The notes under the pieces are model-generated. The model searched no databases. It was not told the DNA's origin and saw only the letters and a program-made list of their open reading frames with translations. From Hyphochytrium catenoides (Eukaryota; Protista; Hyphochytriomycota): a DNA stretch of 64,000 nucleotides. Below, piece by piece: positions 1 to 64,000 of the stretch. A program made the position numbers and the translations under genes. The number at the start of each line of letters is the position of its first letter. Within the stretch, counting starts at the first letter, position 1. Where the stretch lies: the NCBI GenBank assembly GCA_900088475.1, contig FLMG01001274.1, positions 1 to 64,000 of the forward strand. The letters are read 5' to 3'.

Positions 1-2774
1 CTTCTGCAGGCCTAGACTTGCGCTCACAAGCTCGCTTGCGGGCTACTTCCCTCCCGCGCGCGCAGGGACTTTCCTTCGGGCTGCCCCTATTTCTTGATTG
101 CAAGTGAAGGTCTCTTCTCCGTTGGTGTGCCGGGTGATGCTGTGGTGATTCCTAAGTATCCCTCCCCTTGCGTGCAGTCCAGCCTCTTGTTGCATGTCTT
201 GAGCCCGTCCAATGGATGCGTTTGACGATCTTGGCACAGTCTGCCGTCGTGGCGGTGGCGCTCATCAACGTCACCTCCTCGTACAAGACCTTCTCTTTCA
301 TGCCTTTCGGCATCCTGGTCTCACAGCCTCCCACGAACCTCGGCACCTCGTTCCGGGCTCCGATTAGAAGCCTGGAGATTTGTTGGTTCGCGGATATTCG
401 CCCTCCTTTCAGTACTCGGCCTTTGATGCGTCCGTCACGGATTCCCTGCAGTCCAGAATCCCTTCCCCATACAGCAGTCCATGCCGGCTATCAAGGTCGT
501 TTGTCTGAGAATGCGAAATGAGGAGGAAGTACGACGGTCCCTGCCAGGCTTCTGGGCTACAGTTTGTGCCGCTCGTCTGGGAGTCTGCTTTTGGTGGTGC
601 CATGCCCTATGTACTGGATTCTGTGCAACAGCTGGTAAAGCTTCAAGTGTGAACGTGCCGCTCTTGATGCTTCCCGTCCTCTTGTTCATTGGTCTCGGTT
701 GGCAAAGATTCTGACTCTCCACACCACAAACTCTTTCGCCATCCATGAAGAGATTGCGCTATAGATTCTGAAGCGTGTTCCTATTCAGCAGCAGTTGGTC
801 CCCGCTCTCGCTTGCATGATTGAGCCGGATGATGTTGATGGTGGCCTCGGCGCGACTTCCCTTTCTTCTTCTCCTCCTTGGTCTCCTATCATTATTGCGG
901 AAGAGTTCAACTATGATTCTTCTTCCTTTTCCGACGACATTGCTGGCGGAGAAGAACGCGTTGTAGAGTCCAGGGCTTCGTAGCTCTCGTCCCCTCTTCT
1001 TCTCCCTCTCATTCTCCTTCTCCTCGCTCCTCCACCTAAGACAATGTGTCAAGCAGTGGTAACGAATCGAACCTCCCTGTGGCTTTCTGCTGAAGTCGGA
1101 CAATCTTTGAAGAACAGCTGAGGACAAGCCCCAGAATGGTGTGAGAACCAAGAGACAGGAAGTTACTACGCTCTTCTCATCATACATCGAGACCTGCAGG
1201 AAGAGAATTGAAGAGACCAAAACAACAACGCCGTAGCTCTTGCTTGCTCATCTCTTCCACTCTCTTTTCCCGTTCTGAATAGTAGTGGCTGATTCATCAA
1301 CAAAAAGCTTGACCTGTTAGCTCTTACTGTCTCTCTTCTTCCTCGTATCCTCTCTAGTTCTTCTTCTAAGTGGTAGTCGCTAGTAATCTATTTATCATCA
1401 TCAAAGATGCTCTGAAAGAAGAAGAAAGCAAACTTTGCCCCTCTTGAGCAGCCTCTTCACATCCTTCCGCCCATTCAGAAGCCTTCTTTGTAATAGTAAG
1501 GTTGTTGACTTGTGGCTTCTCACTGATGAGATGGCTGAGCTGACTGGAATCTTTTCTATTTGGAGGGCATGACGATGGACGTAGAACTGAGATTAATGAA
1601 GGTTACGAGCTCAAGGAGAGCTTGATAGACTGATAATGGTCTTAAGTACTATAAAGCCTAGGTATGCAGAAAGCTATGACGTTGATATGCAAGAGAGGAA
1701 GCAGAGAGAGAACAAGGAGTCTTAGAAATTTTTTGAATGGTCACCAAAGGGATCCGTCGTCTCGTGGCAAGATAGTCGGCAATACAGGGGTGGTCAGAAG
1801 GAAGGGAAGAAGTAAAGTCGGAAAGAGAGATAGAGGTCATGAAGTAAGAACAAATGTCGAGGATGCTTCCTAGGGAAAGAAGAAGATAGGACAAGTAAAA
1901 AAAAAAAAGAAGAGTATTCCTGGCCAAAGAAGCCCCAGAAGAAAGAGTGCTCAACATCCACTTCTTTCAGCAGCATAACGTGTCCATCACGGCCTCACTG
2001 CAACCCTAAGGCGTTGCCTAGACCATGGTCCGTCCCTGCTGGTTTATATATCCAGAGACGTCCAAAGACAAACTACTTGTGAGGCGCATCACCGTCACGC
2101 GGTACTAGTCCGTTAGATTGCGACGGGGTTTGACATGCAGAAAATGGCGTGTGACTGACGATGAGACTCTACCACTATCCGTTAGCACTTTTTGAAGAGC
2201 ATTTATGATCCCTCTTGCTTCTCGTTCTCCCATATCAATTCTGTCGCTCCGTACAAGGCTTTGCAGTTGGCAGTAGTATGATGTAAGTAATCATTACTAT
2301 CTCAAGCTCCCATCGAACTCATTATCCTCATTATCCTCATTCTGCTATTTGCACTAGATTAACAAAGAGCTGCAAGCAGATTGCCACTTATCAAGGACTA
2401 ACCATCACCCTCATCGCCCGTTCCCAGTCAGGTGAACGCCGTCCTTATCCTAAGAGGCTTCTCCCATAATGCACTTGGTCCCAGCGCTTGTTGCTCCTTG
2501 AAACAATAGGCTTCAGGAGTATATGGTACTACACCACACGGTGTAGGATGCCATGAACCACTTGCCGCCCTTAGAGAATCTTCGTCGAAGAGGAGAAAGG
2601 AGTACAGGCATCCTCGCCAAAATCGCTGAACCTGTAAGCGACAACTTCCTTCCTACGTAGTATTGGCACCAACAACCTGGCCGGTACAATTTGTTAACAG
2701 TGAGCGACGTCTAAGTCTTGCATCATTTTACTTCCTTCATCTCAAAGGAGGCAACCCACAGGTCAGGACGCCTT

Positions 2775-3625
2775 CTATTTCTTGCAGTTTGGCGCTTGGG
2801 AGGTTGAATCCCTGACCCAAGTGTTAGCTAGGTTTCGATACAATCGCGGCATGAAGGTCAATATATTCCGTTTCTTACCACTTGCTGATCCGTACGGCAG
2901 AGAGCTGATCGTTATAGGACTGATCGCCAAAACTTGTCCATGTGTGGAAGCAATATGGTGCTCCATCGTCTTTTCCATCGTAAAAAGCTTCCAGAAAATA
3001 GCCAGGCTTCACCCAGACAGAGCTGACCATGTCATTCATATTCAATAAGGAATCGTCATTACCCAGATCGTCCCAAAGGGTTGGCTCAGTGTAGCACTTA
3101 TACCGGGAGCCTCTACAAGATTGGGACAAGGAGTAGAGTGTGAGAAGCAGCGACTATTTTCAAGCCTGCCAGACAGTCCTTTCAGTCCTACCCGCACTGT
3201 ACGTCTGAATAGACACAGGCCACTACATCTTGACCATAAGAGCGTGGCTGTTCGCAGGAAGAAAGCGTTTGTGTTGAGTAAGAGTTATGATCATTGACGA
3301 GGAACGTCCCAGCCCATAAGTATCCTGCTGGTAAGGCCATTGTTTTGGGCACTGACCCATATCTTATGGGTGAAGAATTCTTGGTCCCCTGGTTCTGACC
3401 ACTAGATTGTTTGGAGAAAGACTTCGTTGCTTTGTTGATAGCAGGCTTAACACCGCTATACTTTTTACTAGAACTCTTGAGATGGCGCTTTGCTTCAGCA
3501 TGGAGTTGGTGAACTTCGCCCTCCCCCGTCTCGGTAGTTGCGCGCACGCCATTATTCCGCTCGTCGCAGCACGCGATAACGAGGATGGCAAACAGCCATA
3601 TCCTCTGCATCAGCAAACACATCAT
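2775..3625 (-). CDS. Secreted protein, copy A: signal peptide, RHLK motif, Ser/Lys-rich linker, beta/gamma-crystallin-like domain (3 exons)
   Basis: Predicted exons are 3625-3192, 3112-2879 and 2811-2775, with GT-AG introns and a CTAAC branch point in intron 2. The spliced C-terminus reads ACVYSDVQCGGSRYKCYTEP...MNDMVSSVWVKPGYFLEAFYDG...YNDQLSAVRISKWDSTSQAPNCKK. Intron positions match the paralog at 5248-6155. Confidence 0.8.
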
Positions 3626-4581
3626 TTTTCTTCTCCTTTTTAGTAATCAACCAGTCCAATTAGCGCCACCAAAACTCCAGACACTAAGCTTGCGTCCGCG
3701 GTGGTAGTGGTGCTGGCCCTGCTGGTGTGACTCTACCCTTGCGGATTGAAGAATGAACAATGTCCCTGAGGGATAGCTAGTTCCGGTGGGGAGAGGTGAG
3801 GGTGGAATGGGGGCACCCGTGCTAACCTTTTCTTCCCTGCTGCCCTTCGTCGCTAGGTCAGACCGCCAAGGTGCAGCACTTCCCAATAGTTCTAAGGCAG
3901 AGGAGGATGGAGGGGAGAGGAGAGGAGAGCCTCCCATGACTCAAAGAAACAGCCTCATCTGGAGTGAGAAACAGAGTGACCGTATAGAGAGAGGAACAGA
4001 GAAACAGCACAATACGGAGCAGAGCACCCTCCACCTTCCTTCCAAGAGCTCTGGTCTTCGAGGAGACTAATATTTCCCTCGTACAGTAGTAGCTATGTGC
4101 TGAGTGCCCTTTTGCCCTACTCTATAGCTCTAGGAGGCCTCCTCCAGAAAGCTAATGACCTTGGTGGAGGAGGAGGGTACTAACTCCCTCGTGCTGCTTC
4201 TATTCTCTTCGTCTCTCGGCTTCTTCTCTTCCTATGTTCGTTTCCTGAGTAGTACGGAAGGTACTCCGACCATACTATTTCTACACTATTTGTACGCTAT
4301 ACGTCACCAACTCTTTCTACTACTGTTTTGNNNNNNNNNNNNNNNNNNNNNNNNNNNNNNNNNNNNNNNNNNNNNNNNNNNNNNNNNNGTGGACCTAGAA
4401 ACGCATTTCTTGGTGATGATATGTGCAGGCTCGGGCACTGTCCTGTCAAACTCAGAGAAGAAAGCGTGTCCTCCACACAGACAGAATGGCTGTATGGAGA
4501 GAGGCACAGTAGTTCTAGATTCTAGAACACCGCCGTCTTCCGTAACATTACAAGTAGGGAGGAGCTCCCTTTACGAATCCA

Positions 4582-4932
4582 CCTAACCCTAACCCTCGAG
4601 ATCTAGTACAGAAAAAAGAACTGTCACTGAACGTTGTTGGTGGTAGTTAACAGTGTAGTTCTAAACGTTGGTTCTATTGTACTGAGGCCAACTACTGGTG
4701 TCGAAAGTCTAGTTGTCGTCCTACATGCTGATAGTTCTACTGTTTCTCTAGAATTTTATAGAAGTACTCGGGGGCCGGAAGTAGTCGAACTACCGACTAC
4801 TAGTTCTACAGTTACGGAAGCATACAGTCCCATACCCAAGTTTCTTCATTCTCATCCTCCTCTCCATAATGAGAGACTACACTTCCAAACTTCAAACTTC
4901 TCTCCTTGTTGCTTATTAGGGTTAGGGTTAGG
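4582..4932. repeat. Segment bounded by 15-bp perfect inverted telomere-like (TTAGGG) repeats
   Basis: CCTAACCCTAACCCT at 4582-4596 and AGGGTTAGGGTTAGG at 4918-4932 are exact reverse complements. Confidence 0.6.
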
Positions 4933-5247
4933 CTCTCCTACAAGCCTTATTTGTGCTACGGCAGCTGGGCGGTCTCATCGAGCGAAGAAAGGGCAATAGA
5001 GAGATAAGCGAAGAAAACAACGCGGCTCCTGCTTCTTCTCTCCTCTCTCTTCTTGTCCGTCTCTTCCCACCATGAGCTACCATTCAGACATCTTGTTCAT
5101 TGTTCATTCCGCAATAATGGCGGCGTCACAACACCGAGCATCCACCACCGCCACCACCACCACCATCAAACTCGTCCACGCCCCCTCAAGACAGGGACTC
5201 TGGTGACGCTGCTGATGGACTTGATGAGTAAGGAGAATTAAGAAACG

Positions 5248-6155
5248 ATGCGCTTGCTATTTTGGAGCATTTTGCTGTATGCTATTCTCTTGATCGCTTG
5301 CGACCGAGAAAGACATAATGGTGTGGGCGCAACTACGAGTCAGAAGTGGGAGGACAATCCTCCTCATCTCAATGATGAATCAAGGCGCCACCTGAAAGGT
5401 GGTAGTCGAGGTGGTGGAGGAGGTGGTGGAGGTGGTGGTGGTGGCCGTGGTGGTGGTAGTAGGTTTGGTACAGGCGCAGGCGTTTTTTTTGGCACAAGTC
5501 GTAGCACTACCAGGACGGCCTCGAGCACTTCTACGTCTTATTATTATCCATACCTGGTCGGAGCCGCAGGAATAGGCACGGGAGGAGGGTTACTGGGTGC
5601 TCTTTTCTCCCTTGGGAAAAATGATGATACTGATCTGACGACCATGTATTCCTGCGACGTCCCCCGCCTTGTCTCCGAGGATGCAGTGGCCTGTGTCTAT
5701 TCAGACAGACAGTGCGGGTAGGACTAATGAAAGTAGTCCCCGACAGGCTCCGCTTCACACTCGCTGGTTCTTACATTTAACTTCTTGTCTCCAATGTTGT
5801 AGAGGCTCCCAGTATCATTGCTACACTGAGCCAACCCTTAGGGACGATCTGAGTGACCACGAGCTGAACGACATGGTCAGCTCTGTCTGGGTGAAGACTG
5901 GCTATTTGCTGGAACTTTTTATCGATGGAGTAGACGATGGAGCACCATATTGCTTCCACACATGGGGCAGTTTTGGAGATCAGCAGTACAATGATGAGTT
6001 CTCTGCCGTACGGATCAGCGAATGGTAAGAAACTGAATGTATCGACCACCTATTGCACCGCGAATTATGTATTAGAGTCGATCAGCCTTGCTAACACTTG
6101 GGTCATCAGGAACTCGACCTACTCTCCAACGCCAAACTGCACAGAATTTCACTAG
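5248..6155 (+). CDS. Secreted protein, copy B: signal peptide, RRHLK motif, Gly-rich linker, hydrophobic segment, beta/gamma-crystallin-like domain (3 exons)
   Basis: Predicted exons are 5248-5717, 5803-6024 and 6110-6155. The N-terminus is hydrophobic (MRLLFWSILLYAILLIAC). Motifs LNDMVSSVWVKTGYLLELFIDG and YNDEFSAVRI resemble Greek-key ND-x-x-SS motifs. Confidence 0.8.
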
Positions 6156-6654
6156 TAGCAAACGATTCAGTCGAGGCTTCCCTTCTTTTGATTATATAGA
6201 GGAGTGGGATAATGCAAAGACCAACAAGAGACCCGCTCCTGATGATAAACAAACTATAACAGAGTTGGTGCCTACAAGCTCAACGATCCCGCCCACGATG
6301 CCTGCAATTCCTTTCTTCTTCTCCGCCGAAGAATCTCAATAATGGGCGATCAGTGTATTATGTTCTTCATTATACAATCTGCATACTCTCCTGTGTCGTA
6401 GTACCACTAAACACTCCTTTATTCCACCGCCCGCGTCCATTGTTGGGTCCAGGTGAATAATAAAATAACAGAGACGGCGCTGCTCATGATAATGACGGCC
6501 TCCACCTGACCGAGAAGGAGCGACGAGGATGATGGATAGTCTTCATGAGCGAAGTGCTTTGGTCAGAGCTCTTCGTCGTTATCTATTCTATAAGAAAAGC
6601 CCTTACTACATCCATTTATAAATGATGAAGATTATATTATGAAGCGTGTCTAAC

Positions 6655-7237
6655 CTCTTTCTTTCTTTCTGTCTCTCTCTTTCTCTCCTCTCTTTCTCCC
6701 TCTCTCTCTCTCCCTCTCTCTCACTCTCTCTCTTTCTCTCTCTCTCTCCCATATTCTATGTTTACCCATCTCTCTTCAGCTTTATCTTTGTATTCTCTCT
6801 CCTTCTCTTTCTCTCTTTCTTTTCTCTCAAGGGCTTTTTCCTCTCTCTCTCTTTTTCCCAATTCTCTGGTTACGTCTGTATCTCTTGGCCTCTCTTTGTC
6901 TCGCTCTGTCTCTATTATCTATCGTCTCCCCCATTTCTCATTACTCTTCCTCGACTCTGACTCTCTCTGTATCATCAGTCTGACACGGGCGTTAATGAAC
7001 TCCCTATAATCACTGTACTAAACGCCGTGGTACTAGAACTATTGGTAGTTCTACCGTACTCGTACCAGTATTTTTCTTGGTAGTACGCCCAGAAGAAAGT
7101 GCGCCAATATTGATGATAGCTGAGGTCAGTAACTAGAGACTGATAACCGATAAAAAGTAGTTACTGTTGGGAGTGAGGGTGCATGCTGTATCTGTTCTGA
7201 TGAGAGCGTAAGAAATCCTTTGTGCCGGGGACATTTC

Positions 7238-7282
<45 letters not shown>

Positions 7283-7342
7283 CGTTTTTTTTTCTCTCTC
7301 TCTCTCGCTGTCTCGCACGCGCTCTCTCTTTTCTCTCTCTCT
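6655..7342. repeat. (CT)n-rich microsatellite and polypyrimidine tracts
   Basis: Long CT runs are visible at about 6655-6970 and 7235-7342. Confidence 0.85.
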
Positions 7343-7664
7343 GACGCCCGCGCTCGAGTTTCTACAATTCTCTTTTTTTGATGGTCATATCTTGCCGCAC
7401 AGTTCTGCTTCGCTCTGATGCTTGATTATCACCTTATCCTCCTCTGGTCAGCTGCAGTTGCTCATACCGCACCATGAATCCTAAGCAGTGAAAGCGCAGT
7501 CAGGACATCGTAGACGAAGAACGGCGTTGACAGAGGACGGCTGAGGGCCCTATGCATATGGAAGGCATCTGATAGTGACACAGCGGATCCTTTGTGTTCC
7601 TGTCAGTCGAAGCTGTTTGGCCGCGGCGGGTGGAGACGGGAGGAGGCGCAGTAACGATAGAGAG

Positions 7665-8015
7665 ATGGGCCAAGGATTGAGCAAACAGTGGAAGAAAATG
7701 AAGCGAAAGGCACCTCCTCCCCAGAGTGAGTCCTCAAGCGAGATACCTTCTCCTTCCACGTCCCTTAGAGATCAGCGTGACCGTGGGGGATCCGCCGATA
7801 GACATCACAGCGTAGACGTTGTCCCTCAAGGAAATGCGTCTGCAGATGCGTCAGAGGTTAATATCGAGATTCCTGCACCTGTCGGCTCTTCTCACGCCTC
7901 TCCCTTCTCTCCCACTTCTGGTGAGGGTGGAGGAGATGGGTCTGAGGGACTCTCGGGGCGTCTAAACTCCAAGGTAAAAGACAGACCATCGACTTTTCTA
8001 TATTCGCCCTCTCTG

Positions 8016-8058
<43 letters not shown>

Positions 8059-8107
8059 TTCTTNNNNNNNNNNNNNNNNNNNNNNNNNNNNNNNNNNNNN
8101 NNNNNNN

Positions 8108-8161
<54 letters not shown>

Positions 8162-11100
8162 CTCTTTCCCTCTCTTATCCCTTTCGCTCTCTCAACCCTT
8201 TCTCTCTAAAACACCCTCGTTCACCTGGCTCTCTCTTATGGTCCTTTCTCCCTCTCTTACCGCCATTCTTGTCCACAATCTTGGCAGAGACGACGCTTTC
8301 AGCCCAAATTCACCTTTACGCTCGAGGAAAGAAAGACTTCCATCCTCAGTTTTCTTAAAGATAAGAAAGAGCCATCGTTCTCCTCTCCCTTGTCCATCGA
8401 CCGGCAAGCAGTCGGTGTGAAGGGCGATAGGAGCAGCCCAATTGGCCAGGAAGTGGAGGAGGAGGACAACAGCAGCTCCAGCAGTGATGAGGAGGAGAGA
8501 GAGGACGAGAAGAGAAGGCAACAGGACGACAAAAAAGCAACAAAGCCCAAATTTGGACCTAAATTCACCTTTAAGCCTCAAGAGATCACAGAAGCGCTGA
8601 AGGCCACCAGGGAGACTTCTCCACTTTCTCCTACCTTCAAGGCCCCAGACGGGCTTGGGAAGAAGGAGAGGAGAGAGAAAAGCGGAGAGATAGTGGACAC
8701 GCCGAGGAGAAGAAAGGCCAAACTTCAAGGGAGAGAGGCGGCAACAGTGGACGTCTCAGACCTGGGCGTGGAAGTGCTGGACGACGAGGAAGACTTTTTC
8801 CCCTCCGAGTCAAGCTCTGGGGAAGGAGAACATGAGGAAGATGAACTCGAAGACTGGCTAGAAGAATTGGATGAGATGCCGGTAAGTAGCGGGCGGAAAC
8901 AAGGCGACCACTGAAGGCCTTGAACATGAGAAGTTATAAGTTATAATCAATATGGTGAGGGAAGGGAGACCAAGGGACATATCGAGACCTAGAGCAGGGG
9001 GCGGACACATCTTTACACGGTTAACACCAGGATGGGAATCGATATGAGGGGCCGCGAACGGCTTCTAGATTAGGGGCAACAGAGATGGTTAGGTTAAACC
9101 CTTTGCTCAGCACATGTATGATGCAGGAAGAAAACGAGAAGACAGAACCGGAAAGTGGCACCGAGGACTCAGAAGACGAGCATCTCACCCCTTACCTGCG
9201 GGTACGAAGTCTCAGTAGAAATCCGGGTTGCTCTATGGACTCATTTTCTCTTCTTGCTTTGAATGAGCTTTCTCCTTAACATACGTCCCTGATGTTCATG
9301 GGGCAAGCAGTGTAAGTCTATCGGTTAACATGAACACTCTTCTACTTCTCTAGGCAAACAAAGGATTGTATCAGATCATGCGGCAGGTGCAGCTTATTGA
9401 TAACTTGAGTCAGACGCAGCAGGAGCAGGTTCTGCAGGCACTAAAGCCTGGTAAGGTTCCCTTCTTATCTTCGATGATCATCAAAGCTCAACTTTGTGCC
9501 TTGCCTCTCTGGCTTTCTGATCTCCTCTCTCGACGCTGCTACCTCAAGCTACTTTTAAGAAAGGAGAAATCATTGTCCGCCAAGGAGATAGAGGAGATCG
9601 CTTTTATCTGATAACCTCCGGAGAGGCTGTGGTGTCCAAGAAAGTGGATGATGAAGAGGAGGAGAGAATGATCACCCATCTCCATGTGGGCCACTATTTT
9701 GGAGAGCTAGCACTAATCTATGACGATCCTAGAGTACGGCACCCTTTACGGCGTCACTGCCTTGCTCTTTCAGATCCTCCTCTTTTAGTCTTCTCTCTTT
9801 CTCCCTTCGCCTTCCTATATATCTTCAATTCTGCTATGAAATACGATTAGACGCCAGTCCTTCGTGCGCCAAAAGGCTGACGCTTCTCGTCTTTCCGATT
9901 GCAAGGGCTCTTCCTTTCCCCTCAACCTCGCAAGCACTGATCAATTCTCCTATTTACGGTCTAAGATTCCGTGAGCTTGGTCTATTTACAATTATGCTTA
10001 GGTGTCTCTGGTCCATAATAGCCTTGCCTGATTGTTCTTTTCTTCTATCAACATCAGACGGCAACTGTGACGGCGGTGACCGATGTGCAGTGTGTCTTTC
10101 TGACCGCTGCAGACTTCAGTAGGGCAGGGCAAGTGCACCTTTCTCTTATTATGAAACAGGTGACCTACTCACTGCCGCAACTGTCGTTCTAGGCGCATTA
10201 TCCCCTGTCTCTACGTGTCATCAGCCCTTCAGCTACTTTCTCGTCCCGTATTCTCTTCCTCTTTCGCTAGTGTTGTCATGGCTTCTTGCTTATAGATTCT
10301 TCTTCGTTGTCACACCTCTTTGTTGGTTGCCCGCGTTCTTCGCTTTCCCTACCGTGTATTGTCATCTGAAGCATGTTTGCCTGCAAGGTGCCTCTCCTCT
10401 CGCAACTTGACTCTCGCGAACAAGATATCATTTTGCGGATGCTCAAACCCGCCAACTTTAATGATGGTGACTACATCTGCAGACAGGTAAGAAGGGTGAC
10501 ATCTGTGTTGGCCCTTTGCCGACTGTTGTTGCGGGCCAAACTTGAATCATACTGCCCTTCGTATCAATATTCTGTCTATTTTCTCATGTGAGCTGTCATG
10601 CTGAGTGTTACTGTCTGTGGGTCTGGCTTGCTTTGTTCTTTTAGGGTGATGAGGGCGATCGGTTCTACATTATTACAAAGGGAGAAGTTGCCATCACCGA
10701 GAACCGGCCTGATGGGGCCGAGAAGGAGCTCACCAAAGTGTATGAGGTGAGTACGCCGACAGAGTGATAAAAAAAACTATGGGAGGCTTTTGAGGAGAAC
10801 AAACATACGTAGACATGAAGACAATGCCTCCTAACTGTCAAGACTAGAGAAGGGCATAGCAGTAGGGGGACAAGGGAGAGAAGTCCCTTACCAGCTGAGA
10901 AGATGACGGCCTACAATATACTTCTCTAACTCTATTTGCCTTCCACAGGGGCACTGTTTTGGAGAGCTCGCCCTCATCCATAATGAACCAAGGGTATGTC
11001 TCGATTTTCTCACTGCCTCTCGTCGACCTTGACCACCATTTTTCTGCCTTTTCGGTCCTGGCCCTCTAACCTTGCCCATGGTCGCCTCTTTACGCTATAA

Positions 11101-14100
11101 CGTACTCGCCTATGGGGGACCGGGTGACTTCTCATCGGATGGCTGGCTGTCTTCTTAGTCCTAGCCTGGGCCTTGCACGTTGCACCCCAGAATGCCGTTC
11201 TCCTTTTCTTCACTTTGCACGATAGCAACCCGGCGAGGTCCCTGTTTTCCAAAATGCCCTGAAGCTTTTGCCATCTCTTACCTTGTTTGTGGGTCTCTAT
11301 TACCTTGATGCTTCATTTTCGAGTGCTAGAGTGCTATCTTCCGTGGCAGGCATCGTTTCTCTCTTCACTGTTCATAATATCTCTTTGCGACCAAGGTTGC
11401 GAATGTCAAGGCCGTAGGTCATGTCAAGTGCATGTATCTCAGCAAGCAGGATTTTCAAAAAGCGCTTAGCACTGAGAAGTTCCAGAAGTATATTGAGAAG
11501 TTCTCAGAACAAAGAAAGAAGACCCGTGCCTTGCGGTCTTTGAAGAACAATGAACAGAAGACTGAGGCTCACGCTACATTGTAAGATTAGCGGGAATCAG
11601 GGAGGCCACCGTCCCTCGTATCGCTGCGACTCTCATTTCACTCCTTGATTGTCTGTCCCTGCGGCGACTCTCCTTTCACTCCTTGATGGTCGGTTCCCTT
11701 AATCCTTAGCCGTTCCTCTATCTCAAACGAGACCGCCAGGGCGATAAGGCTCATTGTCTCCCGATAAGCTATAGCTCCTGGCAAAATAGTCATCCCTCTC
11801 TCTTCAGACTTGTACAGCGAGCTAATTGGTTCTCTGCTGATCTCCGTCAATCTTGCACCTGTTCCTTTCATTGACCTTCCTAACAAACGTCGGTTGGCTT
11901 CACTTACAGGTCGCGAGACAGCTCCTCGGAGCCAAGGACTTCTAGCTCCTTTGCTAGGTGGGGGTAATTCTTGATACTTTGTGTATCTGTTGTCACTGGT
12001 GCACACCTGGGTGTGAACTTGCTCGTCTAGTGCCATGGCTTGCCGTATTATGACTGTTCATATCTAGTACATTTGGTCCTAGTGTCTACTCTCCTCTGGC
12101 TGAGTTCCAACGGTTGGAGCGTCCGAGCCAACCATTGGTTCACTCTTGATAAACTTTCTCTTCTTCAGCTCAACGATTGCTTATTCATTTTAGGGATCTC
12201 AGTTCCCCTAACCTTCATCCACCTCTGCCTGCACTGTCTGCTCCTGCACTACCCTCTACTTCTTAGCCTAAAGGAGACCAACAAGCTCGTGAAGTTGCGC
12301 CTAGCGAATGGTAACAAGGTAGTAAACAAATACGTAATCAAGAGAGACCTGGGGAAAGGCACCTTTGGTCGAGTAGTGCTAGGCCAAAGCGAAGATAACG
12401 GGAAGCTGTACGCCATAAAAATTCTCAGCAAGAGCTTCTCACAGCATTTACTAGGGAAGAATAGGCCTTTAGAGGTAAGTTAGAGCTGGACCCTTCGCCT
12501 CCACTTTTTCTTTCTGCTGCACCGCTTCCTCCTCCGCTCCCGTTGCTCCTTGCTCAATTTCTTTCCCGGTAGTCCCGAGACTCGTCAATAAAAGACTATA
12601 TGATTGGATAGGGTGAGATGCACAGGGAGATCGCTATCATGAAGAAGCTGAACCATGAGAATATTGTCAGGTTGTATGAGGTCATAGATGACCCGTCCTC
12701 GCATAACATCTATCTTGTCATGGTACGAAATCCGTCCTAGCTTATCCTGGCTCTCTTCCCTTCTTCTCTCCCTCTCTTAATCTCAATATCTCGGTTCCTC
12801 TTGTCTTTCCTGGTTCTCTCATTTTTCTTGGTCTTCCTTGCTTCCTCGTTTACTCAGCTGGGTGAATCGTACTTTGCTTCGTCTTCTTCACTTGTTGATT
12901 GGAACTCCCAAACCTGGCATGACTTCTGCTCCCTGTCAACCTCTAGGAATATTGCGAAAAGGGACCGTTGATGGGAGGAAAGGCATGCATCGACCCCTAT
13001 CCAGAGGAGATTGCCCGCAAGTATTTCGTCCAGCTAATTCATGGCATTAGGTATTTACACTTCCAGGTGCGTGCGAAAAAGAGAAAGAAATAGAGATTCG
13101 AAGGTGATGCCAAATGGTAGCGTCTAGGAGCAGTAGCTTATAGTAGCGGACAAAGTGGGAGCTGAGGAACGAGTCAAAGGACTATGAGCCCAATAACCCA
13201 AACGAAAAGATGGGAGAGAGAGAGAAGGGGAGAGACAGATGGAGAGTCGCCCTCTTAATGTCTCGCTTCCTCCCTCCTTCTGGCGTCTCCTTGTGACTTG
13301 CAGCAAATTGTCCATCGTGATCTGAAGCCAGAGAACATCTTGTTGTCTGCAGATGACAAGGTGAAGATCAGTGACTTTGGGACTGCCAGAGCTGTCATCA
13401 ATGAGGAGTTCCTTACCGAGGTGAGGGGCGACTGCGCTATTTAGCCTTGGGCGTTGTCCTGGGACACGAAGCAGTTTGATGGCTATCACTGAACTTGTCA
13501 CTCCTCTAACTAGTCTGCGCTGCGCCGATACGTCTCTTTTATCTGTAAGGTTAAAGGTACACCAGCGTTTATGGCTCCAGAGCTTTTAGATGTGAATGCG
13601 CGCTATGCCGGGCCTGCAGTAGACGTTTGGTCTCTTGGAGCCACCTTGTATATGATGGTACGTGCTCCAACCTTCGCCGTGCAGCAGGAGAGCCTCAGCA
13701 ATACAGCTGCCTTAAGGGACTCTCCTTCTTATTCCTCTTGGGAGTAGAGCAGAAAGCCTTTGACAGTCTATCGATCATGGCGTATCTTGTTCCTTGACCA
13801 TTTCACTTCAAGGTTATCGGCCGTCCTCCTTGGCTAGCAGACAACGAGATCGTTTTGGCTGACCGTGTGCAGCATGACGAGTTGACCTTCCCAGAGGAGC
13901 CGCAGCTAGATCCGCACCTACGGAACTTGCTGCAGAGAATGCTAACTAAAGACCCGGCAAGGCGGATCACGCTCAACGAGGTTAGATACCGTCAAGGCTT
14001 CCTGTTCCCACTGTCTATCGTTCTCAATTCCCTGTCTTATCTCCTTCTCAAACCTAGCACTTCTGCTGTCTTTTCAAGGGAGGGGCACAGCTTTTTGAGC

Positions 14101-17100
14101 GAATAAGTCTGCTGATGGTTCCCACTTTCTCTCTTTTCCTCCCTTTCTCTTATGCTCCTGTTTTCTGGACTTAGGTTGCACAGCATGAGTGGGTCACTTG
14201 TGAAGGCACAGACGCCTTAGTGTTCGACGAGTATGGCGCAGCTGATGAGCTGACAGTCAGCAGAGAGGAGAGCGCAGATGCCATCAGCGAGCTGCCTCAG
14301 AGAGTGAACGTCCAGCACCTGGGCGACTCCCTTGCGCATGCACACTCTCTCTTGGCGGACGCGCAAGCGGGTCCAGCGCCGTCGGGCAAGCTATCTGTGG
14401 TCCTCGAGGTACGACAACACAGAGGGTATGCAGACGTGAAACAAAGAAAGACTGAATGGAGAGACGAGCTTGGGTAGGAGCAATGCAAGGACACGTGATT
14501 GGCTTGACAGAGAGCTAGCTGGTGGTATCCTCAAGTTATTGGAGTGGATGCTTTATCCGATGTCTCTTGCTGCCATATCCCTTCGCTGATACTGCAGGGC
14601 AACAAAGCTATCCTACAGCCTCGCCCTTCCGGAACTCCGACATCCTTGGGCTCTACTGGCAGTATGACTGACCCTTCCTATGAGACTCGGAGAGTCATTG
14701 GTAGGCACCGACTTGTCTAATTAGCGTGGCGCATTCATATCGTGGCTGTACTTGCTTTCTCTCCTTTCATTATTGTGCAAAAGCTCATAATGCTCTTTCA
14801 AGATCTTTCAAAGGTCTAGCGCTCTATTGGGCTTTGCAATCCCAAGGAATCCTACTTGCCACTTTGAGTCAACGTGCCGGCCACCTTTTTCCTTCGTCTG
14901 ACTATCGCGCTTCATTTCGTTCGTAGGTGGTTGGAGGAAGCAAAAGGTCCTGGAATATCTAGCGGGACATGAAGGTCTAAGCGAGAAGGCGCGAGAAGTG
15001 CTAATGGACCAGAATAACACACGTAGGAGAAAGTACCGATCTTGCTATTTGTGATCCCGCTAAGATCGTTTTCTTGGTCCTTGGATGGTTGTTAGCTGGC
15101 TAATAGCCCGTCATTCGTCGTCCTTGATGATGTGCCATCGCTAACCGTGCTACTTCTGGCCCACCGCTCTTTTGTCTCCTTCGTAGGCAAGATTGTTTTT
15201 GCTCCTAACCAAACCGAGGTTAGCGAGATTGTCCTGGCACAACCCTCGTCTCCCGCTAGAAAAAGTGGGCGCTCCTCTCCCACAGGCACGGCGAAAAGTC
15301 TGGAGACAAGAACTTTATCCAGAAAGAAGGTAAAAGAAGTTGAAGAAAGCTTTGGACCCGGGTCCTGGAGGTTGGGAAGAGAGGGGTCGCCTCCGTGCTC
15401 ATCGTTGTAATTGGATTGGCACCACTGACACGAACTGACTGCATAGGACTTTCTGATGATGACGGCGGAGGTAATGAAAGGCAGCAGCGGGGAGATTCAG
15501 GCACGGAAGGTTCTTTTCCAGCCGAAAGAGAACTTTTCGCACGCGTCGGCAGCTTCAGGGCTCACAGACGGAGGAAGGCTTTCATCAAAGGTGTGACGGG
15601 GCAAAACGACTCAATGAATAACAGGGAGGGACAAGCTATTGCTCTTATTGCTGCCCGCACTATCTTCGTTATTCCTTCACATTGCCGTGATTGCCATGCC
15701 GTTTCACCCTTCGGCTTTTCTTCTTCGTTGTCTTTCCCACACCGCGTTGTCACTTGTTAAAAGGCGGGCTGTTCCTTCTTGAGCTTTCTAAGTGTAAAAG
15801 AGCGCCCATCCCACCCTGTACACAATCCTCTTCTTCTCTTATGCCTTCCAGCATTCTGCACCTCATTGTCCTATTATCTTCAGGAGCTCCGACGGAGGAC
15901 TGGCAGTGGCTCACAGAGCATGCGAAGATCTTCTCATCACGGCTCCTTTACCTCCTCCCCACAAAGAAAGGAGAGTGCTGACTCCTCCCAACAGAGCAGC
16001 TCCCCTATCCCGCTTTCCGCGGCCTCTAATTCCTCCTTCTCATCCTCCCAAGCTCATATGAAGCCCTGGCAAGAGAACGGCGACATCTTTGATGATGAAG
16101 CCATGGGGGCCGTCGTGGTAGAAGAGGAAGAAGAGGGAGAAGGAGAAGTGAGCGAAAGCGACAGTGACCTAGGCAGTGATCTTGACGAAGTGGCCGAGGA
16201 CGTGGATATCGAAGACACATTCAATGAGCTCATTCATACGCCACGGTGGGTAAAAAGACTCTCTTCTCTTGTGCCTTTATTCTCCTTCTTCCACTTCCTT
16301 TAACATAACGTTTCGCCTTTTTTCTCTCTCTTTGTGTGCCCTTTTCTCTCTCTTTTTGTGGCTCTCTCTGTCTCCGTCTGTCTTCTTGATTGAGTCCCAC
16401 TTGTCCTTACCTTTTGCCGCGTATTTGGCATTTTCGCGTATCAGAGAGCTGGACGATGAACAAGACGATGAAGAGCTCCAACCTTTAAAAAGCAGCAGCA
16501 GTTGTCTTCAAGTCACTGCAGGAAAAGAGAAGTACAACTCTATCCTCGGGTTGAGAGTATGTTCTGTCGGAGAAAAGGGAGTTAGAGAGACGATGGAGGA
16601 CTGCCACACTGTCATTCCCAGCTTGACAGATGTACGTGTCGCCGCTTACTCTTATATTCTCTCTCACCTATCGGACACAGCTTTATCAATCTTGTTGTCC
16701 GCAGCTTCTAGCTCTCACACAGTTGGTCGTTGGCTGGCTGTGTCCCCTGTTCCTCTCGGCTTCTGTTGGTAGTCTCTCATTGCCATCTCTAAGTCTTGAC
16801 CTTCTTGACCCTCTAGACACCACTCGAGTGCCCCGGAGACGCGAAGGCATCCTTCACTCTTCCTTCTTCTACCTATGGATCTCTCGGCTATTTCGCAGTC
16901 TATGATGGACACAATGGATCTTCAATCAGCGCTTTCTTGAGAGAAAACCTCCATTTATATATCGCCCACGCCATCCTGAGGCACAAAGAGAAAGGAGGAG
17001 ACCTTAACAATATTGAAGATCCTATCAAAGTGGGGTGTGCTAATGCTGAGAGCAAGGTAAGGCCCGCAGCAGCGTAAGAAATGTCTTGGTCTCTCTTTTG

Positions 17101-18587
17101 GACGTCCCTACCTCCGCCAGCTCCCTGGTCCCAATACCTCTTGTCTCCCGCCTTCAGTTCCATACGTGTCCCTCGCCCTTCCTACCAATAGCTTCCCCTT
17201 ATCAGCCCAAGATCCTTCACTGTTAACGGTCATCTCTCTGCCAAGGTGCCATTGCTCTCATATGCTGAAATGACTTCTTTGGTACAGTGTCTGCTGTTTC
17301 GCCTGTATCCTGGCCGCTCACGCCTCAATTCTCGGTTCTCTCTTCACGCCTCCTTTCCCTGCTGCTGACGCAGATTCTAGAGTTTGAGCACGTTCGGCAG
17401 TTAGAGTACTCTCGCTCAGCGGCGCGCCGAGGCCTTTCTTCTCCTGTCCATTTTGCAGGGTCCACCGCAGCTGTCCTCGTCCTGCACAGACCCCCGGGAG
17501 AGAGTAAGTGTTACTCTAGATAGAGAGAAGGCCAAAGGAAGGAAGGAGGCGGGACTCTCTCCCTCTCTCATGGTTCAACGTTCGCTTACTACTTGCTCTC
17601 GTCTTTAGAGGAAATCCGGGCCTATGGAGTCAATGTAGGGGACAGCCGCCTGGTCCTTTCGAGAGGAGGAAAGGCACTATCTTTATCTGACGACCACAAG
17701 CCTACCAATGTAAAAACTGTCTTACTCTATTAGCATTTGTCCGTCTCCTTCTCCCTTTCAGCTCAATTTTGGATGCTTTATCCCTCGTACTGACCAGTTT
17801 CCATTACTTTCTTTTCGTCGAGTCTTCCAACATAGACTCTCTCTGCAGAGTAACATCTAACTCTAAAGCACACGATCTGGCTCTCTGCTTCTCACGTTCT
17901 ATACGTTCACAGCCATCCGAAAGGAAACGGATTGAAAGCTGTGGCGGCTGGGTTCATAACGGCCGGCTAAACGGCGTGCTGGCCGTGTCTAGGGCCTTCG
18001 GAGATGTAATGCACAAGGAGGAGAATAACCCTCTCATAGCTATACCGGTGAGTCCATAAGAATCTTGCTAGCCCCACGCCTGAGTGAGGCTTCGGAGATT
18101 GAAAGAAAGCATGCTGATGAAAGTATAGTGAGACGAGAATAAAGAACAGGCGTGTTCTTTTCATAGCAAAGGAACTGACCTTTCTTGCTGCAGGAGATCC
18201 ACATTGAGACCCTAGGTCCTGAGGACGACATGGTCATTTTGGCCAGCGACGGCGTTTGGGACGTCCTTTCCTCTCAGCAGGTAAACCGCCAACTGTCTTG
18301 ACCTCTGTCGCTTGATGCAGGTTCCTTCTCATTCCTTTAGGTCCCGTGTTTATGCCGACCAGTTGACTGATGAGACTTTTTGGCTAACTTTGGCTGATCT
18401 CCTTGTCGCTACCTTCCTCTTCGCTTTCTTTTAGAGTGTGAACTATGTCCGCAGACGTCTAGCAGAGCACAGGGACCTGCAGGTGGCAGTCTCGGAGTTA
18501 GCAGCAAAGGCTGTCAAAATATTTAGCCATGACAATGTCTCAGCGATCGTCGTCGCTCTTCAGCAAACAGAAGACGCTGCTCCATAG
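7665..18587 (+). CDS. Multi-exon (about 29 exons) fusion: 2x cNMP-binding domains, CaMKK-family Ser/Thr kinase, PP2C phosphatase; predicted N-myristoylated
   Basis: The start is MGQGLSK. CNB-A has [17 protein letters not shown] and [12 protein letters not shown]|TATV; CNB-B has ICRQ|[13 protein letters not shown] and [12 protein letters not shown]|VANV. The kinase has [47 protein letters not shown] and GTPAFMAPE. The PP2C has [43 protein letters not shown] and HDNVSAIVV, then a stop at 18585-18587. Linker exons at about 14.4-16.5 kb are less certain. Confidence 0.85.
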
Positions 18588-19049
18588 TCAACCGTGAAGA
18601 TATAGCTCTTTCTGCTTGGTTAGAGTCTCTGCACGGCATTATTATGGAATATCTCAGATGTCAAGTCTCACAGAGAAACGTGTGGGGCTATGGGCATAGT
18701 AACATCATCATAAGTATTGATTAGGAGACCTTGTCCTCGCTTGAATATAGGAGATTTAGGGAAAGAAGAAGACTAAGTGAGCTAGGCTCGCGACGCGAAC
18801 AGTAGAAGAACTCAGGAGAGGAATGATAGCAGGATAGAGATGTAGAGAGTACGGCAGGCAATCACTTCCACAGAGACTGCCTCTCAAGCACCAGCTTCGA
18901 ATATAACTCTCTATCCCCTTCCTACCACGAGCTAGGGAGTAACAAGTAGCGTACTCAGGAGACGAAGAGAAGAGGAGGATGTCAAGGCTCGCTTTGCCTT
19001 TCTGAATTGAAAGACCGAGGTACTACCTCCCTCTCTTTCATCCCGTTTT

Positions 19050-20846
<1,797 letters not shown>

Positions 20847-22573
20847 TCAACACAGACCCAAACCCAATCGTAGAGCCTGAACCTCTAGCTGCCTCTCCCT
20901 TTCAGCTGTAACTTTTCAGCTGTAACTCTTCACAAGGAGGCACAAGACCGCGAACGATGGGCATGCAAATCAAACAGATGAAGCCAGGCAAAAGCTCTAA
21001 AATGAAGCTCTATGAATCTCTGCAGAAGAAACCAGACGCGGCGCTCACCAGACAGATGGCGCGAAGTTCGCCTAGCAGGCGTAGTAAGACCTTTTAATGC
21101 TTCCCACACAGCCCCAACTTAAATAAAACAAAGGCTATTGCAAAGGGCCACCCATCCTTCGGTAATAGTGGTGGCTAACGGCTGGCGTTATTCAAATCTT
21201 CGAAGTCCGTTGCCACTGCAGATCTTCTCCAGGAGTAGAAGCTTTACATGGAAACAGGTGTCAGATGGTCATTCATATTCCTATCAAACATCCCAAAAGC
21301 CCTCTATATAACGAATACTAGTAGTCAGATCCCTAACGGGCACAGCATGGTGTCTGTTGATGTCGTTTGGAGGAGTTTCGCGCCTTCCTGACCGCAGCGC
21401 AGGCCCAAGCGCCCGATGATGAACAACCCAAGACGGAGATCTCAAGGTCAAAGGCCACAGGCAGAGCTTCAGGACGCAATAGAGCTTAGGACAGGAGGGT
21501 CAATGATTAGGAAAGGGCTACAAAGTTGCGGGAACGCAACGGAAAACAGTGGACAGTTAGCCATTGCGCCATCTCTCAGCTTAGAAGATGGATGGATCGG
21601 TGGATTACCGTGGTCCGTAAAGGAAAGCGGGAGAGGTGAACGCTAATGAGGGACCAGAAGCGCAGCTGGGGCTAAAAGTCTGGCCATAGAACTCTGCCAT
21701 CTGCCAGCAACAAGGTGACGATTGGGCTCGCCTTAACCTATATTCTTGAAGCGAGTACTTGTATCATAAAGACATAAACTGCCAACGTCTTGCTGATGCG
21801 GTCTGTTGCCGCCTTTATCCATGGCTTTAGGCTGTCGGTAATGGTGTAGGGAGGTTTTCCAAAGATCTAGGTTGCTTGCATTTAGGCTACGTCTGCATTT
21901 TTTACAGCCACGAGTCAATCAATTTGAGCCCGCTTACAGCCAACCAATAGGTCTCTTCAGAGTCAGTGGTGCGAAGTATAGACATTTGAAGGCTATTAGT
22001 GCCTCTCCTGCCCGTGCGTCTAGGAGCTGCCCACCCTGTAGGAAGCAGGTTACCATGCAATTGACAAGCTTTAGTTTACTTTCAGGACGTCGACAGACAC
22101 TGCGGAAGGGAGGTCTTGAACACCCGCTTATGCTAGGGTAGACAAGAATGGGAGGCTACACGCATCGCTTATTTCTCGTGGCAGTTAGATGTTCCATTGG
22201 CTGGACAGACCTAAGCAAGCATTCACGTAGCCTCCTTTACAGGCTAATCGACCGTCGCCTACATTTATCTTACAGGAACAAAGGAATGGTGGACGGACTT
22301 CTGTCGCCTCTCCCTTGCTAGACAAGCACACTAAGTCGTCACACGTTCACATAGATGAGAAGCTATACCTCCCACACAAGAGTACACGCCGCAAGCTGCT
22401 CCCTTGGAAGCCAAAATAAATACTCTTCTCTCTCCTTTCTCCTACTCTCGCCTTTGCATCGCCTGCTCATGGGCCTACCACCCTGCGACCAGCAAAACGG
22501 TAGCTGGCCACTTGTTCTAATGTACAAGACTTCCCTTTCATGACCCCAATCTCAATCTTCGCTCCCTCCGTTC

Positions 22574-25500
22574 TCAGCTGCTCAGAGCCAGGAGTGAAGG
22601 CACCTCGGACCTAAATACATCTACCGCTTCCGCCCCTTCGGGAGGTCTAAACAACTGACCCGACGGGGTCCAAGGCTGTCTGGGATGCACTAAGAGGTCA
22701 GGACGCCAACCATCTCCTCTGCCGTAGTGCATCCAAAGATTAGCGAACATATCGTCCAGGTCTGCCATATTTGGGGCGCCATGGCCTGAGTGCCGCACGA
22801 CAGGCTCCAGAACTGCTGAGAGACGCTGTTTACTGGCGGTAAGACCCTTCTTTAAAGTGAGAAGGCTCTTTGCTGTGACTGATCGTGCGCAATTATTCAG
22901 TGGATTGATCGGGTCCACCACATTGCAATGCCGGAGAGGGAAAAAGTTGATCATGTCCGTTGTACCAGGGGCCTTATAGTCTTCTTTCCTTCTCAGTGAT
23001 ACTCCTCCAGGTCCACTTGATGACCGATATCCGACTGACGTTGAGCCGCTCGGGTCTGAAGTTGCTGCAGGGCCTGCCTTTCGACTAGTGACAAGCTCAA
23101 TGCCCCTAAGAGAGCTCAGGAAATCCTCATCCAGCAGTGGACGTGTGGTGGGCTTCGCGTGATGCGGTCTCTGCATCGTACTAGCTCTAATTGGCCCGGT
23201 AAGTGTCACACACTCGGTCCTCCAGTCAAAGGTAGAATAGACATCGAGAAAGAGGGCAAAGGCGATTAGTGGATGGTGTATCTCCTCTCGATAGGTGTGA
23301 AAGAGAGCGAGCACCATAATATTCAACGCATAGGTTGACAGCCCTCCGGACTTTGCCCCCAAGATTGGTGCATCCGCATAGCCACTGGCCTTGCTTTCAT
23401 GCATGCACCAGCCTTTTATGAGCAGAAGAGAGCGCTTGAGGAGGTGCAGTCTCCCTATTCTCCTGTCCGCCTCTTCTACAAGGGCAAGAGCGGCAACCGC
23501 GCCTACTTGATTGCACGTGATGTCTACCGAGATATTGTTGATAGTACATTGTACCAGCTTCACCTCCGCATTAATAAACGCCACATTCCGGACGCAGCAA
23601 GCCTCAGGAGTGGAAGGAGGGAACGTGGTGAGAGACAGAGGTGGCCCGGCAACTCCTCCTCTCTTCATTGGCCCACGTGTAGGTTGGCCATTGATTAAAG
23701 TGGTCGAAGTAGTACCGACAGTAGAACCCTCTTGTGCAATCTGATCTTGCAGAGCAGACACGCAAAGCGCTTCGTTAATCTTGATGTACCAAGGTCGGCT
23801 AACAGCAGCTGAAGAAGTGAGAGAAGGAGGAGAAAGAGGGGCTGCTGAGCCGTCTCTACCGCTCAAGAGAATGCATAGATCAATATCTCCATCAGGGAGA
23901 TAGGTTCTCAGAGGATATGAGCCGATCCCAACCACCTGCGCCTCAGAACCGAGAGCTTGCCTCACTATACTCTTGACAAAGCTAGAGACAGTGTCTCTGT
24001 GCTTCAAACTCTCAGCTGTCGGCCCAACCCATTGCAATAACTGGTCCACCCTCTGGAAAAGAGGGATATATAATGGCAGAGATGTTGACGACAGAGAAGA
24101 ATTTTGCAAGAAGCTTCGGACTATGGAGCTAGCCACCACGTCCTTGTCCTGGGATGTGAGCGCAAAGCTCTGCATTCTCGCGAGGTGCAGCTGGTGTTGA
24201 AGAAAGGCTATCTCAGCATTTTTCTCTTCAATCATCAGCTCTCGAGAAAGACGTAGAGCATTCACCTCCTTCTCAAGCTTTTGCAATATCCTAGGGTCCA
24301 CCTGCCCAACTACCGCTCCTCCATTTTGCTTTCCCTTCTCTGGTCCAGCGACTTCTATGTCCTCAAAGGAAGAAGAGCCGTCGCCATGCATGGCACTGCG
24401 TTCTTTGGCCAGAGAAGGACCAGAAGGGGATAGACGCCCTCGGGTTTTCCCATTTCTTATTGCAGAGCCGTTGAGTTCCAATGACGCGGCAGATGAGGAA
24501 ATGCATGGCTCTTCCCCTTTCTCTCCGGAACTCTCTAATTGGAAAGTTGATGAAGAGAGAGAAGAAAGTACTTCTTGAGCTCTGGCACATTCTTCCTCTA
24601 ATGACTGGAGCATATCCTTCCTAGCAGCCCTCTGTAAGGTTTCCTCAATGAGAGAATGGTCTCTCTCCTCGCAAGCTTTGATTAGGTTGTTTCTAAGGTT
24701 GCGGAGTTGCCGTTGTCTTCTCTTTTCCCTGTTCAACTGATACTGCTCGTCTTTGTCATCCAGACCACGAGACGGAGAAGGAGAAGATCCAAATGGGGCT
24801 TGCGGGTGGCCTTCGCTTGTCTTCCTCCATCCTTTCTCTTCGATTTTGGCCACTTCGGCGCTTGTCTTGTCTGACCTTTCCTCTGTTAGTGTCGTTTGTC
24901 CTAGTTCACTGTTTGGGTGTGCGGCAACCGCATAGTTTGTCTCTCCTGCGCGTGCATCCTCCTCCTCCTTAACGTCCTCTAGCCCTAGCTCTACGTACAA
25001 ACCTTTCTGCCCCTGTCCGTCTTCTGGTCCTTCCTCTCTCTTGGTAACCTCTTCTTCCAGGCTGCTCATTTCCTTCTCACCTGCTGGAATAATATTGAGG
25101 CAAACGCTCATCCCACCTAGCATCACGATGTGAGAACCATGATTCTCAGCAGGACCCTCGTTGCCGTTCTCTAAGCGCCCTCCTTCCCGTTCCTTGTCAC
25201 CTTCACCAGAACCCTGTTCTGATGCAGAGTCGGAATCCTCGCCAGGACCCAAAGACGCATCAGCAGACCCTCTTTCTCGTTCTCGCCCAATATCCGGCTT
25301 GACTAAAGCCGATTGCTGCTGTTTCTGCTGCTTTTTCTTCTTCTTCTTGTTCTTTTTTCCCCGCGAGCTAAGCGATGAGGATGCCGCACTCTGACTAGCA
25401 TTCGACTGCTTTTCTATAGCCTCCTGTTCAATAAGCCACTGACAAGCTTGGGCTGCCAACGCCTCTCGGCACTCATTTAGTGCCTTCTGGACCAGGTCTT

Positions 25501-28431
25501 TCTCATACTTGAAGGAGAAGCAGTGTGGATAGTGCTCAAGGACCTTCTCATAGTCAGAAAGCGAGGAGGAGAGTGATGACTCATTCCGGCCAAGGTGCGC
25601 CTGTAGCCTGGCTCGGTAAATATAAGCATCAATAGCGGACCAGCGTTCAGCAGAAAGCTGGCTCTTCTCAATACGAAGAGTGGCGAGCCGCTTCGATACC
25701 GACGCAGAGCTGCTTCCAGCTCCACCCTCTGCCACTGCGGTCGGGGTAGAGGCGGACGCAACCAGAGATGCCTTTCCTCTCTTCTGCGAACTGCTCACAC
25801 TGGCTGAGTCAGTTAAGAGAGGGTGCAGTGCGTCATCTTCTCCGGGAATCATCGGTTGATCGCTAGCTGAAGCAAGGAACTTTGTGAGGTTCTCTATGGC
25901 TTCAGAGATATCCCCTAGCTGAACCAGGGCGATAGCCTTGCAAAAAAGAAACTGCGGAAGCGAATCCTTCTTCCCGGCCATCGTCATTCCTCTATCCAAT
26001 ACGCGCACTGCCTCGTCTGCCTCTCCCTTCAACAGCAAGAGTCGCGCCTTCTCAAAGAGGAAAGAAGTCTTGGAATAGGTTAACAAAAGTTTCTCTACAT
26101 CAGCAAGTGCAGCTTCATACTCTCCAATTGACGCATGCGCTAGAGCCCTTCTGGTCAACGCCTCCTTGGCAAGCTCTGAGTTCTGCACCGCCTCATTATA
26201 GTCCGAGATGGCTGACCGGATGTAACCCATCGCATCAGGAGAGGTGAAGACCGAGCCCTTAACAAGAGGCAGAGGGATCTCTTTTAATTGCTGAGGGATC
26301 CCAACATCATCTTCCTCTCCTCCATCTATATTTGCAGAGCTTCGAGAAGAAGTGGGTGAGGATCCAGCAGCTGACGAGGACTGCCCTTCCTCGAGTGCAT
26401 TGTTCGCGTCCACCATCGCTAAAGACAGCCATCGCGAACCGGTTACTGCCAAGACGACGTCTGGCTCTACCTGGGCCGCTAGCTGCATTTTGGTGGCTGC
26501 TCTATCAATGCGGCCCTGAACTACCATCTCTGGTAGAACTTCTAGCCGCACTATGAGGTCTTGATCAGCTAACGCGGCATGCAGCTGCTTGGTCTGCAAA
26601 TACTCTGCTGATCGGTAGCGGTAAGCGTCGATGAGACTGCTATTCTGGCCAATGGCTCGCGTGAAGTCAACAATAGCCTTGGAATGGTCGGATATGGCAC
26701 TATACAGCTGTCCTCTCTTACAAAGAACGTTCGCGTTGTCCCCTTCGTATCGCAGAACTGCTGAATAGTCCTCAATTGCGGCGGGTATGTTTCCCAGCTT
26801 TGCATAAGCGTCCGCTCTTTTCAATAAGACATCAGCTGGATAGGGGAGCTTGGCTATGGCGGTTGTATAGTCCTCAATGGCTGGCTCCAACCGGTCTAGC
26901 CCTGTGTAAGCCTTTGCTCGGTTTAAGAAGGAGCTCACGTCATTTGGGTCTATCTTGATAGCCTGTTAAGGGCGTGAGAATGAACTTTAGATCAACACGA
27001 ATCGCAGAGACAAGATCAGACTGTCTTTGTACATCCTATGAAAACACAGACATGCAGGAGCATCCGACCAACGATGACTAGGAGCCAAGCAGCTTCAAAC
27101 GAGCAGATGGTATATGACCAGATCGTCGTCAGGGGGGGGTGAAGAGATGAAGATCACCATGATAACGATGACTGCCAACAAATGTTCAATACATAGTTTT
27201 CAATAGTGCTTCCACGGGGCAACGTCTACCTGGGAGAACTCTGAGATTGCCCGAGTATACTCGCCCTTCCCTAAACTCACTGTGCCGCGTGTTAAAGAAG
27301 CACGGGCTGTATAGTGAGAGGTGGAGGTCATGGGTTTCAAGTCGCTCTTTAGAGATTTCCTGCCCTTTCCAGTAAAAGAAGAAAGAGCGCGAGGCGGAGA
27401 GAGAGACAGGCTACTGCCATTTCCTAGGGGAGAAGAGAAGAGAGTGAGGACCCATATAGTGGCAGAAGTATCTATGGGATACCCTACCATTGCGTGGATC
27501 CTCTGGTCTAACATCTAATGCTGGGAGTTGTGTCACCTTTCGTCTATTGCCTGGAAAGGAACAAATAATGAGCCAAATTGGCGTCAGCTCTCAGTCCCGA
27601 TCGTCTATAAGCATCTCTCCGGTTCCCAAAGGTTTCTCTTTCTTTCTTACAGGCTAGCTGCACGTGACCGCCACACCTCACCAGACCGCGCGCATTCCAT
27701 GCGAGTGCAAGGACATAAGATGTACCACATTCCCGGACTTCGTAGGCAATAAGTAATATCAGAGCTGTGGGCCCCAACCTTCAGTCTCTGTGGACGTGTC
27801 CTTATCCCAACTGCCCGCCATCTATCGCTTCGCTTCACCCTCGCCTACTTAGCTACTTTCTTCTTTACTTCTGTGTGACTCTCTCTCTAGCTACGTCTAT
27901 CTCCGAGCCCGCCTTTCTCGTCCTCTAACCCCCACTGTCTACCTGGTTACTGGTTATCCAACTTACCATAATCGAGGGATATAGGGACGGGTCTAAACTC
28001 GCCCTCTGAGGAAGGTTTAAGTTCCTCTTTTTCTGTTTCTAACCGAGGCAAAAGTCTCACTGCTGGTCCGGAAACGACATCCTCCTCGGTATCACTGTTC
28101 GCGTTCCCAGAGCTCTGCTCTCCGTCACTTTGCAGTCTTTCATAAGGAAAGTTCTCATACTCTGGATCTCGGGCCACTCGGAACTCAGGGTCCACCTGGA
28201 CGGGCACATCAGTCACAGACCTCCGGAACAATGGATAGAGAAGAGCGCAGGCGTGGCGTACAGAGAAATAGAGGCAGACTTGTTCTCAAATATGACGGAC
28301 ACAGGTCTCAAGTATGATGCAGAGCCTCTGGGGTCACAGTCAGAGCGAGGCTATTATCAGAGTATTCTCACCAAGCTAATCCTGCTGGAATCTGTCTCGT
28401 CCGCGTCGTCTATGGAGATAATGTAGTCCAT
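22574..28431 (-). CDS. TPR-repeat protein fused to a non-canonical poly(A) polymerase/TENT-like nucleotidyltransferase (PAP/OAS1 substrate-binding type)
   Basis: The 1454-aa terminal exon ORF has TPR helices (FLNRAKAY, LLKRADAYAKLGNIPAAIEDY, LCKRGQLY), a coiled coil, then GSYPLRTYLPDGDIDL, NAEVKLVQC..NISVDI, LLKRSLLLIKGWC, GLSTYAL and NVVDPINPLNN. Small upstream exons run to a probable ATG at 28431; the 5' end is less certain. Confidence 0.85.
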
Positions 28432-29821
28432 GGCAGCTGCGACCTGCCCGCCCGCAGCATCCGCTACTCTCAGACGCTCTGTGCTCTGTTTGTGCCACTC
28501 AGCGGAACGATAGCCATCAGCTTCCTGTGATGGCAGAAGCGAATGGTAAACGGTTAAAGACTAACGCGCCCAAAGGAAAATTGTCATAAGACGCCGTGAA
28601 GAGCTGGAGAAGATAAGATGAACGGGCCTGAAAGATTAGCTGAGAGGCAAGGTAGCGAGAGTCATAGCATACCCTCTTGTAGCTGTCTTCTGCCTCAGGA
28701 CAAGATCTGCAACTTACTAGCTCCCGATGTGTACAGCCGCCGGTCATATCCGTCTCAGCACTCCGCCAGCAATTGAGGCTTGCACAGGCTCGTCCCTTGC
28801 CGTCAAGAACGGCTGAGGCAGGGCAGGAGCTGTTGCCTAGCTATGAGTCTGATGTCACACGCGCATCTTCCTTGCTCTACCGACTCCTGCCGTTCCACAG
28901 CCTTCAAGTGCCAATGCAGTAACACGACTATTTCCACGCAATTGCGCGGGTGCCCTTCAATAAAGATGCTTAAGCGTTGAAGCTTCGCTCACCGTCGATA
29001 GCTACGTTGCCCTGTCCGTCTTGGATAAGGTCTGAGCCTCGTAAGGAATTGGTTGGCCTCCTTCCCAAAATAACTAACGGACGGGTGCTACTTTATGATC
29101 ACGATGTTACAAGGGAGCACTACTTTGACCGCTCAATGGCGCACTGCTATTTGTTATTAAGCAATGCAAGCAAGCTAAGCTGGAGCTTGTACAGCTGGTC
29201 GTCAGCAGGTCCACGTCGGCCTCAGTCCTGGACAGCGGCTTTAGCCGGCAGACGAGCGAGGTTCTAGGGGCCCTTCTAAAGCTTCATCGGAGCTCCAAAA
29301 TGAGGTGCAGACGGTCTCTAAATGACAGTCTCCAAAAAAAAATGGTTTTCGCCGTCATTTACCTTCGAACCATCAGCACTTGTGAGTGACCCCACCCCCA
29401 ACGTAAGTGACTCCTAACAAGCGAGCGTATTGCCCGCATTGCACAGGGGGTGTCCCCTGCTACATAAGTCTGGCAACGAGACGGTGCTCACCGCGGCTCT
29501 TCCTTTATTGCGGTTACCACGATTTGATAACTGATTATGTACGGATCTCAATAAAGCTTCACAGCTTCACAGTCTCTCAATGAAGGAAGAGATCATCGCG
29601 TTTCTCACTTCCCAAAGCAAGAAGAGGCCGTTATGCCGCTATGTCTCTTGATGCGATCACACTGTTGCCCCTTATAAACCCTTTGTCTAGCAAGGCTGCC
29701 TCTACTTTCTATTAAAGCCCGTTGTCTATCACATTGTGAGCGGTAGATAGATGCCCAGGAGGCAGGAAGGAGTCCAGAGGAGAGAGGAGCATCAGCTGGG
29801 GGCCCTTAAGCCAATTGTCAG

Positions 29822-32800
29822 TCAACCCTTGGCGCTAGAAGAAGTCAAGGCCGCAATAAACGGCGTGGTAGCCAGCTCAATTCCTCGCTGCTCAAACTGA
29901 AGTAATATTTCTGTAGGGCAGAGACAAGGCTAGAGTCACTGAAGAGTGCCGCAAGAGAGGCCCAGAAAGCACGATAAGGAGCGATGGCACTAGATAGCTA
30001 GTCTTCAAAGAGATAGGAAACGGGTTCACGAGAGGACCGGTACCCTTACCCATAAGGACTCTATGTCTCGCATACTTCGCTACTTTCCCCTCTGGGGACA
30101 AGACAAAGAACACAGCTTGGAACCTCAGTCCTTCCTTCTCAATCTCAGTTAGGGCACAGCTATCAAACTCCAGCAGTTCTTTCTCTCGACGACAGGCTGC
30201 GGCCACCACCTCCTCCACCTGTTGGAGCTTTGACACCGGGGTACTCTGCCTTATCAATAACTCCACCGTTTGCCGCCTTGACTGTAGGAAGGGAAAGACA
30301 GAAGGCTATAAGTGAGCGGAGAGCACAGCATGAAAACGAGGAACAGTCTACAGGACATGTGCTGGCAAGAGTTACCAAGCTGAGCATAGGTAGTGCAGAT
30401 AAAGGATCTATTCTGGGCCGCGCTGTCTAACGTTGGAACAGGAGTCGGCATGAGAAAGACTGACCTTCACTAGGGAATAGTTCTCAATCCGAGACGATGT
30501 TAGTTCCTTGTTAGGAATGGTCACAACTTGTCCACTTGAAAGAGGACATGTTAAAAGACCATTAGGAAGTGGGATAGAGCAGGTGCGGATGGGGGAAACA
30601 AAGTCTTTAAGCCATCTCAATGGAGAATGGATCCCAAACAAAGCTGACACTGAGCTCTTACAAGTTCGCCAGTCGGATGCGAGTGCTCTTGAAGTAGATG
30701 GCTTCCACGGTCCCAACCTGGCCCCTACGAATAGTAATCCATCAGTATTTAACCCGTTGACCTCCAACGAAAGGGAACAGTCCTTTCTATGAAGCATAAA
30801 GCAATATCCTGTGAAGGAGACTAAGACACAAGGGCTTACCTGCCAGCGTCAATGACATGCCCGACTTCATAAGGACGACTGAGAAGCAAATCAAAGGCCG
30901 CAAAGCTGTCTCTAAGTAGCTCTTGCGCGCTGAAAGCTAAGAATAAACCTCCAAAGCCAAACCCTGTCCACACAGCCGTGACGTTAACGCCGAATCGCCA
31001 TGCGAGCGTGGTAAGGCCCAGAGTCCAGCACAGAAGCTTCAATAAGGCGTTAAGCCATCGGAAGCCAGTGGTAGTAGAGTCCTTAATTCCCATGATGTGG
31101 ATAATGTCTGAAACGACAGAAGTTAGGTGGCAGGTTGGAGTATGCCGAAGGATTGACAAGCTGTCAGGTAGAAAACCGAGACGATGCAGCGGAAAGAGTT
31201 GCCGAATCGCCATTCTAAGAAGATAGGAATAGGAGAAGAAGTCAGAAGAGGAGGGATAGACACCGAACTGATACAGGGGAGCGGAAGGAAGTGAGAGAGG
31301 ACCAAATGCTTGAGTTTGAGGGTAAGGAACAAAACTTGAAAGCACCTTGAATGATGTTCTCCAGCGAAAGAGTCAAAGGAAGAAGCAGTCTCACGATGAG
31401 GCACACCCAGAAAGCCCTTCGCAAAATTTCCTGCACAACCCATCGATCGTCAGTCTCTTGCTCCCTCAAAGTTCTCATAACAATGCACCACTTTAAGTCT
31501 CGAGCTACTGTCGTTGTCCGAAGGCAATGCCTGTACCTGCTCCCATCCTCGTCCTCGGCTCTCCTCTAGGTCCTTCTTTCTATGTCCCACACTCCATGCC
31601 AACACTCACAGCCACAGACTGGCGTCCTCTCCATCCGCTTCGATCATTCTCGTTGCCTCTATTAACTAATCTGGGACACATAGTTCTATACCTCTGATGT
31701 CCTCTCTAGTTTTCCTCCACCTCCCAAATGCCAGAGTATACTTTGCACCAAAGCCAGGGCAACAGTACAGCTGTGAATGAAGAAGGAAGATAAAGGATCG
31801 GGAGCCATGCCTTCCAGCTTTGTCCACTGAGCAAAAAAGACGGATTGAGATGACTGACTGCAAACAAAAATTGAGCTTAGTTTTGCGGGATGGGCGCCTG
31901 TGAAAGAAGCAACTTTCCGACGCAGCTAGCAGGACAGAAATGCGGGAGATGCTGTGGATGATAGAGCGAGCAAGGCGCACGCACGTACAGAGAGCAAGAA
32001 ACGAGAGCACTTACGATAGAGAACAGAATAATATGCAACTGCCAAGATCACGAGACAACGCGTATGAGCCCTCCCCAGTACGACAAAGTTTTACCTGCGT
32101 TTGAGCTCCAAGCGTGCCTTGTGAGAAGGGAAGAAGACGAGGAGAAACCGCAGCACAGCGTCATCTACCTCCGTGTCTGTCGTCTCACTCAGCCGAATGA
32201 GCCAAAGTAGCAGGTCCCTATCACGTTGCGACAAATTAAGAGGGAGAAAGGAGAGAAAAAGGGAAAAGGGAACAGTAGAAAGAGGGGAAATCCAGGGGAA
32301 TACACGGTATACATGGTATGGAAAGCCTCTGCGTGAGAGCGAGAGAAAGCCACAGAGAGAGCCAGAAAACAGAAAAAGAGAGATAAGAAGCAAGGTGCTC
32401 AGAGGGCCCGCAAAGAGAAAGCTTTCTAAATAGATGAGACTGCCAAGGCATCACGAGCAATCGATGCCTCGAGGGAGATGCAAGAGCAAAAGATAACCTA
32501 GGGAAGCAAATTAATGCTAAAAGACAAACATAAGTGGAGCAGAGGATGGATCACAGCGCTTACCGGGTGCTCTTCACTAGGAAGACAAGAGTGAGGAAGG
32601 TCAAAAGGACCATGAAGCGGGTGCCAACATCAGGCCGCTTATCGGTACATAGAAGAGGAGAGAGGACATCAAGCCCCAAAGGTGCCACCACCCAATAGAG
32701 AAGCAGGAAGGAGAAGTAAGCAGCCAAGCTGGAGAAGGAGCTGCTGAGTATACTGGCTAACAGCGAAGAAGGACGACTTCCAGAGCAGCTTGCACCCGCT

Positions 32801-32992
32801 TTCCCCTCCTGCAAGAAGGATAGGTCACTTAGTAACAACGGGGGACAATGGACAACGGTATAGTCAAGAAGACATCTCCTGACAGAGGCAGAAGAAGAAA
32901 GAACATACCTGTCTGGCCTCGGATGCTGGGTGACCATCCTCAGGGCCCTCTGACACGTTCTTAGCAGCAGATCTCCGAGCCTTGGAAGCCAT
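29822..32992 (-). CDS. MscS-family mechanosensitive channel (multi-exon)
   Basis: A TM3-like segment GVNVTAVWTGFGFGGLFLAFSAQELLRDSFAAFDLLLSRPYEVGHVI is followed by GQVGTVEAIYFKSTRIR, GQVVTIPNKELTSSRIENYS and C-terminal FEQRGIEL. Extra N-terminal hydrophobic exons are present. Confidence 0.8.
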
Positions 32993-33629
32993 ATTTGTAG
33001 GCACGCGTTCCAGCCTCGTTAGGCTTGCTTATGACTAGCACCTATTGCGTGCCAACTGCTGCAATATTCCTATTGAGAGGTCGTCATAGAGAGCGAATAC
33101 CTCAGGCCAATGCACGGGGACTATGGACAAGAAAGAACAAGCCTATTTACAAAGAATGAAACGACATGAGAGATAGAACAAAGAAGGCGCCATCAATGTC
33201 GGAGTGTAGGATGAAGGAGAGAGAGAGACAGAGACAGAGAGAGAGAGAGACAGAGACACCGCGAGGGCCCTGGAGTGAGGCAGAGATTGAAAGCTGCTTC
33301 AACACTCAGAAGAGCGCAGATTGAAGATTCGCATCATCTGTGGAGTTGCTAATTTTATAACACTCAGGCTTATCCTGGAGGTGCTCTGAAAATAGCATGA
33401 ATCTACAGAAGTCTCTTGCTTGAGATCTGAAGATTTGGAGACATCGCGTTAGTCCCAGTATGGCGAAGAAAGAGACAAGAGTTGGGGCGCAGTTTGGATT
33501 GCTAGAGGTCGCTGCCATGATGCAGACTGCGACCCGAGATGGCAGTAAAGTCACCGCAGTTCTCTGAGAGTGCCGGCCTTTTCAAAGCTCTCCTATGAAG
33601 CTTAAGACTCAGAGCAAGACGTCGTAGGC

Positions 33630-34709
33630 ATGAAGCTTTCTGACGGCTTCCAAGAACTTCTTCGGAGAGTTGCGCTCTGCCGAACAAAGTGGACCAAGCT
33701 TAGGAACGAAGGGCATGTCTACCTCTCAGACGTCATCAACCAGGTCTCAAAGACCAGGTAATGAGCTTACTTGCGGCCGGATTTGATGGGTACTTTTTAA
33801 TCCGTTCCCCTGTTCTGTAGCTATCTAAGGGCAAGGGACCCCCAAGGACCTATTGAACCAGCAGGAATCAAAGCCTTGCTGATGAGTGAGAGTTATAAGG
33901 CTCTTGCCCGACAGAAGGTGAGAATGTCGGAAAAGTGAGCCCATCTTGTGGCTGCCAGGAAGCTGAGTAGTTCCACCTTGTCAATACAGCTAATGTCCCG
34001 CGCAAGAAGCAGTCGACAGAAACTGGATGCCGTCATGCTCGGCTTGGTAAGTCCTTCAGTCCCGCGTGGCATTGCTTCCACTTCTAGTGAAGGTATTTTT
34101 CCGGTCTCAGCATTCCCCTGTCCTCCTGCCAGAAGCAACATTGTCTCTCTTACATGTCCTTTCCTAAAACCAACTGATATCCTTTCCGTTAGTCAGAGAT
34201 CGTTGCAGAGATAATGCGCCTGAGCAATGAGCTTGAGAAGTGGCAGATGGAGAATAGAGAGGCCATTGACGCTGGAGGGCTACATCAGACAATACTTCCT
34301 GACGTTACACTCTATGAATTCTGTACGATTAACCAGCCGTCAAGCTGCAGCCTCTTCTAACCAGCGTCAAGCTGCAGGTTCTTCTAATTCTTACATCCTG
34401 CGGAATGGGCTAAGGAGCGGCAGGCCCTTCCATTTCTTCCTTGGCTTGGTGTCGTCATTTAGTTTTTATACCTTTCCCCGTCTCCCATTTCTCTTCGACC
34501 ATTCTAAATGTTCTCTTTCTCTTGTAGTGTCTATCATGAGAACCCTAGCTCGGTGCTTCTCACAGGAGCTGGTGGCCAAGCAGCTGATAGTCCGGGAACT
34601 TCAGACAGACAAAGAGTCAGATGCTTTGACCTTCTTCGCCTCCTCGTGGCTAATGGAGCCCTACATAGAAGAATCCGAGAGGCTAGACAAGCTGCTCAAG
34701 AGGTTATGA
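33630..34709 (+). CDS. Small helical protein, C1orf109/AIRIM-like (AFG2 adaptor, CK2-substrate family)
   Basis: The spliced product begins MKLSDGFQELLRRVALCRTKWTKLRNEGHVYLSDVINQ and ends ELVAKQLIVRELQ...FFASSWLMEPYIEE. The W...G...N and SWL.EPYI pattern recalls C1orf109 from memory only. Confidence 0.5.
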
Positions 34710-35058
34710 TCTCATAACAGTGAAAAGTGATCGCTCCACGAGCACTCCGTCGGGATGGTGTCGATGGCAGATGAGACATAGTTCAATCTGCTGCTGACGT
34801 CACAGAGCGAGAGAGGGCAAACAACTGCCAATAAGAGAGCATGCCACCTATCTGGGCGTAGGTATTGTGACAGTGGGGAGTGCTAAATATGGGTTGAGAA
34901 GCTTCCCGGCAGATGGAGCTGCTCTCTTCTCATAGGTCCAAACGGGAGCCTCTCGATACTGAACCTCTTAACTTATCCGTGCGCAAATGCGGAGGTCAAC
35001 AGACAGGAAGAGCAAACGTCTTGACCCACCACGATGCGACATGGAACCATTAACTTAT

Positions 35059-37450
35059 CTATAAATCACGCGTATCACCCTCAAACCTTGCAACTCCGCT
35101 GGAGAACATAGGGTCTGCCCTTACGATGTGCGCCCCTTTGTCCACGGGCTTCGTAATAAAAACGCTACCTCTCAGCCCCTGTTCCAGCGCCACTGCCTTC
35201 AGCGCTTCTGCCACATTCTTCTCTGTCCTTTCCGATCCCCTTTGCGTGAAAATATCACCTGCGCGTCCACTATGGGGCAGGCGAAGAGTGAGGTACGCAG
35301 CACTGAAAATTAATAGACTGTCAAACACAGACGGGGGCCCGTCCCAAATAAGAATAGATCCCTTTATATCAAGCGCAAGGAAGAGAAAGGTTAGAGGGGC
35401 TCAGCATGACAGCCCTATTCTTACCTAGTGATAGCCAGTACTGTGGGGCCAGCTCCGCTGAGGAAGGCACCATGCGCTCCAACTTTGATAGCAGCTTCGA
35501 TCATTGGGAAGAGGTGCTTGAACTGCTCCTTGCCTCTCTGGGGTTGATGCAGCAAATCCTTTGTGGCATGAGCAAGCTCATCCAGATTTCCATTGTTCAG
35601 AGCGTTAACCAGCATCGCTGCCCTCCCAATGTTATACACGGCGTCCTTGCGTGAGATCTATAGCCAGCAAATGAATAGTGGAAGAACTATAAGAGAGAGA
35701 AAGACAAACAACTCTGGTTCTTGTTTCTAATTATTCCTCGGTCTCTCAATTTGTGGGCATGCCGTGGTCGAGTCTCTCTTATGGTGGATCTCCTCCACTC
35801 CGTCTCTCCTTCTCTCACTTTCTCTCTTCCCGGTAAGACCTAGCTTCTTGGGCGCCATGCCCAGTGTCGATCGCTTGGCGGTTCATTCTTTTCGCACTTT
35901 TCTCGCGTGCTCCCGCACTGATTACCTTCTCAGGCAATATAGCCCTTGCCTCCGAAGTCTTGCCCTGTACCTCAGGGATAAAGAGGACGCACTGCAGCCC
36001 AAAGGGAACAGATACACGAGAGGAATACCACCGCTCACGACCATCCCGACAGTTGGCCAGCACACCCTGTGGGCAATAGTTAGCCGAACACTCTACCCGG
36101 AAGCTAGAAGACCTTCAAAAGAGGACCAACGTGGAATCAGGAGGGGGACGGACGAAAGCTCGAGAATGCAAAGAACTAGAGGCTCTTATGTAAAGGTTGC
36201 AGGCATCAGGCCATCATGGCACCGGACTAGAAGAATGGAACCATAAGATACGTAGAATGGTTTGCGAAGAACATAAAAAAAGCGAAAGAGAATGAACCGA
36301 CCAGTTGGCATCCGCCATATATTGCTGGAGCCACATTGTCTGGATGTCCCTCTATTCCAGCAGCCTTGAGGTTGTAGAGTAGACATCCACTGAGATGACA
36401 AGTTATATATTAAGAGGGCCGCGTAGTCTTACCAGCTGCAATAATTCTTCATGGCCCTTCACCGGCAGTTCATGACCAGCCAGGACCAAACCTAAGTGGT
36501 GGGAGAGGAGCAGCACCCTATTAGTAGTGAGACGACGACACCATTGGAAGTGGCGAACGTAGGCACCTGGAGATGAAGGAAAGAATAGAGCTCGACAGCG
36601 GGAGAGCTGATTGTGATTGGAAGGTAGAGACTGCAGGGCAAAGGAAAACTGACCAGCGATAAGCCCCGCGACAATGGCTGCCGAGCTACTTCCCAACCCT
36701 CGAGCAAAGGGAATGCGGTTTATGCAGTGGTACCGAAGTGGTGGAACGGCCTGACCAGCAGCCGCGAAGGCAGCCTTGACCCCGACGCAGACCAAGTTGG
36801 AATCATCTCTAGATGACACCGAGCAGGATGTAAGAAGCCGCAGACGTACAGGACCAGGGTTGACAAAAGGCAAGCAAGACTCAAAAATGATCCGGGAGAG
36901 ACAGAGAAGATGCGTCCAGCAAGCTCCGTACTTTGGGATGTCCTCCGCACCCTCTCCCTCGCACGTCATGGAGAAGGCATCGCTCCGTTCCACCGTGACC
37001 TCACTCCAGATATCTAGCGCCATTCCTGGCAAACAAGAGCAGCAGCATGAGCGTCGCACAACAATTGATACGCTGTCGAAAGGATTATGGCAGCTAAGAC
37101 TTACCGATGCTGTCGAAGCCGGGCCCCATATTTGCTGTTGTGGCCGGCACTTTGACAGTGACGCTCCGCCTGGGTCCAGCCCAAGCTGTGGAAGACCATT
37201 GAGGGACAGGAGAGACAAAGGAGGTTAGAAGTGACCTACGGTAGAGACAACAAAGTGATCGCGTACATGATCCCCCTTCCATAGATGACTTTCGAGCCTT
37301 GGTGACCTCAAGCTCCATTTTCTTTCGTCGTTCCGCTTCTGCAGCATCGAGTGCGCGCCTCCGCACTGCAATAGCGGCGACTGCCGCCCCAGCTAGTGCC
37401 GAAGCAATTAAAGCTAGGCATAAATGAGGTCCTCCACTCTGCCTTTCCAT
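35059..37450 (-). CDS. thrB: Homoserine kinase (GHMP family) with N-terminal hydrophobic extension
   Basis: Motifs are VKVPATTANMGPGFDSIG, IPFARGLGSSSAAIVAG, DLLHQPQR and GAFLSGAGPTVLA. Confidence 0.92.
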
Positions 37451-38176
37451 CGTACAGCTTCGTCTACACCTGTCTTAGAAAGACAGGATTGGCGTCCTGC
37501 AGCGTCAATCCGTATGATATCCACACCAGAGCCCGTCAGCGGTAGCTAGCCACAGAGTCAATGATCTCTTCCCGTTGAGCTTCGGATCTCTTCTTGATCT
37601 TCAATTTATTTGACGAAGCTTTCTCTTTCATCATTGTGTTACCACTATGGGAGCCGCTAACGTCCGTAACCTCAAGAGTCATCAGAAAGAGTGTCTGTCA
37701 TTCTGAAGCTCCGTCCTCCGATGATTGCAAGGTCGAAGACTCATCATCGAGAGATAAAAGCGAGTGGAAGCGCAATGATTCCTTGATCATGGGGCGTGAA
37801 GAGATTCTTATGACCGACCTTTACAAGGTAATGCTCCCCAAGTTGCGCGTGGCAGCTGGTGAGAGCTCTTAGCCTCGACAATAACTCTGCAGAGACCCAC
37901 TACTGCTAGGGCTGTCAATGTGCTCTGTAAACCGTTGTAATGAGCTTGAGATCTGACAGTTGCTCTTGAGCAAGGACACCAGTTAGCAGCATTCCGTTTG
38001 GCACAAAAGCAGCAAGCGATTAGACTCAAGGCGCATGGGATTGCCAAGTGACTCAGTTATGGCCTCAGCAGAAAGTACACAGTGGCTAGAGAGCGTCGGT
38101 CGCATTTAACTTAGGTATAAGGTGTAGCGGTTTTGAAGTGGAGATCAAGCTCTTGACGACTAAGAATCCGGTTCGT

Positions 38177-41047
38177 CTATTTCAGAGCCAGGGCGACGTT
38201 TTCATAAGAAGGAAGCTTGTCTAGCGCGCCGTAGGAGACGAGAGTAGGTTTCGAAGAGAGGGCTCGCTGTGCGATTCTAAGAATATCCCCTGCAGTCACG
38301 TTATCTATCTGCTCACAAATGACAGCCGGGTCTATCCGACGGCCATAGATCAGAATCTGGGCGTAGACCAGAGAACGGAGAAGAGGATGGGAGGGGAAAT
38401 GAAAAGGGCAAAAGCATCAGTGCCACCCTAAAGAGCCCAGACGTAGACTCAACAAGCTGATTTCCTTGAAACTCCATGCCGTACCTGTCTGCCGATATCC
38501 TCGTGCAGAATCAGTCTCTGCTCCAGATTCATCAGCACTGAAGACTTAAGCTGGTTTCGAGCTCTTGCAAGCTCATCGGGTTCCACCTGAAATTCTGCGA
38601 AAGCAAGCGGCAGGAAAATATCGGAGGGGCCAACCTTGAGAAGCGAGACAAGAAGTACAGATGGGCAAACTCTGAAAAGAGGCGACTTGAAGGACTGAGG
38701 CTGCTGAAGGGAAGATAACTGTACGGCAACATAAAGATTAACCCGAGCCGTTGTTGACACAGAAAGGGCATATGGACAGAGTACATCGTCTGGGAGCGCG
38801 AAGGTCTCAAGCGATTTGGCGACCATGGGGCCCCGTGTACTCTAGAGGTCGGTCGCCTTGCACGCACCTGCTATCCGTCTCATTTGGTTGCACATAACGG
38901 CCACCAAATTCCCTACGAAGGATGGTACGCAGGCGCCATAGATGCCGATGAGGCCCACATCAGTGTTAATCGTGGTGAACGCTGAGGCCGACTCAGCCCA
39001 GTAGTAGCGATTCAGGACCTCCTAAAAGAAATGACAGAGAAAATAAGAAGGCGACAAAGTGAAGTTAACATGCAAGCTCTTGTCGAAATAACTTGGGTTG
39101 GGGCTGAGCCTTACCCGATACAAGCGAGTATACATTCCCTTGCCCGGGCCACCAGCAGAAAATGAATCTCCTCCTCCCAACAGGGTGTGGAGTACGCACG
39201 CAGGCACAAGGTCTGCAGTCATTCAGCGCAACAAAAAGTGAGTTAGTTACCTCATCATGATCAACGCAGCGAAGTAGGAAAAGGAAGGGGGCGGGGGGAG
39301 GTAGAGAGACAGATCGGGTTTGAGGACCATCATCATGCCATCCAGCAGTCTCAAAAGCCAGAGCCACGTAGGATAGATCGGCATCCGAGGAAAACCGCAG
39401 ATCTCCTCCGATATATTTCGAAGAAGCAGATTGCAGTGGCATTTCCCGCGTTGCAGCTGGAAGGTGCCCAAACTTCTCCTCTGCCATCGCTACAAACTCC
39501 TTATGGTCCACACCTGGCAGTATTAGGATCCGAAGCATAAGCGGTAGACAATCGAGATGTAGACGCATGGTCACTTTGGGAAAAACTGTCGTCCCTGCTC
39601 TTCCGTTACGCCTACATGCCTTCATTCTCCTTTCAGCCACCCAGTGTTATTCTCAATATTCTTCTTTCTCTGCATATTCCTTCTGCCTCTCTACTTGACA
39701 ATTAGCTCGTCTTGTGCATTCACTAGTAGCTTCCATTGTTCTATCTAGTGCCTTACCCGCGGCAGCTACGACCATACGGTCTGGAGTGTACAGCCTATTC
39801 ATGAAGTCCCGCGCAGTCTGAGCGTTGAGCTTAGGCAACTGCTCAGCCGGGCATATGAGGGGCCGCCCTAGCGGGGATTCTGCACCAAAAGCGGCCTCAT
39901 GCAGCTTCTGCTCCGTTTAAGTTGAATAGGATAAGGTGAGGCACTGGGTCAGATAGAGCTATGCAAGGACGACCAGAAGCCGAAAAGATGCGGGGTGCAA
40001 CGGAGAGGGAGGTGTCCAGAAGGGCATGCAGAAGTCAAAGAGGGATCACACCTCTGTAATCAGTGACTGGTAATTGGTCTTCATTTCGTCCAGCTCTATC
40101 TCTATGATAGCTTTAGTTTGGTCAATTTCTTCCTCTAGAAGCGCTGGAGTTGTCACAGACTCAGATAGTAAGCCCATCGCCTTTCCCACATTATGCCGCA
40201 GCACATCGGCTGTGTATATCATACTCTCTCTTGAAGCGGAGGCATGGACTGCGCCACCAATATCCTCAATATCCCTAAAACGACTCAGTCAATTGAAAGA
40301 CGTCACTAGCTAGGAGACAAGCTGGACATGAAACAGACCGAAAGAGCTCCTTATGTGAGCGCTTGAGACTGCTCTTGAAGGCCAAATGCTCTAGCATGTG
40401 ACTTACGCCAGAGTTTGATCCTAAACAGGGTAGAAAAAATCGTTACGTGATGTCTAACGAAGGCAAAGGGCAAGTGGACAAAGGGAAATAGTGCCCACCA
40501 TCTTCATATCTACTTCCAGCATCAACAAAGACGCCCAAGGTAGTCGATTGGCCGTATGTCTCTTGCGATGCAACTCGTAGTCCATTGGAAAGAGTTGTAA
40601 TCTCAGTCCGAGGTGCAGTCAGCTGATTTGCTGGCTTTAAGACGGGCAGCCTTTATGCAGATCGAAGGGTTTTGCATCGGGTGCATCAAGGCACAGTAGT
40701 AAGATTATTAGCATTAGGGTTGGCCGCCGCAGTATCGATGAGACAGAGAAGAGCTTACCCTGGCAGAGGAGTATCGACCGGAAGTTGCCTCTTGATAGGA
40801 AGCTAAAAATTGAGAACACCATGTCTTAGCCTATTGCAAAAAGCTATCAAAGGACGCTTTTCTTCAAAAGATAAGGCTTACCGACTCCAGACGCAGCACT
40901 TCACCCTCCTCATTTGATGCCGAAGAGAACTTCGAGAGATGGACGTCTTAGTGCCAGCATCAACGTATGCGTATGAAATGTAGGAGGACTTACCCGTCTA
41001 AGGCCAGCGCTCAGGCGAGAAATGCGTGGTCTCGCCATTGACCTCAT
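38177..41047 (-). CDS. PMPCA: Mitochondrial processing peptidase alpha subunit (M16B)
   Basis: It has an Arg-rich presequence-like N-terminus, [24 protein letters not shown], the alpha-specific glycine loop [22 protein letters not shown], and [18 protein letters not shown]...EDIGRQ. Confidence 0.9.
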
Positions 41048-42296
41048 TGTGGGAGTCAGCTGATGGAGCAGGAACCTACCCTGCTGATGTCAAGTGTATG
41101 TAGATACAGAAAAACAAGGAGCGATGCTTCCCAGGTAAAGTAATAACTATCGGGGCTCTCGCATGCGTTGAAACGGATACCCAGTCAGTGACAAGGGCGC
41201 CCGGGTGTGTTGCTTTGTACGGAGTAGTTGCTAGGAAAGATGAAGGTGGCAGACTAGGACGCACAAGATACCCCGGCCCAAGGGACAGACTATCTCACTT
41301 TCCCCAGAGCTCCAGGAAGGCCTTAGAACGGTCAGTGATCAATAAATGGCCGAAGAAGCTGATCATACCACGCTCCAACGCCGATGATGCAGATCGTTGA
41401 GGAGCTTCAAGAAGCAGCACTGAAGCTCTGCTTTATTATTGGGGAAGTGCAGCTTGGTCTCATTGGTTCGCCAATCTTCTCAGCTCTTGAGCCAGCAAAT
41501 CAACAGCATATGATTACTACGAAATTGGATAATCTAGTTATTTATGTCTCAAGGATAACATACAGGATACATGGTGCGGCAAAATCTACAAAAATCAATA
41601 ATTAAATCTCTGCATTCTTTTTCTTCTCAATAGTTCCCAAGACAGAGTTATAGCCTTCGCAGACGGCAGCGGCTCACCCAGTATTGCAAATCATTTGGTT
41701 AGTGATGGGCTTGCCACTACTACTTGTAAGTCTTCGGCAAGCAAGATGCAACTGCCATCCTCTTCAATCGCCTAGTGTCAAGAAGGCACTGTCTTCCACC
41801 GGCAGTAAGCCAGCGGAAGGACTTTGGACGTTCGTGGATGAAAAGATTGAGAGCTACATAAAGTTCACCCGTGGACTCCAGTTGCCAAGGGAATTTGGAC
41901 CACAGGATGTCCTCGACGGATTATGGATAGAAAATGACGGCAGATATGCCCATCTTGTTTCGTTGCAAGATGAATCTTGCATCCAACATCCGTCTGGTTC
42001 TAGTCAAGCGTGACTTTGGCATTTCTTGTCTGCTTCTAACTTCGAAGATTGTAGTTGGACTCATTTATCGCGGTGATGATACTCTACCTTAACGTTCTTC
42101 TTCTTTCTGCTTGTCGTCCTCGTCGTTACTTATTCGCTGAATACGCTAGCTGCAGATAATCTTCTACTTCTTCTTCTGCCTTTCATGTAGTTGTGGTTTC
42201 TTTTCAGAAGACCGGCATGCACAGGCTGCTTGTCCGGTTATTATTTACTACTTGACAGCCAACAGTCACCAACCTCCTCCTGTTGTCCTTCGGCAG

Positions 42297-42520
42297 ATAC
42301 TCATCACCTTACTCATAGCCTATTCACCAGGTTACTCATGGCCTACTGTTCACTCCACTCATAGCCTACTCATAGACGAAGAGCTTGAACAGTATTCACT
42401 CCTACTCATAGAGGAGGAGGCTCTATGAGTAAGCAGTACTCACTCCTACTTATAGAGGAGGAGGTTCTATGAGTAAGACTCCTCTATGAGTAAGCAGTAT
42501 TCATAGTAGGCTCATAGAAG
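42297..42520. repeat. Palindromic minisatellite: 44-bp units each carrying a hairpin, plus TACTCATAG subrepeats
   Basis: Units start at 42390 and 42434 (cagta(t/c)tcactcctact(c/t)atagaggaggagg(c/t)tctatgagtaag). The first unit has a perfect 11-bp stem, TACTCATAGAG / CTCTATGAGTA. Confidence 0.75.
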
Positions 42521-43261
42521 AATATAAGTTATAAGAGTAACCAGAAAAAATGCCCGAAGCCCATTCGTCTTCACGCATTATGTGCGTGTACTCATTGCTC
42601 ATCTGGTGTATGTCGACCTTCTAATGAAGCGCTGCTGTCTACTAATGGCCACCAGGCTTTCTGTATGTAGCCTTATGTGTCCGACCTCTACCCATTGAGA
42701 GGTCAGCGGTGCTCTATCAGGACGAAACGCCATAACCATATCCATTGGCAGTACTATTCTGATCCTTACCGCGAACTTGCTCTATCTAGTGTACACTGGC
42801 TTTCGACTCACATTGTTCTGATTTCTGGCATTTTCTCTTAGACTAGAAGGCGTTCCCTGTCATGTAGTTCATTCGACTATATAGTCTAACAAATGATATC
42901 ACCTTTAACTTATTCCTCCCTACATTCTACTCCTGGCAGCCAGTTAATGAAGTCGTTGACAGGTGTAGCGGGCCTAGTGATAGAGCAAGTGAAGTAGGTA
43001 AATTGAGGGCAATAAGATCTTCAAAAGATGGTCACCGGCCGCCACTTATAGGACTAATCCCCTTAAAGGGCGGAGGGAGGTCTTTGATGTGACCGAGATG
43101 TAGTCATTAGATAAAAGCCACAGGCCCCTCGACACAAGATTCTAACGTGATTGAACAAGGCTCGCGATGCCTTAAGCGAGAAACGGACTTGCATCGGTAT
43201 TTTTCCAGAAGTCCACTCACTCGCTGCTAGAGCCAGTTGCCGTAACTGCTAGCGGGAGCCC

Positions 43262-44796
43262 TCAAAAGGTACCACCATTGATTCTGAGAATGTAGCCGTT
43301 GAGATATGCTCCCTCTACAAAGTTCAGGAAGACAGGGTGATCAGGAGGATGACCTAGCTGCTCAAGCACTTGCACAGAAACGCCTGCGTCCTTCGCTGCT
43401 AACCGGATCACCTGCAGCAAGTCATCAGCAGTTACTAATCCTGAGCAGCTAAAGGTGGCTAGAATGCCTCCAGGTCTCAGCAGCTGCATAGCCTGTAGAT
43501 TCATGTCCTTATAAGCCTTCAGACCGTTGGGCTTGTTCGCAAGGCGGTCAACCAGCCTGGGCGGGTCCAAGACGATAAGATCAAACTCCCTCTTCTCATC
43601 TCTAAACTTTCGCAAAGCTGTCGGAACATCTCCACGTAGATAGTCCGTCTTAGTGCTTTCATTGGTCCCATTCAGTTGATGATTCACACTTGCATATCGC
43701 AATGCCTCCACAGAGCTGTCGATCCCTAGTACAGAGGCGGCCCCCGCCTTGGCAGCAGCTATTTCAAACCCGCCAGTATAGCAGTAACAGCTAAGGACGT
43801 CACGATTGTGTGCATGGGCGGCTACTCTTTCTCGGTTTAGCCATTGATCCAGGTAGAACCCCGACTTCTGTCCTTCTCTAAGGCTCACCGCGTATCGCAA
43901 GCCTCGTTGCGTAATAAGTACGTCTGGGTTGATGGGCTGTCCATCCGTAGCGACAAGCTGGTGGTCCAAAGGGGTAGAGAGAGGAGAAGAGAGAGCCTGC
44001 AGGACCTTCGGATTAAGGTTCTCTCTCTCTCTGTTTTTATCCACCTTTTTGATGTGAATCTTTAGTTCTTGTCCTTCCTCGACAGTCTCTTGCTTTAGCA
44101 CTTCAATGAGTTCCTCAAGCTTCTGCTCGATGACCTTCGCGGAGACAGAGAGCACAAGGTGGTCCGCGTACTTGTCGACGACAAGCCCAGATATCCCGTC
44201 ATTCTCTCCATTTAGCAGCCGATAGGCGTTTGTTTGAAGTCCAAGCTCTTTCGCGCTGTCAGATGGCCCGAAGAGGCGGTGCCTGAGCTCGACGGCTCCC
44301 TTTATACGCCTGCGGAAGAGAGAGGAATCGACATCCTCTCCCTCTTTCCTGCTGTAAACTCTAACTCGCAGTGATGCCTCAGGGTTGTATAGACCCTGGC
44401 CTACCACTGCTCGGGTTCTCTCGTCTATTAGTGCAACTCTGTCTCCAAGTGCAGGTCGACCTGCATCCAAAGATGGGTGATTAAGACTCATCAGAACCAT
44501 CAGGTTGGTGAAGTAAGTAGCATCGCAATAGCAGCACGGGATAGCGGAGAAAAAATAGAGACAGAGAGAGAAAAAAGATGGAGAGAGGCTACGAAGTTGA
44601 AGTGGTGGGCAGGCTACGAACTCGAAATGGTCGAGAGGCAGAACTGCATCGTCGAGAGGTCGAGCTGCGTCGTAGAGATGGAGGAGTTATCAATCAGCAT
44701 ACCTTCCACCTTGGTGATGGCGCTAGCAAAGACCCAAGGATGACCAAAGGTCACAGAGCGGGCCACTCGAGAACTAAGCCACACTCTGGCGCTCAT
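43262..44796 (-). CDS. rlmI: RlmI/YccW-like SAM-dependent rRNA m5C methyltransferase (2 exons)
   Basis: Exon 1 (44796-44703) contains GHPWVF, and a GT-AG intron spans 44702-44461. Exon 2 contains YRLLNGENDGISGLVVDKY, GQKSGFYLDQ, CYTGGF, FDLIVLDPP, LATFSCS and PPDHP. Confidence 0.88.
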
Positions 44797-45344
44797 GGGT
44801 CCAATGAAGCCAAACTACGTTGTTCTCTCCTTGGTCACTGTCAGCACGTTACGGAGCTGCTCTTTCAAAGGACCCCTGACTCTCCTGTGCTCTCTTTCTT
44901 GATATGAGCTTCTCTAGCCCTTCTTCATCCTTTCCTTCCACGTCCGCTCTTCTCTGTCATCGTACCGTTCTTGTCCCGCTGTTTGGTTGGCGGTGTGACT
45001 TCTCGCGCTCATCAGCAGCTAGAGGCGGAAGAGGTGACGCCGCTCCTGATAGGGCGAAGAGACAGAGTAGCTGAGCGAAGAAGACACACAGAGAGGATCA
45101 GAAAGGGAGAGAGAGATTGGTGTGGAAGGGGCCGGCATATCTTTGGATAAGAAGGCGTTTCTGACACTTTAAATCTTTGTGGAATATGAGAGGAGCGGCG
45201 GAGGTTTAGAAACATCAGAATCAACGCCATCTTCGGGGCCTTTAAGCACTGTTATAGGCAGGTGGCTCATAGGCTTAAAGAGTCTCTAGATTTCGCTTTT
45301 TGGGCCGCTAACGGAAAAGTTGAGCTCCCAAATGTTGATGTTGA

Positions 45345-45520
45345 GTCTCTCTCTCTCTCTCTCTCTCTCNNNNNNNNNNNNNNNNNNNNNNNNNNNNNNN
45401 NNNNNCGCTCTCGCTCGCTCTCGCTCTCGCTCGCTCTCGCTCTCGCTCGCTCTCGCTCTCTCGCTGTCTCTCTCTCTCTCTCTCTCTCTCTCGCACTCAC
45501 TCTCTCTCTCTTCCTTTCTC
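45345..45520. repeat. (CT)n / (CTCGCT)n microsatellite containing an assembly gap
   Basis: The repeats are directly visible, with an N run at about 45370-45405. Confidence 0.85.
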
Positions 45521-45822
45521 ACGCACATACATACCTCCCGCTCTTCCCTTTTCTGGTTGACCCTTGACCTGATGAAGAAAGATCATACTGGTTGATGATG
45601 GCACGACGAAGATCTCAATAAAAAGAAGCGCGGAAAGGACACTCCGCAGAGACTCATCGCGCGATCGGCCGAGTCTCACAGCCTGGCCTCTTTACCTCTC
45701 CTACTGATAGACAGCGGGCGGGCGCCGAGGTGCCTCCGTTGCCCCACTCTCGCACCTTCTGCATGATCGAAGACTCCCCGTTGCCGCCGCAGAGAAAAGA
45801 GGTGTAGCTCATTCCAGAGACG

Positions 45823-48800
45823 ATGCTGGATGAACGTGGCCGCTTAGAGGCGACGACCTCTCTGCCAGTCTTAGCCAGACACCTTCAGGCTCTTGCTTCG
45901 AAGTGCCGCAGCAATAATGGCATCCTTGCAGAAGAGCTGGACAGCGTTATCCTATCGGTGGCCAACCTTATACTGGAGGTGCATCCCTATGCCGCTACAG
46001 GGTCTCTGGCAGAGCTCCGCTCAACAGCACGCACGGGCGGTGAAGAACGTGAAGAGCAGGAAGGCAAGCCTTCACTAGGCTTTCGGCAAGGAGGAGGAGA
46101 AGCAAGGGGTATGCTGGACAACGAGAGCTATGAAGCCTGGCGGTCGCTCTGGCGCCTAGAGCTCCTCTACAGGTATCAGCTCCTCCAGAGAATGCTCCCA
46201 GTGCTGACGTTTGTTGGTGCTGATACTCTTAGAGACGGCGGCTTCACCTTCCGCATACCGATTCTTAGCTTGGAGACTGTCCGGAGAGCGGGCCTCGCCA
46301 TCGCCTCCTTGCACCAGTTGATTCATCAGACGTACATAGGAGGAGAGATTATGGCTATCGCAGATTGCAAGCACTTGGTCCTTGAGGTCGGCTTTGCCCT
46401 GATTCAGATCCGGCGTTCCTTTGACGGTGCAGCAAAGAAAGTAAGGGGTATGGAAGAGCGCCCTGTAGGTCGGCCTTCGCCTCTCTTCAGTATAAGAGAC
46501 GAGCTAAGACGGGGAGAAAGGGACGAGGGGCTACTGGACCTCTGGCTGGCGCTGGCCAGACTGCCCCGCGAGCTTGCCACATTACTAACAGTCATCGGGA
46601 ATAGCAGTTATTTCCCATCCAGCCCTATAGACATCATGTGGGGCCTCTTGCCTACGTTCAGTCCCTTCTTCTGCCACCACTTCCAGCACGAACCGAACAG
46701 AAGGAACTGGGCCAAGCTGGTGGAGGAGATCTATAAGCTTAAGTTGGAGGACTTGGGCACAAGAGGATCGGCATATGATGACAATCTTGAAGGCTTATAT
46801 GTTACGCTCTTTCACGCTGCTGAGAGCTCCTCCCTCTTCGCTCAAATGGCTGTAGAGAGCCCATGCGTGGACCTTTCCTGTGCAGCTCTGAAGGTAAATA
46901 CCCAGCAGCCGATAGTGGACATCCATATGAAGGGCCTCTTCCATCTGGGGATCCGCTCCACAAAACGGGGAGACGAAAAGTTGGTGACCTACCACAAGTT
47001 GATCAGCCAGTGCATTAGGCTGATTGCTCGTACATACGCTCGATTGGGAGGCGACGCTGGAGGGAAGGCGATTCCCCTTGAGCTTCAACAGGTCTTCGAG
47101 AAACATTGTCGGAATGCGCCAGCTTCCGGGCCTGGACAGGAGGGAAACGATGCAGATAGTAAATTTCTTCTGGAGAAGCTTGCCTGCATCCTTTTTGATG
47201 TCCAGATCTTTGGTCGCGCTATCAGACTTGACTTAGAGGACGGTCAGCGCGCTTCCGCCTGTGTTGACCGGCCACAATTTGCTAGAACTCAATTCTCAAA
47301 GCTCCCCTTCAACCACTTCACGATGAGCGTCTACCAAACGAGACGCTTCCAGTTGGCTGAGGATATATCCATCTCAGAGCTGCGTGAGACCTTGCGAGAG
47401 ATGCTTCGATTGGGAAATGAGTTGGGTCTATGCGCACTGATGCTTTTACATTTGGGAAAGGAGGGCCTGACCCAAGAGAGCTGGATGTTGGAACCTGAGC
47501 TTGTGGTGAGCTTATGGAAGATTTTGCAGGGCGCCCTGCGACAGGAGGAATGCGTTAGGGCTCTCTACGCGATAGCGTTAGACCACGAGGATGCTCGGCG
47601 ACAGAAGCAAAAAGAGAAGGGTGTGACGACGAGCATCTATTCCTCAGATATGAGCATTATTGCGGAGTTCGACCCAAAGAAAGATTCATTGCCACCTCCT
47701 CTCGTCGCAGGAAAGCTCAAGTTGATTCTCTCTTCGCTATGCTTAGACACTCTGAGGAAGCTGGCGTCGATATCTACCCCTTCTTCGATGCTCCGATTGC
47801 ATGTCGCAGTTACTGACGTCCATTTCCTGCCTAACATACCCTATATACTTCCGCTAGACGATCCAGTCACAGACTTTTTACTAACATTTGCAGCTCAATT
47901 GGGGGAGAAAGAGAGGACGATAGGTCGAAGGCCCTCGTGGGCTCTACTCAAGGTTGTAGACCAGCTGGTGCGGAGTCAGAAAGTGGAAGCTATTGCCTTT
48001 CTTCTGCGCAACCAATTTCTCTGTCAAAAGCTCTACAGAGACATCCAGTCAAACACTGCTCCAGATTCTGACTTTGAAATGCTTTATGCAGAAGATTCCC
48101 GGCATGTGGAGAACTTCTACACGATTGTATCTCATCCATCCTTCACCCCTGAGAAGGAAAGAGCGGGAGCCCTAATGACACGGGTGTGCTCTCTGATAGG
48201 GCACTACATGGATATTTACCCGGAAGGGAACTTTCAACACTTTCTTGACGTTCAGAGACGTACGTTTCTCTCCCTTTGTCATATTGCACTTCGCTTGTGC
48301 TCTCAAGGGGCTAGGTTTCCCTCACAGCTCACAGACAATATGGTTCTCAGATGTCTTCTGACTCAAAAGCAAGGTTGGCTAGCTCTGGTGAATTGTCTGT
48401 CCAGTAATGACGCTTTGATCCCCTTCGGTAGCCTATCGGCTCTATATTCTGTTCTTATGAGAGAGTATACTCAACAACCTTTGCCATGCTGGAGCCGCCC
48501 AGATCAAGAAGGAATTGGGAAAGTAGATATTGTGGATTGGCTGAGGGCGGAAGCGTTGCGCTGCTGTGAGAAGAGGCTCCGCTGCGGCAGTGTAGCACCT
48601 GCCTTTCCGGGACAAAGCGCCAGCGATTCTGCCATGCCGGCAGCCGAAGAAAAGGGAGACCAACCCTGCGGAGCAGCTGCCATGGAGGCAAGGGGAGATA
48701 GTGTCTCACGCTCGGCAGCAGCGATGGCCTTCCTAGAGGCAGTCGGCGTCAAAGGAATGGATGCCCGCGCTGCGTGGGCCTCAATCCCTCGGATTATTCA

Positions 48801-51800
48801 AGGTACGGCGACAAGAGGCCTAGTACTCCTTTTGGACTGTTGTCACGACAGCTCAAGCAATCTCCACCCCGATTTTACTTTGGGGCCCAACCGTCTTTCC
48901 CATTGAGCTCTGCATGTCTGCGTAATCTCGTTTCTTCTCCCTAATTCCTCTGCACGTCGCTAGGACCTTCACAACCGATGCCCTTGGTTGACAAGAACTC
49001 CCTACTCCGGGATGCTCAACGAAAGATCGAAAAGGATGCTGTGCGACTTGGTCCTGCAGATGAGAGGATCGTATACCTTGATCGGTCCCAATTCATCCAG
49101 TACAGAGCCTTTGAGCAGAAGCCGAATGTCTCCGACCTTCTGCGCAAGTCAAAGCTACGGAAGAACGAGGAGAATAGGGAGACAGATGAAGCTGGAGGAC
49201 GAGCGATCCATTCTTTCTCTGTTATGAACATTGCCCGCCAGTGGATATTGGCTTCAAGAAGCTCAGTATCGTTCCCTTCTGAGATGCTTACCTTTATCTC
49301 TATGACGTCAATGGAGAACTGCTGCATGGAGAACCACGGAAACAGACTTCCCTTTGCCATGACGCCAACAGCTGGTGTTTGCTACTTTGAATGTACCCTC
49401 GTCTCTGTACCTCAAGATGGTAGTCCCTGGTTTGTCTCTGTAGGGCTGGTACAGGGAGATCATCCTGAGGACTCTTACGTCGGGGACGCGTCTGCCAAAA
49501 CCAGAGACAGCTTGTTAGGACTGTCGTCACTGAAGTCAACGAGGACAAGTGTGGGATATCTCAGGTACGTTTACTCTGACGGATACCACTACTCGCTTTA
49601 TAATGCTTCGGGTTTCCTTGCTTTCTGGTTTCTCACTTTCCTCACCTTACTGCCTTTGTATCGGACGCCCATGTTTCGCTCCCCGCTTCTCCTTTTTCAC
49701 TGATAGCGTCTTGCTGCTGTCCTTTGCTGCCTTGGAGATCATTTACGCTCTGTTCGGCTCACGTTGCCAAGCAGTAGCGGAAAAATCGAGATCTCCACTG
49801 GAACATCGCCCTCTTCAGCTGCTGCGCCAGCTCTTCCCGCCAACGGCGCTTTCACTGAGGGAGATACCGTCGGGGTGGGGCTGGACCAAGTGCTAGGGAC
49901 TTTTTTCTTCACAAAGAATGGAGAACTTGTGTTCCCCCGTCCTCGCGCTCGTCCCGACTCCGAACGCAATCAGCACGCAGCTACGGGTGAGTCTAGGGTA
50001 GGAGGGGTATCTGCAACGACCTCAAGCATAAAGAAAAGATCGGGTAAATGTCCAATAAGCGGTGTGGACATATTTGAGCACATCGAATATAGAAGAGGCA
50101 AAGCCTACTCTACTTGGAGAGTGTGAGGAATGTACTTTGAGAACGTTTCAGAGCAGGGGAATCCTCAACAAGCTTACCTCGCCAAAAGACACGTCCTGTT
50201 TGTCTTCTTCCTACTTCTGCACTCTTTTATCTTACCATAGATCATCTCACTTGTTGTCCCTGCACCGTTCCCACCTCCGCACCGTTTCCACCAGAAGGGT
50301 CAGTTGAAAAGAGTCTCAAGAAAAAGCAGAGGATGAATAACCCTGTGGCCTGTGGCTCAAGCCCCGAGTCCGAGCGTCTGGGGCCAGAGTATAAAATAGA
50401 CGCTAGCTCCTTTCCCTTCATCTATGCAGGAATAAGCATCCAAGGACCCGTCGATGTGCTCGTTGGTACCCCAGTGAAAACTCCTACAGCAACCAAGCTG
50501 GCATGGAAGGCAGAATTGGAACGGCTTCGACAGGGGCGGCGTTGTCGCCCATCTCCAGCTAATCCTGACTTCTTAATGAGAGTCTTAATGGGTGTGAACG
50601 CCACTCGCGAAGCTAAGAGTATGAGGGTTCAGAGCAACGACAAAATGAAGAATGAACAGGAGCCCGTTCGTGTGACTCTTTTCTCCTATAGTGACAAATC
50701 TCTCTCTCCACACGATTTAGGTGGTCACCCCTTCCCCCCGCCTCGTGGGGCGACATGCCACACGTTGGACCGGCGCAATACCTCTTTGGTCTACTACGCC
50801 GTCAACGCTGTCCCCAAAAAATTCCTGGTTGGCTTGGAGAGAGCTATGGACCACATCACCAGCAGCTATACTCCAGCCATTGACCGTCTATTCTTTCATT
50901 CTGAGCCCGGCAGCTTAAAGAAAACAAATGAAAATGGGACCGATGATAAGAAGATAGAAGCAAGAGAAGTCATTGACCCATTCCGCTTTCCCTACGTCCA
51001 CGGGGCTAGTCCCTTGGCAGATTCAGAGCTAGCGCATTGGTTATGGAGAGCTGGGGCAGGCCGACGTCAGATGTTGAATGGTTCTCCTTACCAGCTTCTA
51101 CCTTCGATCTTCTGGGTCTCTGCTGAGGGGGAAACGGAGATCAAATCGGACATCAACGCTGTACCTCCAGATCTGTATCCTGAAGTCTACCCAGCTTTAT
51201 CTAGTGTCTTTTCACTCTTGCTTCCTCTTTTTGAGCGGTGCTATCATGGGCCTCTACGTGGGAACGAACTCCAGGTTATTGTGCGCTCTACGGACTATGT
51301 CTACAAGGCAGGGAACGGGGAGTGGGAGGCGCCAGAGATGCCATGGCATATGGAAGGCTCTCCTGCTGAAGATATTGTCGCTGTTGGCCTCTGTTTCTTC
51401 AACGTGGATCCTTCTCTGGAGACAGGATACGTCTCCTTCAGACAAGTAGAGGAGTTTGAGAAGTACACGGAAGTTCCAGGAACGCGTTACGACGCCAAGA
51501 ACAAGCAGTATGCAGATATGATCTTCCCTTACTACGGACAGAAGAGGGACGGAGAGAGGATTGTCGGGAGCTACGTCCTGGACTCGCCTTTTCCAATTGA
51601 GGAAGGCGGCCTCGTTGCCTTTAAGAACAATATTCAGTATAAGATTGACTTGCCCACTCGGCTGCGTCCCGGAGAGACAGACAGTGACACAGACAAATCC
51701 CTGCGAGTGTTGACCTTTCTCCTTGTCTGCCCCCGGCACCGCATTCTCTCGACCAGAGAAGTACCTGTTTCGCAGAAAGAAGTGCGTACATTCCAGGTAC

Positions 51801-52159
51801 TAGCGACTTTGGAAGAGCTGGCAAGAACCATTAGCGCAGGACGTCTACACTTCCCGATGGAGGTTCAGATGACGATATTAAGCTTTCTTCCTAATGAAGG
51901 GCTCAGCCTCTCCGCTGCCTGGAAGCACCGCGAGCGGTTGTCCCGCGAGAGAAGGCTCTTGTGTGCTGAGAAGAGCTTCTATGCCGAGCTGACAGTGCCA
52001 AAGTGGCGACAGATCCAGAAAAGAGTCATCCTGCAGCGGAGGTCCCTAAAAATGGGGGAAGGCGATGAAGATGATGAGTCTTCTGATGATGAGGAATGGG
52101 GCCGCTCATACTATGATATGGACCTTGATCGAGGTTTTGAGGATGAATCGGACTATTAA
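45823..52159 (+). CDS. Large protein (about 1,900 aa, 4 exons): helical N-terminal region, SPRY domain, DUF4246 (2OG-Fe(II) oxygenase-like) domain
   Basis: Four ORFs (45823, 48978, 49764, 50333) join in frame through three GT-AG introns. SPRY motifs are CYFECTL, VSVGL and FTEGDTVGVGLD...FFFTKNG. DUF4246 motifs are YQLLPS...IKSDIN, LQVIV, WHMEG..AEDIVA, GLVAFKN.IQ, LTFLLVCP..RILST..VP and RERLSRER. Confidence 0.75.
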
Positions 52160-52810
52160 CGAGAATGGAAGCAGGCTCCCTCACTACAGGCGGGAGGGAG
52201 GCAATCAGAGGAAGGCCACGGAGGTGGTACTGGCAACCATGAGGAGTGTGCTCGAGAGCGCCAAAGCGATTTGAAGACGTGTCTCTCTTAGTGTCCATTG
52301 GCAGAGTAGACAGTGGATAACAGACGAACTGAAGATGAAGAGATAATCCCTTCCCAGGCTTCCACTTTATAATGTAGGGAAGTTTTCGTAGGTAAGTAGG
52401 GAGTGAGTAGGTTAGACTACCTTCTCACAGCTATGTTTTAATGTTAAAACTGGTACAAGGACAGATGAAAGCACTGCGTGAGCTCAATAAAATCTGGAAA
52501 GGGCGAGTAGTGAACAAGATAGAGCGAGATCCCATAAGCGGCTGCAGAGAGGGCCATTATATTCTTTCACGGTGCAGGAACTCGAAGGTAAGCTGCCACT
52601 ACGGCCGTGGCGAGCGAGGCGGGAGGCTCCTCCAGGAAAAGAAGCTTCGCACACAGAAGGGAGAGAAAAAGTAGACCGAACAACTTTGGGGAAGAAGAGA
52701 GACAGTGAAGTTCTCTTTGACCATCCTTCCCACGGCTTACTTCAACGCACGATGTAAACAAATCGCTACTGCTACCCAGGGCTAGGTAAATATGCTCAGA
52801 GTAAGACCTG

Positions 52811-55800
52811 TCAAAATTCCAGGTGGAGCAGGAGAGCAAGACAGAAAGCGACCAGAGAGTCAGCAAGTAGGAGATAGAGCCGTGTGGCCGTAGCTACAGT
52901 CTCCATCCTTGTGATTCCCGTTATATGACCGTCTAGAACCTTTCCCACATCATCTACCACCTCTCTCTTTGCTTTACTTAGTCCAACATGATCTTTGGTC
53001 TCTGTTCGCTCCCCTGCTTCTCTCCTATAAGCTTGCTTACCTTCTGCCCCAGCGTACTGCTTCTGTTGTAGTCTTTCCTCCTCTTCCAAGCTGTTCAGTG
53101 CTTCTACAAGCTCGTCACCAGCCACAAGCTTCAGGACCTCCGCCTTGCGCTGCCGCAACACGGACGAAAGGCGAGGATCTGATCCGCGAACCTCAATCCT
53201 GCCACCCAGGAACACTCCTGGCAGAGGCATTTGGGTTGTTAGCACGGCACGATAGAGAGCTCTGACCAGAACCTCGCCTACTTCTGTTCTTTCTCGCCTG
53301 ACATCCCAATCGTTTTGCCTTCTTCTCTGCTTTCCGTTCCTCTGTTCCCATTACTTCTCACACGTCAGCTGCTCTCTTTCCAACTCTCCTATCTCTGCTC
53401 CCTTACTGCTTTGTCATATCTATCTTCTTTCTCTCTTGTTCCTGAGATACCACCTTCTCCTTGTAGAAGCAGGCGATGGCTACTGACCTTCCCGCTTATC
53501 GTCTTCAAGTACACACAAGCTAATAGTGATGCCCACATGTGAGCCTCGGAAGGTGTTGGACAGGTAGGAAGCCTTTCGAAGAGATATAAATCAAGCTTAG
53601 TGTGTGTCACAAGGGTCGCAGGGAGGCGAGAGCGAGAGGAAGTGAGAGTGTCAACGACTGAGAAAGGGAGGTGGAGATATACTTGACCAGATGATCAAGA
53701 TGGCGGGCAAGGCTTGAAAGAAGCTAACATCAGAAGAAAACAGGAAAAGTAATAGTTGATCTAAGTAGACACACACCGTCCAAAGTCCGCTCCCAGTAGG
53801 TGGCAATGGAAACACTGGCTGTAGCTTGTGAGAGTGCCTCAACGCGATCCTGTCAAAGAGACTCTTGGGCTCTGTCTCTTTTCCCAAGAGTCGCCTCTGG
53901 GGGCTCCTAACTACGACAAAAGCCGCATGGTCCATGCTACTCACCAGCCATGGCGGGGAAGTGGGAAGGGAAAGAAGTCAGTTAGGCGAGATACGTGAGC
54001 AGAGCAGCAGGACATAAGTGGGGAGCAGTTAGAGGGCGATTTAAGAAAGTATCAGGGGCGTCTGTGAGGCGGAACAGCGAAAATCTCGAATAGCATTAAG
54101 GATAGATGGCTGCCTGTTGAAGCCAGTCACAAATTTTGTGTCGGTACCGCTGCCAAAGCTCCCTGAAAGACTCCAATCGAGCCTGAGATGTGTGCGGCCG
54201 AACTAGCATCACCTCTAGAGGCAGGAGGTACGGCTGAGGCTGTAGTACAATGTCCTGTACATTGAGAGACAGTGTGAGAGCTTTCTTGAGGTGAAGGAGG
54301 GATACAGACAATGGATATGAAGTTGTACCACAGAAACTGAGAGCCAGGGTTAACGAGACAAGCTCAGCAGAGAAGCTGTACAGAGAAGGGGAAGAGATGG
54401 CTAACGAACCTTGGGTCGCTGCGGCGCTTGAGCGGTGCCACGAGACCCTGCACCCTCTGTTTCTGTTCGCTGGCCGCCTGACTCTTCGGTCACTTCACTC
54501 TCGTCCGCACCTTCAAAGATTATCTACGAGGACAATCTATCAAAAGCCAGCCAGAATCTTGATCCCCAGGGCTACAAACGCTGAAAGACAAGCACAGGTG
54601 TGCAAGAGCTAGCGAGAACAAGGAACGTTGGTCTAAGGAAGCGAAAAGCAGTGTTCAACGGGCTGGAGAAAGCAAAATCTGAATAGAACAAAAGGGATAG
54701 TAACCGAAAGGGCTATGGGACAATTGCAATCGACACCTAGCGCAAGAGAGTGATCCCCAAAGGAAGCTGAATGAGTCACTGGCCACCTGCAATCCTACGC
54801 TAAATGATCCAACATCTAGCATCACAAGCCTAGTCTCCCAGAACACACTAGCGTGAGGCACCAAGGAGCCTTCTAGGTGGAAAGACGAGTCTGACTGTCC
54901 GCTGGACAGCGTTGCGGGGCCGGAGAAGTCTGAGACAAACCTAATCAAGTCAGGGTAAGAGGTAGTCCTTTGAATGGCCGCAAATGTAGGTAGTATATTT
55001 ACAGTGCAGATGCCCATACCGAATAGAGGAGAGCCTGATGTTCGTCATGTTAAAGCAGCAGAACCTCACCAGCACCTCACCTCCAGGAAGCACCAAGTGT
55101 TGAGCAATAACCTACACGAGGAAAAGAGTATGAGAACGCTAAAAGGTAGAGTGACACGGCTTGCTCGTTGTTGCAAAGGCAACAAAGTTCACAAGCCTGT
55201 CGATAATCCCAAAGAAAAGAACCTTCACTGGGTCAGAACTCCCTGTCATGGTATAAGACTCTTCGTCATCGTCGAGCTCCATCGGCCCAAGACCCGCGGC
55301 ACAGGTCCCAGTCTCCTGACGCCCTGAAGAGGCGAAGCGATAAAACTCTATCGCCATTGGTGACTGGCTCCACCCCACAGCAGGAGGCAGTTGACTCACG
55401 AGGTACTCAGGAACAGGCTCCCGTTGCAGAAGGATGTTCATCATCTACGCGGTGCACAAAGAGTCAAGTCACAGATTGATAACTTTTGGCGCTCTCTCCC
55501 TAAAGTCGCGAGTCGCAGCAGCTCTATTCCGAGCCCCTTAAGCAATCTATCCATTTGCGGTCGAGGTTTGTCTAGCTGTTTTCCTCTTTTCCTCTCTCCA
55601 ACAGCTAAAACGCTAGTTCGACGCCATTGCTTGTCCCGTAATGGGCCGGAGTGCTCTCTCATGCTCTCTCTCTCTCTCTCTCTCTCTTCCTCTCTCTCTT
55701 CCTCACTCTCGCTCTTTTCCTCTCTCTTCCTTTCTGTCTTTCTCTAATGTGCCCTCTTTCGACTTCCTGTCACTCTTCATTCTCATTTTGTCATCTGTCT

Positions 55801-58800
55801 GCAAGAGTAGATTCAGAGTACGCGATTGTCATCCTACATTATCTCCGGGAGGCTTTTTCTTCTTGTCCAGAAGATCTAATGCTGACTCGAAGCTACAGGG
55901 CCCACAAAAGACGAAGCAATACATGTGAGAACTTGATTTCAGAGGAGGAACTTTAAGTAGTATTATCCTACCTCTTGACACCGAGAATAGAGGTCTTTTC
56001 AGCCAGTTCTGAGTACGCAGTCGTTAGGCCAGAGCGAACCGCTTCTGACATTGTTGGGAAACTGTCAAGTGAACAAATCCGCGTAACTTAGTTAGCCGAA
56101 GGGAAAGAGACAATGGAAAGGGGCTGCAAAGAGAAATGAGAAGGGGCAGCACGGGAAACGAGGACAGTAAACAGTTCTTACCGTCTCGCCAAGAGTAGAG
56201 CTGAGTGGATACCCAGCTCTACAGTGGCGTCGTAGCTCTCACTGCGCGGTGCAGAGTCCGTTGTTCCTCCTCCTAACTTGCCCTGAAGAAAGCGTTCGTG
56301 CCTCTGGGCTTGGTAAGCCTTCATGACAGACCAATGGACCGTTAGTGTGAGAAAGATTAGAGCGGACCACCTATTTACCTAAGCAAAGAGTAGACGAAGC
56401 AATGCTATAAGTCCAAGATCAAGATGCCATATTAGAGAGCAATGGCTCCCCCATATGCTAAACAGCCTTTAGTCAGTGAACTAGCTCCAGAAGAAAAAGA
56501 AAGAGAGGCAGGTGTCTAAGCTTGACGAGAAAGAGGCTCCCTCCTCTACCTTCATCGCCTCATTGTTACGCATTTCGAGTAGAATGTGATGGAGCAGGTC
56601 CTGGCCTAGAACATTTTCATCGAATTCCTCGGCCGGATCTTCGACAGGTTGGGCAGCATTCCCAAGGCTGACATCTTAGCAGTAAGTAAGGGTCAGACCA
56701 TCGCTAGTTCATCTCATATGAGACCTGTTCACATCCCAGAAAGGATCTGTGCCTTCTCCTGCATAGACTCGACGGCTATTCTCTGTTTCTCACCAAATCT
56801 CGTCCTCTCCTGTCTCTATCTCTCTCAACCTCGATCTGCCTAGAGATGGTCTGAAGGTCCCTCGTCGTCTGAACTGTTTCGCCAGTGCTTTTCGTCCAAC
56901 GATCGTGAGCGACTATAGACTCTCTTCCCATGCTTTATCTATTAAAGCCCTCCCCCACTGCCACTTATGCCTCTTAGAATTGCTTTCTTACCTCGGGTAA
57001 AGCCCCAATAAAGAGCAAGAAGATGGAGGAGACCGATACGAATGCTGGGTGTACGTATCTCAGCAAGCCACCACTCCAAGAGATTATCCAGCACTCTACT
57101 GAACCGCTGTTGGAACTCTCCCACATCCTCTAGCCCTAAAAGTAGCAAGAAAAGGCGCTCGGTACACGAAGAGTAGTGAAGAAAGAATAACGACTAGCTC
57201 GGGAGGAAAGAGGAAGAGGTACGAGCCCAGCTTCAAGAGACTGAGTCTGTTACAGAGAGGCCAAGCTCGTAGCGACGATGCACAAGGCTGTGAGAGAGAG
57301 CTAAAGCCATCATGCTACCATAGGAAGAAAAAACTTACCCAGCCTAACACGATTGTCATGAGACGTCAGAAGGTGTCCTACCACGTGAAGACAATAGAGA
57401 TAGAACCAGGCATCCAGACAGTTGGTAGGACTCTCTCGCACCCAACCCATAGAAGAGATGGTGAACTCGAGGACCTTAAGACAGGCATCCAGCTCCATAC
57501 GCAGAGGAGTTGAAGGTAGAAGAGAGACCGCATTTCCGGATTCTTTTTGATCAGCCTTTAATGCTTTGTAGGCTTTAACCAATATGCCCGATGGCAGGAG
57601 AAAGTGCCCTAAAAGCGCAGCCACAAGTTCTGTTCGCTGCTGAGCACGGGCAGTGTTCTGCAAGGTAAACAGGCTAAGCTTTCACCTTTATCGTACAGCT
57701 CGTCTGGATGTCTCNNNNNNNNNNNNNNNNNNNNNNNNNNNNNNNCTGTCTCTCTTACCTCCAGCAGAGATTTACACCAGTTGTCTTCCATGAGGAGAGC
57801 AACAGGAACATCTTGGAAGCTCTGTGCCTTCTCAGTCACGCGTTTTATCGCCATGTCCAGGATTTTTAGTGTTAGTGAGAAACGCGTGCTGAGAGAATCG
57901 TGGTCAGTGGGGGCATTGAAAGGAGGGGAGAGGAGAGGGGAGCACCTCATGTCTTTTATTTCTAGGCACACAGCCAAGACCTGGGGTAGGTGGTGCCAAA
58001 TATCGTCAACATACGCCCATTGAAAGCTGCGATAAAGGAGTTCGGTGCCCTGCGCACAAGACAAATAGCAAAGGACAGTAAGATAGGAGGCACCTGCTAT
58101 AAAGGGGAAGAGGATGAAGGTAAGAGTAAAAAGACTGAAAGAAGAGGAACGGAAGTTGGAGTCAAGTAAGATTCATGGGCAGAAAGATGGGCTTCAGAGA
58201 CAACTGTTTGCCGTTGTCATGGGATAGGCTTATGCGGCGCAGTTGCCAGGCCACTCACCGTCTCTCTGAACGCGGTTATCGTGGGTCCATGTCGCATAGA
58301 ACAAGAGAGCATCCCCTTGATAAGAGCGGACATCCACTCGCCTTTGTGCTCATCAAACTGGTGTCAGAAGCAGTTAGGACGATTCATGTTGAGACATAAC
58401 GTCAAGCCTGTACTTCCTCTTCGACAATCTCTCCTTTAGTTCTTACCAGCGGAGATTCACAGAGTCTAAGACAGCCGTTAGCTGCAGCTGCCACTGCAGA
58501 AGGATCCGTCTCCCTAGAGGTAAGACGAAGATTGGAAACAAGATAAGACATGCGCCGTCAGTGCTCCCAGTAGTCTCTCCTTTTTACCGAAGAAGAGGGA
58601 TGAGCTCCTGTGTAATCCAGGAGAAGGCTATGTGGTCTGCACGGACAGAGTAAGCGGTCCCAGTGGATTGGTCTTCTAACAGTACGGCAGGCTTATACAG
58701 CTCAGGGTGCTTGTACGCCCCGCTGCTGGCTAGTTGGTGCTCTACCAGCACTGCGAATACCTCGACAGCTGCAGGTCGTCGTTAGTTAGCTTGAGGCGCG

Positions 58801-60253
58801 TAAGGACTTTGTAGACAAAAGCAGGCCAAGGGAACAGAACGAGATGACTAAATCGCAGAGAAGGAGCGTTAGCCACTAAAGAAAGAGAGAGGGGAGGCCC
58901 TAACGGCCGAACGCACGCAGAAGCAAGCACTTGGTCCAAGAGCGATGAGGAAGACACTGCCGCTGTTTGAGAGACTAGTAAAGAGAGGCAGACTCACTAG
59001 GAGCATTCGGAGAACAGGATCAGAAGCACGGGAGAAAGAAAGACAAAGAGGAATCCGAGTCCGAAGCCGAGAGGCAAGGACGGAGAAAGACAAAGGGATA
59101 GGAAAGAAGATAGTATAAGCGTCAGGGGTCTTCCCATCTCACCAGCAGGCTTTTGTCTCACACTGAGCGAGCGAAAAGATTCTAGAACGCGGCTATAGTT
59201 GGTTTGAAGCATCGCTAACACGGTGGCCATCAGCGGCCCGACCAATGGGTTGCCACTAAGGCCATGGTCTTCCCTGACTTGCTTCTGTGCCTCGCCTCCC
59301 TCTATGGGGCGACGCTGTAGGCTGGATATCTTGGCTCTCCTTGCTTCGTTTAACAGTTCACTGATAGCAGAAAACGCTTGTGCGGCCACGGCGGGGGAGG
59401 GGTTCATAGTCAACTGAACAATGTCTTTCCACACATCTTCCGCAGCGTTCTTGCAATCTGAAACTGCCTATTGGCAATCAAAGCCATTGTCAGAGAGAGT
59501 ATATGCCAGGGATAGAGACAAAGAGTGTGTGCATGACAGGATCGAGAAAGTGCCGAGCAACGTGAGGTTTTGCTGGCGAGGAGTTAGATAGCAGCCCAAG
59601 AGGGGCCCAGTATAGCGTCCAGAGGGGAGGGAAAGTCAGTGGTATCGCTTTAGACCTGAGCTCTCTCTTCTGCAGAGTCGTATGTCTTCGCTCCTAGCGG
59701 ACCGTAAGATGCAGCGGCGCCTTGAGTGCAAAGAAAAAGCTTGAGAGTGATGTTGGCTGAGACCTCAATGGCCGCTCTCTGCATCGCTTCATTTTCATGG
59801 TGCAAACCCGCCTGGAGCTTGGATAAAAGGCCTCCGGGGGCAAGTGCAAGATCTACTAATGCGGCGTCCGGAGCTGCAGATAGCGTTCTGAAGACGCAGA
59901 TCATCATTCCGGGGTCATTTTTCTCTCCCAGGGCCAACTCCTGACTGATTACGGGCAGTATCTGTGCCCATAGGGCTGTATCTAGCCAGACGTAAGACTT
60001 CAAGAAGGCGAAGGACAGAATCCTCACGCTTCGGCTCATTTCTGGCTTGATCCCGTGCTACAGAGAGGAGGTCAACGTTTGCTGTAGCTCGATAACTAGA
60101 AGCATAGGGTGTGCGTACCTCAATAATTGCCTCGACAGCTGCATGAGCGACAGGCTTTCCAGTCCCTGCCGCCCGTAGCAGCTTGGAGATTGCTTGGCAA
60201 AGCTTGTTAGCATCTACGGAGGAAGAGCTCGAAAAGAGCTTTGCAGCCTCCAT
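52811..60253 (-). CDS. TPLATE: TPLATE-like beta-adaptin-type subunit of the TSET/TPLATE complex (multi-exon)
   Basis: A HEAT-like trunk is followed by appendage motifs resembling plant TPLATE as recalled: MTGSSDPVK (LTGSSDP), IVLQPQPYLLPLEVML...FRELWQ (VILRCQPYKIPLTELL...FFRLWP), CVYLKTISG and IEVRGSD. The N-terminal KLLRAAGTGKPVAHAAVEAII also fits. Gene ends are approximate and one intron contains a gap. Confidence 0.72.
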
Positions 60254-60643
60254 GACCGGGGTACGTAATACTGGAACTTCTTGGCAGGCGTACGCCTCAC
60301 ACCGTCACACCGATGAAGAAATAACCCTCTCTTTAGAGCACGATACGCATAGCTTCTGCCCGTCGGGTGCTGCGTCAAGAAGCTAGCAAAAGAGACCTGA
60401 GGCAAATCTCTAAAGCAGATAGGACGCCACCGGAAGGCCTCGCAGCATTCAGAGATGAAGACGAAGACTCAAATCTCTGGAAGTGGATGAGAGGAAATCT
60501 GAAGCTTCACCTACAGATTCCAAAGGCCACAGCGGGCTAAATGATTATCATCAGCGTCTAGATATTGATAATCATAGCTTCACTTGTAACGCCTTTTGTT
60601 GGGAAGAAAGGTTGCTGGTTGGGGTGGATGGACTGAAAAAGGT

Positions 60644-60702
60644 GTCTCTCTCTCTCTCTCTCTCTCTCTCGTTCTCTCTCTCTCTCGTTCTTCCCTCTCG
60701 GC

Positions 60703-60742
<40 letters not shown>

Positions 60743-60753
60743 CTCCCTCTCTT

Positions 60754-60800
<47 letters not shown>

Positions 60801-60985
60801 CTTTGCAGCTCATTCTTTCGTTCCCCTCTCTGCTCTGTCTCTCTATCTCCCGTTTCTAGCTCGCTCTGTCTTTATCTCCCCTTTCGTCCCTCTCTTTCTC
60901 TGGGTACCCCTCCACTCTTCTAGTTCTCTCGCTCTGTCTCTCGATCCATCTCAAGTCACACGCTTCTCTCTCTCTCTCTCTCTGT
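60644..60985. repeat. (CT)n microsatellite
   Basis: Long CT runs are visible. Similar tracts occur at about 8018-8160, 55655-55745, 62330-62380, 62570-62685 and 63510-63620. Confidence 0.85.
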
Positions 60986-61397
60986 GTCTGGCGGGAGCGA
61001 AGGAAAGAAGAGGTCCAAGCACCTACTGATAGAAGACTCACAATGGCCATTGACCATCCCAAGAGGCTGCTAAGCAGAGAATGCAGCATAATACCGCCGT
61101 CGAGTCGAGCGACTATTGACTATCTGAGCATGAGGCGAACTCCAATCTTCATCGTTCCATCCTCTCATTGACAATGGAGCACGACTAACGTAGATCATCA
61201 GCAAGGCAAAGCGTTGTGGCAGCAGTAGAACGTAATTGCTTAGGGCAGTGATCTCTATGACTACTTTGAATGCTAGTCCTTCACTTCCGGGTTCAGCTAA
61301 TAAATAAAGAAGGGCAGCTTTGAAGAAAGGAAGGATAGATGACAGACTGGAGCAGGGAAGAAGAACTAGTCCTGGTGCTCTTCTAAAGCATCACTTC

Positions 61398-61922
61398 TTA
61401 GAGCTTGACGCGGTAGTTCTGTCCGTACTTGCTGTCCCACTTCTGCTCCTTCTCCATGAAGAACGCCACCTGAACATTCCAAGTCTTAGGTGTTCCATCC
61501 GCTTCAAATGCATCGAGGAAGAGAGCCTTGTCCTCTGACGCTGGGGGATCAAAGGTCCAGCAGCAGGAGAGGTTGCGAACGTCATTGATCTCAAGGTAGT
61601 GATAGCGGTAGAGATTCCTTAGCTTGAACTGTCCCGACCGCGAGTTGAGCTGCACCCAGACGCTGATATCTCCTCCAGCTTCGTGCATGAGATAGCCCTC
61701 GTAGCGAACCACCAGCCGGGGAAAGGTGGAGTTCTTGTTGATGGAGCAGATACGCACGGCTCCATCATCAGCACACTCAGATGAGACGACGGCATTAGGC
61801 GGAGGAGAGAAGCGTCCGTCGTCTGGAGTCTTAGCAGTCTCTTCCGCCAGAATCTGAGCGACGTTCAGAGAGAGGAATGCCCCCAGAAAGAGGATGAAGA
61901 GGCTTGAGAGATTTCTCGACAT
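61398..61922 (-). CDS. Intronless secreted protein (about 174 aa) with a C-terminal W..QVAF..WDSxxGxNY motif
   Basis: The ATG at 61922 is followed by a signal-peptide-like MSRNLSSLFILFLGAFLSLNVAQILA. The beta-rich body ends WNVQVAFFMEKEQKWDSKYGQNYRVKL. Confidence 0.7.
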   Translation of the reverse strand: MSRNLSSLFILFLGAFLSLNVAQILAEETAKTPDDGRFSPPPNAVVSSECADDGAVRICSINKNSTFPRLVVRYEGYLMHEAGGDISVWVQLNSRSGQFKLRNLYRYHYLEINDVRNLSCCWTFDPPASEDKALFLDAFEADGTPKTWNVQVAFFMEKEQKWDSKYGQNYRVKL

Positions 61923-62328
61923 GCTGACTGATAGCGTTGAAACGTGCAAGTCGTCAGGCTTGAAGAGGTTTCTGGCTTCTCCTCCGCGTCGATTGTTTGC
62001 GGCTATTTCGATTCTTGTTGATGCGGAAACTTAGAGAATGAACAGGAGAATGAGAGAGAACGCTGTTGACGTCTTTCCTGCCGGAGGCTGAAGGATTGCC
62101 ATGAGACTATGGTGCAAGGAAAGTGAGAGAGAGAGAGAGAGAGAGAGGAAGTAGTGACATTAAGGGAGAGGGAGAGAGAATGTTCTGATGGGCGAAGAAG
62201 ATGTTACGACGCTCGGTCATGGACGTTTAGCCCTTCGTTAATCTTGCTGTGACCGTTCTCCAGTTTACTTTGACTGTTCCTCTTCTTCCTATATCTTCAC
62301 CTTTTGTCGCTGCTCCGCCAGAGCTCCG

Positions 62329-62383
<55 letters not shown>

Positions 62384-62638
62384 CTTCAGTCACAAGGCCT
62401 CATAATGCGAGCCATGGGTGACCACTGTAGACCATCAGCTCCTCCTGCCAAACCGAAAGAGAAAGTTATGACATTGCAAGGCTAAGGCCAAAGCCGGGCA
62501 CTGCGTAGGATAGGAAAGAGGAACGAAGATCACGATCCCCGCAGTTGGTGGGGCATATCATTATCCATCCTCTTCCTCTCTCTCTGGTCATGTCTCTCTG
62601 CCTCTCTCTGCCCCTTCTTCCCCTCTCTCTCTATCCCT

Positions 62639-62686
<48 letters not shown>

Positions 62687-64000
62687 ATCGCGTAAACGAC
62701 AGCGTAGGAGAAAAGCGAGAGATACTTCTGGAAGGTCGAAGCGTAGTGACATTTAGACTCTTATCAGAACAGGAACGACGACAAGTCGCTGCGTCTGCCC
62801 TTCACCTGCTCCTTGTGCCGCTTCGAAGGAATCTCCTCTCCCGTTGCCGTCTTACAAGCCATTCTCTCTTCCCGCGGTCACCACCAGTAGCTTGTAAGAG
62901 TAGATCAGTAGTAGATCTCTCTCTTCCTCCTGATTGGAGATACTCTTCCTTCTCATGGCTGGCAACCGTTGGTCTTTGTGCCTCTTCGCTCTCGAAGGTC
63001 GCGTAGTGTCCAAAGTGCTGATTTCCTACATACTCTTCTCTCCCCTCTCNNNNNNNNNNNNNNNNNNNNNNNNNNNNNNNNNNNNNNNNNNNNNNNNNNN
63101 NNNNNNNNNNNNNNNNNNNNNNNNNNNNNNNNNNNNNNNNCTCTTTTCTCTCTCCCCTACTGGCTCTCTCTCACCAAGAGGAGCCAGTAATCTAGAAGCA
63201 GATACTGTCACACCTCTGGATCCCCCGACCCCAAACAACACAATAGATACTACTTAAAGCGCCAATTATTAACAGTCTAACATCACTATGGCCAAATCCA
63301 GTTCTAGCCGCTAACGTCATACTCTTTCTTTCCGCATCTTATTACACAGCACTATGGAATAAGCCCTATTATGTCCTAATAAAAGAGAATGTGAGTTTGA
63401 CGGAAGGAGGTGCTTTAAGTTGTCCAAATCTAATCCACAACGAACATCCGCATCAATTGCTTCGCGTCCCTCTTAAAGAGCAGCAGCGTCGTAACAGGAA
63501 GAAGAGTCTCCATTCTTTCTCTCTCTCTGTCTCTTCTCTCTCTCTCTCTCTCTCTCCTCTCCTCTCCCTCTCTCTCTCTTCCCCCTCCCTCTCCCTCTCT
63601 CTCTCTCTCTATATCTCTGAATGCGTATCTTGCAGTCTCTGGCTGTTTGCGTCAACTGCCGCCTAGGGAAAGTCCCTGTCTCCTCCTCCACTCCTGTCTC
63701 GTCTCTCTACTCTCGGGACAAAGATGTCCCTTCTTTCTGCTCCACTTCTTTTTATATTCCTTCCTTCTCTGGCTGCGGTGCGAGGAGTTCAGGGTTCAGG
63801 AAGCTTCATGGCCTGTCTCACTGGTTGGTTCTCTTCTCTTTTGGCCCTCTGCGTGTCAAATCGTCCACCTCCATCGCTCTCTTTCTCTTACCCTCCCTCT
63901 CCTCTTTCCCTCTTTCTTTGTCTCGTGTCTTCCTTCCAGAGCGCGGCTGTCTGTCCATTGTTCGCTCTTTACGATGCCATGGACCACCGCTGAAAATGTT

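What the first reader, a model, noticed from the sequence alone, without database searches (positions are those of the whole stretch)
7665..18587. Single-polypeptide signalling switch: myristoyl + 2 cNMP sensors + CaMKK kinase + PP2C phosphatase
Seen in sequence: the kinase (K, HRD, DFG, APE) and the PP2C (MED, DGH, SDG, DN) both retain their catalytic motifs, behind two intact phosphate-binding cassettes. Established knowledge: cNMP domains normally control AGC kinases (PKA/PKG), CaMKKs are normally Ca/CaM-regulated, and the plant PP2C-cNMP-kinase protein has a different order with an AGC-like kinase. Inference: this is a membrane-tethered, cyclic-nucleotide-gated writer/eraser, possibly acting on an AMPK/SnRK-type T-loop, since CaMKK phosphorylates and PP2C dephosphorylates that site. 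Similar architectures may exist uncharacterised in oomycetes.
Basis: partly seen in the sequence, partly recalled or inferred. Interest (0 to 1): 0.75.

Follow-up and report, generated by a model that had tools for sequence, protein, structure and literature searches.

The report
Cyclic-nucleotide-sensing kinase-phosphatase fusion gene
This is a real, intact 29-exon gene for one large, probably lipid-anchored protein that joins two cyclic-nucleotide sensors, a CaMKK-type kinase and a PP2C phosphatase; the same design is conserved and already catalogued in oomycetes, but its function has never been tested.

Summary
I built a model of 29 exons on the + strand (7665-18587), with GT-AG at every intron and no internal stop. 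It encodes about 1579 aa.

- **Domain order:** MGQGLSK start, two cNMP-binding domains with intact phosphate-binding cassettes, a CaMKK-family kinase, a roughly 390-aa linker, then a PP2C with all its metal-binding motifs.
- **Assembly gap:** the gap at 8064-8107 lies inside intron 1, within a (TC)n microsatellite. The exons on either side are both in phase 0, so the gap does not touch the coding sequence.
- **One gene, not two:** Albugo, Phytophthora and Aphanomyces proteins have the same domain order. In P. infestans the gene is a single uninterrupted 5580-nt ORF. Four splice junctions in the linker fall inside sequence blocks that are colinear with those proteins.
- **Already in the literature:** the P. 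sojae ortholog Ps568223 is listed in a 2024 phosphatome paper with a single mRNA, high in zoospores and cysts.
- **Kinase class:** solved CaMKK1/2 are the best matches, and no AGC kinase is in the top 60.
- **No direct RNA evidence:** no RNA run was listed for this genome.
- **Earlier scan result:** the scan had already found a sibling CaMKK-PP2C fusion without cNMP domains on another contig of this genome (s1-341978).

Verdict: a new member, probably from a hyphochytrid, of a known but untested family. The proposed writer/eraser role on an AMPK-type T-loop remains inference.

The parts
7665..7973 (+). Exon 1. Start codon, N-myristoylation consensus MGQGLSK, then a basic run KQWKKMKRK.
   Evidence: First in-frame ATG after a stop. 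MGQxxS/T is also the start of the Phytophthora, Aphanomyces and Thraustotheca proteins, and MGDRVSK that of Albugo.
7974..8287 (+). Intron 1. It holds a (TC)n microsatellite and the assembly gap at 8064-8107.
   Evidence: GT...AG ends, with phase 0 on both sides.
8288..8881 (+). Exon 2. Low-complexity N-terminal region with two PKFTF repeats and an acidic [10 protein letters not shown] block.
   Evidence: The DWL block aligns with the oomycete orthologs.
9127..9201 (+). Exon 2b (phase 0-0), ending ...[10 protein letters not shown].
   Evidence: It matches the ortholog block SLTPF/Y-x-Q that lies just before the first cNMP domain.
9354..9450 (+). Exon 3. Start of cNMP domain A.
   Evidence: 61-73% identity to the oomycete orthologs.
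9549..9733 (+). Exon 4. Core of cNMP domain A, with cassette [12 protein letters not shown].
   Evidence: Pfam PF00027, 1.7e-14.
10058..10159 (+). Exon 5. End of cNMP domain A (TATVTAV...DFSR).
   Evidence: Colinear with the orthologs across the junction to exon 6.
10388..10486 (+). Exon 6. Start of cNMP domain B.
10645..10746 (+). Exon 7. cNMP domain B ([10 protein letters not shown]).
   Evidence: PF00027 match in the own-genome search; alignment.
10949..10993 (+). Exon 8. Cassette B: [12 protein letters not shown].
11396..11580 (+). Exon 9. End of cNMP domain B and the hinge to the kinase. It ends in phase 2.
   Evidence: The split codon TT|C joins exon 10 in frame.
12267..12474 (+). Exon 10. 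Kinase N-lobe with GKGTFGRV and the YAIK lysine.
   Evidence: Pfam Pkinase. This exon was the query that found the orthologs.
12612..12722 (+). Exon 11. Helix C glutamate and the CaMKK-type EVIDDP motif. An alternative acceptor lies 6 nt downstream at 12618.
   Evidence: Best solved matches are CaMKK1 (37.2 bits) and CaMKK2 (34.2 bits); the next family scores 25. The acceptor was chosen by fit to the orthologs.
12947..13066 (+). Exon 12. Kinase hinge and helix E.
   Evidence: Pfam Pkinase.
13304..13420 (+). Exon 13. Catalytic loop HRDLKPEN and DFG.
   Evidence: Pfam Pkinase, 4.2e-13.
13550..13657 (+). Exon 14. Activation segment GTPAFMAPE.
   Evidence: Pfam Pkinase, 6.3e-10. CaMKK2 scores 30.7 bits, just behind Tribbles at 32.4.
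13813..13980 (+). Exon 15. Kinase C-lobe.
   Evidence: Best solved match is CaMKK1 at 28.9 bits; the next family scores 23.6.
14175..14408 (+). Exon 16. Kinase end (HEWVT) and the first conserved linker block.
   Evidence: Aligns with the orthologs beyond the kinase end.
14598..14700 (+). Exon 17. Linker.
   Evidence: The junction to exon 18 falls inside the conserved block RVI-G|GWRKQKV.
14927..15022 (+). Exon 18. Linker; conserved block WR..K...GH..LSEK.REVL.DQ.
15187..15329 (+). Exon 19. Linker, ending ...LSRKK.
   Evidence: The junction to exon 20 falls inside the most conserved linker block, LSRKK|DFLMMTAEV.
15447..15590 (+). Exon 20. Linker; DFLMMTAEV...RKVLFQ block.
   Evidence: 42-46% identity to the oomycete orthologs.
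15884..16245 (+). Exon 21. Ser-rich and acidic linker, ending TFNELIHTP.
   Evidence: The split codon CG|A joins exon 22 inside the conserved block TF.EL..TP..LD.
16445..16631 (+). Exon 22. PP2C motif 1, RETMED.
16817..17056 (+). Exon 23. PP2C motif YDGHNG.
   Evidence: Pfam PP2C, 0.0082.
17374..17503 (+). Exon 24. PP2C (GSTAAV).
17609..17709 (+). Exon 25. PP2C (NVGDSR, DDHKP).
   Evidence: Pfam PP2C, 4.7e-07.
17913..18047 (+). Exon 26. PP2C ([21 protein letters not shown]).
   Evidence: Pfam PP2C, 1.2e-12.
18194..18280 (+). Exon 27. PP2C (SDGVWDVL).
   Evidence: PF00481 match in the own-genome search.
18435..18587 (+). Exon 28. PP2C end (HDNVS) and the TAG stop.

Best explanation
Window 7665-18587 (+) is one protein-coding gene of 29 exons. 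The genome is an intron-rich relative of the oomycetes, most likely Hyphochytrium catenoides.

**The product (about 1579 aa), from N to C terminus:**
- an N-terminal myristoylation signal;
- a low-complexity region;
- a PKA-R/PKG-like pair of cyclic-nucleotide-binding domains;
- a catalytically complete CaMKK-family kinase;
- a roughly 390-aa linker with four short conserved blocks;
- a catalytically complete PPM/PP2C phosphatase.

It is the ortholog of a family conserved across the oomycetes, for example P. infestans XP_002896858.1 and P. sojae Ps568223.

**How it most likely works (inferred, not shown):**
- Without ligand, the cNMP pair holds the kinase in check.
- Binding of cGMP or cAMP releases the kinase. 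The Arg-Thr in cassette A favours cGMP.
- As measured for the rice PKG-PP2C protein, ligand binding probably also shifts the balance away from the phosphatase.
- One membrane-anchored molecule would then write or erase the same phosphosites, depending on cNMP level.
- CaMKK-family kinases phosphorylate activation loops, so the most likely substrates are the T-loops of AMPK/SNF1- or CaMK-type kinases.
For: **Gene model.** All 28 introns are GT-AG, phases are consistent and there is no internal stop.

**Domains.**
- Pfam finds the three domain types on single exons.
- Exon 10 retrieved Albugo (1743 aa), Phytophthora (1804 and 1859 aa) and Aphanomyces (1364 aa) proteins, plus an unnamed 1581-aa protein. 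All four carry cNMP x2, Pkinase, then PP2C in that order.

**One gene rather than two.**
- The P. infestans gene is one ORF of 5580 nt that translates exactly to the 1859-aa protein.
- A second single-ORF case sits on a Logan contig.
- In a local alignment, my model is about 50% identical to the Aphanomyces and Phytophthora proteins from the first cNMP domain to well past the kinase end.
- Four linker splice junctions fall inside conserved blocks.
- The MGxxxS/T start is shared by five of the orthologs.

**Domain classes.**
- Kinase: the ortholog domain scores 206.6 bits against CaMKK2 and 181.5 against CaMKK1. The next best are CDPK at 145 and LKB1 at 137, and no AGC kinase is in the top 60. 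My own exons 11 and 15 also match CaMKK best.
- cNMP pair: closest to PKA RI-alpha, at 115 bits.
- PP2C: closest to PPM1A/B.

**Literature.**
- Ps568223 has CAP 161-288, CAP 292-399, STKc 493-751 and PPM 1389-1744. It has a single mRNA and is high in zoospores and cysts.
- In rice PKG, cGMP promotes the kinase and inhibits the PP2C.
Against: - There is no RNA evidence from this genome.
- The junctions exon 1/2, 16/17 and 20/21 are not supported by conservation.
- No ligand, substrate or enzyme activity has been measured for any member of this family.
- The CaMKK-type Arg-Pro insert and a recognisable calmodulin-binding segment are absent, so substrate choice may differ from animal CaMKK.
- Cassette B has Arg-Val where the orthologs have Arg-Thr.
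- The linker gave no confident fold, so how the three modules communicate is unknown.
Confidence: 0.8

Rival explanations
1. The locus holds two genes in this genome: a cNMP-regulated CaMKK-like kinase that ends near 14.4 kb, for example by read-through of the exon 16 donor to the stop at 14475-14477, and a separate PP2C gene that starts at a Met in exon 21.
For: No transcript data exist for this genome. Reading through the exon 16 donor reaches a stop after 22 codons. Exon 21 contains in-frame Met codons.
Against: - Exons 17-20 are conserved with the stretch that lies between kinase and PP2C in the single-ORF oomycete proteins.
- Four linker junctions sit inside conserved blocks.
- All six linker junctions keep the reading frame.
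- The P. sojae ortholog is reported to have a single mRNA.
Confidence: 0.05
2. It is one protein, but the PP2C works mainly in cis. It would remove autophosphorylation from the kinase or from the conserved linker site (K/R)RxLSRKK, making a self-resetting timer rather than an eraser of the kinase's substrates.
For: - The linker carries a conserved basic RxxS-type block, LSRKKDFLM(V/M)T(S/A)EV.
- The fusion guarantees 1:1 proximity of the two enzymes.
- A second CaMKK-like-PP2C fusion without sensors exists in the same genome.
Against: Nothing tested here separates cis from trans action. In the rice PKG-PP2C protein the summary describes the two activities as a phosphorylation/dephosphorylation switch and names GAMYB as the kinase substrate.
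Confidence: 0.2
3. The cNMP domains do not gate the kinase. They are either ligand-free structural remnants or regulate only the phosphatase, and the kinase is controlled by Ca2+/calmodulin as in animal CaMKK.
For: The kinase is CaMKK-type. The conserved linker block (V/I)I.(A/G)WR..K.V is basic and hydrophobic around a Trp, which is the general look of a calmodulin site (my reading).
Against: - Both cassettes keep the Gly-Glu and Arg that hold the ligand, and they are conserved from this genome to Albugo.
- Pfam found no calmodulin-binding family on the linker exons that were scanned.
- The region straight after the kinase, where CaMKK has its calmodulin site, is acidic here.
Confidence: 0.1
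4. The N-terminal exon is joined to the rest by a misassembly at the gap, so the myristoylation signal belongs to another gene.
For: The gap at 8064-8107 lies between exon 1 and exon 2, and the sequence around it is a simple repeat.
Against: - The orthologs start with the same MGQxxS/T motif.
- Both gap flanks are the same (TC)n repeat.
- The implied intron is 314 nt, within the 98-686 nt range of the other introns of this gene.
Confidence: 0.03

Closest known systems
Oomycete cNMP-cNMP-CaMKK-like-PP2C proteins: P. infestans XP_002896858.1 (UniProt D0NVW2), P. sojae Ps568223, Albugo laibachii CCA25284.1, Aphanomyces stellatus KAF0685155.1
   Same: - Same domain order.
- About 50% identity from the first cNMP domain to past the kinase, and about 30% in the PP2C.
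- The same conserved linker blocks and the same MGxxxS/T start.
   Different: - This gene has 28 introns; the P. infestans gene has none.
- The linker is shorter here.
- Cassette B has Arg-Val rather than Arg-Thr.
- A basic run follows the myristoylation signal only here.
- No member has been studied functionally in the papers I could search.
Plant PKG (rice and Arabidopsis PP2C-cNMP-cNMP-kinase protein; Shen et al. 2019, as summarised in PMC11638329)
   Same: One polypeptide with a PP2C, two cNMP domains and a kinase. For rice, cGMP was measured to promote the kinase and inhibit the phosphatase.
   Different: The order is reversed, with the PP2C first and the kinase last. The plant kinase is PKG/AGC-like, whereas this one is CaMKK-type. 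This genome also holds loci in the plant-like order, on contigs C18 and C2567.
Animal CaMKK1/CaMKK2, and by my own knowledge plant GRIK and yeast Sak1/Tos3/Elm1
   Same: Best sequence match for the kinase domain. The EV(I/L)DDP motif after helix C and GTPAFMAPE are shared.
   Different: - No long Arg-Pro insert between strand 3 and helix C.
- No recognisable calmodulin-binding tail.
- Instead it carries N-terminal cNMP sensors and a C-terminal phosphatase.
PKA regulatory subunit RI-alpha and PKG cNMP-binding pairs
   Same: A tandem of two cNMP domains with intact cassettes. The best solved match for the tandem is RI-alpha, at 115 bits.
   Different: Here the pair is fused to a non-AGC kinase. 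No obvious RRxS/A inhibitor site lies in front of domain A.
CaMKK-like kinase-PP2C fusion without cNMP domains on contig C2410 of the same genome (earlier scan finding s1-341978)
   Same: - A CaMKK-type kinase is followed by a PP2C on one strand.
- It is the best in-genome match for both domains of this gene.
   Different: It has no cNMP domains and a different N-terminal region. A common origin for the two fusions is not resolved by the PP2C tree.

Membership tests
Oomycete cNMP-cNMP-CaMKK-like-PP2C family | Domain order: cNMP, cNMP, Pkinase, long linker, PP2C. | tested here: met
   Own exons; orthologs; P. sojae Table S3.
Oomycete cNMP-cNMP-CaMKK-like-PP2C family | Colinear sequence similarity along the whole length, including the linker blocks. 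| tested here: met
   Local alignment of the spliced model to fetched proteins: 50% identity over about 780 aa, with linker blocks shared.
Oomycete cNMP-cNMP-CaMKK-like-PP2C family | One transcript and one polypeptide. | tested here: inconclusive
   The relatives have a single ORF and a published single mRNA. For this genome there is only an in-frame exon model, because no RNA run was listed.
CaMKK family of protein kinases | A complete ePK catalytic core: Gly loop, Lys, helix C Glu, HRD, DFG, APE. | tested here: met
   Read from the sequence.
CaMKK family of protein kinases | Closest similarity is to CaMKK rather than to other kinase groups. | tested here: met
   - Ortholog domain: 206.6 and 181.5 bits against CaMKK2 and CaMKK1, versus 145 for the next family.
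- Own exons 11 and 15 match CaMKK best.
- Exons 10 and 14 do not discriminate between families.
CaMKK family of protein kinases | Arg-Pro-rich insert between strand 3 and helix C (the animal type). | tested here: not met
   Only about 19 residues lie between the AIK lysine and the helix C Glu, and they hold a single Arg-Pro. That the insert is a feature of animal CaMKK is my own knowledge.
CaMKK family of protein kinases | Autoinhibitory and calmodulin-binding segment after the kinase. | tested here: inconclusive
   - Pfam gave no hit on the linker exons that were scanned.
- The segment after HEWVT is acidic.
- A basic Trp-containing block lies further on, but its calmodulin binding was not tested.
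CaMKK family of protein kinases | Phosphorylates the activation-loop Thr of AMPK, CaMKI or CaMKIV. | not testable with these tools
   Needs an enzyme assay.
cGMP/cAMP-dependent protein kinases (PKG/PKA, AGC group) | A cNMP-binding pair with intact phosphate-binding cassettes. | tested here: met
cGMP/cAMP-dependent protein kinases (PKG/PKA, AGC group) | An AGC-type catalytic domain. | tested here: not met
   No AGC kinase is among the best 60 solved matches of the ortholog kinase domain. The UniRef name 'cGMP-dependent protein kinase' therefore does not fit the kinase class.
PPM/PP2C phosphatases | PF00481 fold signature. | tested here: met
   Exon hits at 1.2e-12 and 4.7e-07; three exon hits in the own-genome search; ortholog PP2C at 2.4e-46.
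PPM/PP2C phosphatases | Metal-binding acidic residues in the motifs R..MED, DGH, DG.WD and DN. | tested here: met
   RETMED, YDGHNG, SDGVWD and HDNVS are all present and conserved in the orthologs. Assigning these motifs to metal binding is established knowledge.
Plant PP2C-cNMP-kinase (PKG) family | Order PP2C, cNMP, cNMP, AGC-like kinase. | tested here: not met
   The order is reversed and the kinase is CaMKK-type.
N-myristoylated proteins | Met-Gly start with Ser/Thr at position 6. | tested here: met
   MGQGLSK here; MGQRLST, MGQKGSK and MGDRVSK in the orthologs.
N-myristoylated proteins | Actual lipid attachment and membrane location. | not testable with these tools
   Needs labelling or localisation experiments.

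The most novel reading that the evidence does not exclude
In hyphochytrids and oomycetes, cyclic nucleotide rather than Ca2+/calmodulin would be the input to the CaMKK-to-AMPK/CaMK axis. One membrane-anchored molecule would carry both the T-loop kinase and the opposing PP2C. cNMP would switch them reciprocally, as in rice PKG, giving a self-contained on/off switch for downstream kinases in the swimming-spore stage. The recurrence of CaMKK-PP2C fusions in this genome, with and without sensors, would then mark a lineage-wide design principle.
Probability: 0.2. Interest if true: 0.7.

Novelty: new member of a known kind. Interest (0 to 1): 0.4.

Why it matters
Kinase and phosphatase activities that oppose each other within one polypeptide are rare among eukaryotic protein kinases. 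So far the only measured case I found is the plant PKG-PP2C protein.

This family would be a second, differently built case. Its kinase belongs to a class that normally sits at the top of the AMPK/CaMK cascades and is normally driven by calcium.

Finding it intact in a probable hyphochytrid places the fusion before the split between hyphochytrids and oomycetes. In Phytophthora the ortholog and most cyclic-nucleotide genes are expressed in sporangia, zoospores and cysts, the dispersal and infection stages. The protein is therefore a reasonable candidate regulator of zoospore behaviour.

The practical value here is modest. This report adds a checked gene model, an orthology statement, and a clearer kinase classification than the database names give.

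Tried and rejected
- **RNA evidence.** The look-up of sequencing runs listed no RNA run for 12200-18600, so read laying could not be used. None was listed; that does not mean none exists.
- **Joined model.** Exons were searched one at a time by reference. The joined model existed only inside my own scripts, for frame checks and for local alignment to proteins already fetched.
- **Non-discriminating exons.** Exon 10 matched many kinase groups about equally in the solved-structure search. Exon 14 put Tribbles marginally ahead of CaMKK.
- **Linker fold.** An AlphaFold2 model of the Aphanomyces kinase plus linker (alignment A1) gave a confident kinase, but pLDDT stayed mostly below 50-70 in the linker. 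It showed one long helix after the kinase and a beta hairpin at the DFLMVTSEV...RKVLFQ block. I judged this too weak for a fold search and ran none.
- **Linker families.** Pfam found nothing on the four linker stretches I scanned (14175-14474, 15344-15757, 15761-16300 and the N-terminal exons).
- **Common origin with the C2410 fusion.** Summed tblastn scores favour it, but the PP2C tree leaves C2410 unresolved. It is not shown.
- **Ochrophyte relatives.** The Phaeothamnion and Discosporangium proteins are partial cNMP-kinase models and their contigs end there. Whether a PP2C follows cannot be told.
- **Paralog loci C18 and C2567.** tblastn with this gene's kinase found no kinase there. Only motif scans gave hints.
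- **Literature.** Searches found no functional study of this oomycete family.
- **Complex prediction.** I ran none, because I make no binding claim that it could settle.

Full report
**What is in the sequence**

The region is a multi-exon eukaryotic gene on the + strand. Stop-free stretches in all three forward frames carry recognisable pieces of cNMP-binding, protein-kinase and PP2C domains. Pfam confirms them on single exon-bearing stretches given by reference:
- cNMP_binding: 1.7e-14 (9521-9847);
- Pkinase: 4.2e-13, 6.3e-10, 5.7e-05, 0.002 and 0.02 on five stretches;
- PP2C: 1.2e-12, 4.7e-07 and 0.0082 on three stretches.

ATG 7665 is the first in-frame ATG after a stop, and the TAG is at 18585-18587.

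**The gap**

The Ns at 8064-8107 are flanked on both sides by (TC)n. They lie inside the first predicted intron (7974-8287; donor AAG|GTAAAA, acceptor cttggcag|A). Exon 1 ends in phase 0 and exon 2 starts in phase 0, so the coding frame does not depend on the gap length.

The implied intron is 314 nt. The other 27 introns of the gene measure 98-686 nt, with a median of 196.5. The join of exon 1 to exon 2 could not be checked with reads, because no run was listed. It has indirect support:
- the MGxxxS/T start is shared with the orthologs;
- exon 2 carries the acidic DWL block that the orthologs also have before the first cNMP domain.

**Gene model**

I placed exon borders by hand at GT and AG sites and checked them by script.

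Alignment to the orthologs then prompted two changes:
- A further phase 0-0 exon at 9127-9201 (...[10 protein letters not shown]) matches the ortholog block SLTPF/Y.Q and belongs in the model.
- The exon 11 acceptor 6 nt upstream (12612) fits better than 12618.

The final model has 29 exons, a 4740-nt CDS and 1579 aa, with every intron GT-AG and no internal stop. Exons are richer in purines than introns (0.553 against 0.396).

The joined protein was used only inside my scripts.

**Domains and catalytic residues**

- **cNMP domain A** (9369-10129) has the cassette [16 protein letters not shown]. **Domain B** (10388-11467) has [16 protein letters not shown]. Both keep the Gly-Glu and the Arg that hold the ribose-phosphate.
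- **The kinase** (12331-14198) has [12 protein letters not shown], the helix C Glu, [20 protein letters not shown] and HEWVT.
- **The PP2C** (16545-18563) has RETMED, YDGHNG, NVGDSR, DDHKP, SDGVWD and HDNVS. This is the full set of motifs that carry the metal-binding acidic residues in PPM phosphatases (established knowledge). All are conserved in the orthologs.

**Kinase class**

Against solved structures:
- Exon 11 matches CaMKK1 (37.2 bits) and CaMKK2 (34.2 bits) best; the next family scores 25.
- Exon 15 matches CaMKK1 best at 28.9 bits; the next family scores 23.6.
- Exon 10 does not discriminate between families.
- Exon 14 puts Tribbles at 32.4 bits, just ahead of CaMKK2 at 30.7.

The whole kinase domain of the P. 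infestans ortholog is unambiguous. It scores 206.6 bits against CaMKK2 and 181.5 against CaMKK1. CDPK follows at 145 and LKB1 at 137, and no AGC kinase is among the best 60.

Two animal CaMKK features are missing. One is the long Arg-Pro insert. The other is a recognisable calmodulin-binding tail: the sequence right after HEWVT is acidic.

The cNMP pair is closest to PKA RI-alpha (115 bits) and less close to PKG. The PP2C is closest to PPM1A/B.

**One gene or two**

No RNA run was listed for this genome, so the answer rests on comparison.

A whole-library search with exon 10 found, at the top, proteins from Albugo laibachii (1743 aa), Phytophthora infestans (1804 and 1859 aa) and Aphanomyces stellatus (1364 aa, cut inside the PP2C). 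Further down it found an unnamed 1581-aa protein. Pfam shows cNMP x2, Pkinase and PP2C in the same order in all of them.

The evidence for a single gene is as follows:
- The P. infestans gene spans 3001-8580 of locus L007. It is one uninterrupted ORF that translates exactly to the 1859-aa protein.
- The 1581-aa protein is likewise one ORF on a genomic Logan contig.
- My model aligns at about 50% identity with the Aphanomyces and Phytophthora proteins, from the first cNMP domain to well beyond the kinase end. It aligns again at about 30% over the PP2C.
- The junctions 17/18 (RVIG|GWRKQKV), 18/19, 19/20 (LSRKK|DFLMMTAEV) and 21/22 ([13 protein letters not shown]) lie inside blocks that are colinear with the single-ORF proteins.

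An intergenic region would not behave like this. I put the chance of a single gene at about 0.93.

**Literature**

- The P. infestans kinome paper (PMC3019232, 2010) lists cNMP-binding domains in AGC and CAMK kinases, and PP2C domains in AGC, CAMK and OTHER kinases. In its text it discusses only the plant-like PP2C-cNMP-pseudokinase proteins.
- The P. sojae phosphatome paper (PMC10925823, 2024) gives Ps568223 as CAP 161-288, CAP 292-399, STKc 493-751 and PPM 1389-1744. It states that read mapping supports a single mRNA and places the gene in a cluster with high mRNA in zoospores and cysts.
- I found no functional study of this family.
- For rice PKG, which is a PP2C-cNMP-kinase protein, cGMP was reported to promote the kinase and inhibit the phosphatase (PMC11638329, summarising Shen et al. 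2019).

**Linker**

Between kinase and PP2C lie four conserved blocks separated by low-complexity sequence:
- a helix-prone block after the kinase (ES..AI..IP..I...L..SLA.AH);
- a basic Trp block, (V/I)I.(A/G)WR..K.V...GH..LSE;
- the strongest block, LSRKKDFLM(V/M)T(S/A)EV...G.(Y/I)Q.RK(V/I)(L/M)FQ;
- an acidic run ending TF.EL..TP.

An AlphaFold2 model of the Aphanomyces kinase plus linker gave pLDDT above 90 for the kinase but mostly below 50-70 for the linker. No extra folded domain can be claimed.

**Mechanism (inferred)**

By analogy with PKA, PKG and the rice protein, the cNMP pair most likely restrains the kinase until ligand binds, and the ligand may at the same time lower phosphatase output. 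The Arg-Thr in cassette A, and in both cassettes of the oomycete orthologs, is the signature linked with cGMP preference in PKG (my own knowledge). Overall similarity is nearer to PKA-R, so the ligand is open.

CaMKK-family kinases are activation-loop kinases, and PPM phosphatases remove such phosphates (established knowledge). A shared T-loop substrate of AMPK/SNF1 or CaMK type is therefore the most economical guess, but nothing here tests it. A cis-acting reset of the kinase by its own phosphatase is a live alternative.

**Context in the genome**

The assembly has 61.0 Mb in 4759 contigs. The published Hyphochytrium catenoides assembly has 4758 scaffolds plus a mitochondrial genome and a mean intron length of 208 bp. 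Together with the oomycete-like best hits, this makes H. catenoides the likely source. That is inference from assembly statistics, not a sequence match.

The genome also holds:
- a stand-alone CaMKK-like kinase on C3977;
- a second CaMKK-like kinase followed by a PP2C, without cNMP domains, on C2410, which matches earlier scan finding s1-341978;
- two loci in the plant-like order, PP2C then cNMP, on C18 and C2567.

C2410 is the best in-genome match for both the kinase and the PP2C of this gene. A PP2C tree does not resolve whether the two fusions share an origin.

**Verdict**

The gene is a new, intron-rich member of a family that is present in public databases and listed in two surveys, but that nobody has tested. 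The functional idea is attractive and testable, but it is inference.

- Novelty: new member of a known kind.
- Interest: 0.4.

Noticed in passing
G000:C2410:9500-16000 (locus L014; ORFs 117-2612 and 3381-5312, + strand): A second CaMKK-like kinase (EVMDDP, HGD in place of HRD, DFG, GTPAFMSPE) continues after one intron into a complete PP2C (FDGHSG, NVGDSR, CDGLWD, ADNVS). It has no cNMP domains. The best solved match for the kinase is CaMKK2 at 108 bits, against 82 for the next family.
   Followed up: partly
G000:C3977:2500-6500 (locus L013; ORF 1259-2557, - strand): A stand-alone CaMKK-like kinase with EVIDDPNEDKL, HRDIKPEN and DFG. The fused protein is therefore not the only CaMKK-type kinase in this genome.
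   Followed up: partly
G000:C18 about 87000-90500 (-) and G000:C2567 about 9000-13300 (-) (loci L001-L006): PP2C and cNMP-binding hits lie on one strand in the plant-like order, PP2C first. C2567 has an AGC-like GTAEYLAPE downstream. On C18 no kinase motif was seen, which may fit the pseudokinase described for P. infestans PITG_08304 and PITG_09375 and in scan note s1-342120.
   Followed up: partly
G000:C4479:11358-12289 (+) and 16724-17389 (+) (locus L025): PP2C hits are followed about 4.5 kb downstream, on the same strand, by a kinase hit. This may be another phosphatase-kinase pairing. No gene model was made.
   Followed up: no
window 8288-8881 (exon 2): Two copies of a short basic motif, [14 protein letters not shown] and [14 protein letters not shown], occur in the low-complexity N-terminal region. 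They are not seen in the oomycete orthologs.
   Followed up: no
window 7683-7709: A basic run, KQWKKMKRK, follows the myristoylation signal directly. This gives the look of a myristoyl-plus-basic membrane anchor, and the oomycete orthologs lack it.
   Followed up: no
window 12606-12618: Two acceptor AGs lie 6 nt apart before exon 11. Both are in frame and differ by Gly-Glu. The ortholog alignment favours the upstream one.
   Followed up: partly
protein P0003 (Albugo laibachii CCA25284.1), catalytic loop: The Albugo ortholog has HFD where the others have HRD (IIHFDIKPEN). Its other kinase motifs are intact.
   Followed up: no
locus L012 (Logan SRR27217539 contig, ORF 273-5018): An unnamed organism with Asn/Ser-rich low-complexity inserts carries the same four-domain order in one ORF. 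It starts MSKYLKK, without the Met-Gly signal.
   Followed up: partly
window 7204-7415, 7990-8160 and 16300-16400: (TC)n and CT-rich tracts recur upstream of the gene and in its introns. The introns are pyrimidine-rich on the coding strand, with a purine fraction of 0.40 against 0.55 in the exons.
   Followed up: partly
whole genome G000: The assembly statistics (4759 contigs, 61 Mb) match the published Hyphochytrium catenoides assembly (4758 scaffolds plus a mitochondrion). This naming rests on those numbers and on oomycete-like best hits only.
   Followed up: partly
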